Positions 1 through 62,051 of a DNA stretch of 62,051 nt are shown piece by piece. The stretch covers positions 1 to 62,051 of the IMG/VR virus record IMGVR_UViG_3300030098_005428. One strand, given 5' to 3'. The position numbers and the translations under genes were made by a program. Position 1 is the first letter of the stretch. Every line of letters begins with the position of its first letter. A model generated the notes under the pieces. That model was not told the DNA's origin and made no database searches. It saw only the letters and a list, made by a program, of their open reading frames with translations. This DNA comes from a virus (Duplodnaviria > Caudoviricetes).

Positions 1-1190
1 TTGTTGAAGGTGAAATGGATGTATTAGCATTTGTAGAAGCTGGTATTAGAAACGTTGTATCTGTTCCTAACGGAGCAACATTAAACCAAAATAACTTAGA
101 TTATCTTGATAATTGTATAGATTATTTTGAGAATAAAGAAAAAATAATATTAGCTGTTGATCAAGATGAAGCTGGTACAGCATTACAACAAGAATTTATT
201 CGTAGGTTAGGTGCTGAAAATTGTTATTTAGTAGATTTTAGAGATTGTAAAGATGCTAATGAGTATTTACTCAAGTATAGTGTTGAAGATCTTAGAAATG
301 TTATAGCAATAGCTAAACCTGTGCCTCTTGAAAATGTATCTACATTAAAAGATGTTGAAGAGGATTTAAAGGATTTTGTGAAACATGGTTTTAAACCTGG
401 ATTTCAAGTTGGACTTGAAAACTTTGATGATATATTCAGTACATATACTGGACAGTTCATTACAGTAACAGGTATACCATCATCAGGTAAATCAGATTTT
501 GTTGATCAAATGGTAGTTGGATATAATAAAAACTACGGTTGGAAAACAGCTTTCGCTTCTCCTGAAAATGCGCCCACATATTTACATGCACATAAGCTTA
601 TGCGTAAGGTTTGGCAAGACATGCCATTACCAAGTGATATAGGTGGTAATACATGGAATAATGTAGCTGATCATGTTAATGATAACTTCTTTTTTATTGA
701 TATGGATAAATATAGTTTAGAATCAGTTTTAGCTAAAGGAGCTGAGCTAGTTAAACGTAAGGGTATTAAATGCCTTGTAATTGATCCATATAATAAGGTT
801 AGAGACACAAACGCGGTATCAGATGATGTAAATCGTTATACGATGGATTATCTGTCTAAGATTGAACAATTTTGCAAGAAGTATGATGTATTAACATTTA
901 TTGTAGCACATCCAACTAAAATGTATAAAGGACAAGATGGTAAGATGGAAGAACCTACAATGTATAACATTAAGGGTGGAGGAGAATGGTATGATGCAAG
1001 TTATCATGGTTTATTAGTACATAGAAATTATGAGGATAAAAACACTAAGGTTAAGGTATTGAAAGTTAAGTTTCAAAACTTAGGTGAAAATGGTGGTGAA
1101 GCATTTTTTACTTGGGAACCTAAATCAGGTTGTTATATACCTCAAGTTATTGAAGAAAAACAAAAAGAAGATTTACCATGGGAAGCTTAA
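1..1190 (+). CDS. Primase-helicase (TOPRIM + SF4 helicase, T7 gp4/Twinkle-like), 5'-truncated by window
   Basis: TOPRIM VEGEMD at window start, DQDEAG and KDANE motifs; Walker A GIPSSGKS; LVIDPY; VAHP. Confidence 0.9.
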   Translation, partial: VEGEMDVLAFVEAGIRNVVSVPNGATLNQNNLDYLDNCIDYFENKEKIILAVDQDEAGTALQQEFIRRLGAENCYLVDFRDCKDANEYLLKYSVEDLRNVIAIAKPVPLENVSTLKDVEEDLKDFVKHGFKPGFQVGLENFDDIFSTYTGQFITVTGIPSSGKSDFVDQMVVGYNKNYGWKTAFASPENAPTYLHAHKLMRKVWQDMPLPSDIGGNTWNNVADHVNDNFFFIDMDKYSLESVLAKGAELVKRKGIKCLVIDPYNKVRDTNAVSDDVNRYTMDYLSKIEQFCKKYDVLTFIVAHPTKMYKGQDGKMEEPTMYNIKGGGEWYDASYHGLLVHRNYEDKNTKVKVLKVKFQNLGENGGEAFFTWEPKSGCYIPQVIEEKQKEDLPWEA

Positions 1191-1837
1191 AACAGAATTT
1201 TTATAATGCAAATCACGCGTTTAATTTTCTTTGGGATTATATAAAAGATAACGGTGTGGATTTTGATAATACAAAAACTATATTCAACTGTGGATTTTAT
1301 ATGCATCACCCAGAAGAAAATACTATAGACGTGGATTTTAGAGAATGGAGTAAAGAATACGCAGAGGCTGAATGGCAATGGTATTTATCAGGTGATCCTA
1401 GTATAGATAAGTTAGGTAAAATCTATGGTAAAATACCTCCAATATGGGAACGTATGGCTGATGCAAAAAGAGAAGTTAGATCTAATTATGGGTGGCAATG
1501 GAATCGTGAAGATCAGTTAGATCAGGTTGTTCAAAAACTAAAAGAAAAACCAGATACACGTCACGCTGTAATTAGTATTTATGACGGTAAGGAAATAGAT
1601 CAATATACATATGATACACCGTGTACTTGTGCTATACACATGCAGATAGTAGATGGTAAGTTATGTATGAGCGTTATGATGCGTAGCAATGATCTTTGGT
1701 ATGGGTTTTGTAATGATCAATATTGTTTTAGTGAATTACAAAAACTAGTTGCTAAAAGATTAAAATTACCAATAGGTTGGTACTATCATTATGCTTCAAA
1801 CATGCATATTTATAACGATAAACTAAATAAAAGATAA
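1178..1837 (+). CDS. Thymidylate-synthase-fold enzyme, dCMP hydroxymethylase/methylase type
   Basis: SNYGW, DTPCT, MRSNDLWYGFCND, MHIY; Asp at the position equivalent to ThyA Asn177. Confidence 0.75.
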   Translation: MGSLKQNFYNANHAFNFLWDYIKDNGVDFDNTKTIFNCGFYMHHPEENTIDVDFREWSKEYAEAEWQWYLSGDPSIDKLGKIYGKIPPIWERMADAKREVRSNYGWQWNREDQLDQVVQKLKEKPDTRHAVISIYDGKEIDQYTYDTPCTCAIHMQIVDGKLCMSVMMRSNDLWYGFCNDQYCFSELQKLVAKRLKLPIGWYYHYASNMHIYNDKLNKR

Positions 1838-2664
1838 TGACATATTATTTATACCATATACCAGGTAAAAAGATTGGAGTTACCTGTGATCTTAATAACC
1901 GGGTCACTGTTCAACAAGGCTACGGTCCTGATGAATATGAAATACTAGAAGAATCTAAAGATATAGATTATATATCTAATAGAGAGATAGAATTACAAAA
2001 AGAATACGGTTACAAAGTTGATCGTAAACTATACAAATATTTAAAACCAAAAACCAATATGAGAATAAATGTAACAGAACAAACAACTACATTTCCATGT
2101 CCTAAATCAGATTTAAAAAGAAATCTGCTCAGAAACAGTGGCTTAGTTTGGGAAACTGAACATGGGGAATTTCAAGTCAACGAACACACAATATCTTGGA
2201 TATTAGAAAATGCTAAAACATCAATGTATAACGACCAAAGGTGTTATATATATAATAAAGCATTTGCTTATAATTTTCCTAAAAATTATATTGTTAAAGA
2301 TAAAGATAATAAAAAATCTAAGTCTATATTTAGTGATATAAGAAAATGGGCAAGAGTAAGAGGTATCTACGATAGTGGAGATCAAAAAACTCAATACATA
2401 AAACTACAAGAAGAGGCAGGGGAATTAGCTAAAGCTATATTAAATAAAGATAAAGCTGAAGTAGAAGATGCTATAGGCGATATGGTAGTTGTATTAACTA
2501 ACCTAGCCGAGCTATCTGAGCTTAGGATTGAAGATTGTATTGATTCAGCTTATAAAGAAATAAGTAACAGAAAAGGTAAAATGATAAACGGTACATTTGT
2601 AAAAACAGATGGTTTATCAGAAGCAGAAATAACATTATTAATGGACGAACCAGATGGAAATTAA
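1837..2664 (+). CDS. MazG-like nucleoside triphosphate pyrophosphohydrolase with N-terminal GIY-YIG-like extension
   Basis: C-terminal KLQEEAGELAKA...EDAIGD; N-terminal YYLYHIPGKKIGVT..L..R; possible internal start at MRINV. Confidence 0.75.
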   Translation: MTYYLYHIPGKKIGVTCDLNNRVTVQQGYGPDEYEILEESKDIDYISNREIELQKEYGYKVDRKLYKYLKPKTNMRINVTEQTTTFPCPKSDLKRNLLRNSGLVWETEHGEFQVNEHTISWILENAKTSMYNDQRCYIYNKAFAYNFPKNYIVKDKDNKKSKSIFSDIRKWARVRGIYDSGDQKTQYIKLQEEAGELAKAILNKDKAEVEDAIGDMVVVLTNLAELSELRIEDCIDSAYKEISNRKGKMINGTFVKTDGLSEAEITLLMDEPDGN

Positions 2665-2914
2665 AACAAAAGATTCAATAGTTAGAAAGGTCCTAAAGAA
2701 AATGGACAAACGTAGCTTAATAGGTCAACGTAAATACGGTGACACTATGGAATCAGAAATAAAAAGAAGACAAAAAACTCTTTATCACTTTATGGAAGAT
2801 GTACAAGAGGAGTTGATGGATGCGTTGTTATATCTTGAATCAGCAAAGTATTGCCTACGAGATGAGATACAATATATGGCTAAAATGATGGATAAAGGTG
2901 AGAAGAAGAATTAA
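2654..2914 (+). CDS. Hypothetical helical protein (GxxKYG...EELxD; possibly all-alpha NTPase-like)
   Basis: Coupled ORF; motif GQRKYG..QEELMDALLY. Confidence 0.55.
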   Translation: MEIKTKDSIVRKVLKKMDKRSLIGQRKYGDTMESEIKRRQKTLYHFMEDVQEELMDALLYLESAKYCLRDEIQYMAKMMDKGEKKN

Positions 2915-3338
2915 GAGAAAACGAGGTCCTGTCGTTAGTAAAAAAGTTACTATCGATGGGATTAAGTTTGCTAGTGGACTAGAGGCTTATATGTATAAGG
3001 CATTAAAAAAAGCAAAAGTTAAAGCAGACTATGAAAAAAGAACATTTGAGGTTTTTGAAGGATTTAATTTTAAAAATGAATCTTATGAGAGACAATCAAA
3101 TGGTAAAGGTAGTATGGTTAATAGGGGAAACAAAAAGGTTTTAGCTATTAAATATACACCAGATTTTGAGGGTAAAAACTTTATAATTGAATGTAAGGGT
3201 AGACCAAATGATACGTTTCCTTTACGTTGGAAAATGTTTAAGAAATATGTTTCTAAATATTTAAAAGGTTATAAGTTATATAAACCTCAAAGACAGAGTG
3301 AGTGTGATGACGTTATAAATTTAATAAAACATGGCTAG
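2898..3338 (+). CDS. PD-(D/E)xK endonuclease, T7 endonuclease I / resolvase-like
   Basis: FASGLE, YTPDF, IECKG motifs. Confidence 0.75.
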   Translation: MRRRIKRKRGPVVSKKVTIDGIKFASGLEAYMYKALKKAKVKADYEKRTFEVFEGFNFKNESYERQSNGKGSMVNRGNKKVLAIKYTPDFEGKNFIIECKGRPNDTFPLRWKMFKKYVSKYLKGYKLYKPQRQSECDDVINLIKHG

Positions 3339-3474
3339 AAAAACATTTGGAATAAACACGTATTTTTTTAGACCAAAGAAAAAACGTCCAGGTATTCACT
3401 CTAAAAACAGACATACTAATCAAAAGCATGGTAAATACTATGCTGGAACTAAATATAAAGGACAAGGAAGATGA
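3331..3474 (+). CDS. Small basic protein (47 aa, ends YKGQGR), not in ORF track
   Basis: ATG 3331 to TGA 3474; overlaps both neighbours; MARKTFG...KYKGQGR. Confidence 0.6.
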   Translation: MARKTFGINTYFFRPKKKRPGIHSKNRHTNQKHGKYYAGTKYKGQGR

Positions 3475-3635
3475 GAATAACAAGATGGGAATTAAGTTTT
3501 GGTTTATATGAAGGTTTATTATTTGGATATAGAAATTATCCAGATTGGGATAATTATAAAATAGATCATGTATTTTATTTATTTATATTTGATATTTGTT
3601 TAACATTATTTTACGAAGACGATGGGCTTATTTGA
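3471..3635 (+). CDS. Small hypothetical protein (54 aa), not in ORF track
   Basis: ATGA overlap with upstream stop; MRITRWELSFG...DGLI; fills gap before nrdB. Confidence 0.55.
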   Translation: MRITRWELSFGLYEGLLFGYRNYPDWDNYKIDHVFYLFIFDICLTLFYEDDGLI

Positions 3636-4581
3636 CAATAGAATACCGTATAAACCTTTTGAATACCCTGAGTATTACACTGAGGGTTGGTTACCACAAG
3701 CTCAAGCATTTTGGTTACATACTGAAATACCAATGAGTGGTGACGTTAAAGATTGGAATGAAAAATTAAAGCCAGCTGAAAAAAATTTAGTTGGTAATAT
3801 ATTATTAGGATTTGCGCAAACTGAATGTGCTGTATCAGATTATTGGACGCAGAAAGTTGTAGGATGGTTTCCTAAACACGAAATACAACAAATGGCTATG
3901 ATATTTGGATCACAAGAAACAATACATGCTGTTGCATACTCCTATTTAAACGAAACGTTAGGTCTTGAAGACTTTGAAGCGTTTTTACACGAACCTGCTA
4001 CTGCAGAAAGGTTCGATAACTTAGTAAGTTATGATGGCACAGATCCTGTAGAGATTGGAAAGTCATTAGCTGTATTTTCAGCTTTTGCAGAGGGAGTAAG
4101 TTTATATTCAGCTTTTGCGGTGTTATATAGCTTTCAACTAAGAAACTTATTAAAAGGCGTGGGACAGCAAATGAAATGGTCTGTGAGAGATGAATCTTTA
4201 CACAGCAAAATGGGTTGTCGATTATTTAGACATATGTGTGAGGAAAAACCAATGCTATTAAAAGCTTGTAAACCACATATAGAAGAAGCAGCTATGACAA
4301 TGGTAGAATTAGAAGAAAAATATATAGACAAGATGTTTGAAATGGGGGATCTGGAAAATCTAACTAAATACGATTTAAAACAATTTATTAGAAAAAGAGC
4401 AAATGAGAAACTTAAAGAACTCGGATACAAAGAGATCTTCGAATATGATAACAAAGGTGCTAAGAATCTTGACTGGTTCTATCATCTCACTGGCGGTCAT
4501 ACTCATACTGACTTCTTTGCGATCAGGCCTACCGACTACAGCAAAGCAAATGAGGGAGAAGATTTCGAAAATATCTGGTAA
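3622..4581 (+). CDS. nrdB: Ribonucleotide reductase class I beta subunit
   Basis: QETIHAVAYS, EGVSLYSAF, RDESLH diiron ligands; DFFA near C-terminus. Confidence 0.95.
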   Translation: MGLFDNRIPYKPFEYPEYYTEGWLPQAQAFWLHTEIPMSGDVKDWNEKLKPAEKNLVGNILLGFAQTECAVSDYWTQKVVGWFPKHEIQQMAMIFGSQETIHAVAYSYLNETLGLEDFEAFLHEPATAERFDNLVSYDGTDPVEIGKSLAVFSAFAEGVSLYSAFAVLYSFQLRNLLKGVGQQMKWSVRDESLHSKMGCRLFRHMCEEKPMLLKACKPHIEEAAMTMVELEEKYIDKMFEMGDLENLTKYDLKQFIRKRANEKLKELGYKEIFEYDNKGAKNLDWFYHLTGGHTHTDFFAIRPTDYSKANEGEDFENIW

Positions 4582-4803
4582 ATGAGAAAATATTTATTGT
4601 TATTATTACTTGGTTGTAATGAAGATAACTTTATAATACCATCAGGTTGTTTAAATGAACCTGATAATGAATTAGTATGCACTATGGAAATAGATTATGT
4701 TTGTGGTTGTAATGGTTATTTTTATGCTAATGAATGTTGGGCGATGAGAGATGGTAATACTAGCTGGACAGCAGCTACAATAGAAACAGATTGTAAAAAA
4801 TAA
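4582..4803 (+). CDS. Putative lipoprotein with Kazal-type domain
   Basis: MRKYLLLLLLGC lipobox-like start; CTMEIDYVCGCNGYFYANEC Kazal pattern. Confidence 0.65.
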   Translation: MRKYLLLLLLGCNEDNFIIPSGCLNEPDNELVCTMEIDYVCGCNGYFYANECWAMRDGNTSWTAATIETDCKK

Positions 4804-4814
4804 AATAAAATAAA

Positions 4815-5045
4815 ATGAAAAAATTGTTAGCAATTATATTAATGGTTATTATAACCGCGTGTGGTTCTACAAGAAATTGGTTTAGAACATATTATGATGA
4901 TATATTATACCTTGAGTTTAAACATTTTGGAACTGATTCAGTGTATATATACACACCTGATGAATTACGTTTGATTGATGATAGACTTTTTTATGATGAT
5001 AATTTTGATTTAACAGCAATAGTATATAAGAGTAATGTGGAGTAA
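4815..5045 (+). CDS. Putative lipoprotein
   Basis: MKKLLAIILMVIITAC signal/lipobox. Confidence 0.55.
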   Translation: MKKLLAIILMVIITACGSTRNWFRTYYDDILYLEFKHFGTDSVYIYTPDELRLIDDRLFYDDNFDLTAIVYKSNVE

Positions 5046-6759
5046 TAGATGGAAAAAAGGTATTGACTACCCAGAGTGGGCAGATGCCGAAGTATATAAA
5101 AAAACTATAACTGGAGGATACCTTTATAATGGTGAGACACCTAAAGAGGCATACGAGAGAGTGGCTAAGGCCGCGGCAAAAAGACTAAACAAACCTGAAC
5201 TTGCAGATAAATTCTTTGAATATATTTGGAAAGGATGGTTATGTTTAGCTTCTCCAGTATTATCTAATATGGGAACTGATAGAGGTTTTCCTATTAGCTG
5301 TTTTGGTATTGATGTTGCAGATTCAATCTACGACATCGGTAACAAAAATTTAGAAATGATGTTGTTAGCTAAACATGGTGGTGGAGTTGGTATTGGTGTA
5401 AATCAAATAAGACCAGCTGGATCTACAATTACAAACAATGGAACATCAGATGGTGTTGTACCTTTTTGTAAAGTATATGATTCAACTATATTAGCTACAA
5501 ATCAAGGGAGTGTCAGACGGGGAGCTGCATCAGTTAATTTAAACATAGATCACCCTGATTGGGAAGACTGGTTAGAAATCAGAGAACCAAAAGGCGATGT
5601 AAATAGGCAATCATTAAACATGCATCAATGCACTGTTGTTAGTGATAAGTTTATGAGAAAGTTAGCTGCTGGAGATAAAGTTGCAAGACGTAAATGGAGT
5701 AAGTTATTACAAAAACGCAAAGCAACTGGAGAACCTTATGTAATGTTTAAGGGTAATGTTAATAAACAAAATCCTAGTATGTATAAGGATAATGCTCTTA
5801 AAGTCTTTATGACTAATATATGTTCAGAGATTGTATTACACACTGATGAATCACATAGTTTTGTGTGTTGTTTATCTAGTTTAAATCTAGCTAAATATCA
5901 TGAGTGGAAAGATAGTAATTTAATTTATGATAGTATATGGTTTTTAGATGGTGTATTAGAAGAGTTTATACAAAGAGCTAAAAACGTAAGAGGGTTTGAA
6001 AATGCTATAAGATCTGCTGAGAAAGGTAGAGCTTTAGGATTAGGAGTTCTTGGATGGCACACATATTTACAACAGAAAGGATTTCCTTTCGAAGGATTAT
6101 TAGCACAATATGAAACTAGAAGAATATTTAGTCAAATTAAAATTGAAAGCGAAAGAGCCTCAATGGTACTTGCTGAAACATTTGGTGAACCTCTTTGGTG
6201 TGTTGGTACTGGTATGCGGAACACTCATCTTAGGGCTATTGCTCCTACTGTTAGCAATAGTAAGCTTAGTGGGAATATCAGCCCTGGTATTGAGCCTTGG
6301 GCCGCTAATGTTTTTACTGATCAGTCTGCTAAGGGGACTTTCATACGTAGGAACCCTACGCTTGAAGCTACATTAAAAGAACATAATTTAAATACTGATA
6401 AGATATGGAATCAGATTTTAAAAGATGGAGGTTCAGTGCAGGGTATAAAAGCTTTAGATAAAGTTATGTTAGGTCCAGAAAAGGACATACCTATAAAAGA
6501 AGTTTATAAGACTTTTAAAGAGATTAATCAATTAGAGTTAGTTAATCAAGCTGGAATAAGACAACAATATATAGATCAAGCTGTTAGTTTGAATCTAGCT
6601 TTTCCAGCTCAAGCTGATCCTAAATTTATTAATAAAGTTCACCTAGAAGCTCATAAAAAAGGTATTAAAACCTTATATTATATGAGAACTGAATCTGTAT
6701 TAAGAGGAGATATAGCTGAACAAGCTATGCAGGAAGATTGTTTAAGTTGCGATGGGTAA
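5035..6759 (+). CDS. nrdA: Ribonucleotide reductase class I alpha subunit (short form)
   Basis: SCF, GGGVG, TNICSEI, APTVSNS, TLYY, C-terminal CLSCDG. Confidence 0.95.
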   Translation: MWSNRWKKGIDYPEWADAEVYKKTITGGYLYNGETPKEAYERVAKAAAKRLNKPELADKFFEYIWKGWLCLASPVLSNMGTDRGFPISCFGIDVADSIYDIGNKNLEMMLLAKHGGGVGIGVNQIRPAGSTITNNGTSDGVVPFCKVYDSTILATNQGSVRRGAASVNLNIDHPDWEDWLEIREPKGDVNRQSLNMHQCTVVSDKFMRKLAAGDKVARRKWSKLLQKRKATGEPYVMFKGNVNKQNPSMYKDNALKVFMTNICSEIVLHTDESHSFVCCLSSLNLAKYHEWKDSNLIYDSIWFLDGVLEEFIQRAKNVRGFENAIRSAEKGRALGLGVLGWHTYLQQKGFPFEGLLAQYETRRIFSQIKIESERASMVLAETFGEPLWCVGTGMRNTHLRAIAPTVSNSKLSGNISPGIEPWAANVFTDQSAKGTFIRRNPTLEATLKEHNLNTDKIWNQILKDGGSVQGIKALDKVMLGPEKDIPIKEVYKTFKEINQLELVNQAGIRQQYIDQAVSLNLAFPAQADPKFINKVHLEAHKKGIKTLYYMRTESVLRGDIAEQAMQEDCLSCDG

Positions 6760-7732
6760 TTTAAAATTTCCAGGACAAAATAATCCTCATTTTACAGATA
6801 GAGGTTTAGGAGATACGATAGACAGGTTTACACAAGCCACTGGTATAAAATGGTTAGTTGTTACTATTACCGGTTGGTTTGGTTTGTCCTGTGGTTGTAA
6901 ATATAGAAGAGAATTATTTAATAAATGGTTTCCATATAAACAAAAAAAGAAAATGAATAAACGAATAACATTAGAGGATATATTAGATCCTATAAGCCCT
7001 AAAGTATTTTTTAGTGAATATTGGGGTAAAAAACATTTAATAATAAGAAGAAATAAATTTAAAAATCTTTTTACTTGGGCGGATTTTAGTCATTATATGA
7101 ATCAATATCCGGCTATGAAAGGAATGCAAATTTTAGATTATAGAAAAGAAAATGATGGTAGGTGGTGTCTTGATAAAGTTAGGAAAGGACAATTAAAACT
7201 TCCAATGTTATCTAAAAGGGATGTGTACCACCAGTGGAATAATGGTAAATCAATTGTATTACCATTCGCGGAATATCAAAATAAAGATATGGTTGATATA
7301 TGCCATGAGTTTGAGAGGTATTTTAGAAACGGACAATCAAATATATATTGTTCACCAAGAGCTAATTCTAAAAGTTTTCCAGCTCATTCTGATCAGACAG
7401 AAAACTTTTTATTTCATACTGAAGGTAAAGTTAAATGGACTATATATAAAGAATTTGCTCCAGCTAAACCTAAAGAAATATTAGAAGAAGCTATATTAGA
7501 AGCAGGAGATTTTCTATATATACCGCAATATCAATATCATAAGGTTGATACAGTTGGACCAAGAATATTAATAAGTGTTCATTTTGCTAATAAAGATAAA
7601 CAATGTCTATCTAATTTTAAAATAGGTAAGTTAGGTGATACTAATAGATCTAAGTGGTATAATTGGACACCACAAAATAAATCAAATGGTAAGAAATTAC
7701 CTTTATTTCCTAGAAGACAAAGAAGTTGGTAA
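6752..7732 (+). CDS. JmjC/cupin 2OG-Fe(II) oxygenase (ROX/YcfD-like) with N-terminal CGC-containing module
   Basis: FFSEYWGKK, HSD...H facial triad, LEAGDFLYIP; N-terminal GLGDTI..ATGIK..CGC. Confidence 0.75.
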   Translation: MGNLKFPGQNNPHFTDRGLGDTIDRFTQATGIKWLVVTITGWFGLSCGCKYRRELFNKWFPYKQKKKMNKRITLEDILDPISPKVFFSEYWGKKHLIIRRNKFKNLFTWADFSHYMNQYPAMKGMQILDYRKENDGRWCLDKVRKGQLKLPMLSKRDVYHQWNNGKSIVLPFAEYQNKDMVDICHEFERYFRNGQSNIYCSPRANSKSFPAHSDQTENFLFHTEGKVKWTIYKEFAPAKPKEILEEAILEAGDFLYIPQYQYHKVDTVGPRILISVHFANKDKQCLSNFKIGKLGDTNRSKWYNWTPQNKSNGKKLPLFPRRQRSW

Positions 7733-7733
7733 T

Positions 7734-7973
7734 ATGAGAGTAGCAATAATAAATTGTCCTAGAGAACTAGGATTACATTGGAGATTAACACAGGCATTTT
7801 GCGCTAAATGGATACCGTATCATATAGAAGATGAGGGTGGTTTAAAAGAAGGCAAACATACGGGTGTTATATTTTTTGATGAGAAAAACCCAGAATTAGT
7901 TAATAAAATTATAAATTTAATACAAGATGAAAGCAGGAAAAATATGGGGAAAGACGGAGAAGATCCACGCTAA
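7734..7973 (+). CDS. Hypothetical protein
   Basis: ATG 7734 just after the upstream stop is a more likely start than 7635. Confidence 0.55.
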   Translation: MRVAIINCPRELGLHWRLTQAFCAKWIPYHIEDEGGLKEGKHTGVIFFDEKNPELVNKIINLIQDESRKNMGKDGEDPR

Positions 7974-8271
7974 TGGCGTCTTCGAATTTCACAGAATAGA
8001 ATTTAATAAAGGATTTAAATGTTCAGAACATGAACATGAATTTAAATGGAATGGATTTTTTGTAGAATCAGGAGAGATGTTAGTTAGAGTTTGGCAAGAT
8101 GATCAAGGATTGGTTGATGAGACAATATTAAAAGCAGGAGATTTTACTATGGTTAAACCAGGTAAGTACCATCAATTTGAAGGATTAAAAGATGGTGTGG
8201 CTTTTGAATTATATTGGGCTGAATTTAATCACGATGATATAAGAAGAAGAACTGTGGGTAAAAAATCATGA
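7927..8271 (+). CDS. Cupin-fold protein (sugar isomerase-like)
   Basis: KIWG start, SEHEH..K..F.V.SG and PGKYHQF cupin motifs; directly upstream of kdsB. Confidence 0.7.
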   Translation: MKAGKIWGKTEKIHANGVFEFHRIEFNKGFKCSEHEHEFKWNGFFVESGEMLVRVWQDDQGLVDETILKAGDFTMVKPGKYHQFEGLKDGVAFELYWAEFNHDDIRRRTVGKKS

Positions 8272-8915
8272 ATATATGTATTGCAATACCAGCAAGATTA
8301 AAAAGCACTAGATTAAAAGAAAAAATGCTTATCAACATTGATGGTGAACCACTTATTAGATATATGTTTGATAGAGTTAGAACTATGGGTTATGATACGT
8401 ATGTAGTAACTGATAGTAAAAAAATAGCACAACATATAACTAATGAAAACGTTATAATGTCTAACAAAGCAGAAAATGGAACAGCTAGAATAGCATCAGT
8501 GTTAGATAAACTCAAACAATACGATATTATAATAAATATTCAAGGTGATATGGTTGATATGGATGTTTGGCATTTAAGAACAATTACTGATAGATGCAAA
8601 CAAGGTTTTGATTATATGTTAACAGCTTACACAGAAAGTTACGAACCTAATGGTGTTAAGTGTATACATCAAGAAGGTAAAGCACTATGGTTTACTAGAA
8701 AAGATATAGGTTATGGAGATAGACACATTGGTATTTATGCTTATAAACCTGAGCTTTTAAGATCATATGATTTATTTCATGATCAATATCCAGAAGAAAA
8801 TTTAGAACAAAATAGAATATTAGGATACTACGATGTAGATGTAGTTAAAATTAAATACAATGGAAAAGAAATCAACACAGAAGAAGATATTAATAGCTGG
8901 ACCATGCAGCATTGA
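8268..8915 (+). CDS. kdsB: CMP-Kdo synthetase (3-deoxy-manno-octulosonate cytidylyltransferase)
   Basis: IPARLKSTRL..K, GTAR, NIQGD, RHIGIYAY, ENLEQNR, INTEED. Confidence 0.85.
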   Translation: MNICIAIPARLKSTRLKEKMLINIDGEPLIRYMFDRVRTMGYDTYVVTDSKKIAQHITNENVIMSNKAENGTARIASVLDKLKQYDIIINIQGDMVDMDVWHLRTITDRCKQGFDYMLTAYTESYEPNGVKCIHQEGKALWFTRKDIGYGDRHIGIYAYKPELLRSYDLFHDQYPEENLEQNRILGYYDVDVVKIKYNGKEINTEEDINSWTMQH

Positions 8916-9627
8916 AAGTGAAGTACAAGCTTTAACTTTAGCCCATGATCTTAGTTTATTAGCAGAAAAATATAATTTTGATTATATATTTAAAGGATCT
9001 TTCGACAAAGCTAATAGAACATCTGTACATTCTAAAAGAGGTATTGGCTTAGAAAAAGCTGTAAAAATATTTGACAAGATTAAAACTCACGTGGGTTGTA
9101 AAACTACAACAGACGTTCATGAAACTTGGCAGGTGGATAAACTTGAAGATGTAATTGATGTAATACAAATACCAGCGTTTTTATGTAGACAAACTGATTT
9201 GTTAGTTGAAGCTGGTCAAACTATGAACACTGTTAATATTAAGAAGGGTCAATTTGTTGAGGGTAAGAATATGATTCACGCAGTTAATAAAGTTAAAAGT
9301 ACAGGTAATAATAATATTATGCTCACTGAGCGAGGATCAATGTTTGGTATGGGTGATTTAGTTGTAGACTTTAGACAAATTGTTGATATGAAAGAATTAA
9401 AAGTACCAGTTATAATAGACTGTACACATTCAACACAAAGACCTAATTCAGGTGATACAACAGCTGGTCAACCAAAATATGCTATACATATTGCTAAATG
9501 CGCTAAAGCGGTGGATGTTGATGGTTACTTTTTTGAGGTTCATGAAGATCCAAGCGCGGCATGGAGTGATGGATCTAATATGATACAATTAAATAAATTT
9601 GAAGAAATATTAAAACAATTAGTATGA
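8860..9627 (+). CDS. kdsA: Kdo-8-phosphate synthase
   Basis: IAGPCSIES, SFDKANRTS, QIPAFLCRQTDL, NIKKGQF, ERG, DCTHSTQ, FFEVH, SDG. Confidence 0.95.
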   Translation: MEKKSTQKKILIAGPCSIESEVQALTLAHDLSLLAEKYNFDYIFKGSFDKANRTSVHSKRGIGLEKAVKIFDKIKTHVGCKTTTDVHETWQVDKLEDVIDVIQIPAFLCRQTDLLVEAGQTMNTVNIKKGQFVEGKNMIHAVNKVKSTGNNNIMLTERGSMFGMGDLVVDFRQIVDMKELKVPVIIDCTHSTQRPNSGDTTAGQPKYAIHIAKCAKAVDVDGYFFEVHEDPSAAWSDGSNMIQLNKFEEILKQLV

Positions 9628-10280
9628 AAATATATATAGGACACGATTCAAAATACCCACAGGCAACTAGAGTTTGTAGGAAATCTATTGAGGATCATTC
9701 AGAAAAAGGAGAACATGAGATAAAATATTTAGATAAAAAATCATTAACAAAAGTTGGTGTATATGGTAGAAAAGATATTTCTGGAGAATCAACAGAATTT
9801 TCTTTTACTAGATTTTATGTTCCTTTATTATCTCACTATGATGGTATATCATTATTCTGTGATAACGATTTTGTTTGGAAATGTAATCCTAGTGAAATAG
9901 AGCAATATTTGAGAAATAAACCAGTAGCATGTGTAAAGCATAAATTAGAAAAATCTCCTAAATTAAAAATGGATGGTACACCTAATATTTTTTATCCTAG
10001 AAAATGCTGGAGTTCTTTAATGTTGTTTGATAATAGTAAACTTAAAAAATTATCTAAAGAATATTTAGACAAAGCATCTGCTCAAGAACTTCACCAATTT
10101 ATGTGGGTTGAAGATAAAGAAATAGGATCAATACCTTTAAAATACAATCATCTTGTGGGGTATTATAATAGTCATAAGTATATTAAAGCAATACATTATA
10201 CTAATGGCGGGCCTTGGTTTGAAAAGCATAAAGAAGGAGAATTATCTGAAGAATGGTGGAACGTATACAACAGCTTGTAA
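9624..10280 (+). CDS. GT-A (GT8-like) glycosyltransferase
   Basis: IYIGHD, STEFSFTRF, DND, WSSLMLF, IHYTNGGPW. Confidence 0.75.
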   Translation: MKIYIGHDSKYPQATRVCRKSIEDHSEKGEHEIKYLDKKSLTKVGVYGRKDISGESTEFSFTRFYVPLLSHYDGISLFCDNDFVWKCNPSEIEQYLRNKPVACVKHKLEKSPKLKMDGTPNIFYPRKCWSSLMLFDNSKLKKLSKEYLDKASAQELHQFMWVEDKEIGSIPLKYNHLVGYYNSHKYIKAIHYTNGGPWFEKHKEGELSEEWWNVYNSL

Positions 10281-11038
10281 AAAATAAGAGAGTAGTTTTT
10301 GTTGGTAACTCAGTAGAAATAATGAATCATAAATTAGCTGATAAAATTAACAGTTATGATATTGTGGTTCGTTTTGGAAGGGCAATAGAAGCAAATAAAC
10401 TACAAGAAGAATCTTTAGGCACAAAAGTAGATATGTGGGTGACAGGTCAGTTTAGGGCACCGTGCTATAATAGATTAAGAAAAGAATTTAAAGTTGGTAG
10501 ATTTAGAAATGTAGAAATACTAGTCAATAGATGTAGAGGAAACTTTATGTTAAAGGATTGGGTTTTTGAAGATCATTTACCTAAAGATATGCCACACACC
10601 CAAATGTATTCAGATCAGGAAATCACTGACATCATGAAGTCTTTTGACAAAGACATATTAAATCCCAATCATTTAAGGCCATCAGCAGGATTTTTAACAA
10701 TATTATGGTTTGTTAATAAAGTTAAGACACATAAAAGTTTAGACTTAATAGGTTTTGATTTTTTTGCTAAGACTGTTAAGCATAGAAGTGTTGATAAGCA
10801 AGGTGTTCTTAGCGCAGCAGATCCACATAGTTGGCATATGCCTGTATATATGATGCCTATGGGTGCTCATGATAGAGAACTAGAAAAAAGATATGTTTCT
10901 TTCTTAGAAAGAAGAGGTTTAGTTAATTGGCATATATTAAGTGACCTTAAACCAGGTAGTGTAAAATATAACCACTGGATGAAAGGTATTAAAAGAGTAA
11001 AATCTGCACCAAAGAAATCTAAAGTAAGTAAAATTTAA
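10253..11038 (+). CDS. GT29 (sialyltransferase-like) CMP-sugar glycosyltransferase
   Basis: VVFVGNS....L...I.S.DIVVR (sialylmotif-L-like), PSAG (S-like), GFDF, H....E (VS-like). Confidence 0.6.
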   Translation: MVERIQQLVKNKRVVFVGNSVEIMNHKLADKINSYDIVVRFGRAIEANKLQEESLGTKVDMWVTGQFRAPCYNRLRKEFKVGRFRNVEILVNRCRGNFMLKDWVFEDHLPKDMPHTQMYSDQEITDIMKSFDKDILNPNHLRPSAGFLTILWFVNKVKTHKSLDLIGFDFFAKTVKHRSVDKQGVLSAADPHSWHMPVYMMPMGAHDRELEKRYVSFLERRGLVNWHILSDLKPGSVKYNHWMKGIKRVKSAPKKSKVSKI

Positions 11039-11343
11039 ATCTTTCTTCTTCTTTCTATTAATCTTTTTTTCTTTTTACTCATCCCAACTCCTTCTTCTCT
11101 AATCTTCGAACTTAACTTCTTGTATCTTTTATCCCTTATTTTTCCAACTAGCTTTTTAGCACCTCTCTTCACTGCTCTAGCCCCTTTGGTAATTAAAGTT
11201 CCAATCGCTGTTCTACCAGTGGCTTTTCTTTTCACACCTCTAATTTCCCTTCCTGAGGTTTTACCCATATCACTAATCTTTCTATTTTTATTTTTACGTT
11301 TAAGTAAACCCTTACGGTTTCTTTTTGCTATTGATTTTCTCAT
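11035..11343 (-). CDS. Highly basic hypothetical protein
   Basis: K/R-rich 102 aa ORF converging on the + strand block. Confidence 0.55.
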   Translation of the reverse strand: MRKSIAKRNRKGLLKRKNKNRKISDMGKTSGREIRGVKRKATGRTAIGTLITKGARAVKRGAKKLVGKIRDKRYKKLSSKIREEGVGMSKKKKRLIERRRKI

Positions 11344-11353
11344 AATTTTAAAT

Positions 11354-11569
11354 TTATTTTTTTATTTTTTCAAAAGAACTTATCCCGAAGCAACCTAATG
11401 TAACCCATACAAATGAGTTATAAACTACTTCGTTTATAATAAGATCTTTATCTGCTATTAAACTTGTTAATAAATCAGCTATGGCAAATAATACCATAAC
11501 TATAAATGAGATAAACCCAACTAGATTTTTCTCATTAATATCGTTTTTGTCTTTAAATAATGCCCACAT
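11354..11569 (-). CDS. Small two-TM membrane protein (holin-like)
   Basis: Two hydrophobic segments and a basic C-terminus; start likely MWALF. Confidence 0.55.
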   Translation of the reverse strand: MWALFKDKNDINEKNLVGFISFIVMVLFAIADLLTSLIADKDLIINEVVYNSFVWVTLGCFGISSFEKIKK

Positions 11570-11570
11570 A

Positions 11571-12044
11571 TTAATTATTTTTCTTTTTACCACCACCAGA
11601 TGTTACTGGATTTCTAGATATAGGATTATCACCATTATTTGTTGTTCCTCTATTTACAGGCGCAAAGTTTTCTAATGGATGCCAATTATTATAAGGTTGA
11701 TTAATATAATTTGGTCGATCTACAAAAGCATGATTGGTATAATATCTATAATGATTATCATACACATGGTATCTTGTCCATGGATTATAATAAGGGTTAT
11801 TATATCCCCTTGTAAAATCATAACCAATCACGTTATATATTTGTGTTGGTTTAATATCTCTAATTGATACTTTAATAGTGTCTCCATTTTCAGTTAAAGC
11901 TAAAACATGTGTAACTTTAATTTGATTACTTTTATAAATCATGGGTGTACAACCAAATAAAGCACCTACTAATAATATTGATGCTAATATTGCTATTGTT
12001 ATTACTTTACCCCAATCTCTTTGTTCTTGTGTCATGTGTTCCAA
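11571..12044 (-). CDS. Putative lipoprotein
   Basis: Hydrophobic stretch ending LFGC; Y/N-rich tail. Confidence 0.55.
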   Translation of the reverse strand: MEHMTQEQRDWGKVITIAILASILLVGALFGCTPMIYKSNQIKVTHVLALTENGDTIKVSIRDIKPTQIYNVIGYDFTRGYNNPYYNPWTRYHVYDNHYRYYTNHAFVDRPNYINQPYNNWHPLENFAPVNRGTTNNGDNPISRNPVTSGGGKKKNN

Positions 12045-12790
12045 TATTTATAATTTTTAGGAAGATAATTATTATCTTTTATTTTAATTTTATTAAACTT
12101 AATATTTTTGTGTTGTATTAAATTATCAATACTACCTTTAAATTCTGGATGAGAATAATTATTTAATTTATCCTCAATCATTTTAGACTTCATAAAAAAT
12201 GTTAAATGCCAACCACCTTTATCCCAATCATAAACATCTATGTAATTAATTCTAAACTTATGCATTTGTAATAACGAATCAACAAACGCTTTATAATAAA
12301 ATATTTTTATACCAAAAGTTTTATGATACTTTAATTTACTGTGCTTATCATAACCACTGTATGCTAATGCTTTGTTTTTAATATTAAAGTAATATGTATC
12401 TTGAGCTGGTGATATAATTGGGTTAGGTAAACCTTGTTTTTTAAATTTAACTAACTCGTTAGCATCTGGTATTTCATCAATATCACTAGCAATAATAATA
12501 TCGTTATCTTTTGCTATACACCTTAACGCATGACCAGTAGCATTTCTTTGATATATCTCTCTAGACCAATGATTACCGTTCGGCATATCATCTAATATAA
12601 CGTAATCTATTTTGTGTAGATATTTATTAAATCTACTTTTATTTTTTTTAAAATACAATGGCTTGTCATTATTAGCAAAGCTCTTTGTTGCTTCAACTAA
12701 TATAAATCTATCTACAATATGATCAAGTTCTTTCAATCTAAACTCAAGCATATCAAGCTCATTATAGAACATAAATGTATCTATAATCAT
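12032..12790 (-). CDS. GT17-like glycosyltransferase
   Basis: IDTFMFYNELDML..RL.EL...VD.F...EA, RE.YQRN, SDIDEIP, GGWH. Confidence 0.8.
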   Translation of the reverse strand: MIIDTFMFYNELDMLEFRLKELDHIVDRFILVEATKSFANNDKPLYFKKNKSRFNKYLHKIDYVILDDMPNGNHWSREIYQRNATGHALRCIAKDNDIIIASDIDEIPDANELVKFKKQGLPNPIISPAQDTYYFNIKNKALAYSGYDKHSKLKYHKTFGIKIFYYKAFVDSLLQMHKFRINYIDVYDWDKGGWHLTFFMKSKMIEDKLNNYSHPEFKGSIDNLIQHKNIKFNKIKIKDNNYLPKNYKYWNT

Positions 12791-12804
12791 AAAATTTAAT
12801 TTAA

Positions 12805-12903
12805 TTATTTATTTTGATCGTTATAAATTTTTATTATAAGAAAGAAATACCAAAATATAGTACATATAAAAAATACTGTAAAATAAGGATTTTCTTCAAA
12901 CAT
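12805..12903 (-). CDS. Possible 32-aa single-TM peptide
   Basis: MFEENPYFTVFFICTIFWYFFLIIKIYNDQNK; start abuts the upstream stop. Confidence 0.35.
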   Translation of the reverse strand: MFEENPYFTVFFICTIFWYFFLIIKIYNDQNK

Positions 12904-12904
12904 A

Positions 12905-13360
12905 TTATATTACCTCATATACAGTCTTTCCGTTGCTCCTAGAAGCCCTTAGACATCTGTTTCTGTTAGTTTCTCTATCTACATAGCTAACATGCACCCA
13001 ATCAGGATTTTCATCGTCTCCGAACTCCCAAATCATTTGATCAAAATCAAGATTTTCTTTGATCCAATGGTACATTTGTGAATTAGTTCTATGACCAAAC
13101 ACATCATCTATATCCATTGCTTGTCCGTTACAATGTTGTGATTTTTTAGATCCACCAATTGCTTTGTTAAGTTCAGGTCCACGATAAAATGAATTTATCT
13201 TAATTGGACCACCAACATAAACTCTTAATGGTTCAAATACTTTTTTAGCTATCATTTGCATATTAAACAAATGGTCTTTACTTGGAGCGTTAGGTAAACC
13301 TAAACGCGCAGCAGTAGCACTAAAAGTTCCTTCTTTAAAACTTATATGTTCGCTTATCAT
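12905..13360 (-). CDS. Peptidase M15-family endolysin
   Basis: SFYR..ELN..IGG, SQH..GQAMDI, WVHVSY. Confidence 0.85.
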   Translation of the reverse strand: MISEHISFKEGTFSATAARLGLPNAPSKDHLFNMQMIAKKVFEPLRVYVGGPIKINSFYRGPELNKAIGGSKKSQHCNGQAMDIDDVFGHRTNSQMYHWIKENLDFDQMIWEFGDDENPDWVHVSYVDRETNRNRCLRASRSNGKTVYEVI

Positions 13361-13366
13361 TGTTTA

Positions 13367-13408
13367 TTATTTTATTTTACAAATACATATTGGGCAAAAT
13401 GGGCACAT
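13367..13408 (-). CDS. Possible 13-aa Cys-rich micropeptide MCPFCPICICKIK
   Basis: ATG 3 nt after the upstream stop; fills the intergenic gap. Confidence 0.3.
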   Translation of the reverse strand: MCPFCPICICKIK

Positions 13409-13411
13409 AAT

Positions 13412-13810
13412 TTAAAATTTATCTCCTACAAGCTCATCAATAACAGCTTGTATTTCTTTAATATCTACATCAAGTTTTAACATTAAACCTGGTAAAAATC
13501 TTTTTATTTCTTTTCCATTGTGGTATATCACTATTGTTGGCACAGCCATAACATTATGTTTTGTCATAAGACCAGGATCTTGAGACATATCAACTCTATA
13601 CTTTTTACAATCATATATTTTTTTTAAGTTAACTTCATTTACAGAATTAAAGCTAGCCCAAAATTCTACTACTACAATACCTTGTTTTGTTTTTTTATCA
13701 TAATCATCAACATGTAAAAAGTCTTGTGATTTTGCGCTCAAAACCATCATAAATATAAAACCCAAAATAGCGGCGCATGTTTTAAATACAATTCCTTTTT
13801 TAATTTTCAT
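13412..13810 (-). CDS. Exported thioredoxin-fold protein lacking CxxC
   Basis: Signal peptide; VVVEFWASFN where WCxxC is expected; VMAVPTI cis-Pro motif; NGKE. Confidence 0.65.
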   Translation of the reverse strand: MKIKKGIVFKTCAAILGFIFMMVLSAKSQDFLHVDDYDKKTKQGIVVVEFWASFNSVNEVNLKKIYDCKKYRVDMSQDPGLMTKHNVMAVPTIVIYHNGKEIKRFLPGLMLKLDVDIKEIQAVIDELVGDKF

Positions 13811-14187
13811 CGGTCTCTCTTTTTTGCTAATTCAATTTTAATTTCTTCTATATCTTCTTCCATTTCTTCAACTTTCTTAACAAGTTGATCTAATGTCATT
13901 CTACTCATTTGATCCTTCATGTTAAATTCAACTCTTGTTGGTGGATATGTGTTTAATGCTTGTGGATCACCTTGGTCAATTATATATGTACCTGTACCAA
14001 CTTTAGGTAGTTCCTTAGCTAATTGTATTTCTTCCATTATTTGATAGTAAAACATAGTTCCTGCTACAATTGCAGCAACAACCATACCAATTGCCCGTAA
14101 ATTAATTTTAAAATCTGGTTTACCGTCACCATCAACATCTAAACCAATTTGAGTATCTTCACCTAAAGTTGTTAAATCTTTTGCCAT
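13807..14187 (-). CDS. Membrane-anchored hypothetical protein with C-terminal coiled coil
   Basis: DVDGDGKPD acidic loop, one TM, heptad-rich C-terminus. Confidence 0.6.
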   Translation of the reverse strand: MAKDLTTLGEDTQIGLDVDGDGKPDFKINLRAIGMVVAAIVAGTMFYYQIMEEIQLAKELPKVGTGTYIIDQGDPQALNTYPPTRVEFNMKDQMSRMTLDQLVKKVEEMEEDIEEIKIELAKKRDR

Positions 14188-15278
14188 TATCTAAAGTTTA
14201 TATTAAATCCCACTTTTGCGTTATAAATTTTCTTATCCCATAATTTAGAATATTCACCTTCAGCAAACAAACCAAACCATTTTTTTATTTTTAATCCCAT
14301 TACTAAACCAACTTGATAATCTGTCCAGTTCTTACCACCATCTTGTTGGTAATATTGTTCGTATCCAAAATCTTTATTACCTGATATTTGACCGTGAAAA
14401 GGCATTATACTTAAGTAGTTATGAAACCAAAAATTATCGGTATAATGATAAAAATCAATTCCCATAACAGCAGATAAATAACCCATTCTACCTATCTCAG
14501 AAAATATTTCACCATTATATCTGTTTACTAAATCTTTGTAAATATGTCTTCTAAATTCACCATCTGAATCAGCAACTTTATTACCATTTGCATCTTCCCA
14601 ATACCAATCAATTTCTCTATCAGGATCTCCATCCACCCAATATCCATAATCAGAATATTCATAATCACGTGCTAGATCCCACCAGTTTACAGTATCTGGT
14701 CTTAGGTACTCTTCTATAGGGTTAAGTCCAAAAACCTTATCAGATGTTCTATAAATCGCACCCATAGATAAGTTTAATTTTTCTCCTAATTTAGCTCTAA
14801 CCCTTACGTCAGCAGCTGAATAATTAAAATTAATTGCACCTTCTTCTCTTACTTCTCCTTTAATTATATACCAAGGACCTAAGTATCTTAAGAAGTATCT
14901 TTGATTATTAAACTCACGACCCATACGTCTAGCCCAATCGTAATTAAACAACCATTCCCAATTATCAACATTTCCTACTCCAGCTGATAAAGTAACTTGT
15001 TTTTCACCTCCATCATAAAAAGCGTTTTGTCTATTTTCGTAATCAAATCTAGCAAGCTTTCTCCAACCTATTGAATATCTATAATCAAATTTAGGTTCTC
15101 TTGTGATGTCCCTTACTTCACCCTCTTGTGTTACGTAAAATTCTTTTCTATCGTCTATTAAAGGCATAGATATATTACCTGATGTATATATAGTTGAATA
15201 TTTAAATATTTTTTTAAAAAACTGTGCATTAGCATTCAGACTAATGAACATAAAAATAAACATTAATAATTTTTTCAT
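14187..15278 (-). CDS. Putative outer-membrane beta-barrel protein
   Basis: Signal peptide MKKLL...ANAQ; alternating aromatic strands; C-terminal KVGFNINFR beta-signal-like. Confidence 0.6.
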   Translation of the reverse strand: MKKLLMFIFMFISLNANAQFFKKIFKYSTIYTSGNISMPLIDDRKEFYVTQEGEVRDITREPKFDYRYSIGWRKLARFDYENRQNAFYDGGEKQVTLSAGVGNVDNWEWLFNYDWARRMGREFNNQRYFLRYLGPWYIIKGEVREEGAINFNYSAADVRVRAKLGEKLNLSMGAIYRTSDKVFGLNPIEEYLRPDTVNWWDLARDYEYSDYGYWVDGDPDREIDWYWEDANGNKVADSDGEFRRHIYKDLVNRYNGEIFSEIGRMGYLSAVMGIDFYHYTDNFWFHNYLSIMPFHGQISGNKDFGYEQYYQQDGGKNWTDYQVGLVMGLKIKKWFGLFAEGEYSKLWDKKIYNAKVGFNINFR

Positions 15279-15571
15279 TGTGTTCCTTTTATAAAATCCC
15301 AAACATGTTTTCCGATTAAACTAAATACACCAAAACCTAAAGCATTTCTCCACTTTATAGTTTCTTTTCTAAAATTTGAATTTTCTTTTACTTCTGTCCA
15401 TATTCCCTCTTTTGGATCAAAGAGATTGTTCTTGATAAAACGTAGGTCATCTTTTACCTCATCATGGGCAGTTCTGTTGTCTTTTTTAATTTTTTCTACC
15501 TCTGTAAATATTTGCTCTATTTGATATTCTACAAGCTTTAATATTTCTTTAGTTGTTTGATTTTTATTCAT
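15275..15571 (-). CDS. Hypothetical coiled-coil protein with C-terminal hydrophobic segment
   Basis: Coupled ORF. Confidence 0.55.
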   Translation of the reverse strand: MNKNQTTKEILKLVEYQIEQIFTEVEKIKKDNRTAHDEVKDDLRFIKNNLFDPKEGIWTEVKENSNFRKETIKWRNALGFGVFSLIGKHVWDFIKGTQ

Positions 15572-18500
15572 CTATTCCTAAATCTTTTAGTAATTGCTCG
15601 TATTCATTTACTGCACTACTTTTCTTTTGTTTTTTCTTATTTTTGATAGCATCGCGTTTTCTATTTGGTATACCAACGTTCCACGTGTTCCAACCTAACA
15701 TAGTTGCTATTCTTTGCCAAGCTTCATTTCTATCATCTAAAGCAGCTCGAACATTGTTTACTTTTTTAATTACCCTATCTAATGGTATATTAGTTGTTCC
15801 TGCTGTTATCTGGCCTAAAGCTAACCAAGCTGGATTATCAATGTCAGGTCCCATTTCGTTAATTGCATCCTTATTATATTTATATGTTTGAGTAGCACCA
15901 TATATTTGTCTAGCTTTAATACCAACTGGTGGAGAAATATTTAAAGCTTGAACCATAACCTCTGCATAATCTGAATTCCAATCTTTTTGATTTTGCTCAC
16001 CAAACTCTATTATCATATTTTTAAGTGTAGATATAGTAGCACCTCTTATACCCAACCCTCTTAATATAGTATCACTCATACTATTAATGGTATTAATCTT
16101 TTTACTTAAATATTTATCATCTTCACCCTCGCCCTCATCTGGATCAAATATCATTGCGAATAAAGCATTTTGCATAGAAGAGAACATAAAGTTTTGAACA
16201 GCACCATAATATATTATTTTAGATATATTAGTTCTATGATCACCTCTATTGTTAACTAAGTCTAAATATGATTTCTTCATCAACCTGTTATACTGCGCTG
16301 GTGTATTACCAAAAGCTAATATTAACCTACCTAAAGGACTTGCTTGCTCAGCTGACAACATGTGTTCTCTTGCTGACTGTTGAGATGCTTCTGTAATCTC
16401 CTGAAAATCTAACCAAGCTTTTTTCTGAGCCTCTTTTAAACTTAATCCTTGTTTAGTATATGTGTTTATTCTATTTCTGTACATACTAGCACCACCAAAA
16501 GCTATAGCAAAACTATCTGCCATTTGCGTAGGTAAAAATCCTTTTCTTAATAAATACTGTATCGCTGCTCTAGCTTTATCACCACTCTTTTGTACCGCTG
16601 TTGCTAATTCGTTTGCTGTTACTTCAAAAGCCAAATTGGTTCTTCTTTGTTTTAACATGTCAGATTGAAATATATAAACAAAATCTTTCCAAAACTGTGG
16701 TTGGTTTGCAAATGCTGCACCGGCTTTTATAGGATTATTATCACTCCAATTAACATAGTTTATAGCTGATATTGTTTGTAAAACAGCTGATCTTGTATTT
16801 AAAAACATCGTTGTTCCAATGGAACCGTTAATAAATTGATTAAAATTATTTACAAATTTATGACCACTATCTGGGCTCATACGCCCATTTTCCATTCTAT
16901 ATAAAACATCTGTTAAAGCATCTTTAAAATTAGTACCGTAATTAGCTTGTATAACTCGTAATGTTTGTGCATCAAAAACTAAATCTTTATTTCTAATCCA
17001 ATTTGTTAAAAACATTTTTCTATATTCATCACCTATGTTTCTAAAGTCTTGTCCTATAGTACCTGTAACCCACCATTCAGTTGGTTGAACATAACCAGCA
17101 TCTAATTTCGTTATTTGACCTAGTTCGTTTGCAAAGTCAACTAAGTTTGGATCTGATGTTACAATACCGTTTAAATTTCTTAAATCTCTTTTAGATATAC
17201 CAGGAATTGCTATGCCATTTTTATCCCACAAGAATACTCTCAATGCTGATTCATAGGTAAAACCACCATATCCAGTATCTTTTTTTAATATCTTTACTAC
17301 ATCTTTATGTTTATTTTTTAATGTTCTATAGCTATCAACTAAAGTTTGTTTAGCGGTATCAACATCTCTCATAGCCTTACTATATGGTCTTATTAATGTT
17401 TTTACTAACCATTCTTTATGAGCATCTCCTTGCTTTCCTTTACCCATAAATTGATATAATAATCCTAAGAAATCATCAGCTGATGGAGGCATAAGACTAA
17501 ACTCATCAGCGACTACACCCCTTGCTTCCGCTTGAGCACCCGATATATTATCAAATACATTTACACCTTTAGATTCAAATAATATTTGTCTAAACTCTTC
17601 GTTCATTTGTTCACTAAAGTTTGTTCCAGCTTGTTGTACTTCTGAATCGATATCTAACCAGCTTATTAAATTATTTGCTGCGTCAATTACACCACTGTGA
17701 TCATCATATACTCCAAAATCATTATATCCTTCAGCTGCTTTACTAAGTAACCACTGTGCTTTTGCTTGTGGTGTTCCATCTTGTAGTGTGATAATATTAT
17801 CTAATTTAATATCAAATCCCATACCTCTCATGAAATTATATATATTATTTTTAGCTTCATGAGATCTTGCGGTTACAATAAATATATCATTCCATCCTTT
17901 TTTACCAGCTCTTGCTTTAGCCATATCAAAGAATGGTCCTTTTTCTGCGTTGATAATATCATTAAATTCAGTGAAATCAAATGTAGCGCCCATTGCAATT
18001 AAATCAGTTGCTTGTTCCGCAAAATCAGCACCATCTATTCTGGTTTCAGTGCCATCAGGCATTATAACCTTAATTTTTTCTGTAGTATTTAATAATGTAA
18101 AATCAAGATCAAACATTGATATTCCTTTTCTTTTTGCCTTAGGATCATTTGCTATATTTCTTGCTTTATCTATTACTTTAAATATTTCAATTTGCTCTTC
18201 AACACTTTCATTACCTGTTAGTACGGATTTATAGAAATTCTTTTCACGAGTAATTTCATTTAATGCTCTATTTCTTTTTGATTTTTGTTCCAATGCTAAC
18301 ATTCTTGTTTGAAAATCAATTATAACTTCACTCATTGGCCTACCATCATAACCATAAATATTTTCTTGTTGTTCTTTTGATAGTAATTTTACCACCCTAT
18401 ATATATTATCAGGGTTTATCTTAAGTGTTTTAAAGCCAGTTTCTGGATTAGTATCTAATATATCAGCAATTTCACCACTTGTTAATAATTGCGTATGAAC

Positions 18501-21500
18501 TAAAAATATTTTTTCTAATTCCGTTTGAATGTCCATGTTAGGATCTTCTAGTGATCTAAAAGCAACCTCGGCAATACCAGCCATTGTGAGAGAGTTTGCG
18601 CCCATGTGCTCACCGTAGTTTTTTATATCAGCATTAATGAATTTTTTAATTCTATAATTAAAATATTCTTCTCTTGAAACCTTAACGCGTTTCTTGTTTT
18701 TTACAATTGTGAGCTCTTTAATTTTTTCATTACGTCCAGCAAGTATATCATCTATTTCTTTATTTACTTGTGGTATATATTTATTTTTTATATCTTCGTA
18801 TCTTGAATTTTCTTCGTTTACAGCTTGCGAACCTTCTCTTATTTCTATAAAATCTAATGCAGATAATCCCTTTATACCACCAACCGCATTACTTTGAACT
18901 TGTAATAAATCTAAAAACTCTACTTTAGTAATTCCATTTGGATCCTTAAGTAAATTAATTAAATCTGTCGTAAGAGCCTTTGCAACTTCAATATTAACTC
19001 TATTTGCCTCTTCTATTTCAGGTGCTAATTCTTTTAACTTAGCTAATTTTTCAGTTTTACTTGTTAATTTTAATATTTTTTGAACATCTTTATATAATTT
19101 AAATCTAGTGTTCATTAATCTCATGCCAGTAAGATCCACACCATCTTTATATTTTACTTTTTTTATTTTATTTATTAATTTATCTCTATCTTTTCTAAAC
19201 GGTCCAGGGTTTTCTTTAGAGCCTGGGTCCAATGCTCTTTTTATATACCCGAACGTTTCTAAGAATTTAATTATTTTTGTTTCAGCGGTGGTTCCTTCGT
19301 AAACATCAATTATACCATAACCATATCTTTCTAACAATCTATCAATTACTTTTACACTTGCTTTTTGTACATTTTTTAATGCCTTCATGTTTGTACGTAA
19401 TGATTTTGTAGGTTGAGCGTCAATGTATTTGTTTCTTTCTACAAGTTTACCATAGTTTCTGTTGATAGTACCATCAAACTCAGAGACTTTAGTGTTAGCA
19501 TATATAACCGCTTTAACTACAAACGGGTGGTACTCTAGTGATTTTTTTTGAAACTTAGCACTTTCAATACCTTTAGTTGTATTAAGATAACTAGTTAATT
19601 CTTTAGCTTGTTTATTAACGTCATCTGGAGTAATATCTGTTGGTATTGTACTAAAGCCGCCAAATTTTTCCATAAACACAACATCAGTGTCTTTATCTAT
19701 TGATGTTGCAATTCTACCAATTAACTCACTAGTTTTTAACTCTTCATATTCTTCTAAATCACGAGTTGTTTGAATTTTGTTTACAACATCAGGATCATTT
19801 AATAAAGAAGCCAATCCCTCAAATCTTAACTGTACTTCTATTTCTTTCATTAATTTATCCCACCTTGTATCACCAGTTGTATTTGTTTTTTTATAACCTG
19901 ATTCATCTACTATCGCAGCAACTTTTCCTTCATATTCTCCTAGAAAATAATTTACCCAGTCATCTGCGGTAATATCTTTTGCTTCAAACTGCCAATCATT
20001 ACCTATACGTATATGTTTTCCGTTCTCATCTAGCTTAGGTTGTTTAAGATCTTGAAAGTTTTTGTTTAATACTTTTTGTGGTAAGTTAGGAAATATTGTT
20101 GAGAATTTATCTCTAAGCCATTTCTCTCTTAAATCAATTCTCGCTAAACCATTAATTTGTTTTTGAGTTAATTTCTTTTTTCTTTTCTCGTTAATTTGAT
20201 TAACTTTAGATTTAAATTTATTAGAATTAATATATGTGTTGTATTGTTCTTCTGTGTATTGTAAGTTTTCAACAATTGGATTTAAGTAAGAACTATAAAG
20301 ATTTTTCATTTTAGTATAAAATCCTTTAAAGTCTGGTATTAATTTTGCTTTGTTTTTTACCTCATCTTTAATTAACTCAGCATCTTCATCGGTGATTAAA
20401 GTTCTAAATGGTGGTGTTTTCTTTTCTATAAAATCAAATCCTTCAGGTTCAACAGGAAGTAGTTGTGGTTCTTTTGGTGTTAACTCACCTAAATATACTT
20501 GTGTTGTTACCTTACCACTTTTTAAAGCATCCATTGCTCTATTCGTTAAATTACGTCTTATATATGAAAAGAAATTATCATTAACATTTGGATCAAATGC
20601 TTTATCACCCCATATAAATTGACTAATACCTCGCATTTTACCAGTCTCCTCATTTACACCATACAGTGTTTCTTTAACAAATTCTTGCATATCAAAACCT
20701 GGTAAATCAACCCAACGAATACCACTTGCTCTAGTTCTATATGCTTCTTTTTGTATTATCTCAGAAAATAACTCATTAATTTTTTCTAAGTTTTGTAAAT
20801 CAGGTGTATACGCTTCATTTATTTTTGCTTCGTACTCCTTTTCAAATGTTTCAGAGAAAGCAGTTTCATCTTCAGATAACTCTTCAAGTTGTTTTTTATC
20901 CAACAAAGGCATATCTAAAAACTCTAATTTTGGTAATGGTTTATTAATATGTGATCCTGCTGTAAGAAAATTAATAAAATTACTACCATCAACTGTATTT
21001 ATTGATTTCGTTCTAGGTCTATAAAGCCCAAACCATTTTTTTACTCCATCAGCTATTTTGTCAAATGACGATATTGTTTGAAAATTACCTTCTTGTAATT
21101 GTAAAAGAGCTGCAACATCACCTAAGTTGGTTATATATTCTTCTATTCCTTTTCTTGAATTTCTATTTAATTTTCTTCGTGCTCCCTTACCAAAGTATCT
21201 TTGTTCACTTAACTGTGCTATTGTTAATAATTTAGCTATGAATGGATCGTTTTTTGCAGCTTCTTTTAATCCACTTTCTAAATCTTTTTTAAATTTTCTA
21301 AGTTCTTCTAAACTAGCTCTACGCATACTAACATGTAACGCACCATGACTTAAACCATTAAATGCAAAGAGATCTCCTTTATCAATAAGATCATAAGCAT
21401 TACCTTTAATTACGTACAAAGCGTTAGGTGTTGTAGCTTCTACATTACCAACCTGAAATAAACCCTCATATGCTACATTAATATTAGATTCATATGATCC

Positions 21501-24140
21501 TTTTTTTGGATTTCTATAAATATATCCGTTTTTAATATTTTCATTAATGATTTTAGTAGCACCACTTTTTGTCATACCAGTCTCAACTAATCTACTAATT
21601 GCATCATTTTTTACGTGATTTTGAAAATCATTTTTGTCTTTAAATAAATAACTAGGCGTATCTAAATTTTCAGCATTTAAAGCTTGTACCTGCTCTTGTG
21701 CTGTTTTGTTAAATGCTGCTTTCATCATTAGTTTTATAAAAGAACTATGTGCTTCTTCTGTAGACTTTTTTAAAGCTTCTTTTTTCTTTATTAATCCATA
21801 AATTTCAGACTGTACTGATTCAGGTAGTTTTTTAAAGTTTTTCTGAAACTCATCACTCATTATATCTACATCAGCAATATTAAGATAACTTTGTTTTATA
21901 TCAATAGTGGGATAAGCTTCTTTAAGTTTTTCAAATTCATCTAAAATATCTGCGCTTGATTTTGTATCTTTAACTATTTGTAAAACACTTTCATGCATTT
22001 CAGTAATTTGATCATTTGATCCAGTTTCTAAAAGAACTTTAGCAAACTTAGAGTGTTTTAGTTTTGGACTTGCTTCAACTATCATTCGCATTGCCTCGAT
22101 ATTATCTAGTTGTTGTAGATATTCTTGATTAGAAATTTTACCATTTTCTAAATCTTTATCCATTCGCTGTCGTTGGATACTAAAAGCGTGTTCAATATCT
22201 TCTTTATTTCTAAGTTTTCTTATTTGTCTCCAAGTATTATTTACTACTGTACTTCCTACTCTACCAGCTCCCCAAAGAAAAGGAGTTGCTATTATTACTT
22301 CAGCGGCTGTAGCTATCCACGACTTATTATTAAACCAACTATATTGTGGCCACATTGTTTTACCTAAAGAACTTTGTTGTCCAAATTTTAAAGTTAAATC
22401 CTGAGCCCACTCAGTACCAACTTCCCAACCTATTAACTGTCCAACTTCACCACCAGCTGCAATAACTCGCTTAAGATTATTCGTAATACTATCTTTTGTT
22501 GCAATTTGAAAAAGATTATTAAGACTTTTCATTGCTGATTTTGTTATTTTTCTAGTTATAAGAGCATCTAAAGCAGTCGCAATACCTCCAGAAAATAATG
22601 CCTTACCCTCAGCGCCTCTACCAGATTCTATAACATTTAACATGTATTCATTTTGTTCTTTAATCTCAAGGTTAAAGAAAGCTTTTCTTGATTTGTTAGT
22701 TATTTTGTTTACATTTCCACTATGATATTTATCTGCTACAGCTTGTTCTTTCAGTGTATTCATATAAATTTCAGACGTATGTTGTGCCATTGATGAATAA
22801 CCTAATGTAAATATCAATCCTAACATTTGGCCACCTTGTTTACCTATTATAGTTTGAGCTTTATCCCAAGTAATATCAAACTCACCCTCCTCATTAAATA
22901 CGTTTGTCTCTCCTATTTTTTCAAGTTGTTGTTGAACGCCCTCATTGTCAAGCATTATTTCAAGCATTTCTAATTCTAAATCTAGTATTTCCTGGAATCT
23001 TTCTTTTAGATTTTCATCTATATCAAGAGAGCGATTTTTAAAAAGGAAATCTTCTCCTAATATATCAAGTCTTGTTAATTCTTCACCAGTGAACATTTTA
23101 GACCATATGTTTTGTATCGCTTCTTTTTTAAGTTTAATTTCATTACCAGTTAACATTAGCTTCATACCATTATGTCCCATTTGGTACATTTTGGTAAATT
23201 CCCATATACCGGTTAAGAAATCAGAGTTATGTAGTGGCATCCCAAGTAATGATTCCGCTGCTCTATTTTCTCTTGTTGTAGTTTCAACTATCATATCTGA
23301 GAAAAATTCATCAATATCTTCAACTAATGCTTGATTTTTCCACAAAAGATCTTGTCCTGAGTTTGCAAGATAAAACTCAAATAATTCATTCATTCTATTT
23401 GTAAACAAAGCATCTAGTTCTTTAGCTTCTTCTGAATCCCAGTTGACTTTTTTTAGACGTTTATAATGCTCTTTCATTATATCATTTGATGCTACTTTAA
23501 AACCATCTAAGCTTGTAATAGAATTAAATATTGCTTCTTGTGATATTTTAGAACCTTCACGTTCTTTTATGTGATAATAAAAGCCAGTTTTCATAGCTAG
23601 AATCTCCTCACTTGAATACATCCCTCTTTTTTTAAAGTGTTTTTTTCCTTCACGCGCATCATCACCATAGCGATGTTCTGTTGGTAATCCTATTAATTTA
23701 TTATGTTCCCTTTGTTTTTTGGTTAATGGAATATCATCGTGAGCATTATCATAATCTTCTAATAATTTTGCCATCATATTAAAGTTATCTTCGTGCTCTT
23801 CTAAATCTATTAACTCTCCAACCTCAACATCTCTTTTATCACCTGTTTCTGGGTCTGTAATCTCATATACAATTACCTCTTCACCATTATAAGTTTTAAT
23901 ATAATTTTCTACACGATCTTCACGGTTTTTATATTTAGGACCTGCTGCTTCAAAAGTTATTTCATCAATCTTGTCTTCAGTCATGTAGCTAAAGCCTCCG
24001 TCTTTGAAAATCTTCCACTTCTTTCTAGCATTAGGATCAGCTACCTTTATATTACGATATTGGTTAGCATTATTTGGAATTACGTCTTGCGGATTATATA
24101 TAGTTTCATAATCCGGTAATGTTGATAATCTTGTAGACAT
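15564..24140 (-). CDS. Giant (2858 aa) virion/ejection protein with embedded HAD-like domain
   Basis: Size and position after tail genes; FDLDFTLL...IVTARS...VYDD HAD motifs. Confidence 0.7.
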   Translation of the reverse strand: MSTRLSTLPDYETIYNPQDVIPNNANQYRNIKVADPNARKKWKIFKDGGFSYMTEDKIDEITFEAAGPKYKNREDRVENYIKTYNGEEVIVYEITDPETGDKRDVEVGELIDLEEHEDNFNMMAKLLEDYDNAHDDIPLTKKQREHNKLIGLPTEHRYGDDAREGKKHFKKRGMYSSEEILAMKTGFYYHIKEREGSKISQEAIFNSITSLDGFKVASNDIMKEHYKRLKKVNWDSEEAKELDALFTNRMNELFEFYLANSGQDLLWKNQALVEDIDEFFSDMIVETTTRENRAAESLLGMPLHNSDFLTGIWEFTKMYQMGHNGMKLMLTGNEIKLKKEAIQNIWSKMFTGEELTRLDILGEDFLFKNRSLDIDENLKERFQEILDLELEMLEIMLDNEGVQQQLEKIGETNVFNEEGEFDITWDKAQTIIGKQGGQMLGLIFTLGYSSMAQHTSEIYMNTLKEQAVADKYHSGNVNKITNKSRKAFFNLEIKEQNEYMLNVIESGRGAEGKALFSGGIATALDALITRKITKSAMKSLNNLFQIATKDSITNNLKRVIAAGGEVGQLIGWEVGTEWAQDLTLKFGQQSSLGKTMWPQYSWFNNKSWIATAAEVIIATPFLWGAGRVGSTVVNNTWRQIRKLRNKEDIEHAFSIQRQRMDKDLENGKISNQEYLQQLDNIEAMRMIVEASPKLKHSKFAKVLLETGSNDQITEMHESVLQIVKDTKSSADILDEFEKLKEAYPTIDIKQSYLNIADVDIMSDEFQKNFKKLPESVQSEIYGLIKKKEALKKSTEEAHSSFIKLMMKAAFNKTAQEQVQALNAENLDTPSYLFKDKNDFQNHVKNDAISRLVETGMTKSGATKIINENIKNGYIYRNPKKGSYESNINVAYEGLFQVGNVEATTPNALYVIKGNAYDLIDKGDLFAFNGLSHGALHVSMRRASLEELRKFKKDLESGLKEAAKNDPFIAKLLTIAQLSEQRYFGKGARRKLNRNSRKGIEEYITNLGDVAALLQLQEGNFQTISSFDKIADGVKKWFGLYRPRTKSINTVDGSNFINFLTAGSHINKPLPKLEFLDMPLLDKKQLEELSEDETAFSETFEKEYEAKINEAYTPDLQNLEKINELFSEIIQKEAYRTRASGIRWVDLPGFDMQEFVKETLYGVNEETGKMRGISQFIWGDKAFDPNVNDNFFSYIRRNLTNRAMDALKSGKVTTQVYLGELTPKEPQLLPVEPEGFDFIEKKTPPFRTLITDEDAELIKDEVKNKAKLIPDFKGFYTKMKNLYSSYLNPIVENLQYTEEQYNTYINSNKFKSKVNQINEKRKKKLTQKQINGLARIDLREKWLRDKFSTIFPNLPQKVLNKNFQDLKQPKLDENGKHIRIGNDWQFEAKDITADDWVNYFLGEYEGKVAAIVDESGYKKTNTTGDTRWDKLMKEIEVQLRFEGLASLLNDPDVVNKIQTTRDLEEYEELKTSELIGRIATSIDKDTDVVFMEKFGGFSTIPTDITPDDVNKQAKELTSYLNTTKGIESAKFQKKSLEYHPFVVKAVIYANTKVSEFDGTINRNYGKLVERNKYIDAQPTKSLRTNMKALKNVQKASVKVIDRLLERYGYGIIDVYEGTTAETKIIKFLETFGYIKRALDPGSKENPGPFRKDRDKLINKIKKVKYKDGVDLTGMRLMNTRFKLYKDVQKILKLTSKTEKLAKLKELAPEIEEANRVNIEVAKALTTDLINLLKDPNGITKVEFLDLLQVQSNAVGGIKGLSALDFIEIREGSQAVNEENSRYEDIKNKYIPQVNKEIDDILAGRNEKIKELTIVKNKKRVKVSREEYFNYRIKKFINADIKNYGEHMGANSLTMAGIAEVAFRSLEDPNMDIQTELEKIFLVHTQLLTSGEIADILDTNPETGFKTLKINPDNIYRVVKLLSKEQQENIYGYDGRPMSEVIIDFQTRMLALEQKSKRNRALNEITREKNFYKSVLTGNESVEEQIEIFKVIDKARNIANDPKAKRKGISMFDLDFTLLNTTEKIKVIMPDGTETRIDGADFAEQATDLIAMGATFDFTEFNDIINAEKGPFFDMAKARAGKKGWNDIFIVTARSHEAKNNIYNFMRGMGFDIKLDNIITLQDGTPQAKAQWLLSKAAEGYNDFGVYDDHSGVIDAANNLISWLDIDSEVQQAGTNFSEQMNEEFRQILFESKGVNVFDNISGAQAEARGVVADEFSLMPPSADDFLGLLYQFMGKGKQGDAHKEWLVKTLIRPYSKAMRDVDTAKQTLVDSYRTLKNKHKDVVKILKKDTGYGGFTYESALRVFLWDKNGIAIPGISKRDLRNLNGIVTSDPNLVDFANELGQITKLDAGYVQPTEWWVTGTIGQDFRNIGDEYRKMFLTNWIRNKDLVFDAQTLRVIQANYGTNFKDALTDVLYRMENGRMSPDSGHKFVNNFNQFINGSIGTTMFLNTRSAVLQTISAINYVNWSDNNPIKAGAAFANQPQFWKDFVYIFQSDMLKQRRTNLAFEVTANELATAVQKSGDKARAAIQYLLRKGFLPTQMADSFAIAFGGASMYRNRINTYTKQGLSLKEAQKKAWLDFQEITEASQQSAREHMLSAEQASPLGRLILAFGNTPAQYNRLMKKSYLDLVNNRGDHRTNISKIIYYGAVQNFMFSSMQNALFAMIFDPDEGEGEDDKYLSKKINTINSMSDTILRGLGIRGATISTLKNMIIEFGEQNQKDWNSDYAEVMVQALNISPPVGIKARQIYGATQTYKYNKDAINEMGPDIDNPAWLALGQITAGTTNIPLDRVIKKVNNVRAALDDRNEAWQRIATMLGWNTWNVGIPNRKRDAIKNKKKQKKSSAVNEYEQLLKDLGIDE

Positions 24141-24144
24141 GTTT

Positions 24145-26001
24145 TTATTTAATTAATTTTCCGACATCATCACTTCTCAATACCTTGTATTTATAATCAG
24201 GTTGATTAATAAATTCTTTTACCTCATCTGGGAATGTATCAATATTTTTCTTACCATCAAATAATAATCCCCATAATTTTTTAGTTGTACTAGGTTTTCT
24301 AACATCAAATGAATATGATGATCCTAATTTTCTAGGAACATACTCACCTGATGATCTATCATACATACCAATCCAAATATCATACTCATAATGAACCGCT
24401 TGACCATCTTTTGTTTTTGGAAAAATGTACATAGGTCTTTTTGATCCTTGATATGTTACGTCTCTTTCTAATTCTTTTAATTGAGTTGTTCTATTTGCAT
24501 GATCAGCATCTTGATTATATCCCATAGAATAATCATCAAAGTTACTAAATGCCGCACCCATAATATCAAGACTTTCTGTTGGTACGAATATTACTTCATC
24601 TTTTCCTTTTCCTCCAGTTCCACCACGACCGGTATTCTTTAGTCCTTTTGCGATTCTATCTCTTTCTTTTTTAGCTTCACTATTTATAAAATTATTAGCT
24701 GCTCCTTCTAACGCATCATATGCACCACCACCGTAATGAATGTGCATCGCATGTTCTAATAAATTATTTCCAGAAAAGTTTTCTCCGTAAAGATTAGGAA
24801 TATCAATATCACCAAAAGCAAAATCATCATCTAATATCCAAAATGGTTTACCCATAAAATTTTGATCTCCACTATTCATCATAGCTAGTACTTGATCTTT
24901 AGATAAATCATCTCGCTCTGCTAACCACTCTATATAATAATTTTGTATTAACATTGCCTCAGCTGATTCTGCAAATGTTGTTTGACCATATGCTGATCCA
25001 TCAGGATCATAATCAAACGCCATTGCTTGTAGGTTTGTTCTTACGTTTCTATTAACTGTCATTGTTGTACCATCAGCAGTTGTAATGGTTTTTTCTTTAG
25101 TAAAGGTATTTCTCCAAGGATACATTGAAATAAATTCATCTCTAGTAAATTTTTGTTTTATACCTTGCTTATCTGTAAAATACATGTAATTAGATTTACC
25201 TGAAATAACATCACCTTCCATTTTCTTCCAATCGGCTTCTATATCAGCATCTCTACCTTTATTCTTTAAGAAAAATCCACCGTGGTCAGCAATAAAATCA
25301 CTTAAAAGTATACCATAAACTTCTTCATTAGTATCTGGATCTGTAACACGGTATTTTGAAACACTTGCTATTTCTTCATCATATGGGTTATCAAAAATAA
25401 AAGCAATATCTTCTTTACCAGCATCATTTTGTACAAATCGAATTCTATGATTATCTGGTAAAATCATATTATAAAACAAAGCTCTATCCCAATCGTGAGC
25501 TCTTGATAAATCATCATTATCTGGATTCATTGCTTCTCTTAATTGATCAGCTAAACCTTGGTAGTCATTAAACAAACCTTTCCACTCTGTAAATGTTTTA
25601 AGAACGCCATCTTGTATATTAGTTGCTATAGAAAAATCTGGTGATAAAGGGTTACTTGTTGATTTTGTACCTGTTGCTTGAACAAAATTTTGATACATAC
25701 TACCAATTTGATCACCAACATCGCTTAAGTGTGCAGGTAAAATACCAACGTCATTATATTTTTCATGATACCTTTTCATATCCTCCCTATTGAGTTTGTT
25801 AGTATTTTCTATTTGTTTCATTTGATCACTACGTAGTTTTGAGGCTGCTGCAATTTGCGACATTTTTATATTATATGCTCTATCTCCTAATTTATCTAAA
25901 CCATAGAACATACTTCTAATCCACGCGGAAAATTTATATGGATCTGTTATTTTTGCTCTACCAACATCACGAGCACCTCTTACTAATATACTGTTTGCCA
26001 T
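24145..26001 (-). CDS. Putative internal virion protein
   Basis: 618 aa ORF in ejection-protein cluster; no recognised motif. Confidence 0.55.
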   Translation of the reverse strand: MANSILVRGARDVGRAKITDPYKFSAWIRSMFYGLDKLGDRAYNIKMSQIAAASKLRSDQMKQIENTNKLNREDMKRYHEKYNDVGILPAHLSDVGDQIGSMYQNFVQATGTKSTSNPLSPDFSIATNIQDGVLKTFTEWKGLFNDYQGLADQLREAMNPDNDDLSRAHDWDRALFYNMILPDNHRIRFVQNDAGKEDIAFIFDNPYDEEIASVSKYRVTDPDTNEEVYGILLSDFIADHGGFFLKNKGRDADIEADWKKMEGDVISGKSNYMYFTDKQGIKQKFTRDEFISMYPWRNTFTKEKTITTADGTTMTVNRNVRTNLQAMAFDYDPDGSAYGQTTFAESAEAMLIQNYYIEWLAERDDLSKDQVLAMMNSGDQNFMGKPFWILDDDFAFGDIDIPNLYGENFSGNNLLEHAMHIHYGGGAYDALEGAANNFINSEAKKERDRIAKGLKNTGRGGTGGKGKDEVIFVPTESLDIMGAAFSNFDDYSMGYNQDADHANRTTQLKELERDVTYQGSKRPMYIFPKTKDGQAVHYEYDIWIGMYDRSSGEYVPRKLGSSYSFDVRKPSTTKKLWGLLFDGKKNIDTFPDEVKEFINQPDYKYKVLRSDDVGKLIK

Positions 26002-26003
26002 AA

Positions 26004-26945
26004 TTATATTGCTTTAAAATTAACGTCAATTTTGGTATAATCTACAGTATCATAACCATCTTTGTGTTTTGTTACTGCATAAGAAGGAATTTCATCAGAC
26101 ATTACACCTTCAAATAATCCTTTACCAAATTTTATATCTTTATATTTAAAACTGTATATTTTTAATCCACTTGGTGAGTATCTTAAAAATTTAATATCAG
26201 TTTTTAAATTCCTATCTGATGCTGCTACTTGTGCAATACCACCAGCTGTTTGCGCTATACCACCAATTAAACCTTCAGTTGCAGCTTTTCTTGCTTCATC
26301 TGCCGCTGCTTTTCTTTGCTGTGCCATTCCATACATAGTTTCAGCTTGTTCTCTTTTCATTTGTCTTTCTGCCATAACACCCTGCTCATCTCTTCTTGCT
26401 GTAAACTGTGCTTGTGTCATCATATTTTGTCTTTCTTGTTGACCTATATCAGCTGAAGCTCTTTGTAAATTTCTTGATTGTTGATTTGCCATGGCTTGTG
26501 CTAGTGATGCAATACCAGATCCTCCAGCCGCGCCTTGCATTGCTTGCATAGTATTAGCCATAGATTGTTGCTCTTGTTGTGCTTGAAATTCAGCCATTTG
26601 TTTATTAATCGTAAGATCTTCATAAGGATTTTCTAGTTGAGCATATGGATTACTAGTATCAAGTTGAGAATACTTTTGTTTCATTCTAGCATGTTCAATA
26701 TTTGCTGATCTTTGTTCTCTTCTTCTTTGTCCACCACCTATAATACCCATTGCGATACCACTCACACCAGCGGCAATATCACCAATACCACCAGCTGTTA
26801 ATCCTGCTGCTGCATCCATTCCACCACCACTAGCAGAACCACCAGCAAAAGTGGGAACCTTTAAGTTTTGAGCACCTGTTATTTGAGGTGTTTGTATTGG
26901 CGAATAGTTAAATTGCGGATTAAATGTTCCTGTTCCGTTGCCCAT
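26004..26945 (-). CDS. Putative pilot/ejection protein with C-terminal peptidase S74-like chaperone domain
   Basis: G/A-rich hydrophobic segments, Q/A-rich coil, SDRNLKTDI...VDY. Confidence 0.65.
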   Translation of the reverse strand: MGNGTGTFNPQFNYSPIQTPQITGAQNLKVPTFAGGSASGGGMDAAAGLTAGGIGDIAAGVSGIAMGIIGGGQRRREQRSANIEHARMKQKYSQLDTSNPYAQLENPYEDLTINKQMAEFQAQQEQQSMANTMQAMQGAAGGSGIASLAQAMANQQSRNLQRASADIGQQERQNMMTQAQFTARRDEQGVMAERQMKREQAETMYGMAQQRKAAADEARKAATEGLIGGIAQTAGGIAQVAASDRNLKTDIKFLRYSPSGLKIYSFKYKDIKFGKGLFEGVMSDEIPSYAVTKHKDGYDTVDYTKIDVNFKAI

Positions 26946-26971
26946 AATTTTTAATTTTTAGTTTTATACAT

Positions 26972-26984
26972 ATTATAATTACAC
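26972..26984 (-). promoter_or_regulatory. Putative late promoter motif (GTGTAATTATAAT)
   Basis: Similar GTRATWAT motif in four - strand intergenic gaps. Confidence 0.4.
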
Positions 26985-26994
26985 TTTTTTTTAT

Positions 26995-27375
26995 TTATTT
27001 ACTACTTTCAAATAATTCAGAGCTTACAGCAAATAATTCTGCTTCATCTGTTGTTTCATTTTTCATTTCTACTTCAAAGTAATAACCTGTTACACCTGCC
27101 ATACCAACACCTTCATTTTTACCGAAAAAGATAAAATTACCATTTGCTGGTTGTTCAGTTGTATCATCCGCATATACCGTAATACTTTTTCTATCACTAC
27201 TTATTGTTAAACAATCACCTAATCTTATAATAGTGCCAGATGAATTTTTAAAGTATATAATATCCCAAGCACCCGCGTCTACATGTGCACTATCACTAGT
27301 GACATTAGTAGGTTTAGGTTGTAGTGATACATTTATTGGATATGCGAAATTTAATGTTAATGTTATCTTTGCCAT
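26995..27375 (-). CDS. Hypothetical tail-associated protein
   Basis: ORF directly after the tail stabilization gene. Confidence 0.6.
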   Translation of the reverse strand: MAKITLTLNFAYPINVSLQPKPTNVTSDSAHVDAGAWDIIYFKNSSGTIIRLGDCLTISSDRKSITVYADDTTEQPANGNFIFFGKNEGVGMAGVTGYYFEVEMKNETTDEAELFAVSSELFESSK

Positions 27376-27387
27376 AATATCTTAATT

Positions 27388-30300
27388 TTATGTAGCTGTA
27401 AATCTAGTTCCATATATATCCCAACCAGTAGATCCAGCAGCACTTTTTGCAGTAACCCTTATGTATGCCCTAGTTGATGTTGAAGATGGTTTGCTGTATT
27501 CTAATGTGGCGTTACCATCATCTTCAAATAAGTATGCGGAAGAATCAGCAGCATCGTGATGTGTTTTTGTATTTGATGTAAACGCAGCGGCGTTAGCGTA
27601 GTAATAACTTGTTAAACCACTTTGACCATCGTGGTTAATACCTTCACCATCTCCATCAGGATCACAAGCATCTCTCCAAGCTGCATTAGTTGTGTCAGGT
27701 GAATTACTAGCTGGACCTGCAATAACAGAATCTGAAATTGTTATTAATGTTGTCCCGTTTGTATCCCATTCTGGCATTGCTGAACCATCTGACTCTTTAG
27801 TAGCATTACCACCTTCCCCAACATACATAAATTTATTCATAGTATGATCTCCAATAGTTTGGGTTCTAAAGTGTCCTCTTTGACCATCAGATGTACCCGC
27901 TGTTCTTAAATGATCACCAATATAGAACGAATCAGCTACAACAGTCATGTCACTTATATTATTTGATGTTTTATTTGTAGAATCAAATAATATTTGAAAT
28001 CTATCTGGTCTTGCTGCGGCATTAACAGAAACTTCAAAAGTTCCAGCACCTGTTGGTAGTGTTATTGGTATTTCATAAACACCATCATTAACAGCAGATG
28101 TTGCTACTGCATCCCCAACTGCTAATTCAAAACCAACAAGTGATTCCCACGCGATACTAAGATAATCATCTTTTGTGCCGTATTTATGAATATTCATTGA
28201 GCCTGTTAATGTTGCTGTTGCAAGAGCAGGTGTATTATTAAGAGCAACTTGCAAGTTATTAAAAGAAACAATACCACCATCTGTCGTTGTAATTTTTTCA
28301 CCAACAAGCTCCCTTACATCACCACCAACAATACTAAGAGGTATAGCTTCACTAATACCATCTCCATCAGTATCTAAAGCATCTAAGAATTTAAAATCTT
28401 TACCAGATGAACTTGAAGTTAAAACAGAACTTATTGTTACCTCATCTGGGACATTAGGTTCTAGTAGTGATCTTTTCTCATAATTTCCACTTGTAGGGCT
28501 AAGTGTAGTTACTGCAGCGGCACTTGATAATCCCTCAGTAACTTCCACGTCTACTATAGCATCTTGGTATTGTATAAATCTCATTTGCTCTGGAGAACTT
28601 AATGGAGAAATAAAAACACTAGTTCCAGTTATTTCTTCTAGTTTTAATGTATATGTTTGTTTTAATGTTGATTCGTCACTCACGTCTTTATCTACAATCT
28701 TAGGAAAATCAAGTAACTCTTCATAATATGCGTTTGTACTTCCAGCAGCAGGTATTTCACCTTCTATGCTACTTACTGTTAATCCATCACTATCCGTTAA
28801 TAAACTAGTGCTATCAGAATCTTTTGTAAGATATATTTTAAATTTAGCACCAGCTTCTCCATACACTTTTAACGACACATCATCCTCACCTTGTTTAGAT
28901 ATTATATTTGGTTTTGCAAATGTATACGTGTCACCAGCTGTAGTGGTTATTGATTCAGATAAAACTACTACTGTACTACTTGTAATGCTATTAATAACAA
29001 CTAGTGAATTTAGTGGAATACCATTTCCAGTTACAGCCATACCCGCATTGAGATTAGCAGTACTAGCAAGTGTTTGTGTAGCACTGGTTGCACCAGTTGC
29101 TATTGTTGTTTCAAATTCCTCATATGATTCAACGTCAATACTCCAACTTGTTATGTTTGTACCTGCTGCTACTTCATTATTTTCAGCTTCAGCAATAAAA
29201 TCTATTCTATCGTTTTCAACACTTCTATTAGGTATTTTGTATGTTATTGCAAATGATTTAGTAGATATATCGCCAGTTGATCCTAAAGCGGGTGTTTCTG
29301 TTACTCTATAATTACTACCAAAATACAATGTATTTTTTAAATCAACACTAGGATGTGAACCTTCTTTAAATATGTGATCTGTAGCAGCTGTGAATGTTGT
29401 TGTTGTAACACCTGCATCGCTAGTATCTAAATCAATTGTTACTGTTTCACCTTCAAGACCTGAAGCAGAATATGCAGCACCAAGTAAATTAGAGGCTGTA
29501 GGTACTGAGGTATTTCTAGCAATAGAGTACCATCTACCAGAAACAGTATATATGTGTTTTGCTTTACCTGTTATCTTTACAACAATTGTTTGATCGTTAG
29601 TTGGCATTGTAAACGATATTGGTACTGTCATAGTAACTTTATTGTCATCAGCGTATGCGCTAGTTGTATTTGCAAAAGCAACACTAGCATCTGTTACGGC
29701 GTTTGTTACCGTAGAACTACTTTCACTAACAAAAGCAAAATCTGCAGCTTTCATAACAGAAGCACCAGCGGTATTTGCATCATTTGGTTCAAATGTAAAA
29801 ATTACATTCTTACTTACAGTTGCACCACCAGCTACATGATAACCATCACTTACAGTATTATCATACGTTGTACCATCAATTGTAAATGATGTAGGTATTG
29901 CAAAAAGATTATCAGAAGTATCATCAGATGAATCCATTTCTACACTTATCTTAACATGATACCCAGCTCTTGATGGACCAGATGATGAACTTAATTCTCC
30001 TATACCTTGTACTTTAAATTCTTTAGCTGCTTGTTTCGTTTCTAAATCTGTAGTTGTAATTCCTGATCCATGTAAATTAGCAAACCACTTACCTTCTTTA
30101 TTTATGAAATAAGGTACATCACCATCTTGTTCACTAGTTGTGAAAGAGTTACAATACCACCCTTCTTTTTCAAGTGTCGTATCTGTTCCAGCTGCATAGC
30201 CCCTTTGAGTAGTCTTGTATAATCTTGATGTAGTACCTTCATAATTTAATGTTTTAAAATTCTTAATTGTTGATGGGGTATCATTAAATATCAATTTAAT

Positions 30301-33300
30301 TGTAGAATCATAACTTGTCCCATAAAATTTATTTCTAAGACTATTTTTATTATGTTCCCAAAGATCACCATTGTAAAAACTATAATATGTATTATTTAAT
30401 GTTAATGCACTTTGTGGTATAAAAGATTTAAAACTTGTCCAACCACCTACTAGTTCAGTATAACTAATAGTATTATTTGATGAACCTATTAGTGTTAAGT
30501 TGTAATTATCTTTCTTATCATCATAACTTCCCAGAATTGTCTTAGGTTGTCTTAGATTGTCAGAAAACCAATCTCGCATGCCTTTATATGCAATATTAGT
30601 TAAACCATCCCTAGATAACCTTAAAACAGCTCCTCGGCGTTTATCAGTAAAATATGCTCTAAAACCATGACTAGCAAATGATTCAGGATTTTCAGATATA
30701 CCGTAATCTCCAACAAAAGGATCACTAGTTCCTAAAACCCTATTACTTGATAATAAGTTTGTGCTGCCATCAGCATTATACAAGGCGTCTTTATTAGCGT
30801 AAACTCTTAAACATTTATCTTCACATAATACTAAAACATCAGAATCTCTTGTGTATAATTTTTGTATACTACCATATTCTGGATTAACATCTTTAGTTAT
30901 TTTTTCTGCTTGTATAAATTGATTTAATCTATTTACTCCAGAAGAAGAATTATATATCCCAGAGTAAATCATTCCACTAGCTCTTCTTTCTTCTGCATAT
31001 TGTTCCGCGAGTGTAGATGAAACCTTAGGACCTTTATCAACAAATATAGCGTTATAATCATCACGTATTCTATTTGATTCAGCCCCATTACCAAATGACC
31101 AGCAATTCATATATTCTATATCATCACCATTGGCATCACCTAAATCTGCTATAGGATATGTTTTACCAGCTTCATAATAAATCTCTAAATCTGGAGATTC
31201 TTTTGGTTCAGTTTCCCATATCGCAGGGCTTTTACTAGAATAAGTTAATTCATTAAAAATTTCTTTTACTATTTCAATTGTTTCAGAAGCACCTCCACTA
31301 TTATCAATTTTCCATCCCATGGTATTCCTATAATTATGTGTACCATATTGATCTATCCTTGGCGCGTTTGGTGATATAGGCGCCCAACCAATATTGTTTT
31401 GTTCAACACCATCTATAGTTGTTTTTAGTGTTAATATCATTTGTAAAGCATGGTTTGAATCATACTTTTTAATCTTATCAGAAAGATTACCATTGTCTTT
31501 TAAGTAATTATAACCTACTCTAGGATAACCATCTACACCATTTTGAGAAACAATTTCATGAATACTACCACTTGGATCACTTTCAAATCTAAATTTTGTT
31601 CCAGTTTGTAATAACTTTAAATATGTATTATACTCGCCATCACTTTTAAAAGCACTTCTTCCTATTGTTGTATTAGGAAGACTTCCATCGTTTCCACCTA
31701 ACCATCTCAATCGAATCATTCTCTTTCCATCAATACCGTTTTTATCAACATTTCCATTACCAAACCAAACTGATTTATCTGTAGTTGGATTTGGTTGAGA
31801 TTTGTTACCACCTTCCCATTTTAATTCTGTCCCTTTCCACTCACCTAAAGAATTTTCATTTTTATAAAACGCAGCATGATCAATACATAGTGTAGCATTA
31901 CCAGCGCCAATACCCGCGTACACCTCTTGTTTTGCTGGTCTAAAACTATATTGATAATCAACTCGTTTCGGATCATCTTCACCCACATCTGATTTTAAGT
32001 AATTAATATAAAATAATCTACACGTGTGTTCAACACCATAAGTTGGATTTTGAACAAAAGATAATAAACTCTTATCTAAATCATTATCTCTTTTAATTTT
32101 AACAAAAAATCTTCCATCAAATTCTTCTAAATCTTCAGTTTCTTCTTTATAAAATTTAGCAGATAATCCAGCAACTTCAACGCCAGCGCTAGTTTTTAAC
32201 ATGTTTACATCACTTCCTAATGGAACTTTTAAATTGAATTTCCAATAACCGTTAGGTGTACTACCTGCACCAACAACTGTACCTTGTGTTGGTGTACCAA
32301 TAGGTTCAATACCAGTTAATTGATACCTTTCTGTTTCCCCGCCAGTTTTAGCTATTCTTATATATAATTCATTAGGATTTTCATCCAAAAAACTTTCTAC
32401 AGGCGTATCTTTAATTGTAGCATAAGGTATATTAATATATAAACCAAGTTCTTCTGGAAATCCATTACCTGTATCAGCTTCTGTTTTACCAAACTGAGTT
32501 GTTAACGTAGTAACTAAATTTTTTCTTTTACGTATTGATTTAGGTGCTTCATTTTTAATATCAAGTATTTTATATTTTAAAGTTTTACCTTTTGTTATTT
32601 CAGGCGCTTCATCAACGTCATGTTTCTTTTTTAATATTAAATATGTTTCTTCATCAATTTTGTTTCTTTCTGCTGACGGAAATGATAACCAAATATGATC
32701 ACCTTCTTGTGTATAAAACCTATCCATAGCTAGATTATAATATTCAAGAGATGGTTCTTTAATAAAATACCTATAATGTGTTGCCCACTCTGGTTTTACT
32801 AAATCTCCTTGTCTGTTGTTTTTTACTTTTACATTTAGTTTATTTGCTGTTTCAGCATAACTTTGATCTAACTTAATAGCACCAGAATCATTTGACAGCA
32901 CAGGGGTTTGTCTAGCAAATTTATCTAAAAACACAATACCAACTTGATAATTTCTAATTGACTTTAATGATTGTGTTGCTGTACTATCTTCTATTTCAGT
33001 TTTACCAACATTTATTACAAAAGACGGTTCTTCTGGTATATTATAGTTTTGTAAATAATTACCATAAATAACTCTATTTTTTGTAATCTCTTGCGCTTTA
33101 GCCATTCTTGGTACATTATCCCAAGGCCTTAATAATTGATTACTAGGAACCAATGCGTGTACTTGTTCTGATGTTATTGAATATCCATCACCACCACTTT
33201 CAACAGAATCCATATCTTCTTTTGTCTTTAAAGTGGTAACAGTATATACACTCGTGTGATTTGATTCTTTATATAATACATCTACCTCAACAACATCTTT

Positions 33301-34566
33301 TGGTCTAACATCAAATGGTATTGTTGTTCCTCCACCAACAGTAACGGTTCTTGCTGTATTTACCATAGATAAGTTATGAGCTTCTACTGGGTTATACTCA
33401 AATCCATTGTCTTGATTTGGTAAAAATGCAACTTTAGAAAATGGTGAAAAACAAGAATATTCACCATCTGCATATTTCCATCTATATCCAAATCTTGGAA
33501 ATTTTAATTCATATATGGGATCTCCTTGTATTAACTCAACTTTCCACGTTAATGATTCTAAGGTTAAATTACTTGAAATCGAAATAACATCACACCAATA
33601 GTTTTTTGAGGTAGCGGTTTCACCAAGTGTATCTCCACTACCAGTATTTGTCGTAGAAACTATTTGTAATGTTGCTGAGTATGTTTCTTGTAAACCAGTA
33701 TCTGTGGTTGATGCTGTTAATTGAACTTTATCTCCTTCTTTAAATATAGGTTTTGAATTTGCAGTAAATGTAATACCAGCAGCTTTACGTATTTGATAAC
33801 CTTTTGGTCTAGGTTCGATTACACTTTCTGAACTAGAAATTGTTCTGGTTTCTGTTAATTCACCTGCTTGTGATACATATGTTGCTGTTGTGGATCTTGT
33901 TTGATCTCTACTAGCGTCTGATGTTTTATACAACGCTATGTCTGGGGCGTTGAGTGGTGATTTTTTTATTGTAGTAATATGTTCTTCTAGTATGTTACCT
34001 TTATCTACACCACTAATAAATAATTTTGTCATTGTAGAATACGAACTAGCACCGGTAGCACAACCTGATTTACAACGTTCTATATTTATTTTTTTAGGTT
34101 CGTTTTTATTATCTGTCCACAATAAAAATGTTGTAGCAGCATTATCTTTATCTTCATCAACTATTAAATTAACCCCAGTAATTAGGTTGTCATTTTTTCT
34201 ATTTAACGCTTCTGTTTGAAAATTTAAAATACCACCTGATGTAGATTTTACATCAACTAAAACTGGTTTAATTTGTTTTGTAATAGTACTATACTCTACA
34301 ATAGCATCAACCGCTGTACCCGCAATAAACCAATAAATTTTATCATTTTTTGTATCAGCTATTGAACCAATACATTTTTGGCCAGTAATACCTAATGTAG
34401 ATATTCTTTCTGTACCCAAAACGTTTTGAGCAGTACCTACATTACCTGTTTCAGACGTGGCTATATCAATGTTTAATGCATCTCTATATTCACCTTTAGG
34501 AAGTAATCTTTCATCAAGATCTTTATTCATTCGACCTGATGTAAAGTTATTTTTTATTTCTGGCAT
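27388..34566 (-). CDS. Tail stabilization/nozzle protein (crAss-like) with long beta-rich C-terminal extension
   Basis: N-terminus MPEIKNNFTSGRMNKDLDERL.P.GEYRDA.N; YGISENPESFA, YFTD..RG.V.RL, GWTSF. Confidence 0.75.
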   Translation of the reverse strand: MPEIKNNFTSGRMNKDLDERLLPKGEYRDALNIDIATSETGNVGTAQNVLGTERISTLGITGQKCIGSIADTKNDKIYWFIAGTAVDAIVEYSTITKQIKPVLVDVKSTSGGILNFQTEALNRKNDNLITGVNLIVDEDKDNAATTFLLWTDNKNEPKKINIERCKSGCATGASSYSTMTKLFISGVDKGNILEEHITTIKKSPLNAPDIALYKTSDASRDQTRSTTATYVSQAGELTETRTISSSESVIEPRPKGYQIRKAAGITFTANSKPIFKEGDKVQLTASTTDTGLQETYSATLQIVSTTNTGSGDTLGETATSKNYWCDVISISSNLTLESLTWKVELIQGDPIYELKFPRFGYRWKYADGEYSCFSPFSKVAFLPNQDNGFEYNPVEAHNLSMVNTARTVTVGGGTTIPFDVRPKDVVEVDVLYKESNHTSVYTVTTLKTKEDMDSVESGGDGYSITSEQVHALVPSNQLLRPWDNVPRMAKAQEITKNRVIYGNYLQNYNIPEEPSFVINVGKTEIEDSTATQSLKSIRNYQVGIVFLDKFARQTPVLSNDSGAIKLDQSYAETANKLNVKVKNNRQGDLVKPEWATHYRYFIKEPSLEYYNLAMDRFYTQEGDHIWLSFPSAERNKIDEETYLILKKKHDVDEAPEITKGKTLKYKILDIKNEAPKSIRKRKNLVTTLTTQFGKTEADTGNGFPEELGLYINIPYATIKDTPVESFLDENPNELYIRIAKTGGETERYQLTGIEPIGTPTQGTVVGAGSTPNGYWKFNLKVPLGSDVNMLKTSAGVEVAGLSAKFYKEETEDLEEFDGRFFVKIKRDNDLDKSLLSFVQNPTYGVEHTCRLFYINYLKSDVGEDDPKRVDYQYSFRPAKQEVYAGIGAGNATLCIDHAAFYKNENSLGEWKGTELKWEGGNKSQPNPTTDKSVWFGNGNVDKNGIDGKRMIRLRWLGGNDGSLPNTTIGRSAFKSDGEYNTYLKLLQTGTKFRFESDPSGSIHEIVSQNGVDGYPRVGYNYLKDNGNLSDKIKKYDSNHALQMILTLKTTIDGVEQNNIGWAPISPNAPRIDQYGTHNYRNTMGWKIDNSGGASETIEIVKEIFNELTYSSKSPAIWETEPKESPDLEIYYEAGKTYPIADLGDANGDDIEYMNCWSFGNGAESNRIRDDYNAIFVDKGPKVSSTLAEQYAEERRASGMIYSGIYNSSSGVNRLNQFIQAEKITKDVNPEYGSIQKLYTRDSDVLVLCEDKCLRVYANKDALYNADGSTNLLSSNRVLGTSDPFVGDYGISENPESFASHGFRAYFTDKRRGAVLRLSRDGLTNIAYKGMRDWFSDNLRQPKTILGSYDDKKDNYNLTLIGSSNNTISYTELVGGWTSFKSFIPQSALTLNNTYYSFYNGDLWEHNKNSLRNKFYGTSYDSTIKLIFNDTPSTIKNFKTLNYEGTTSRLYKTTQRGYAAGTDTTLEKEGWYCNSFTTSEQDGDVPYFINKEGKWFANLHGSGITTTDLETKQAAKEFKVQGIGELSSSSGPSRAGYHVKISVEMDSSDDTSDNLFAIPTSFTIDGTTYDNTVSDGYHVAGGATVSKNVIFTFEPNDANTAGASVMKAADFAFVSESSSTVTNAVTDASVAFANTTSAYADDNKVTMTVPISFTMPTNDQTIVVKITGKAKHIYTVSGRWYSIARNTSVPTASNLLGAAYSASGLEGETVTIDLDTSDAGVTTTTFTAATDHIFKEGSHPSVDLKNTLYFGSNYRVTETPALGSTGDISTKSFAITYKIPNRSVENDRIDFIAEAENNEVAAGTNITSWSIDVESYEEFETTIATGATSATQTLASTANLNAGMAVTGNGIPLNSLVVINSITSSTVVVLSESITTTAGDTYTFAKPNIISKQGEDDVSLKVYGEAGAKFKIYLTKDSDSTSLLTDSDGLTVSSIEGEIPAAGSTNAYYEELLDFPKIVDKDVSDESTLKQTYTLKLEEITGTSVFISPLSSPEQMRFIQYQDAIVDVEVTEGLSSAAAVTTLSPTSGNYEKRSLLEPNVPDEVTISSVLTSSSSGKDFKFLDALDTDGDGISEAIPLSIVGGDVRELVGEKITTTDGGIVSFNNLQVALNNTPALATATLTGSMNIHKYGTKDDYLSIAWESLVGFELAVGDAVATSAVNDGVYEIPITLPTGAGTFEVSVNAAARPDRFQILFDSTNKTSNNISDMTVVADSFYIGDHLRTAGTSDGQRGHFRTQTIGDHTMNKFMYVGEGGNATKESDGSAMPEWDTNGTTLITISDSVIAGPASNSPDTTNAAWRDACDPDGDGEGINHDGQSGLTSYYYANAAAFTSNTKTHHDAADSSAYLFEDDGNATLEYSKPSSTSTRAYIRVTAKSAAGSTGWDIYGTRFTAT

Positions 34567-34577
34567 ATTTTTAAACT

Positions 34578-35738
34578 TTATTTAATCCACTTAGATTTAC
34601 CACGCATAACCTGCGCAAGCTCTTCAGCTTTAAGATTTGATAATCTTAATTTAGCTTTTCTTGTTGCTGCAAATCTTTCTTTTCTATATCTATTAACAAT
34701 ATACTCTGGAATATTAGATCTTGTAGATACTAAACCATATATAATCCATTTATATAATGCTTCTTCTGCAAATTTGTGTATTTGCATTTCTCCATCTGTA
34801 CCTAATGTATCACTTACATATCTTAATACTATTATTTTATTACTTAAATTGGAACTAAAATGTATTTTACCTCTAACATTATCAATAAAGAAAGTTCCAT
34901 TAGCTTGTGCGTATTGCGGGTCAATACCATATCTACCACCAACATTATGTGCTTCTAAATCTTTTAAGGTATCTTTAGCATCTGTAGCTTCTGATGTAGT
35001 TTCAGATTTAAATCCCTTCCAAGTCTCAGAAGGATCACCCTCAAGTAGTTCACCACTTGTATCATCAAATAAATAATTATAATCAGAATCTTGTAATAAT
35101 GCTTTTGGATTACCTGTAACTCTTACTGGATATAAAATACGCTCAATACCAGTAGTTGTTTCTAACCATGATAATTTTACGTAATTCACATAATCATGTG
35201 GTAAAATCATAGTTAATGAATCAGGTACTTCAATTTCTTGAGATTTTTCTACTCTTAATGTATCATAACTTAATTCTGCTAAACCACGTTGAGCATGAAA
35301 AGCTACATCACTTCTATTAGCTCTTGGAATTATTTTATCTTGACCAACATATGAAAACAAAAAATTATTAATAATATTATCCATACTAACATATTGATAT
35401 TTTCCATGTCTTTCAGCGCTTGATCTTTCTCTAACTACTAAAGTAGCTCCATTGATTGGAGCGTTGGTTGTAGTACCACCAGTACCATCCGCTAATACAC
35501 TTTCATTTCCTGATCTACCTGTAAATGTTAAAGTTGGTTGAGAAAAGCTATAATTAGCTGTATCAATTTCAACATCATTGACAAATACTCTAATTTCGGT
35601 TTTTACTAAATCGGTTAATGTGGGAAAGTAACTAGTTGTTAAAGTAAAAGCAGTTGCTGTTCCATTTGGAGCGGTACTCCATTTACTCTGACTTTGCTGA
35701 TAATATGATTCTTGTGTTGTTGTTCCTAATAATCCCAT
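34578..35738 (-). CDS. Tail/neck structural protein
   Basis: FHAQR...EL.YD, LPHDYVNYV; position in tail block. Confidence 0.65.
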   Translation of the reverse strand: MGLLGTTTQESYYQQSQSKWSTAPNGTATAFTLTTSYFPTLTDLVKTEIRVFVNDVEIDTANYSFSQPTLTFTGRSGNESVLADGTGGTTTNAPINGATLVVRERSSAERHGKYQYVSMDNIINNFLFSYVGQDKIIPRANRSDVAFHAQRGLAELSYDTLRVEKSQEIEVPDSLTMILPHDYVNYVKLSWLETTTGIERILYPVRVTGNPKALLQDSDYNYLFDDTSGELLEGDPSETWKGFKSETTSEATDAKDTLKDLEAHNVGGRYGIDPQYAQANGTFFIDNVRGKIHFSSNLSNKIIVLRYVSDTLGTDGEMQIHKFAEEALYKWIIYGLVSTRSNIPEYIVNRYRKERFAATRKAKLRLSNLKAEELAQVMRGKSKWIK

Positions 35739-35742
35739 TTAT

Positions 35743-36444
35743 TTATGATTTTTCTTGTTGAACATCTTTGTTTTCTTCTGTTGCAGCAACTTGATATACG
35801 TTTGGATCTTTAACTAATACACCAGCTAATGCTAATATTTTTATAACTAAATTTTTCTCTTCTGAAGGATGAAGTTCAAAATTAGTACTATTGTTCGCGT
35901 TATATAATGGATGATTATTTACGTTTGTATATGCCCATTCTATCGATGCGGGCGCAGATATTAAATTACATGTTACACCAGATGTAATTGTTGTTGGGTA
36001 AACTTGTATTGCAGTAGCACTAGTTTGCACATAAATTGGTCTAGCTACTCTTGGTTCAAGTAAAGGTGAATTAATATAATGATTTAAATTATTTTGTGAT
36101 ACTTTTTCTACTTCAACATAAGTTCCTCCATTATTGTATGATAACTCTCCCATTCTATAATGTGTTGGTAATGCACCTACACCACCACTTGTCATACTTA
36201 CGTCTTGTCTAAATTTTTCAAATACGTCAATTTTTTCTTGTGTTATATCTACTTGATCAGCATATGTTGTATCATTCCCTGGTATTCTCATAAACTGATT
36301 TAGATCATAAAAATATTGCTCAAATATATCTAATTGAGCTTGATTAGCCAATAAGTTGAATTCTTGAGGCGTTAGATAACCTCTTTGTTCTTTGTTAAGA
36401 ATACTTAATACTCTTTGATAAACTGTATCTACATTTACTGCCAT
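35743..36444 (-). CDS. Tail tubular / head-tail adaptor protein
   Basis: VDTVYQ.VL..LNKEQRGYLTPQEFN, FELHPSEE; position downstream of capsid gene. Confidence 0.65.
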   Translation of the reverse strand: MAVNVDTVYQRVLSILNKEQRGYLTPQEFNLLANQAQLDIFEQYFYDLNQFMRIPGNDTTYADQVDITQEKIDVFEKFRQDVSMTSGGVGALPTHYRMGELSYNNGGTYVEVEKVSQNNLNHYINSPLLEPRVARPIYVQTSATAIQVYPTTITSGVTCNLISAPASIEWAYTNVNNHPLYNANNSTNFELHPSEEKNLVIKILALAGVLVKDPNVYQVAATEENKDVQQEKS

Positions 36445-36457
36445 AATTTCTTTTTTA

Positions 36458-36494
36458 TATAGTGTAGTCACCTCATAGAGATGACTACTCTATA
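36458..36494. other. Intergenic 17-bp imperfect hairpin
   Basis: tatagtgtagtcacctc-ata-gagatgactactctata. Confidence 0.6.
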
Positions 36495-36501
36495 AAGATG
36501 A

Positions 36502-37311
36502 TTATACTTGTTTTTCTATTGTTTTATAAATTTCTAAACCTTCATCTGTTTTAAAGAACGCTGCTAATGCAGAATATGGATGTTCATCAAAAGGAACGGT
36601 CATAACCTTCCTACCTGTGTCTTTCCATGTAAATGTTCTTTGGTCATCTGAAAGTATCAAAATTCTAGCTTCTACCGCTTTGATACCAAAGTTTCTAAGC
36701 TTTACATTATCATCACTTGCTAACTCTAAAAATAATGAAGGTTTATTTGTAGCAAAAACTAAAATATCCCTTTTTATTTCTTTAGATGTCATTTTAGCAA
36801 CTGAGCTTCCTTGTTCAACCCTAAGTATTGCTTCTGCTTCATCAATCTCTAGATTTCTAGCAGAACTTAAAGCTTGGAATCTCATTTCTAATATATCCAA
36901 ATCTTCTTCTGCTTCTCGAATTTCATCTCTTTCGAAAAACAATTTATTTTTATCTGGATGTATTGTTAACAAACGTTGTAATGTTTGTTTTTCTTTTGGA
37001 ACGAATAACATTCCTTGTTCAAATACAATATGACCTAATCTCGCTTCACCTTTGAATTCATCTACAAACGGCGTTCTTTGATTAAGAGTATATTTAATTT
37101 CTCTCTCATATCCCTTTTCAGCATCATACCAATAAATACCTCGTGATCTAATTGTATATGTTAATGGAGACATACCATCACGTAAATAATACATACGATC
37201 TTTTATCTCCCAAGAATCCTTTTTAGGTTCTTCTTTTTTAACAGCAGTCTCTGCTTGTACTGCTAAAGGAGTTTCTTCTAAAGAAACTTCTTCTTTCTTT
37301 TTCTTTGCCAT
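36502..37311 (-). CDS. Conserved-looking hypothetical protein of the head block
   Basis: 269 aa ORF after the capsid gene. Confidence 0.6.
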   Translation of the reverse strand: MAKKKKEEVSLEETPLAVQAETAVKKEEPKKDSWEIKDRMYYLRDGMSPLTYTIRSRGIYWYDAEKGYEREIKYTLNQRTPFVDEFKGEARLGHIVFEQGMLFVPKEKQTLQRLLTIHPDKNKLFFERDEIREAEEDLDILEMRFQALSSARNLEIDEAEAILRVEQGSSVAKMTSKEIKRDILVFATNKPSLFLELASDDNVKLRNFGIKAVEARILILSDDQRTFTWKDTGRKVMTVPFDEHPYSALAAFFKTDEGLEIYKTIEKQV

Positions 37312-37334
37312 AATATAATATAATTAAATAAGTT

Positions 37335-37375
37335 AAAAAAAATAAAGGGCTAGGTGCCGAAGCACCTAACTCTTT
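37335..37375 (-). terminator. Rho-independent terminator after major capsid gene
   Basis: - strand AAAGAGTTAGGTGC-TTCG-GCACCTAGCCCTTT followed by a T-run; cUUCGg loop. Confidence 0.85.
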
Positions 37376-37387
37376 AAAAATAATGTA

Positions 37388-38836
37388 TTAGTTAAGAATC
37401 ATGAAGTTATTAGCTCCTTGAACAACTAAACATCTTTCTGATAAGTAATGGACCTCCATTGCATCAAGATCAGAAGTGATGTTTCCACCAACTGAACCTG
37501 TGATCCAAGTTTTTAGTCTTCTATTATCAGCTTGAGACGCTCTATATCTTACGTGTAAGAAAGGTCTCTTAATGTTTCTACCCATACCTTGGTCATAAAC
37601 AGTTGAAACACCAGCTGGGATAATTACCCCTCTAACGTCATCAAATGCTGCTTGACCTCTTAAAGTAGCGTCATTTAAGTATTTCCAATCAGATTTATAG
37701 AAGTCATAAGAACCTCTTCTAAATCCAGCAAATCCTAAGTTAAGTGCCATTTCTTCTGAGTTATTAAAAACTCCCCAAGAAGTACCACCTGAGCCATAAG
37801 AATTTTGTGAAGCTAACATATCGTCAATAGCTAAAGATACAGATCTATTAGCATATAACATGTTTTCTTCAATTGCTCCTTGCTCATCAAACTTTTTAAG
37901 GATTTCATCGAAAGAACCTAAATCATCAGAAGCGCTAGTTCCAGCTATACCAGAAGTAACGTGTCCTCTATTTTCGATTGCTTCGAATAAACCTTCAGTA
38001 CCGAAATCTTTACCAGCGTTACCTAGCTCTGTATCTACTGTAGAGCTTCCAGGTACACCAGAAACACCTTCTATACATGCCATTTCTAAGTAATCAGCGT
38101 ATCTAGATCTTGTATCACCTTCAGCTTTTAAATACCATAGGTAACCATTTTGACCTTCTTCACCTGAAACTTCGACCCAGCCAATAGATGCTGTATCAGA
38201 ACCACTAACCTCATACTTATCTTTAATGATAATTGGTTTGTTAGTGTATGATTTGAATTCCGGATTTACCGCGTTGCTCATTCCGTTGTCACCTTTCTTG
38301 AACTCAGAACCAAATACAAATATTCTAATAGATGTACTTGAAGTATTGAATCCCGAAACGTTTGCAACAGCTGCAACTTTATACGGAAGAATTGTTAATG
38401 TAGTTGTGTTAGGAACAGCTGAAACATATCCTTTGAATATCACAGGAGATGCCGCACCGTCACTTACAACAACCATTTGTCCTACTCTTATACCGTGAGT
38501 GTTAGTAGTATCAGCTGTACCAACAGAAGTTCCGATGGTAAAAGTGTTTGTACTAACGCTACAACCTTTATAAGACAGGTGTAATCTACCTTGTTCTGAC
38601 CAAACTACTTGATCCGATGCCATTGATTCTTCTGCACCAACTTGAGAAAGAAAACCTGAGATGCTTCTGTTTCCAAAAATCTCTGCTTCTTCTTCTATAA
38701 GCTCAGGTAAATATTGTTGAGCCCAAGTTGTGTCAGTAGTACCAGCGAAATCCAAATAGTTTCCAGACAAAGTCTGCTTTTGCGGAGAGGGAGTTAAGTT
38801 TAAACTACCACCCGCGGTTGGAGTTATTGCTGCCAT
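37388..38836 (-). CDS. Major capsid protein
   Basis: 482 aa, follows scaffold, followed by strong terminator; WSEQGRLH, GFRRGSYDF. Confidence 0.8.
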   Translation of the reverse strand: MAAITPTAGGSLNLTPSPQKQTLSGNYLDFAGTTDTTWAQQYLPELIEEEAEIFGNRSISGFLSQVGAEESMASDQVVWSEQGRLHLSYKGCSVSTNTFTIGTSVGTADTTNTHGIRVGQMVVVSDGAASPVIFKGYVSAVPNTTTLTILPYKVAAVANVSGFNTSSTSIRIFVFGSEFKKGDNGMSNAVNPEFKSYTNKPIIIKDKYEVSGSDTASIGWVEVSGEEGQNGYLWYLKAEGDTRSRYADYLEMACIEGVSGVPGSSTVDTELGNAGKDFGTEGLFEAIENRGHVTSGIAGTSASDDLGSFDEILKKFDEQGAIEENMLYANRSVSLAIDDMLASQNSYGSGGTSWGVFNNSEEMALNLGFAGFRRGSYDFYKSDWKYLNDATLRGQAAFDDVRGVIIPAGVSTVYDQGMGRNIKRPFLHVRYRASQADNRRLKTWITGSVGGNITSDLDAMEVHYLSERCLVVQGANNFMILN

Positions 38837-38863
38837 TTGTTATAAATTTTAAATTGTTTAAAG

Positions 38864-40093
38864 TTATTGTTTAAGTTTAAATCGGAGTTTATTAGCATTA
38901 TCACCAGTAACCACTCTCATTTTAAGTCCTCCTGCCTCAACTTTTTCATGAGCTGATCTAGGATTCATGTCGATGTTTTTAGATTTAGAAATATTTTCTT
39001 TAATCCCATCGGCTTTACCTTGTTCATAAAAGTGATTTGCGACTGCATCAGCGTTCATAGCTGTAAATAAAGATTTATGATAACCAGTGGCATCATTCAT
39101 TGTATTATTTCTTTTATCAAGAAATTTTCCAACAAAATTATTAATGTCACTTTGTGTTGTTTTAACTTCATTTGCATCTTTAACATTAAATCTATATCTT
39201 TTTTCACCAACATTATATTCAAAACCTTTGAATTTGTCGTTAAAAACACTATCTGTTTTTTCTAAAAAGACTGATTTTTGTTTTTCTACTTGCTTTTGCG
39301 TTGCTTCATTCTCCTTTTCATATCTATTAAAAAAATCTACAGCTTTTTGTTGATCTTGCGTAAGCTTTGATCCAGCTTTGATTTCTTCATAGTATTTAGA
39401 CTTTAACCCGTCTAAGTGGGTTCTAGCGTCGGCAACCTGCTCTTTAAACGCTAATTTCTTTCTCTTAATTACGTTTTCTTCATCAGCATCTTTATCATAT
39501 GAAAACTGATCTTCCATCAAGAAACTTATCTCTTCATTATTTAAATGAGGTTTAGTTTGTTGATAGTATTCTCTTAATAATTGTTCTTCATTAAGTTTAC
39601 TATAATCCTGATTTAATTTAACGTAATCATCAAGACTTCCACCAGTATCATTCATAAAGTCTACAACTTTTTGAATATTTTCTGGTAAAGGTTCTCCAGT
39701 TTCTTTAGCTTCTTCAACAGCTTCAGTAACTTCTTCTTTAACATCTTTTACCTCTTCATTAACTTTTTCATCAGTTACTTCTTCTAAAACAGGAGTTTCT
39801 GTTTCTTTTTCTTTAACTTTTTCAGTAGGTTTTTCTTCTTCTTTAACCTGTTCAACAGGCTTTTCCTCTACTTTTTCCTCTACTTTTTCCTCTACCTTTT
39901 CTTCTACTTCTTTAGTTAAATCTACTTTTATTGGTTCATCACCAATATTCATCTTTTTCATTTTAGGTTTCTTAACCTTAATTTTATCACCCATTGGTTT
40001 CTCGTCAACAGGTGTTTCTTGAGGTTTAGTTTCTTCTTTAGTTTCAACTTTAGGTTCAACTACCTCTTCGACTTTTTGTTCTTTTTTAGCCAT
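38864..40093 (-). CDS. Capsid scaffolding protein (acidic)
   Basis: E/K-rich N-terminus, coiled coil, FYEQGKAD; lies between portal and capsid genes. Confidence 0.65.
   Translation of the reverse strand: MAKKEQKVEEVVEPKVETKEETKPQETPVDEKPMGDKIKVKKPKMKKMNIGDEPIKVDLTKEVEEKVEEKVEEKVEEKPVEQVKEEEKPTEKVKEKETETPVLEEVTDEKVNEEVKDVKEEVTEAVEEAKETGEPLPENIQKVVDFMNDTGGSLDDYVKLNQDYSKLNEEQLLREYYQQTKPHLNNEEISFLMEDQFSYDKDADEENVIKRKKLAFKEQVADARTHLDGLKSKYYEEIKAGSKLTQDQQKAVDFFNRYEKENEATQKQVEKQKSVFLEKTDSVFNDKFKGFEYNVGEKRYRFNVKDANEVKTTQSDINNFVGKFLDKRNNTMNDATGYHKSLFTAMNADAVANHFYEQGKADGIKENISKSKNIDMNPRSAHEKVEAGGLKMRVVTGDNANKLRFKLKQ
39861..39908. repeat. 12-bp tandem repeat x4 (VEEK) in scaffold gene
   Basis: ttttcctctact repeated with minor variation. 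Confidence 0.8.
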
Positions 40094-40143
40094 AATATAA
40101 TATTATATAATTAATTAAACATAATGTACTTTCGTACAATTTC

Positions 40144-40491
40144 TTATTTTCCCCAGTATGCTATAATTGTTCCACCAGCTACATCTATTTCGGTATACCT
40201 ACCATAAATAGTTACACCAGCTGGAAAACTATTACTAGCATCTATTTCAACACCACCAGATCCTTCAATTGTTGTTTCTGAACCAGCAGCTAAATCACCA
40301 GCAGCATCTTCTGTGTTTGCGTATACAGTTGCATTTTCCGCAACCAAACCACCCTCAGCATCAAATGTTGCCGCGGCTAACACAGTAAATCCAATAAATA
40401 CGTGACCTGTAGGAGGTTTGATAGCGTCTCCACCATCTGTACATACTGATCCCATTATTTTAGCAGTCCAATCGTTTGTTACTATTGCCAT
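40144..40491 (-). CDS. Hypothetical structural protein
   Basis: A/G/T-rich 115 aa; FPAGVTIYGR. Confidence 0.6.
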   Translation of the reverse strand: MAIVTNDWTAKIMGSVCTDGGDAIKPPTGHVFIGFTVLAAATFDAEGGLVAENATVYANTEDAAGDLAAGSETTIEGSGGVEIDASNSFPAGVTIYGRYTEIDVAGGTIIAYWGK

Positions 40492-40518
40492 TTTACTATT
40501 ATTTATTTGTTAAACATG

Positions 40519-42936
40519 TTATCTAGGATCAAATGCTCCTAAATCAAAATCACCGCTTATAACATCATTATTAGCAGATTCAAATTTCTTTGGTGCTTTA
40601 TCCTTATTTCTTTGATCTATCATTTCAGATTGTTGAGATGCTTGAATTCTAGTTCTTTCATCTTTACGATCTTCTTTGGCGGTTTCTTTTTCTTTAGCAG
40701 ATTCAAGTTCCATTTCTTTTAATCTCATATTAATTTGAAACTCATGATCCATTAGTTCTTTTTTAAGAGCCGCTTCTTGTTGTAATTTATTAGATTCCAT
40801 TTGTGCCTCAGCTTGAGCTAATTGAATTTTTGATTCTGTTAATGCTTGTTGTTTTTGCACTTCAGCTTGAGCTGCTACTTGTTGTGCTTCAGCGTTAGCT
40901 TGTGATTGTGCTTGTATATTTTGTTGTTGTTGAGCTTGATCTCTTTCTATTTTTCTTTTTCTTCTAATTTTTAATACTTGATTAGCTAACTTAACATTTT
41001 TTATAGAACGCACGTCAATAGCATCTTCTAGTTCAATATTTTCTTTTGATAAAGCAACTTGTATATTATTTTCTAACATTTGTTTTTCTTCCTCATCTGG
41101 TTCTAATTCTATAAATATACCAAAATCATATAGATGTAATTCTTTCATCTCTTCTAACGTTGCTACATTATGTCCACCAATTTTTTGAATAAATGCTTCT
41201 TTTGCAGGAGAATATTCTATTATATCAGATACTCTCAACGAGATACATTCCGCTACTTCAGCAGTTAAAAATAATCCAGACTGTAATATATGTCTTGTTG
41301 CAGTGTTACTATTAGCAGCTGCCATTTTTTGTATACCAACTAAAGCATTTTTATCTGGCATAGCAGCATCTCTTGCTTCATTTAACCCAGTCACATCTCT
41401 TATCATTTGTAAATAATAATTATATGTTTGAATTAAATTTTGTAACTTTCCACTACCAGATCCGCTTTGTATTTCTTGAATAGGTATTTTACCTGGATTC
41501 ATATCGCCTTCAGATGTCAACGATCGACCAATAATACTACCGGTTTGGAAAAACATGTTTAACGCTTCTTGTGGATTATAATTTGTTCCGTTACCAAGAT
41601 CAACCTCAGCTAAACCATCAGCATCTAAATATACACCATCAGGAACCATTCTTGCTAGCACTTGCTGTATCTTTAAATGAGTTAATTGAATCATATCAGC
41701 AAAACCAGTTATACGTTTTACTAATGATTCAATTCTACCTTTATATATTCTTGGTGCAACAAGTGAATAATTTAATTTAACCTTTGTGCTATCACTTTTT
41801 GGGCGCATCATGTTTTTTGCCATACCCCACTTAAGTAATTTTTCTTTACCAACTACATAAGCTCCTTCAAATAATACTTCCACAGGTCTAGATATTCTTG
41901 AGAAATTATCAGATTCAGGTGGATTAAAGTTATCATCTTTTTCTAAAGCTTTATCAGCTCCACTTCCAGTTGTTTTTACTTTATATACTTCGTTAATATA
42001 ACTTTTATAACTAAAATATAAGATTTGTATAATATTATTATCAATAGTACTTGTGTCTGGAAGATTTCTATTTGAAATATTATTATTAAATATACCCTGT
42101 TGTTTAATGTCTTCTAACTCATCAACAGTTAAATTAGGAAACTCTTTTACTAACTCATTAATTGGGACAGATTTAACCTCACCAACATAATATAAATCAT
42201 CAAAATACGGTGACGTACTATATGAATATACTACATTAGCTGGATCAACATATTCTACTTTTATGCCATCAGCTTGAGTAAAATTACTTTTTACCGCAGC
42301 AATACCAATAGTTGTTAAATCATAATATAATCTCTTTTTAGTTAGTTCATATTTGTTATCATCAAATATTGTATTAATTGCTTGTTCTTCTGCTAATTCA
42401 ACTGATTGTTTGTAATCCAATTGCATGTGAACAGCTAATTCATCTTCATCCTCTGGTAATTTACTTGGATCATTATTAAACATATTCATACCAAAAGATT
42501 CTTGCATCATGTTATTAATATCACCCATGCGCATATCTTGTAAAATACCCTCCATGTATGAAGTTCTTTTACTTAAACCGAATGGATCTTGTGAGTATGC
42601 TTTTATATCATATGTTCTTTCTGCAATACCATTAACAACAATATCTACAAACTTTGGTATAATAGGTACTGGTTTCCAATCTAAATTTAAATAAGATAAA
42701 TCACCATTAATTGATAATTCATTTTTGTATTTTTCTATAGGTTGTTCTCCTCTTGCATATAAACGAAGTTTGTGGAAATCATCTTTATTAGCATCAAATC
42801 TATTACCGCCAGCATCCTTACTAAACCATTCATGTTCAATTGCTTTAGCTACACTTAATCCATATTCTGCAGATATTTTTGTAGCGTTATCGGCTATTTG
42901 ACTAGGAAAGTGACTTTTTATATCCTTTTCAATCAT
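40519..42936 (-). CDS. Portal protein
   Basis: 805 aa after terminase; LRLYARGEQ, PIIPKFVDIVVNG, Q-rich C-terminal coil. Confidence 0.85.
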   Translation of the reverse strand: MIEKDIKSHFPSQIADNATKISAEYGLSVAKAIEHEWFSKDAGGNRFDANKDDFHKLRLYARGEQPIEKYKNELSINGDLSYLNLDWKPVPIIPKFVDIVVNGIAERTYDIKAYSQDPFGLSKRTSYMEGILQDMRMGDINNMMQESFGMNMFNNDPSKLPEDEDELAVHMQLDYKQSVELAEEQAINTIFDDNKYELTKKRLYYDLTTIGIAAVKSNFTQADGIKVEYVDPANVVYSYSTSPYFDDLYYVGEVKSVPINELVKEFPNLTVDELEDIKQQGIFNNNISNRNLPDTSTIDNNIIQILYFSYKSYINEVYKVKTTGSGADKALEKDDNFNPPESDNFSRISRPVEVLFEGAYVVGKEKLLKWGMAKNMMRPKSDSTKVKLNYSLVAPRIYKGRIESLVKRITGFADMIQLTHLKIQQVLARMVPDGVYLDADGLAEVDLGNGTNYNPQEALNMFFQTGSIIGRSLTSEGDMNPGKIPIQEIQSGSGSGKLQNLIQTYNYYLQMIRDVTGLNEARDAAMPDKNALVGIQKMAAANSNTATRHILQSGLFLTAEVAECISLRVSDIIEYSPAKEAFIQKIGGHNVATLEEMKELHLYDFGIFIELEPDEEEKQMLENNIQVALSKENIELEDAIDVRSIKNVKLANQVLKIRRKRKIERDQAQQQQNIQAQSQANAEAQQVAAQAEVQKQQALTESKIQLAQAEAQMESNKLQQEAALKKELMDHEFQINMRLKEMELESAKEKETAKEDRKDERTRIQASQQSEMIDQRNKDKAPKKFESANNDVISGDFDLGAFDPR

Positions 42937-45157
42937 AATTCTTTATTAATTTCGATATTGTACCTTTATTACTATATTTAGCAATACTGATGTTTACTTT
43001 TTCTTTTTCTATTGTTGCGTTTGGTTTATACAAATGTCTATTACATGCCATAATAGCTAAACCTGAACTTATCGTGGCATCAAACGCTGTTCTTTTATTT
43101 ATATCAAACCTAGCCCAATCATTTAACGTTGCATTAAAATACATATTACCATAACCCTCACCCTTATGTCCAACGTGTTCTTGAATATACATTTCAATTG
43201 CTGCTGCGTGAGCTTGTTTTATATCTTCACTTGAGTTTGGTATACCACCTATTTCCTTTTCAGCTACAGATAATTTGTTCCAAACTTTATCAGGTCTATT
43301 CATACTAAACCCTCTATAACCTCTTCTTCTTAAATAATATAATAATCGAGGTTTATTATTTTCAGCTAGTATTGGCATACCATAAAAATGCAATGCCATT
43401 AAAACATCTTCAAAAAATATTTCAGCCGTTTGGGGTCTAGCTATATATTCTAAGAAAAAATGATTAGCAGGAACCTCTTCCATACTAAATTTTGTTAACC
43501 CATGTAAAGAACCTTTTGAACCCTTACCATCTACTGTTCCTGATATATCATAACTATCACAACCAAAAGCACCTATATGTTCATTTGCTGGATATTTAAT
43601 ACCGTTTTTTACAGTATATTTATTTTGTAAATGTTGTGGTGGCACCCAACTAACCTTAAATCTTCCTTTTGGATCAGGGTAAAATATTACATTAGAATCT
43701 TTTATACCACTAACCCATTGAAAATTTCCTTTAGATATATCTGCTGCACTTTTTGCTTCTTCATTATAATCAATTTGCTCGTATATTTTAACAAGATTAA
43801 ATATACTATTATTTGCCTCATCTCTAAAAGCGTGTTCTTCGGTTCTTGGAAATTGACGATAAAATTCATTCAAAGCATCTTGATCACTTTTTAAACCATC
43901 AACTTCATTTTCCCAATGATCTATAACACCAGTATCAATTAATTCATCATAAAAATCATATTCAGGTTTGCTTGGTGTATCAAATACTGGAATACCGTGT
44001 TTATTCATAAAACCCTCATAGTTCCATTCCATTGGTATAAACAAACTATATAAACCAGATTTAGTTTGTCCATTTTTATTTCTTTTTGTTACATCAGAAT
44101 CTCTATATAATTTTTTAAAATTATCACCACCTTTATCTAATGCGTTCGATGTACTTCCCATCATACACTTACCGATAACTCTACTACCTAATCGTAAACA
44201 TGTTTTTGTTACTCTCCAGTTGTTTAATATATTATCAGGTCTTTCCCATTTACCACTCTCATCATGTACTAATAAATTAAGTTTTTCTCCATCATAACTA
44301 TTATCACCAGTATTTTTCCAATCAATTGTTGTATCTAAACCTACAATTTCCTCAATCTGTTCATTCGTTTGAAGTTTCTTACGAGTAAATTTTTGAGCCG
44401 GGACCCTATATGCAAGTTCAGTTTTTGGTCGATCCATACCATCCTGAATCGGTTTAAAGAAAAACGGGTAATTAACAGATATTGGTACAACCTTATCTGT
44501 AAACATCTTTTTAGCATCCCAACCAGTCTTTGATAATATACCATATCTTGCATCACTCGAGATAGTAGCAGCATTAACTGCTTCCGCGCTTGCCATAAAC
44601 GAGAAACCAGATCGTCTATTTTTAAGGTAACATATTCCATAAGCGCGTTTATCTGCTTTGCAAGCTTCCCAAAATATATAGAATAATCTGTTAGATTCTC
44701 TAAACTCAGGAGCACCCACGTCAATTTTTGACCACTGAAGATACATATAGTGAGTACCGGTAATGTAAGTAGGCTTACCATTATTATTAAACCAAAAACC
44801 ATGTTCTCTACGATTGAATTCTTCATTTATGTAATCAAACCATTTATCTTTATGTTCGTTGGGATAATCTCTCCAGTCAAAAATGGTTTTTACATTTTTT
44901 AATGCTTTTGGATATTCAAACTGTTCCCAATACTGCTCTTGTTTCTTTTTAGATCTACTATAAACTTTAGTAGCAGGAGGTAAAGCTATTTTAAGATTTT
45001 GTATCTCATATATTTCTCCTATCACTCCTGTTTTACTTATGACTATAATATCGTGTTCTTTATTATAACCATATTTCCATTTCTTACTTTTATTAAGTCT
45101 TTTAAGTGTATTAATTCTTATTGGCTCAATAATTTTATATAAAGTCTGTTTGTACAT
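42929..45157 (-). CDS. Terminase large subunit
   Basis: KNRRSGFS (Walker A-like), LLVHDESGKW (Walker B), GSTSN, nuclease GCDSYD and FDATISSG. Confidence 0.9.
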   Translation of the reverse strand: MYKQTLYKIIEPIRINTLKRLNKSKKWKYGYNKEHDIIVISKTGVIGEIYEIQNLKIALPPATKVYSRSKKKQEQYWEQFEYPKALKNVKTIFDWRDYPNEHKDKWFDYINEEFNRREHGFWFNNNGKPTYITGTHYMYLQWSKIDVGAPEFRESNRLFYIFWEACKADKRAYGICYLKNRRSGFSFMASAEAVNAATISSDARYGILSKTGWDAKKMFTDKVVPISVNYPFFFKPIQDGMDRPKTELAYRVPAQKFTRKKLQTNEQIEEIVGLDTTIDWKNTGDNSYDGEKLNLLVHDESGKWERPDNILNNWRVTKTCLRLGSRVIGKCMMGSTSNALDKGGDNFKKLYRDSDVTKRNKNGQTKSGLYSLFIPMEWNYEGFMNKHGIPVFDTPSKPEYDFYDELIDTGVIDHWENEVDGLKSDQDALNEFYRQFPRTEEHAFRDEANNSIFNLVKIYEQIDYNEEAKSAADISKGNFQWVSGIKDSNVIFYPDPKGRFKVSWVPPQHLQNKYTVKNGIKYPANEHIGAFGCDSYDISGTVDGKGSKGSLHGLTKFSMEEVPANHFFLEYIARPQTAEIFFEDVLMALHFYGMPILAENNKPRLLYYLRRRGYRGFSMNRPDKVWNKLSVAEKEIGGIPNSSEDIKQAHAAAIEMYIQEHVGHKGEGYGNMYFNATLNDWARFDINKRTAFDATISSGLAIMACNRHLYKPNATIEKEKVNISIAKYSNKGTISKLIKNYD

Positions 45158-45429
45158 TATTTAGATCTTCTTTCCGCAAACCCTTGAAAAGTACTTTCTT
45201 TTTGTGTTGTGGGTTTATCTTCTAATATATTTTTTTCTTCTTCAATTCTGTTTAATATCTCAAACGCGTCAAAAATAGCTAATTTTTTAGTAGCTGCAGC
45301 ATTTTTTAATCTATCAGCAGAAACATCATCCTCTGAATCAACTATTTTTTCTTTTGCTACTTTAATTAATTCATCAACCGCTTTATAACCAGCTTGGATT
45401 ATATTCTTTTTCTTGTCCTTGATATTCAT
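45157..45429 (-). CDS. Hypothetical protein (possible terminase small subunit)
   Basis: Helical 90 aa ORF coupled to the large subunit. Confidence 0.45.
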   Translation of the reverse strand: MNIKDKKKNIIQAGYKAVDELIKVAKEKIVDSEDDVSADRLKNAAATKKLAIFDAFEILNRIEEEKNILEDKPTTQKESTFQGFAERRSK

Positions 45430-45973
45430 ATTTAATTGAAATTGAATTTGTTAATACTCTATATAATCTCTCTCCATTAATAATAAACTCGTATTTACTA
45501 TTAGGAGTAAAACCTATTAAATCTTCTGATTTAATATCTTTAAGGCTATTGTCACAATATTTCATTATACCGATTAATGGTTGTTCTTTATCAATACTAA
45601 ATTTATCATATGATTTAATTGGTTTAACAAAACAATATCCACTTAAAGCTTTCCAGTTATTATTTCTCTTGTATGCAAATATTTGATCTTCTTTTACCGC
45701 ATACATATTTTCGTTAATATAACTTCTACTGTTTTGTTCTCTACCATGTACATTATGAAATCTTCTAAAGACATTATGGTGAACAATTACCTCATCATTT
45801 ACTTGTATCTCTGTTTTACCTATAGAAGGTAAAGATAAAACAACACCAATTCTATTAACATATTGATGGTGTGCTATTTCACTATTTAATATTAATTCTT
45901 TATCACCTATTTTCTTTTTATTATTATACCTACTTCCCTTTGGTTTAATAATAAAATCATATAAGCTTTGCAT
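45383..45973 (-). CDS. GroES-like fold protein
   Basis: G.V...P....I...DEVIVHH pattern, apparently in two modules. Confidence 0.45.
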   Translation of the reverse strand: MQSLYDFIIKPKGSRYNNKKKIGDKELILNSEIAHHQYVNRIGVVLSLPSIGKTEIQVNDEVIVHHNVFRRFHNVHGREQNSRSYINENMYAVKEDQIFAYKRNNNWKALSGYCFVKPIKSYDKFSIDKEQPLIGIMKYCDNSLKDIKSEDLIGFTPNSKYEFIINGERLYRVLTNSISIKYEYQGQEKEYNPSWL

Positions 45974-46191
45974 TAATATTCTAAATTATACTCAATTGAT
46001 ACTGCCATATTTTTATTAAAATCTTTCCATGGTAGTACGTCATCTTGTTTTTTGATATAAATACTGTATTTAGTATCTTCTTCGATTATATCACAAATTG
46101 TATGTCCCCCGTAAACTTCTTGACCTACAGCATAATGCATAGCTTCGTTTTTATAATCTTTACCGATACTAATTTTTCTTATTAGTTTCAT
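45973..46191 (-). CDS. Hypothetical protein
   Basis: Coupled ORF, IRKISIG.DYK..AMHY.VGQ. Confidence 0.6.
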   Translation of the reverse strand: MKLIRKISIGKDYKNEAMHYAVGQEVYGGHTICDIIEEDTKYSIYIKKQDDVLPWKDFNKNMAVSIEYNLEY

Positions 46192-46441
46192 CTGTAGGTA
46201 TTTCTTTTAAAGTTCCATCTTCTACGTTAACACTAACTTCTCCGTATTTATTTTTCAATTTAGCTTCTAATTCAACTAAATCTTTTCTAAATTGATTAAA
46301 TCTTTCAACTGCCATTGATTTATTAATTTCTAATTCACCAATTTGCATTCTAAGTTTGTTAACTGCTGTTACTAATGATTGAAGATCTTGCAATTCATCA
46401 CTGGTAACTTTTAAATCTTCAGTTTTCTTTTTATTTGCCAT
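46169..46441 (-). CDS. Small coiled-coil protein
   Basis: Heptads; KYGEVSVNVEDG. Confidence 0.6.
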   Translation of the reverse strand: MANKKKTEDLKVTSDELQDLQSLVTAVNKLRMQIGELEINKSMAVERFNQFRKDLVELEAKLKNKYGEVSVNVEDGTLKEIPTDETNKKN

Positions 46442-46473
46442 AATTTTCTATTTAATTTAAATTAATTCACTCG

Positions 46474-46488
46474 TTTATATTATCACGC
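46474..46488 (-). promoter_or_regulatory. Putative late promoter motif (GCGTGATAATATAAA)
   Basis: Shared intergenic motif. Confidence 0.4.
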
Positions 46489-46502
46489 AATTGTCACACT
46501 TT

Positions 46503-47411
46503 TTACTTCTTAACAACTTTCTTTTTTGGCTGAACAATAAACCAGTCCTTGTATACATCACGTTTTTCACAAATATAATCCATATACTTATCTACTTTTT
46601 CTTTCCAATTCTTATCTACCATTGGATTAACAATGCCAGATTTAGGACTAGAAAAACATTTATTTATATAATCTTTTATATGATGTTGATTTGTAAATAA
46701 ATATTTATTAATAGATTCGAAAGATCCTGCTGTTAAAGTATTCCATGTATCAATAGGTTCTATTCTTTTTCCTAAAACAGCCGCGTAAATGGCACTTTCA
46801 CTTATATGTGTTGTATATACCGCTTTAGCTTTTTGTAAATAATAATACATATCAACTTCTCTAGGTAAAATGTTACTTTCACCAAAAAAATCTTTTAACT
46901 CACCAATTATTTGATGTGTTGTTATTGGATGTGGTTTAAAATATACATTATTACCATGTTTCTTAGATATAGCTTTCAATCTATTTAAGCAAACATTAGT
47001 TTTAACTTTATTTGAACCAGGTAAAACAACTAAATAATCTTTAGCTGGCCATTTTTCTATTTCTTCTTTTCTACCCTCATATTTATTTGCTAGCTTTGAC
47101 TGTATGTTATTTACTAAGTATGATGACCAATCATCTGGGTTTTTAACATTATCATCCCAAGCATCCATTAATTGTTCTCCTCTGAGCTTTGAATTTAATG
47201 GTTGAAAGTAAAAATTAGTAGCAAATTCTGTATATCCCATAGTTTTAAAATAAGGCATTTCTTCTGCCATTACATCATAACTAGTTTCTAAAAATCTTTC
47301 ACTACACTTACGTAAGCAATAACCCTCAACTTGTTCTAATTCATCAAGAGCTTTACTTTTTTTAAGTCGTCCTATTCTTTGAGATAAGACCTTTTGATTA
47401 AACATTTCCAT
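46503..47411 (-). CDS. KpsS/KpsC-like (GT-B) glycosyltransferase, candidate Kdo transferase
   Basis: VYFKPHP and AVYTTHISESAIYAAVLGK resemble the C-terminal half of the capsule-synthesis family. Confidence 0.55.
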   Translation of the reverse strand: MEMFNQKVLSQRIGRLKKSKALDELEQVEGYCLRKCSERFLETSYDVMAEEMPYFKTMGYTEFATNFYFQPLNSKLRGEQLMDAWDDNVKNPDDWSSYLVNNIQSKLANKYEGRKEEIEKWPAKDYLVVLPGSNKVKTNVCLNRLKAISKKHGNNVYFKPHPITTHQIIGELKDFFGESNILPREVDMYYYLQKAKAVYTTHISESAIYAAVLGKRIEPIDTWNTLTAGSFESINKYLFTNQHHIKDYINKCFSSPKSGIVNPMVDKNWKEKVDKYMDYICEKRDVYKDWFIVQPKKKVVKK

Positions 47412-47437
47412 ATTATTAAATTTAATTTATATTCGTA

Positions 47438-47452
47438 TTTATATTATTACAT
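47438..47452 (-). promoter_or_regulatory. Putative late promoter motif (ATGTAATAATATAAA)
   Basis: Shared intergenic motif. Confidence 0.4.
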
Positions 47453-47470
47453 ATTTTTTAAGTTTTCTAC

Positions 47471-49732
47471 CTATCCAGTAGATCGAATCAAATTTTCTCT
47501 TTCTGTAGAATAATCTGTTCGATAAGTATTGTACCAAGATTTTGTTGTATTATAACTAGTTGTAGTATTATAAGTTGTAACTGTAGCTGTAGTTGTATTA
47601 AATGTTGTGGTTGTACTTTTAGTAGTATTATACGCTGTACTAGTAGATCTAGTTGTTTCATAAGCAGTAGAAAACAAAGTTATGGTATTGGTTGTTGTAT
47701 TAAACGTAGTTGTGGTTGATTTACTAGTTGACCATGTTGTAGCAGTTGCAGTTTGCGTATTGTATGTAGTTGTAGTAGATTTTGATGTTATGGTTGATGT
47801 GTTAAATGTTGTTGTTGTACTAGTTGACGTATTATATGCAGTTGCTGTTGTTTTAGATGTTTCATACGCAGTTGTAGTACTTCTACTTGTCGCCCACGTT
47901 GTTACAAAAATTGTTGTAGTAGCTGTTTGAGTATTAAATGTTGTAGTTGTATTAGTGCTAGTATTGTATGTTGTTGAAGTTGTTTTACTTGTCTCAAACG
48001 TTGTGGTTGTGTTAGTGCTTGTATTGTATGTTGTGTTAAACGCGGTTGTGGTTGCTGTTGTTGTATTAAATACTGTACTTGTAGATTTATTTGTTGCCCA
48101 TGTGGTTGTAGTGGACTTACTAGTTATTGAACTTGTTTCAAATATTGTTGTTCTACTTGTTTCCCATGTGGTGGTATAAACTGTATTTGTTGCTGTTTGT
48201 GTATTGTATACCGTTGTCGTGCTCTTACTAGTGGACCACGTGGTTGTTGTTCCAGTAGAAGTATTAAATGTTGTAGTTGTGTTTGTACTCGTATTATAAG
48301 TTGTACTAGTAGCTTTACTTGTAATAGTTGACGTATTAAACGTAGTGGTTGTAGCTGTTTGTGTATTATACGTAGTTGTAGTATTAGTAGTTGTATTATA
48401 CGTAGTTGTAGTGTTTTTGTTGGTACTCCATGTTGTTGTAGTAGATTTACTTGTTATAGTACTAGTATTAAAAGCAGTTGTTGTGCTTTTACTTGTAGAC
48501 CAAGTTGTAGTGGTTGACTTACTTGTTGATACAACTGTGTTTGTACTTTTACTAGTTGTAGTGGATGTATTAAACACCGTTGTTGTTGCTGTAGAAGTAT
48601 TGTATGTTGTACTAGTTGCTTTTGTGGTATTATAAGTCGTTGTGGTAGATTTACTAGTTGATACAGTTGTGCTTGTACTAGTATTATACGTAGTTGTTGT
48701 TGCAGTTGATGTATTGAATGTAGTAGTAGTTGCCGTGGTAGTATTATATACCGTCGTTGTACTTTTAGATGTAGAAACTACTGTATTTGTACTTCTTGTT
48801 GTAGCTGTTGTTGTGTTAAATGTAGTTGTTGTGCTCTTTGAAGTTGACCACTCAGTAGATGTTGATTTACTAGTACTTACCACCGTTGCAGTTTGTGTGT
48901 TATATGTTGTGGTAGTGGCAGTTGATGTGTTAAATGTAGTTGTTGTAGCGGTTGTTGTATTATAAGCTGTTGATGTAGCTTTTGACGTAGATACAACCGT
49001 GTTAGTACTTTTGCTTGTTACCGTACTGGTATTATATGCTGTTGATGTAGATTTTGATGTAGACCAAGTTGTGGTTGTACTCTTTGTAGTTAATGTACTT
49101 GTGTTATATGTAGTTGTGGTGCTAGTGCTAGTGTTGTAAGCTGTGGTTGTATTAAATGTTGTTGTTGTGTCGTATGTTGTAGTTGTATTTGTGCTGGTAT
49201 TAAAAGTTGTAGTCGTGCCTATTGTAGTTGTGGTTGTTGTATTAAATGTCGTTGTGGTAGCTGTACTAGTATTATAAGCTGTTGCTGTGGTTTTTGATGT
49301 TGATGTACTTCTAGTTGTTGCTGTTGATTTAGTAGTATTGTAAGTTGTAGTTGTATTTATTGTAGTGGTTGTTGAGGTATTAAACGTGGTAGTTCTACTA
49401 GTTGCCCAACTAGTTCCTGTAGAGCGAGAAGTTGATGTTGATCTTGTTGTTTGTTTAGAAGTACTTTGACTTGTTGACCACGTGGTTGTGAAAGTAGTTG
49501 TAGTATTAAATGTTGTTGTGGTACTATGACTAGTTTGCCATGATGTAGTTGTACTTCTACTAGTAGCCCAAGTCGTAGTAGTATTAAACGTTGTAGTTGT
49601 ATTTTGACTTGTAGCATATGTGGTTGATCTACTAGTACCAACAGTATAATTTGTTTGTGGTGTGGTAATTGTAGTACTTGTGTTTCTTGATGTATTTTTT
49701 TGAGTTGATACACAGGTTTGAGTATTAGGCAT
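47471..49732 (-). CDS. Thr-rich repeat protein B (753 aa), antiparallel partner of protein A
   Basis: Even-length units (YNTSTNTTTT, WSTSKSTTTT, VVSTSK); synonymous codon variation; start overlaps upstream stop. Confidence 0.85.
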   Translation of the reverse strand: MPNTQTCVSTQKNTSRNTSTTITTPQTNYTVGTSRSTTYATSQNTTTTFNTTTTWATSRSTTTSWQTSHSTTTTFNTTTTFTTTWSTSQSTSKQTTRSTSTSRSTGTSWATSRTTTFNTSTTTTINTTTTYNTTKSTATTRSTSTSKTTATAYNTSTATTTTFNTTTTTTIGTTTTFNTSTNTTTTYDTTTTFNTTTAYNTSTSTTTTYNTSTLTTKSTTTTWSTSKSTSTAYNTSTVTSKSTNTVVSTSKATSTAYNTTTATTTTFNTSTATTTTYNTQTATVVSTSKSTSTEWSTSKSTTTTFNTTTATTRSTNTVVSTSKSTTTVYNTTTATTTTFNTSTATTTTYNTSTSTTVSTSKSTTTTYNTTKATSTTYNTSTATTTVFNTSTTTSKSTNTVVSTSKSTTTTWSTSKSTTTAFNTSTITSKSTTTTWSTNKNTTTTYNTTTNTTTTYNTQTATTTTFNTSTITSKATSTTYNTSTNTTTTFNTSTGTTTTWSTSKSTTTVYNTQTATNTVYTTTWETSRTTIFETSSITSKSTTTTWATNKSTSTVFNTTTATTTAFNTTYNTSTNTTTTFETSKTTSTTYNTSTNTTTTFNTQTATTTIFVTTWATSRSTTTAYETSKTTATAYNTSTSTTTTFNTSTITSKSTTTTYNTQTATATTWSTSKSTTTTFNTTTNTITLFSTAYETTRSTSTAYNTTKSTTTTFNTTTATVTTYNTTTSYNTTKSWYNTYRTDYSTERENLIRSTG

Positions 49733-50810
49733 CTGTAAATCCTCCTTTCTTAATTAAAATATTATTAATAAAATAATTATAATCACTTTGCACGTGGCTA
49801 ATATTATAAGCATTATCATCACTACTATCAAATTCTAATTTTGTTATTTCAACTTCAGTGTTATCCACTCTATATAACTTATCTCCAACCACTAATTCGT
49901 TTACATTCTTCTCAACCCAAGATCCATCGCGCTTTACTACCATGGGTTGATTACCAGATACTATTAGTAAATCATCATTAATTTTCCACATACCATAACA
50001 TACAACACTCCAACAAGTAAGATCACTTCCCGCATATGTTAAAACGGGATTCGCAGGATCTTCACATGTTAATACACTATATGCTTGTCCAGCTTTTTCA
50101 ATTTCAATTTGTCCAACTAATTTTTCTGAATAATGAAGGAGTTTAGACCCATTAACAAAACCAGGTATTTTCTTTAATTCAGGTGTTAAAGTTAAAACTG
50201 GTAACTTCATTGTAGTTTGATTAAAATATGTATTTTCTGGTGGATCAACTGTAATGTTTGTAAATTGAACATCATTTGCCCATGATGTTGGTTCAGTACA
50301 ATCAAAAAGCATAAAGGGATCTGTTGTACCAGCTGTAAAATTCCACCATGTTACCTTACAATTTGGCTTAGCTTTATTTCTAGCAAAATGACGAAATTTA
50401 GTATGTAATAAATCGTCTGCATATGCAAATAGTTGAAATATTGCATCGTAACGAGTATAGTGTTCAGACATTAAAGTCCACCAAGTATCTTCAACAATTC
50501 TAACATTTGATTTACCAACAGCCCAAGCTTTTGCTTTTGTTATCAACTCAGGGTGTGATTCTGTTATAGTATGTGATGCAGGATTTCTTGCTTGAATAGC
50601 ATCAGCTAACATACCCATACCAAAACCACATTCTAAAACATGATCACCAGCCTCGACGCATAGCTCGGCCGCCTTAGTGTGTATCGGTTGTTCCCATGAC
50701 ATTTGAATTTCTCTTGTGTCATTTAAATCCGAAGCCCAAGTAATCTTATCACTAGCAAATGTTAAATTTGCTTCTAAATACGCCTTTCGTCTAACTGCTG
50801 GATCTACCAT
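49725..50810 (-). CDS. Class I SAM methyltransferase (GAMT/RMT2-like) fused to a degenerate Hint domain
   Basis: MSWEQPI, VLECGFGMG, HTITESHP; C-terminal ELVVGD...YNI...YNYFINNILIKK. Confidence 0.7.
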   Translation of the reverse strand: MVDPAVRRKAYLEANLTFASDKITWASDLNDTREIQMSWEQPIHTKAAELCVEAGDHVLECGFGMGMLADAIQARNPASHTITESHPELITKAKAWAVGKSNVRIVEDTWWTLMSEHYTRYDAIFQLFAYADDLLHTKFRHFARNKAKPNCKVTWWNFTAGTTDPFMLFDCTEPTSWANDVQFTNITVDPPENTYFNQTTMKLPVLTLTPELKKIPGFVNGSKLLHYSEKLVGQIEIEKAGQAYSVLTCEDPANPVLTYAGSDLTCWSVVCYGMWKINDDLLIVSGNQPMVVKRDGSWVEKNVNELVVGDKLYRVDNTEVEITKLEFDSSDDNAYNISHVQSDYNYFINNILIKKGGFTDA

Positions 50811-50828
50811 ATTTCTTATATTTACATG

Positions 50829-53081
50829 TTATATACAATTTCTAAAGCATCCACCAAATTGTGTCATCCAACATGAATGATAGTATGTTGTCCATGATGT
50901 ACTAAATGTATATCCTGTGGTGTCTACGTCTAATAAAATTGTAGTATTATAATGTGTTGTTCTTGTTGTATTCCACGATGTTGAAGTGGATCTACTTGTT
51001 GATGTACTTTGTGAAGTATTAAATGTTGTAGTAGTACTCTTACTAGTATTATAATAAGTAGTTGTGCTTTTTGAAGTTGATGTTGATCTTGAAGTAGATG
51101 CACTAGTATTCCATGACGTTGTATACGTGGTTGTAAATGTTGTTGTGGTATTAAACGTTGTAGTTGTATTTTGACTTGTGTTAAATGTTGTTGTTCTTGA
51201 TGTTGCCCAAGTGGTTGTATAGGCAGTTGCGGTTGATTTAGTAGTTTCATATGTTGTTGTGGTATTAAACGTTGTTGTTGTATCATATGTTGTTGTAGTA
51301 TTAGTACTTGTATTATAATTTGTGGTAGTATTTTTGTTAGTTGACCAAGTTGTTGTATAAGCAGTTTGGGTTGTTGTGCTTGTGTTATATGTTGTAGATG
51401 TGGTTTTTGAAGTAGCGGTACTTCTAGTAGTAGCGGTTGCTGTGCTTGTGTTATATGTTGTTGTAGTATTTTTACTAGTTGATTTAGTTGTAGTATATTG
51501 TGTTGTTGTACTTTGTGAAGTATTAAATGTCGTTGTGGTGTTTTTACTAGTTTCCCAAGTAGTTGTATATGCCGTTGTGGTTGCAGTGGTTGTGTTATAT
51601 ACGGTGGTTGTATTTGTCGACGTATTATATGCTGTGTTTGTATTTTTAGAAGTAGACCAAGTTGTTGTAGTAGATTTACTAGTGCTAACAACAGTTGTTG
51701 TAGATGTATTATATGTAGTAGTGGTGTTAGTTGACGTATTAAACGTTGTAGTTGTATTCTTATTAGTAGACCAAGTTGTATTAAAAGTTGTGGTAGTTGC
51801 GGTCTGTGTATTATACGTTGTAGTAGTACTTTTAGATGTACTAGAAGTTTCGTTTGTAGATTTCGATGTAGACCAGGTTGTAGTAGTACTTTTACTCGTT
51901 GAGATTACCGTTGTAGTACTAGTATTATATGTGGTAGTTGTTGATTTACTAGTCTCGTATGTAGTGGTAGTATTAGTACTTGTGTTATAAGTTGTAGTTG
52001 TATTTTTATTAGTACTCCATGTTGTTACATAAGCTGTAGTAGTTGCAGTTTGTGTATTATAAGTTGTGGTAGTAGCTGTACTTGTGTTAAATGTGGTAGT
52101 TGTACTTTTTGACGTTTCCCACGTGGTTGTATATGTTGTGGTAGTAGCTGTCGATGTGTTAAAAGTAGTGGTAGTGCTTGTTGTTGTATTGTAAGCTGTC
52201 GATGTAGCTTTGCTGGTTGATACAACTGTATTTGTTGATTTATTTGTACTCCAAGTTGTTGTATACGCGGTTGTTGTATTAGTTGCAGTATTATATGTGG
52301 TTGTGGTAGCTCTACTGGTAGACACAACAGTGTTAGTTGTTGTACTAGTATTAAATGTTGTTGTTGTAGATTTACTTGTTGAAACTACAGTATTAGTAGA
52401 TTTATTTGTTGTTGTTGATGTATTAAATATTGTAGTTCTACTAGTATTCCATGTTGTAGTATATGTTGTTGTTGTGTTAGTACTAGTATTAAATGTTGTG
52501 GTTGTTGATTTATTTGTACTCCATGTTGTATTTGTTGACTTACTAGTTGTGGTGCTAGTGTTGTATGTTGTAGTGGTAGCTTTAGTTGTATTATATGTAG
52601 TTGTAGTATTTGTAGATGTATTATAAGCAGTACTTGTACTTCTAGTTGTACTAACCACTGTATTTGTAGATCTTTGGGTTGCTGTGCTAGTATTAAAAGC
52701 GGTGGTAGTATTAGTTGACGTATTATACGTAGTAGTAGTATCAGTTGATGTATTGTACGTAGTGGTAGTATTTTTACTTGTAGCCCAACTAGTAGAATAT
52801 GCCGTTGTAGTCGTTGTACTTGTATTAAACGCGGTTGTAGTATTAGTTGATGTATTAAAGGTAGTAGTTGTAGATTTACTAGTTGAAACAACTGTTGCTG
52901 TTGATTTCTGCGTAATAGTACTAGTATTAAAAGTTGTAGTAGTATTAGTTGATGTGTTATATGTTGTGGTAGTAGCCTTATTTGTAGACCAAGTTGTGTT
53001 TGTATTTTTACTTGTGGCTGTTGCTTTTGTTGTTGCTGTTACCCAATTATCTTTCTTTGAAAATCCTAGTAAATTCCTCAT
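50829..53081 (-). CDS. Thr-rich repeat protein A (750 aa), antiparallel partner of protein B
   Basis: Same repeat vocabulary as B; Cys-containing C-terminus. Confidence 0.85.
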   Translation of the reverse strand: MRNLLGFSKKDNWVTATTKATATSKNTNTTWSTNKATTTTYNTSTNTTTTFNTSTITQKSTATVVSTSKSTTTTFNTSTNTTTAFNTSTTTTTAYSTSWATSKNTTTTYNTSTDTTTTYNTSTNTTTAFNTSTATQRSTNTVVSTTRSTSTAYNTSTNTTTTYNTTKATTTTYNTSTTTSKSTNTTWSTNKSTTTTFNTSTNTTTTYTTTWNTSRTTIFNTSTTTNKSTNTVVSTSKSTTTTFNTSTTTNTVVSTSRATTTTYNTATNTTTAYTTTWSTNKSTNTVVSTSKATSTAYNTTTSTTTTFNTSTATTTTYTTTWETSKSTTTTFNTSTATTTTYNTQTATTTAYVTTWSTNKNTTTTYNTSTNTTTTYETSKSTTTTYNTSTTTVISTSKSTTTTWSTSKSTNETSSTSKSTTTTYNTQTATTTTFNTTWSTNKNTTTTFNTSTNTTTTYNTSTTTVVSTSKSTTTTWSTSKNTNTAYNTSTNTTTVYNTTTATTTAYTTTWETSKNTTTTFNTSQSTTTQYTTTKSTSKNTTTTYNTSTATATTRSTATSKTTSTTYNTSTTTQTAYTTTWSTNKNTTTNYNTSTNTTTTYDTTTTFNTTTTYETTKSTATAYTTTWATSRTTTFNTSQNTTTTFNTTTTFTTTYTTSWNTSASTSRSTSTSKSTTTYYNTSKSTTTTFNTSQSTSTSRSTSTSWNTTRTTHYNTTILLDVDTTGYTFSTSWTTYYHSCWMTQFGGCFRNCI

Positions 53082-53093
53082 ATCGTTTCATAA

Positions 53094-54923
53094 TTAAGCA
53101 AAGTTACCAACATAATTTACAAGAACTTTATCCGTAGCATGAACGTAATAAGAAATCATAGATATTGCGTTTGCGGTTGTTACAAAATTTACAGTTGCGC
53201 CGTCTGGCGTGAGCATATAACTTGGAAGTGCTACAAAGGACAAAGATCCAACACTTGAAGGATTAACAATTGTAATTGTACCAGATTGACCAACATTTTC
53301 AGATGCTACAGTTAATGCAATTGTTGTGGCTGCATTATTACACGCTATATTAAAGTTATCATTTAAACTTAAATCACAAGTGTGTGTATTACTTGATTCT
53401 GTCGCTGTTGTTATTGTTCTTCTTAAATTTTGCGTACACTTAATACTACCTGTTACATCTACATCACCACCAGCACTAACACCACCAGCAGAAGCTATTT
53501 GTAAATGTCCAGTTGGTGTACCATCACTATCATTTGCCCAAAAGTGTAATGTTTCGCTTGTGTCAAAGGCTATCATCCTTTTACCAGTCCAATCTAAGAA
53601 ACCTGGTTCTGATGTTGCTGTTCCAAAAAATATACCTTGATCGTCATTATTACCTTTTTGTGGAAATAATCTTAAACTACCTATTTGACTTGAATCACCT
53701 CTCCAGTGGCCAATTTCTTTACCGTCTAATGTAAATCCTATTTTAGTTGTATTTGCTTCGTTATTATAATCTGCTGCAATAGCAAGAGATCCAGCGCTAC
53801 TATTAGCTGTTAAATAAGAATCACCATTAGTATCTGAATCTGTAAAGTATAAAGTTGGCGCTACACCTTTTAAATGTAAATGACATTTATTAGGATTATA
53901 TTCAAAACCTCCAGTATCATCATGTAAATTACTAGATTCATCATGAAACACAACTGGATATTCATCGCATGTATCTTTGTCTGCGACTGTAACTTTTGAA
54001 GTTTCGCCTTCTATATTCGCCACTAATGTACCCACCGCATAACCAGTTCCACCTGTATTAACTGTTGTTGTTGGTGCTGCTTGTAAATCTTTAAATAATT
54101 TCCATTTACCTGAATCATTAGCGTCTCTAAATAAACCACTATACAGATCTTGTGATCCACTAGTATCATATAATCCATAAAATCCTATATCTACAGTATC
54201 AGATGAATTGTTACCACTTGCTAATATCATCAATGGATCTTCAACACTTAATGTTGCTGTGTTTACTGTTGTGGTATCACCGTTTACAGTGAGATCACCA
54301 CCTACCGTTAAATTATCGTTTATTGTTGTTTCTGAGGTCGAATGACCAATTGATATAGGTACACCTGAGGTAGCAGTACCTATAGTAATACCATTTGAGG
54401 TATTAGAATTGTCTATGTTAAATGATGTTGTTGCGTCTAATGATATTGTAGTTCCATCAACCGCAAATGTTCCATCAATATCTGTATTATCTAAATTAGT
54501 TGTGCCGTCTACATCTAAATCACCATTAAAATCAGCATTACCGGCTAACGTTAAAGTTGATGCCATATCTACAGCACCGTCTATGTCTACTGCATCTAAA
54601 TTAGAAGTTCCATCCACGTCTAAATCACCATTAAAATCAGCGTTACCAGATAGTGTTAAACCAACAAATGTAGGTGAATCACCCGTACCAATACCTAAAT
54701 CAACTGTATCAGTACCACCATCAACTTCTGTCATAGTTAAGACACCGGTGCTTGTATTAAACGCAATATTATTATATCCTTCTGATCCGTATGTAGAATG
54801 AATAAAATTACCTAATTTTTCTACTGTATAATTTTTCGTTAAAGTACCAGAAACATCAGTACCAATTACTCTATCACCAGCTTCAACGGTTGCATCGGTA
54901 TCATATACACTAAGTCTTGCCAT
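53094..54923 (-). CDS. Tail fibre protein
   Basis: G/T/D-rich beta repeats (GNADFNGDLDVDGT x2, LTVGGDLTVNG); start likely MARLS. Confidence 0.7.
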   Translation of the reverse strand: MARLSVYDTDATVEAGDRVIGTDVSGTLTKNYTVEKLGNFIHSTYGSEGYNNIAFNTSTGVLTMTEVDGGTDTVDLGIGTGDSPTFVGLTLSGNADFNGDLDVDGTSNLDAVDIDGAVDMASTLTLAGNADFNGDLDVDGTTNLDNTDIDGTFAVDGTTISLDATTSFNIDNSNTSNGITIGTATSGVPISIGHSTSETTINDNLTVGGDLTVNGDTTTVNTATLSVEDPLMILASGNNSSDTVDIGFYGLYDTSGSQDLYSGLFRDANDSGKWKLFKDLQAAPTTTVNTGGTGYAVGTLVANIEGETSKVTVADKDTCDEYPVVFHDESSNLHDDTGGFEYNPNKCHLHLKGVAPTLYFTDSDTNGDSYLTANSSAGSLAIAADYNNEANTTKIGFTLDGKEIGHWRGDSSQIGSLRLFPQKGNNDDQGIFFGTATSEPGFLDWTGKRMIAFDTSETLHFWANDSDGTPTGHLQIASAGGVSAGGDVDVTGSIKCTQNLRRTITTATESSNTHTCDLSLNDNFNIACNNAATTIALTVASENVGQSGTITIVNPSSVGSLSFVALPSYMLTPDGATVNFVTTANAISMISYYVHATDKVLVNYVGNFA

Positions 54924-54924
54924 G

Positions 54925-55332
54925 TCATTTCTTTTTAAATTGATTAAACTTTTCAACGCTTCGTCCGCCGAAATAGGCCCCGATGGTAGTCATTAAAACT
55001 AACTGAAGTAAATCTGTCCATTTTTGCTCAACGTTGAATGTTATTGAACCACTATCAATAAACACCATGATTACAGTAGATATAATTAAAAAGATTAAAA
55101 CCAGTGGACGTACTGATCTTGTTAAAAAGTTACCATGTTCTAGATCTGCTTTCCATCTATCGGTAACATTTTTCTGCATTGCTGCCTCAGCATCAAGAAA
55201 AATTTGTTCCATATCTTTTTGAAACGCTCTCTTCTCATCGCCTGTTGTTATAAATTTATCGGCGACGCCGGATAGTTTTTGTAATACACTACCTCCGGCA
55301 TTGCCAAATATTTTTCCTAAAATTTTACTCAT
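54925..55332 (-). CDS. Holin (3TM/GTA-holin-like)
   Basis: DKFITT..EK, RW.AD, VRP, AYFGGRS.EK. Confidence 0.75.
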   Translation of the reverse strand: MSKILGKIFGNAGGSVLQKLSGVADKFITTGDEKRAFQKDMEQIFLDAEAAMQKNVTDRWKADLEHGNFLTRSVRPLVLIFLIISTVIMVFIDSGSITFNVEQKWTDLLQLVLMTTIGAYFGGRSVEKFNQFKKK

Positions 55333-55694
55333 TATCCTTTAGTCCAGTATCCATATTCAAGTACAGCTGTACTAGCAGCTGACTTAGCTCTAACACCTTT
55401 TGTACCTTTCACTGGAAAGAAACAAAATTCTCCAGGGCTTAAATCTGCAAACGCTTTAGCATCTGCTGTTTGTTCTAAAACAACCGTTTGACTTGAATCA
55501 GTGTTTTTAGCATATAAATATACTATAGCTGAACTGCCTGTGCCAACTAAATCCGTTGTACTTGTTGTTAATGTTATTCTAGCCACGTCAATCATAGGTG
55601 TTTCTACTGTTAAGCTATCAGTTACTGATATACTTAACGAATCTGTTGACGTATCTGTACTTACTAATGTTAATGTTGGGGTTAATGTTGCCAT
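55332..55694 (-). CDS. Hypothetical beta-rich structural protein
   Basis: YLYAKNTD, LSPGEFCFFP. Confidence 0.6.
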   Translation of the reverse strand: MATLTPTLTLVSTDTSTDSLSISVTDSLTVETPMIDVARITLTTSTTDLVGTGSSAIVYLYAKNTDSSQTVVLEQTADAKAFADLSPGEFCFFPVKGTKGVRAKSAASTAVLEYGYWTKG

Positions 55695-55695
55695 A

Positions 55696-56136
55696 TTATC
55701 TTTCTTTGTCTTTAATCATATCATCAATAGATTTGTTATAAACCTTATCAGTATATGATTTATTATTATAAAATACACTTCTTTCTGAAGTGGGTAAATC
55801 TTCCTCACCTAATAAAATTCTATATATTCTACTTATGAGTTGACTACATTTAAATGATGTTTTAAAAATACTATATTTAATTGTAGTTCTGTTTCGGTGT
55901 CTCCACGCTTCTATCCAACCATTTCTTCTTAATCTTTCCCACCTGTTTTTATCCCATGAGTATGTATATACCCCATCAATAAAATCATTACGTGTGAATT
56001 TTCCTTTACAATCTAAATATATAAGTAATTCTAGATCCGCGTCTTTTAATTCATAAGTTTTACAGGCCCACTTTCGTACGAGCCTGTAATACTTAAGAAT
56101 TTTCAGTTCGCGAATATCGCTAGCCGATAACTTCAT
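55696..56136 (-). CDS. Hypothetical protein (possible winged-helix DNA binding)
   Basis: L..ADLELL.YL...L...GWI pattern. Confidence 0.5.
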   Translation of the reverse strand: MKLSASDIRELKILKYYRLVRKWACKTYELKDADLELLIYLDCKGKFTRNDFIDGVYTYSWDKNRWERLRRNGWIEAWRHRNRTTIKYSIFKTSFKCSQLISRIYRILLGEEDLPTSERSVFYNNKSYTDKVYNKSIDDMIKDKER

Positions 56137-56492
56137 TAAGAAGCATCAACGATTGCGATAGATGCGCATGCTGTAACGTGTGCACTAGCATATTTGCTAT
56201 TCACCTCGTCAGCTATTACTATAAATGGATCACCATTTGGGTGAGCATTTATTGCAGCTGTGATGTCTTGTAAAGCTTCTTTGTATTTTCCAGAAGCAAT
56301 AGTAAGAACAGCGTGAGCTGCATCAATACCTGAATCAGCATCATTTTCTTGACTTGACTCAAAGTAAACTCTAAGTGAAGTTGCTGACGCCATCTCAAAG
56401 TGAGATAGTTGAGCTACAGGAAACATAACTACTTGTTCAGTACTTGCTGTTCCATCTGGAGCCGCAGCTGCGAAATATAACATTTTATCCAT
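56136..56492 (-). CDS. Hypothetical protein
   Basis: 118 aa Ala-rich ORF. Confidence 0.6.
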   Translation of the reverse strand: MDKMLYFAAAAPDGTASTEQVVMFPVAQLSHFEMASATSLRVYFESSQENDADSGIDAAHAVLTIASGKYKEALQDITAAINAHPNGDPFIVIADEVNSKYASAHVTACASIAIVDAS

Positions 56493-56553
56493 TGTCTTAT
56501 ATTTTAATTGTTAAACATATTTAGTATAAAGTATATAGTTTAAGGGTTGCGGT

Positions 56554-56811
56554 TTAGTCTATTAACACCACATCACCGACTTTGATGACATAGTATAATA
56601 TTTCTTTATGTTGTATACTGTGACCAGCGTGCTTATCATAATATACAACATCATTTTCTTTTATGCCTTCCACTAAATTACCTATACTGAATACTTTAGC
56701 TTTAACGTATCTATTATCTTCATCTACGTTATCCATAATATCTAAACCAGCTATTTTCTTTGGTTTTTCCTTTATGTTTTCTACTACAAGATAATAATTA
56801 ACTGCTTTCAT
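56554..56811 (-). CDS. groES: Co-chaperonin GroES
   Basis: 85 aa coupled to groEL; AGL mobile loop, V.SIG, D.VYYDKHAG. Confidence 0.8.
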   Translation of the reverse strand: MKAVNYYLVVENIKEKPKKIAGLDIMDNVDEDNRYVKAKVFSIGNLVEGIKENDVVYYDKHAGHSIQHKEILYYVIKVGDVVLID

Positions 56812-58381
56812 TCTTATTAACTCTTACGTTAGAAATAACACAATCTGCTGAGATAATAGTGTTTACTACACTCACAGCATTTTGTAATGCAGTTTTTGTA
56901 ACTAAGACGGGGTCTACGATTCCAGCTTTAACCATGTCGACTTGATTACCAGAGATTACATTAAAACCAACACCTTTAGTGGTAGGTGTTTCGTAGTTTT
57001 CAATACCAGCATTTTCCATAATAGTTTTAAATGGAGATTTTATGGACTTTACTAATATTTTCTCCCCCATATTTTTGGGTTTTATATTACTAGCCGCATT
57101 TAATAAAGCTATTCCACCACCAGGTACAATACCTTCTTTTAATGCTGCTTTAGTAGCGTAAATTGCATCTTCAACCCTATCTTTTTTTTCTTTCAATTCT
57201 ACTTTAGAATGTGCACCCACTTTAATCATCCCCACAGATCCGGATAACATGCCTAATCTTTCTTCTATCTTACTTTTAATAAAAGTATTTCCTTCTTTTT
57301 TAATTGCTTTTTTAACTTCTTTAATCCTATCTTGTAATTCTTTCACATTTTTATCAACTGTTAATACAGTATGTGAATCATCTGTTACTGCTGTTTTAGC
57401 ATAACCAAGTACATCTGGTTGTATTAAATCCAAATCATCACCTAATTCTTCATTTAATACTTTTGCTCCTGTTAATATACCTAAATCTTCCATGGTATCT
57501 TTTTTGGTTGGACCAAAGCCAGGTGGATCAATAATATTAATTTCAATATTACCTTTTACTTTATTCATTAATAATGCGGATTTTGCTTGTTGTTCTATAT
57601 CCGCTATAATTAATAAACTTCTTCTATTCTTTATAACATATTCAAGTATGTTTTGTATTTTCCTTACACTAGGTATTTTAGAATCTACAATAAGAACACA
57701 TGGTTCTTCAAGAACAGATCTATTTTTATCTTTATCGGTTACAAAATGAGGTGAAGTTAATCCTGATTCGAATTTTACTCCATCTACTATATCAGCATAC
57801 GTTTCACCAGTATCTGATTCTTCCATTAATACTACACCATCTTTACCTACTTTTTCGTAAGCTTCTGATATAATTTTTCCAAGCTCGTTATCGTTATTGC
57901 AAGATATTGAGCTGACGTGTTCCAAAAGATCTCCTTCAACTTTAATACTGGTTTTATCAAGATATTTCTTAATTTTTGCCAAACCTGAATTAATGCCTTC
58001 TTTGATTTCTCTAATAGAACACTTATTTTCTTTAATATTTTTCTCATTCAATACATTTTTTAATAATGCTTCTGCTAGTACGATTGCTGTTGTTGTACCA
58101 TCACCTGCTTCTTTTACTGTTTTTTGAGATGCTTCTTTGATTAATGTCGCTCCCATGTTTTCAACCGGATCATATAAGACAACCGATTCAGCTACGGTTA
58201 CACCGTCTTTTGTAATCACCGGTTTGCCCATGGCATCTTCGTATATTACGCATTTACCAGAGGCACCTAGGGTGGATTTGACTGCCTCAGCAAGTTTATC
58301 CACACCTAAAATTATCCTCTTTTTAGCATTGTCGCTAAAATTTAAATCTTTAACGATTTGACTAGGGTTATTATATTCCAT
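56798..58381 (-). CDS. groEL: Chaperonin GroEL
   Basis: TLGASG, ITKDGVTVA, AGDGTTTA, PGFG, EKKDRVEDA, GIVPGGG, GIVDP. Confidence 0.95.
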   Translation of the reverse strand: MEYNNPSQIVKDLNFSDNAKKRIILGVDKLAEAVKSTLGASGKCVIYEDAMGKPVITKDGVTVAESVVLYDPVENMGATLIKEASQKTVKEAGDGTTTAIVLAEALLKNVLNEKNIKENKCSIREIKEGINSGLAKIKKYLDKTSIKVEGDLLEHVSSISCNNDNELGKIISEAYEKVGKDGVVLMEESDTGETYADIVDGVKFESGLTSPHFVTDKDKNRSVLEEPCVLIVDSKIPSVRKIQNILEYVIKNRRSLLIIADIEQQAKSALLMNKVKGNIEINIIDPPGFGPTKKDTMEDLGILTGAKVLNEELGDDLDLIQPDVLGYAKTAVTDDSHTVLTVDKNVKELQDRIKEVKKAIKKEGNTFIKSKIEERLGMLSGSVGMIKVGAHSKVELKEKKDRVEDAIYATKAALKEGIVPGGGIALLNAASNIKPKNMGEKILVKSIKSPFKTIMENAGIENYETPTTKGVGFNVISGNQVDMVKAGIVDPVLVTKTALQNAVSVVNTIISADCVISNVRVNKNESS

Positions 58382-58404
58382 TTAATTAAATTTAAAGTTA
58401 TTAG

Positions 58405-58719
58405 TTATTTAAACGTTTTAACAATCTTTGGACCTTTTATAAAGTCTATGCGTTTTGCATAATGCTCTACACTACCATCAATGGCAGATTCAGCACTCTC
58501 AATTGTTTCACGTCTTGTAACATCATACCAGTCATCATTTTTTTCGATGTCTCGGTATTCAGTTTGATAGTATCCATTTGGTAACTGGACTATTCTCCAG
58601 TTCTTTTTATCTGCAAGATGTTTCCATAATTCTACAGTTTCATCTTCGGTTTTTGTTTTCTGGATATATTGTGGTTGACCATTCCACGTATTCGTCGTCT
58701 TGTAATAAAAATACGTCAT
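58405..58719 (-). CDS. Hypothetical protein
   Basis: WRIVQLPNGYYQTE; clean ORF. Confidence 0.65.
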   Translation of the reverse strand: MTYFYYKTTNTWNGQPQYIQKTKTEDETVELWKHLADKKNWRIVQLPNGYYQTEYRDIEKNDDWYDVTRRETIESAESAIDGSVEHYAKRIDFIKGPKIVKTFK

Positions 58720-58786
58720 AATTTTGGTATTTATTGGTTAAACATCTGTGAACTAGTCACATTATCTTGGTTTCATCAATTTTTTT

Positions 58787-59011
58787 TTAAATGCTATCTT
58801 TAGCTATTTTTAAGCTATCAAATTTAGCATCAATTTTAGCTTTCTTCTCTGTCCATCTGATTTCTCTATATTTTCTTATAGAATCAGGGTGTAACATTTT
58901 TATGGTATCTTCTTTCTTAATCTTTCTTTCCCATTTTCCTTGTTTTTTAAAATCACACCCCATAAAATGTAGTGCTAATAGTGTATATATTAAGTATGTT
59001 AGTAATTTCAT
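58787..59011 (-). CDS. Putative lipoprotein
   Basis: Hydrophobic N-terminus ending FMGC. Confidence 0.5.
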   Translation of the reverse strand: MKLLTYLIYTLLALHFMGCDFKKQGKWERKIKKEDTIKMLHPDSIRKYREIRWTEKKAKIDAKFDSLKIAKDSI

Positions 59012-59250
59012 CTTTTTTTCTCGTTTTTAGTTCCTTTTCCATAGTTGCCTCTGTTTTTTTTAACTTTGACAAACTTTTTTTTCTTGTGATCGTAGTCTTT
59101 TCCTTTAATATTACGACCTGCTTTTTTTGCGGCACGTCTCAAGCGTTGATTTTCAGCCTTTTTTTCCCTTCTATCTTTACGCATTGCTCTTCTTTTGTCT
59201 CTTATAGACTTTTGTCGCGCTGCGGTTGGGGTTAAATTTTGTTGTGCCAC
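59008..59250 (-). CDS. Small basic protein (DYDH...NRG, HNH-remnant-like)
   Basis: K/R-rich; GKDYDH..NRG. Confidence 0.5.
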   Translation of the reverse strand: MAQQNLTPTAARQKSIRDKRRAMRKDRREKKAENQRLRRAAKKAGRNIKGKDYDHKKKKFVKVKKNRGNYGKGTKNEKKR

Positions 59251-59255
59251 TACTT

Positions 59256-59876
59256 TTATTTAAAACTTCTTTTAAAAGCACTTCTAATTGACTTTCTTGC
59301 CCTTCTTGTAACGTCTCTAATAGCTTTTATACCACCATATGATGCTTTTCTCTTAGCATACTCTGATTTAAAGTACTTATCTATCCCTAATTTCTTTCTT
59401 TCTCTTAATTTTGCACCAAAAGTTTTCTCAAACTCCCTCATTAAGCGTATTCTATTTGCTTTTTTTGTGGAGCTTCGAAGCTTGTTGGCCATAAGATCAC
59501 GTTTTTTAGATAATCTATTAAATTTATTTGCGCCAATTTCTCTATAATTTAAACCGGCTTCTCTTACTTCATCTTTTTCAATTAAAGGCGCTAAGTAGTT
59601 ATCAAGCTTTCCTTGCTTCTTTTGTAGTTTACCTTCTCTTCGTTTTGCTCTTACTTCAAACGTTAACTTAGGACTTTTCCATGTATTTGATATTTTATCA
59701 TAATATTGACCACTGCCTCTTTCTCTACCACTCATTGTTATACTTTTTCCTGGATTTTTGGCTCTTCTAGCTTCTCTATCACTCCTATTAGCTTTTCTAG
59801 TTTTTCTTCTTGCAGCTCTAAATCCTTTTTTTAAAAGCTTTCTTTGTTCTCTTTCTTTTTTTTGTTTTTGTGCCAT
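59256..59876 (-). CDS. Highly basic hypothetical protein
   Basis: K/R-rich; start likely MAQKQ. Confidence 0.55.
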   Translation of the reverse strand: MAQKQKKEREQRKLLKKGFRAARRKTRKANRSDREARRAKNPGKSITMSGRERGSGQYYDKISNTWKSPKLTFEVRAKRREGKLQKKQGKLDNYLAPLIEKDEVREAGLNYREIGANKFNRLSKKRDLMANKLRSSTKKANRIRLMREFEKTFGAKLRERKKLGIDKYFKSEYAKRKASYGGIKAIRDVTRRARKSIRSAFKRSFK

Positions 59877-59877
59877 A

Positions 59878-60177
59878 TTACATTCCTCCTTTTCTTTTTT
59901 TAGGTTTTGGTGGTGCGTCAACTCTTTTCTCAGAGACTTTTTTGCCACCTTTTGTTATTCTCTGATAATATTGACCTGTTAAATCTTTGTAATATATAGT
60001 ATCAACTTCTTTTGCTTTCTGATCTCTTAAATATTCAGAAAATTCATACTCAAAAGGTTTCATACCTTTTTTTGTCATGTATGCAGCATAGTCTTCAAGA
60101 TGCTCAGATCTTGTTTTTTTCTTCTGATTATTTGTGCTATCTAAATTTTTTAAAGGATCTGGTTGTCTATATGCCAT
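59878..60177 (-). CDS. Hypothetical basic protein
   Basis: Coupled ORF. Confidence 0.55.
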   Translation of the reverse strand: MAYRQPDPLKNLDSTNNQKKKTRSEHLEDYAAYMTKKGMKPFEYEFSEYLRDQKAKEVDTIYYKDLTGQYYQRITKGGKKVSEKRVDAPPKPKKRKGGM

Positions 60178-60179
60178 AA

Positions 60180-61190
60180 TTATCTATTTAATTGATTTGG
60201 AAAGTTATTTTTTCTTCTTTGCATAAAGGTATTAGAAAAAGTTTCAGGATTTCTTGCTCTTAAATTTCCTGTTAATTTTTCTCCAGCTGCTTCATCACGC
60301 GCTCTTGCAACGTCAATTTGTTGTTCTGCTTGTTCTTGAAAACCACCTGGCCCGTAAAACTGTCCTCTTCCACCAGTATATACCACTCTACCAGATTTAA
60401 AATCCTCAATCATTTCCTTGCCTTTTGCAATTTTTTCTTTACTCGTTAAATTAGGATCATTATTAATATCATCTATCATTTGTTTGTGCTCTAATGGGTC
60501 TGCATGAATCCAATGTCCCCCTTGTTCTGTTCTTATATAACCACCTTGCATCACTGGGCTTTGCATTACCGAAAGATTTGTGCCAACTTCACCAGGTACT
60601 GCTCCATCAGATGACGTATAGCTTTCAAATGTTTTTGATAGTTTGTTCATATCACTATCTTTTAATCCAAGCGCTTTTTGGTTTTTCTTTACAAACTCTA
60701 ATTGAACTGGTGTAATTTCAGATTCTGTTTGTAACCAGTGATTAAGTATTTGTCTCGTTTCATCTCCTCCTGGTTTACCAACTGTGCCCTTCTGAATCGT
60801 ATTAGTTAATTGTTGAATAAATGTTGCATCCCTATTACCTTCTTCGCCGAATTGATAAAAGAATGGGTTTACATTTGCTTCACTAGCGGTTGTTGGTTGG
60901 TATACGTTGTCTCTTATTTTTTTTGCTAACGTGTTTTCTCTAAATGAACGCACATCATCTATTGTAGCGTTAGGGTTTGCTGCTAAATACTCATCAAAAT
61001 CTTTTTTTATTTCCTCTTGAGAATAAGGGATATTATCATCAGTGATCTGAGGGTTTAATTTGTCTTTAACCATTCCTGCTACAGAGCCCCCAAGTTTAAC
61101 TGTACTATTTTCGTTGAACTCTTTTCTTTTCTCACGTTCTTGTTTAATAATACTTTTAGCTGTCTTCTTAGCTTGCTTCTTGGTAGACAC
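60180..61190 (-). CDS. Hypothetical protein
   Basis: 336 aa ORF. Confidence 0.6.
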   Translation of the reverse strand: MSTKKQAKKTAKSIIKQEREKRKEFNENSTVKLGGSVAGMVKDKLNPQITDDNIPYSQEEIKKDFDEYLAANPNATIDDVRSFRENTLAKKIRDNVYQPTTASEANVNPFFYQFGEEGNRDATFIQQLTNTIQKGTVGKPGGDETRQILNHWLQTESEITPVQLEFVKKNQKALGLKDSDMNKLSKTFESYTSSDGAVPGEVGTNLSVMQSPVMQGGYIRTEQGGHWIHADPLEHKQMIDDINNDPNLTSKEKIAKGKEMIEDFKSGRVVYTGGRGQFYGPGGFQEQAEQQIDVARARDEAAGEKLTGNLRARNPETFSNTFMQRRKNNFPNQLNR

Positions 61191-61196
61191 GATTAT

Positions 61197-61511
61197 TTAT
61201 TTTTTCTTTCTACCTGTAAGTGCTACTTGTCCTCTAGCTTTTCCTTTACTAACAAGTTTTTTAGCTCTTTTTATACTGATTGATTTGGTTTTTTCTTTAC
61301 CTTTTTTTACAGTAGTTTTATAAGCTCCTTTGAGTTTTTTATTTTTTGAATCCCATATGGTGTTCTTTAAACCTACATATACTCTCTTTTTAGGTGTAGA
61401 TTTCTTTGGTGGTCCTTTTTTAATAGAAGCACGCCTTGCTGGACTAATTTTTTTAACTCTTTTAGTCGGTCTACCTCTTTTAGATCCGTATGTTCCTTTA
61501 CCTTTTGGCAT
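61197..61511 (-). CDS. Highly basic small protein (MPKGKGTYGSKRGRP)
   Basis: AT-hook-like KRGRP; K-rich. Confidence 0.6.
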   Translation of the reverse strand: MPKGKGTYGSKRGRPTKRVKKISPARRASIKKGPPKKSTPKKRVYVGLKNTIWDSKNKKLKGAYKTTVKKGKEKTKSISIKRAKKLVSKGKARGQVALTGRKKK

Positions 61512-61547
61512 GATGTTAAATTTTAGTTTTAATACAAAAGTGTACAC

Positions 61548-61561
61548 TTTAATTATTACAT
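61548..61561 (-). promoter_or_regulatory. Putative late promoter motif (ATGTAATAATTAAA)
   Basis: Upstream of the first gene of the - strand block. Confidence 0.4.
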
Positions 61562-61883
61562 GTTATAAATATTATTTAACCTGTCGATGTTAGGATGTTT
61601 TATACAGTGTGACATTTGCCTATTACTAGAGGACTATATAAGGCTATTGTCATATAAAAAAAGTTATTATAAATATTGGAGTACTGTGTTGCCCCTCCTC
61701 CCTCTACCTCGCCTAGCCCCACAAAAACAGATTTATTTAGCCCAGCCCCACTAACTTTATAAACACATTTCAAAATTTTTTTACGTTTTGAATTATATTT
61801 CAACACTTAACTAACTATCTCAACACAACTATAATTTCATATTAAGTAGAATTCCAATATATATTTCACATATTGCTATAATG

Positions 61884-62006
61884 ACACAAAGTAAATACAT
61901 TCTCACTTGGATAATATATATAAATAACTTAACAATTAAATAATTTATATATTAATTAAATAACACAAAGTAAATACAATTTAACTTGGATAATATATAT
62001 AAATAA
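61884..62006 (+). repeat. Two 44-bp direct repeats (61884-61927, 61963-62006), probable phage promoters
   Basis: ACACAAAGTAAATACA-N5-ACTTGGATAATATATATAAATAA, identical outside the 5-nt centre; 79-bp period. Confidence 0.75.
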
Positions 62007-62051
62007 ACTAATAAATAAAAAAAAAGAAATGATATAATGAGAGTAAGTGTG

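What the first reader, a model, noticed from the sequence alone, without database searches (positions are those of the whole stretch)
47471..53081. Two Thr-rich proteins are gap-free antiparallel complements: a sequence-coded heterodimeric beta-zipper
Seen: A (750 aa) and B (753 aa) use only even-length units, so node residues (F/Y/W/V/I or K/R/Q/H/T) fall on one face at irregular 4- or 6-residue spacing. Aligning B forward against A backward with i(A)+j(B)=746, I matched by hand about 140 nodes from A-K19/B-Y727 to A-Y711/B-R35 (693 residues) with no indel. Reversed A reads Y4R4W6R6Q4F6K4Y6K6R4A4W4Y4F6F6Q4F4R; B reads R4Y4Q6F6W4R6W4H6F6F4W4Q4K4R6R6W4R4F. K/R face F/Y, W nearly always faces T/S/Q/A, and V/I face T. 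I found no aromatic-aromatic or basic-basic pair and few exceptions (A-K533/B-T213, A-S413/B-T333, two Y/I pairs, A-K681/B-W65). Both genes are on the same strand, so this is not a DNA inversion. Established: cross-strand cation-pi and aromatic-Thr pairs stabilise antiparallel sheets, and Thr is strongly beta-forming. Inference: A and B zip into an in-register ribbon (about 230 nm if extended at 0.33 nm/residue) whose aperiodic spacing fixes a unique register, like base pairing. Neither has a signal peptide and A follows the tail-fibre gene, so a virion fibre or molecular ruler is plausible. I know of no description of such a system.
Basis: partly seen in the sequence, partly recalled or inferred. 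Interest (0 to 1): 0.96.

Follow-up and report, generated by a model that had tools for sequence, protein, structure and literature searches.

The report
Complementary threonine-rich phage fibre pair
Two half-threonine phage proteins match each other residue by residue when one is read backwards, as do dozens of related pairs of very different lengths, which points to a previously undescribed two-chain beta-zipper fibre.

Summary
A (750 aa) and B (753 aa) are 48-49% Thr. At the antiparallel offset i+j=746, 77 of the 85 Lys/Arg face Phe/Tyr/Trp, with 1 same-class pair. The next offset gives 60 and 2000 unit-shuffles at most 29. There is no DNA inverted repeat.

Comparative data carry the interpretation. 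In 32 distinct related IMG/VR gene pairs the paired spans run from 333 to 1412 residues. A and B lengths track each other (r=0.9998) with 0-4 small gaps. A second family (28 pairs, A carrying a fused Hint domain) and seven single-chain proteins with a loop at the symmetry centre follow the same rule.

Best reading: a split, very long beta-hairpin. A and B pair in register and antiparallel through an aromatic/cation ladder in a Thr matrix, probably as the distal part of a virion fibre. A GAMT-like methyltransferase (with a degenerate Hint domain) lies between the genes and a glycosyltransferase-like gene follows them.

No structure or binding was shown: both fold attempts were uninformative. 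Six literature searches found no description of such proteins.

The parts
53094..54956 (-). Upstream tail-fibre-like gene (620 aa). Its last ~115 residues are a conserved domain that directly precedes A in relatives. Proposed, by inference, as the docking site for the base of the A/B fibre.
   Evidence: PHROG structural-protein hit E=2.1e-5. The C-terminal part (residues ~505-620) lies immediately upstream of A in 24 of 30 loci with a complete A 5' end.
50829..53081 (-). Gene A, 750 aa, 48% Thr. First chain of the zipper.
   Evidence: No Pfam or PHROG family.
50949..53027 (-). Paired region of A (residues 19-711), with uninterrupted two-residue alternation.
   Evidence: 104 of 106 large/charged node residues are on odd positions. 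74 aromatic-K/R pairs with B at i+j=746.
50832..50855 (-). C-terminal motif of A, GGCFRNCI. Relatives have GGGG-C-x-R-G-C-[I/Q/N] followed by the stop. It lies at the 'tip' end and resembles the Gly-Cys junction that precedes fused Hint domains in other pairs.
49725..50810 (-). Gene X, 361 aa, between A and B: a methyltransferase domain plus a degenerate Hint-like domain.
50232..50708 (-). X residues ~35-193: class I SAM methyltransferase domain, closest to guanidinoacetate N-methyltransferase. Motif I is VLECGFGMG.
   Evidence: phmmer against PDB 3orh E=3e-5. A profile of 20 homologues gives E=9.2e-15.
49740..50198 (-). X residues ~205-357: Hint (intein-like) fold without the catalytic Cys1, TxxH His or terminal His-Asn in the window copy.
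   Evidence: Profile hit to the intein-containing chain 9hth E=6.6e-5, and weaker hits to 2lwy, 2jmz and 5o9i. Motifs read from alignment A1.
47471..49732 (-). Gene B, 753 aa, 49% Thr. Second chain. Its start overlaps the end of X by 8 nt.
47552..49630 (-). Paired region of B (residues 35-727).
   Evidence: 101 of 101 node residues are on odd positions. Pairing shown.
46503..47411 (-). ORF302, always downstream of B. Glycosyltransferase-like (GT-B-like Rossmann) fold; a candidate modifier of the Thr/Ser-rich chains (inference).
   Evidence: phrog_26179 E=5.9e-37. AF2 model pLDDT 77.4, pTM 0.78. Foldseek top hits are the Kdo transferases KrkA, KpsC and WbbB, E=2e-4 to 2e-3, TM 0.3-0.42. 72 of 80 related loci have a Thr-rich ORF upstream; the other 8 have under 500 nt of upstream sequence.

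Best explanation
A and B are the two arms of a split, extremely long beta-hairpin.

Geometry. The two chains lie antiparallel and in register (A residue i opposite B residue 746-i) over about 690 residues. One side-chain face is Thr with a large residue every 4, 6 or 10 positions. On that face every Lys/Arg of one chain lies opposite Phe/Tyr (rarely Trp) of the other, giving a cation-pi ladder. Trp and the remaining Tyr face Thr or Gln, and Val/Ile face Thr, Ser or Ala. The other face is small and polar (Thr/Ser/Asn/Ala). The irregular order of spacings and of which chain carries the cation makes the correct register the best one.

Polarity. Gene order and polarity give a 'base' (A N-terminus plus B C-terminus, both short conserved motifs) and a 'tip' (A C-terminus plus B N-terminus). 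The base probably docks on the conserved C-terminal domain of the upstream tail-fibre-like protein, so the pair would form the distal, length-variable part of a virion fibre. The tip is where relatives carry an autoprocessing domain, either Hint or Peptidase_S74. This suggests that assembly nucleates there and zips toward the base as B is made.

Accessory genes. The methyltransferase between the genes and the glycosyltransferase-like gene after B are conserved and probably modify the chains.

Shown: the complementarity, its significance, its conservation with compensated length changes, the single-chain versions, and the domain assignments at the stated E-values.

Inferred: beta structure, direct contact, stoichiometry, attachment to the virion, and the roles of X and ORF302.
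For: 1. One dominant gap-free antiparallel register. 77 of 85 K/R are paired with aromatics and there is 1 same-class pair. Unit-shuffles reach at most 29 in 2000 tries. Self and parallel controls reach at most 34.

2. Strict two-residue periodicity over about 690 residues in both chains (104 of 106 and 101 of 101 node residues on one parity). This is as expected for one continuous strand and not for a helix or a solenoid with turns.

3. No DNA-level cause. There are 0 inverted repeats and the direct repeats have diverged to 60-75% identity. Thr codon usage is like the rest of the genome.

4. Compensated length change. Relative L003 has A' of 1203 aa and B' of 1210 aa, with 119 of 131 K/R paired at one offset. 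A/A' and B/B' are collinear only in the paired blocks A2-505 and B271-753. All the extra length lies in the mutually paired remainder.

5. 35 of 35 loci with two Thr-rich ORFs have a best offset above every shuffle. In 32 distinct pairs the paired spans are 333-1412 residues, with r=0.9998 between arms and 0-4 gaps. 2913 of 2993 K/R face an aromatic, with 2 aromatic-aromatic and 2 basic-basic pairs in 22,560 positions. Preferences that were not in the scoring scheme also appear (R:F 70%, H:Y 74%, W:T/Q).

6. An independent search seeded with a Thr-rich-plus-Hint protein gave 37 metagenome loci. 28 of the 30 with two Thr-rich ORFs are complementary (z>10), with gap-free blocks up to 905 residues.

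7. Single-chain versions exist. Six baseplate-wedge-type proteins are self-complementary about a centre that falls in a short loop, rich in Gly, Pro or Asn in most of the six, with arms of about 170-320 residues. L121 has 74 pairs about its centre.

8. Extra domains always sit at the tip end, either on A's C-terminus or B's N-terminus.

9. Fibre context.
Against: - No experiment or confident model shows beta structure or binding.
- The register is not unique in this pair. A slip of 10 residues keeps 60 of the 77 pairs. The Hint-fused family is more periodic still (for example 109 against 93 in L092).
- Some pairs carry uncompensated indels: 1-8 residues in many, and 24 residues in L073.
- A two-stranded ribbon with no hydrophobic core, 230 nm long if fully extended (693 x 0.33 nm; the rise per residue is recalled), would be unusual.
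- One clade of A ends in a Peptidase_S74 chaperone domain, known from homotrimeric fibres (recalled). The true unit may therefore be a higher oligomer.
- There is no proteomic evidence that A or B is in the virion.
- ORF302 linkage is partly by construction, because the first family of loci was found through ORF302.
Confidence: 0.68

Rival explanations
1. The same in-register A:B pairing occurs, but as one interface of a larger assembly. Examples are three A:B ribbons bundled or wound together (A3B3), or a multi-stranded sheet or tube in which each chain has two neighbours. The isolated heterodimeric ribbon would then not be the functional unit.
For: One clade of A ends in a Peptidase_S74 intramolecular-chaperone domain (Pfam E=9.1e-5, 23.1 bits against a cutoff of 22). 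In known fibres that domain acts on homotrimers (recalled). A second register at -10 keeps 60 of 77 pairs here, 101 of 121 in L017 and 100 of 144 in L021, which could reflect a second interface. The small polar face (T/S/N/A) could pack against another ribbon.
Against: The second-best offset is not conserved across clades (-10, +46, -46, -16, -18, +34). It equals internal repeat lengths, so it is explained by repeat order alone. Most clades, including the window, have no trimerisation domain. Nothing here measures stoichiometry.
Confidence: 0.22
2. A and B do not touch each other along their length. Both line up on a third, polar linear partner (a host polysaccharide, another fibre protein or nucleic acid), or the pattern is a by-product of how the repeats are generated.
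For: No binding was demonstrated. The proteins are highly repetitive, and repeat-generating processes can create long-range order.
Against: A third partner gives no reason for cation-against-aromatic complementarity between the two chains, nor for the exclusion of like pairs (4 like pairs in 22,560 positions). No DNA-level inverted relation exists. A reverse-complement reading of Thr codons cannot give Thr (my own codon reasoning). Single-chain versions place a loop exactly at the symmetry centre, as a fold-back requires. Unit shuffles abolish the signal.
Confidence: 0.05
3. A and B are mucin-like, heavily modified, largely disordered polymers. The aromatic and cationic residues act as multivalent 'stickers', without a defined register.
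For: Extreme Thr/Ser content, a glycosyltransferase-like neighbour, and low-confidence predicted structures.
Against: Sticker models need no positional order. Here the order is exact over up to 1251 residues without a gap (L021) and parity is kept throughout. There is no Pro in the paired regions of A and only 2 Pro in all of B, unlike mucin domains (recalled).
Confidence: 0.05

Closest known systems
Designed beta-hairpins and two-stranded sheets stabilised by cross-strand aromatic-cation and Thr-Thr pairs (e.g. tryptophan zippers, Lys/Arg-Trp hairpins); recalled, not from a call
   Same: Cross-strand pairing of Lys/Arg with aromatic rings and of Thr with Thr on one face of an antiparallel pair.
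   Different: Those are 12-20 residue single peptides. Here there are two separate chains of about 700 residues (up to about 1400 in relatives), with an irregular code that is conserved by co-evolution.
Heterodimeric coiled coils (Fos/Jun-type leucine zippers); recalled
   Same: Two different chains recognise each other through a linear pattern of complementary residues that sets partner and register.
   Different: Those are alpha-helical with a heptad period and usually parallel. Here the period is two residues, the orientation is antiparallel, the composition favours beta structure (48% Thr), and the span is tens of times longer.
Single-layer beta-sheet of Borrelia OspA; recalled
   Same: A beta-sheet segment stable without a hydrophobic core, exposed on both faces.
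   Different: OspA is one chain of short hairpins between two globular domains, with no heterodimer and no aromatic/cation code.
Phage tail fibres and spikes with a C-terminal intramolecular chaperone (Peptidase_S74; K1F endosialidase, T5 pb1); the Pfam hit is, the biology is recalled
   Same: A phage fibre context, and an autoprocessing chaperone domain at the C-terminal tip of chain A in one clade.
   Different: Known cases are homotrimers of one chain with beta-helix or triple-helix shafts. The window's A lacks this domain, and a second, complementary chain is needed.
Hedgehog/BIL-type Hint autoprocessing domains; Pfam and PDB hits, the biology is recalled
   Same: A Gly-Cys junction followed by a Hint fold at the end of the cargo (A) in the second family and in L077. 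The window's A ends in GGCF..., like the hedgehog cleavage site (recalled).
   Different: In the window the Hint fold sits in a separate protein (X), behind a methyltransferase. It lacks Cys1, the block-B His and the terminal His-Asn.
Serine-rich repeat glycoproteins of Gram-positive bacteria with dedicated glycosyltransferases; recalled. P0012 is such a compositional hit
   Same: Very long Ser/Thr-rich repeats next to a glycosyltransferase-like gene.
   Different: No signal peptide or wall anchor, no complementarity, and a different repeat. The HMMER match (E=4e-84) is to SLSTSES repeats and is compositional.
Thr-rich beta-solenoid ice-binding and ice-nucleation proteins (TxT arrays); recalled
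   Same: Flat arrays of Thr on alternating positions.
   Different: Those have a fixed coil length (12-16 residues) within one chain. Here spacings are irregular (4, 6, 10) and the order is mirrored in a second chain.

Membership tests
Hint / intein superfamily (C-terminal half of X) | Sequence or profile similarity to Hint domains | tested here: met
   A profile of 20 X homologues hits the intein-containing chain 9hth at E=6.6e-5 over positions 212-339, and hits 2lwy, 2jmz and 5o9i weakly. Pfam finds nothing in the window's X alone.
Hint / intein superfamily (C-terminal half of X) | Nucleophilic Cys/Ser as first residue of the domain | tested here: not met
   In alignment A1 the domain begins G-F-V-N-G-S in the window and G-V/I in relatives, with no Cys or Ser at that column. 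The fused forms in L077 and L093 etc. do start with C-I/V-V-E-G.
Hint / intein superfamily (C-terminal half of X) | Block B Thr-x-x-His and C-terminal His-Asn | tested here: not met
   The window has S-G-N-Q and ends ...ILIKKGGFTDA. Many relatives keep T-G-N-H but none has the terminal His-Asn. The fused forms have TxxH and THN.
Class I SAM methyltransferase, GAMT-like (N-terminal half of X) | Profile similarity including the Gly-rich SAM motif I | tested here: met
   PDB guanidinoacetate N-methyltransferase 3orh: E=3e-5 with the single sequence and 9.2e-15 with the profile. VLECGFGMG is invariant in 20 of 20 sequences. Pfam Methyltransf_25 is only E=0.0031, below its cutoff.
Class I SAM methyltransferase, GAMT-like (N-terminal half of X) | Methyl transfer to a guanidino or amino group of A/B | not testable with these tools
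   The substrate is inferred only from gene position. An MTase-fold gene lies between A and B in 30 of 31 distinct middle regions.
Peptidase_S74 intramolecular chaperone | Pfam PF13884 match at the C-terminus of the fibre chain | tested here: not met
   There is no Pfam hit in the window's A, whose C-terminus is GGCFRNCI. It is met in another clade (L047 A C-terminus, E=9.1e-5, 23.1 bits against a cutoff of 22).
GT-B-like glycosyltransferases (Kdo/sialyl-transferase-like) for ORF302 | Fold similarity to solved glycosyltransferases | tested here: inconclusive
   The AF2 model has pLDDT 77.4. Foldseek finds KrkA, KpsC and WbbB at E=2e-4 to 2e-3, but TM-scores are only 0.3-0.42. There is no Pfam or PDB sequence hit. 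Catalytic residues were not examined.
Beta-solenoid Thr-rich ice-binding / ice-nucleation repeats | Constant coil length giving a fixed repeat period | tested here: not met
   Node spacings are mixed: 4 (33), 6 (32), 10 (28), 8 (5) and others in A, and similar in B. DNA repeat families have many different spacings.
Phage tail fibre (virion component) | Presence in the virion and attachment to the tail | not testable with these tools
   There is context only: A lies next to a tail-fibre-like gene whose C-terminal domain is conserved upstream of A in 24 of 30 loci, and single-chain relatives carry a Baseplate_wedge N-terminus.
Long Thr-rich complementary hairpin/zipper (the group defined here) | One dominant antiparallel offset with K/R opposite aromatics, far above unit-shuffled controls | tested here: met
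   Window pair: 77 against a shuffle maximum of 29. 35 of 35 ORF302-linked pairs meet it, as do 28 of 30 Hint-linked pairs and 6 single-chain proteins plus L121.

The most novel reading that the evidence does not exclude
Marine phages encode a previously unrecognised class of protein fibre: a two-chain (or fold-back) beta-zipper hundreds of residues to over a thousand residues long. Its partner choice and register are written in a simple aromatic-versus-cation code on a polythreonine background. Its length is tuned by matched insertions in both chains. It is nucleated at the tip by Hint or S74 autoprocessing domains; in the Hint forms the thioester might even join A to B covalently. The ladder may be tuned by a dedicated guanidino/amino methyltransferase and by glycosylation.
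Probability: 0.5. Interest if true: 0.95.

Novelty: categorically new. Interest (0 to 1): 0.9.

Why it matters
If the pairing is physical, this is a natural, sequence-addressable recognition code for beta-strands. It would be the beta counterpart of heterodimeric coiled coils, working over lengths no known protein pair approaches.

It would give a testable rule (K/R opposite F/Y, H opposite Y, W opposite T/Q, like never opposite like) for designing register-specific beta ribbons and nanofibres.

It would assign a structure to a sizeable block of unannotated 'dark matter' proteins in marine phage genomes: at least 60 distinct pairs in the contigs fetched here.

It would open questions about how matched insertions arise in two genes, how such fibres serve host finding, and what a methyltransferase, a Hint domain and a glycosyltransferase-like protein do to them.

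Tried and rejected
- **Complex prediction** on A560-711 with B35-186: no verdict (score 0.00, partner fold uncertain, controls not run). This counts neither for nor against binding.
- **AlphaFold2, single sequence**, on a 293-residue stretch around the turn of the single-chain protein P0010: mean pLDDT 42 with spurious helices. Unusable.
- **ESM Atlas**: holds a low-confidence model of A (pTM 0.35). Only unnamed viral clusters lie nearby, and no family emerges.
- **The search of protein representatives** with A: 20 hits. The best (P0012, E=4e-84) is a serine-rich-repeat adhesin, a compositional match. It did add P0021, a further self-complementary protein.
- **The search for homologous proteins** with A: 11 weak hits. 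Useful only as leads (P0003-P0010).
- **DNA inversion or antisense-coding origin**: rejected, with 0 inverted repeats. The reverse complement of Thr codons gives Cys/Ser/Gly/Arg, Val, or Leu/Ser/Trp/stop (my own reasoning).
- **Local-window register scan**: too noisy, because repeat periods (10, 34, 44-58) give ties. Replaced by gapped complement alignment.
- **Mutual information on the small-residue face**: 0.20 against a shuffle mean of 0.14, but higher at shifts of -2 and -4. It therefore cannot tell lateral from face-to-face packing.
- **Cross-locus 'double swap' counts** (2065 swaps against 13 clashes over 512 locus comparisons): not independent of each pair's own complementarity, and based on alignments of repeats. 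Not used as evidence.
- **Conserved block shared with L003**: 0 double class swaps among 457 pair positions (7 changes on A only, 19 on B only, none creating a like-like pair). The relatives are too close to test swaps.
- **Hosts or prophages**: no relative of ORF302 in genome contigs. In the phage collection, ORF302 has only distant (23-31% identity) matches, in Caulobacter and Vibrio phages. Phages with TerL 45-63% identical lack the module.
- **Literature**: six searches returned nothing on such proteins. I saw listings and abstract starts only and read no paper. Supplements were not consulted.

Full report
**What is there.** The window is a phage genome of about 62 kb and about 31% G+C. 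Its large terminase is 45-63% identical to those of podoviruses of Flavobacteriaceae. On the minus strand the genes run in this order:
- a tail-fibre-like gene (53094-54956);
- A (50829-53081, 750 aa);
- X (49725-50810, 361 aa);
- B (47471-49732, 753 aa; its start overlaps the end of X);
- ORF302 (46503-47411);
- a 90-aa ORF, a GroES-like gene, a second 90-aa ORF, the terminase and the portal.

A and B are 48% and 49% Thr (358 of 750 and 366 of 753). Neither matches any Pfam or PHROG family.

**Checking the observation.** I scored every antiparallel offset for aromatic (F/Y/W) opposite K/R.
- Offset i+j=746 gives 77 such pairs. The two proteins hold 85 K/R in all, so 85 is the ceiling. There is a single like-like pair, and it lies outside the paired region.
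- The next offset (736) gives 60 and no other exceeds 37.
- A against itself, B against itself, and the parallel arrangement reach at most 34, 34 and 28.
- I cut B before each aromatic or basic residue and shuffled the pieces 2000 times. This gave mean 18.2, sd 2.3 and maximum 29.

There are 142 node positions, 74 aromatic-K/R pairs between A19 and A711, and no aromatic-aromatic or basic-basic pair. One unpaired K (A533) and two Y/I pairs are present, and A-K681 faces B-W65.

All but two of the 106 large or charged residues in A19-711, and all 101 in B35-727, lie on odd positions. Both chains therefore keep one uninterrupted two-residue alternation for about 690 residues. The alternate face is T/S/N/A. 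Spacings between nodes are mainly 4, 6 and 10, at about 2.1 bits each.

**It is not a DNA artefact.** The region holds no inverted repeat. Its direct repeats are only about 60-75% identical at the DNA level. Thr codon usage matches the rest of the genome. Reverse-complementing Thr codons cannot yield Thr in any frame (my own reasoning). The order is therefore maintained at the protein level.

**Comparative test.** The gene X led to an IMG/VR contig (L003, X 88% identical) with A' of 1203 aa and B' of 1210 aa. One gap-free offset (1200) pairs 119 of their 131 K/R, with one like-like pair. Shuffles reach at most 41. A/A' are collinear over A2-505 (82% identity) and B/B' over B271-753 (81%). These two blocks are each other's partners, and the extra 453-455 residues lie in the remaining, mutually paired parts.

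ORF302 then gave 80 more IMG/VR loci.
- 72 have a Thr-rich ORF upstream. The other 8 have under 500 nt of upstream sequence.
- All 35 loci with two Thr-rich ORFs have a dominant antiparallel offset above every shuffle.
- A gapped 'complement' alignment of the 32 distinct pairs spans 333-1412 residues. The correlation between the two paired lengths is 0.9998.
- These alignments have 0-4 gaps per pair. Most gaps are 1-8 residues, and one is 24 (L073).
- Gap-free blocks reach 1251 residues.

Over 22,560 paired positions, 2913 of 2993 K/R face an aromatic, and there are 2 aromatic-aromatic and 2 basic-basic pairs. The alignment scoring rewards aromatic-basic pairs, so these counts lean that way. 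However, finer preferences that were not scored also emerge: R with F 70%, K with F 49% or Y 41%, H with Y 74%, W with T 44% or Q 14%.

**A second family and single-chain forms.** Weak sequence hits to A included P0008, a Thr-rich protein fused to a Hint domain, and several proteins with a Baseplate_wedge N-terminus.

The baseplate-wedge proteins are complementary to themselves. For example, P0010 has 41 F/Y-R/K/H pairs and one like-like pair about a centre at residue 986. In six such proteins the centre falls in a short loop, rich in Gly, Pro or Asn in most of them. This is what an intramolecular hairpin with arms of about 170-320 residues predicts.

Searching metagenome contigs with P0008 gave 37 loci. 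In 28 of the 30 that hold two Thr-rich ORFs, the Hint-bearing protein and the next gene are complementary (z>10). Gap-free blocks reach 905 residues, on contigs up to 173 kb. One locus (L121) has a 1568-aa single chain with 74 pairs about its centre. This family is more periodic, so its registers are less unique (for example 109 against 93 in L092).

**Polarity and accessory parts.** In every pair the N-terminus of A lies opposite the C-terminus of B, and the C-terminus of A lies opposite the N-terminus of B. Extra, non-Thr-rich domains always sit at the latter, 'tip' end. The C-terminus of A takes one of several forms:
- GGGG-C-x-R-G-C-[I/Q/N] (window: GGCFRNCI);
- a Peptidase_S74 intramolecular chaperone (L047 clade; E=9.1e-5, above the Pfam cutoff);
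- a complete Hint domain with Cys1, TxxH and THN (L077 and the second family; Pfam Hint and Intein models at E=2e-4 to 3e-3, below their cutoffs);
- in a few loci (L051, L072, L078), a Gly-rich tail with none of these.

The N-terminus of B is a conserved Met-Pro/Ala-Asn/Thr-Thr. At the 'base', A begins with a conserved M-K/R-x-L-G-F-x-K-x-D-F-W-like motif shared by both families, and B ends in a conserved W-Y-x-T-Y-R-x-D-Y-S-T-E-R-like motif.

The gene just upstream of A ends in the same roughly 115-residue domain as the window's tail-fibre-like gene in 24 of the 30 loci where A's 5' end is complete.

X combines two domains. One is a GAMT-like methyltransferase (PDB 3orh, profile E=9.2e-15). 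The other is a Hint fold (9hth, E=6.6e-5) that lacks the catalytic residues. Of the 31 distinct middle regions:
- 19 are X-like;
- one is the methyltransferase part alone (L072);
- ten are a different protein of about 173-189 aa, weakly related to the methyltransferase domain (hhalign probability 71%, E=3.6e-5; PDB methyltransferases at E about 0.01);
- one (L077) has none, and there the Hint domain is fused to A.

An AlphaFold model of ORF302 built on 31 sequences (pLDDT 77.4) resembles the Kdo transferases KrkA, KpsC and WbbB and other GT-B enzymes. The TM-scores are low, 0.3-0.42, so I treat 'glycosyltransferase' as a lead.

**How it most likely works.** The simplest account is a long beta-hairpin, here split into two chains. 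In-register antiparallel pairing puts residue i of A next to residue 746-i of B, with both side chains on the same face. On the node face this gives a Thr-Thr matrix punctuated by cation-pi pairs. Like charges and bulky aromatic pairs are avoided.

The irregular sequence of spacings, and of which chain carries the cation, penalises slipped registers. This holds strongly in some pairs (75 against 33 in L016, 92 against 36 in L044) and only moderately in the window's pair (77 against 60).

Two observations suggest that pairing nucleates at the tip and proceeds toward the base as B emerges. A is made before B, and the tip is where autoprocessing or chaperone domains sit. This step is inference. 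The base motifs and the conserved upstream domain suggest attachment to a tail-fibre protein, making A/B the distal, length-variable shaft. Fully extended, 693 residues would span about 230 nm (rise per residue recalled), and the longest relatives about twice that.

Methylation of Arg/Lys and glycosylation of Thr/Ser are plausible roles for X and ORF302. They rest only on gene linkage and fold or sequence similarity.

**What argues against, and what is open.** Nothing here shows binding or beta structure. Both fold attempts were uninformative and are listed only under Tried and rejected.
- A ribbon without a hydrophobic core is unusual.
- The S74 domain in one clade hints at trimers.
- Small uncompensated indels are common, and one of 24 residues exists.
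- The linkage with ORF302 in the first family is partly by construction.

The rivals are a higher-order assembly built on the same pairing (0.22), no direct contact (0.05), and disordered sticker polymers (0.05).

**Novelty.** No Pfam, PHROG, PDB or Atlas family covers A or B. Six full-text literature searches found no description; I saw listings only and read no paper. The nearest known things share single features only: short designed hairpins with cation-pi pairs, heterodimeric coiled coils, single-layer sheets, S74-capped trimeric fibres, and Hint autoprocessing. I rate it categorically new, and widespread rather than a curiosity of one phage.

Noticed in passing
window 56798-58381 (-) and 45383-45973 (-): The phage encodes its own chaperonin: a Cpn60/GroEL (Pfam E=6.5e-54) and a GroES-like protein (phrog_13932, E=3.2e-17). 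Relatives are annotated the same way. It could matter for folding the very long Thr-rich chains.
   Followed up: partly
window 15564-24140 (-) and 27388-34566 (-): Two giant ORFs of 2858 and 2392 aa lie in the structural block downstream of the portal. I did not analyse them.
   Followed up: no
window ~10000-12000: Strand and GC-skew switch. Genes are on the + strand up to about 11 kb and on the - strand from there to the end, and GC skew changes sign. Within A/B the skew is strongly positive on the + strand because of the ACN-rich coding strand.
   Followed up: no
window 48345-48965, 49357-49713, 50930-51691, 51376-51990, 52025-52891, 52684-53097: Long open frames rich in Val or in Leu/Gln overlap A and B in other frames and on the other strand. 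They are by-products of the ACN-rich repeats. Database protein P0001 switches from a Thr-rich to such a Val/Leu-rich reading near its end, so gene callers or assemblies mis-frame these genes.
   Followed up: partly
L073 (A 2598-5489, B 6573-9938): This pair keeps register 1113 for 460 residues and then register 1089. That is a 24-residue indel present in one chain only. It could be an intermediate in length evolution, a looped-out segment or an assembly error.
   Followed up: no
L051, L062, L063, L071, L073 (tip-proximal third of the pairs): A series of three successive one-residue register shifts (+1, +2, +3), spaced 32-48 residues apart, recurs in one clade. This suggests regularly placed beta-bulges or a different local structure near the tip.
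   Followed up: no
L004 5920-6573: A stand-alone 217-aa homologue of X's methyltransferase domain (34% identity) sits among replication genes of an unrelated viral contig, with no Thr-rich genes nearby. The enzyme family is therefore not restricted to this module.
   Followed up: no
L121 67-4770: A 1568-aa single ORF is strongly self-complementary about residue ~790 (148 counted, that is 74 pairs, against a shuffle maximum of 46). It is the longest single-chain hairpin candidate seen.
   Followed up: partly
L077 and L093/L099/L104/L120, C-terminal tails after the Hint domain: After the Hint '...THN', the A proteins carry a 20-40 residue tail with 4-6 Cys (for example RKCDPEEYCNRRNICYDRSKC). 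Its function is unknown. The window's A ends instead in a short C-x-R-N-C motif.
   Followed up: no
P0002 and P0006 (database proteins): Other Thr-rich proteins with W/Y and K/H/R nodes are fused to unrelated C- or N-terminal domains and are not self-complementary. They may have unseen partner genes, but their contigs could not be fetched.
   Followed up: no
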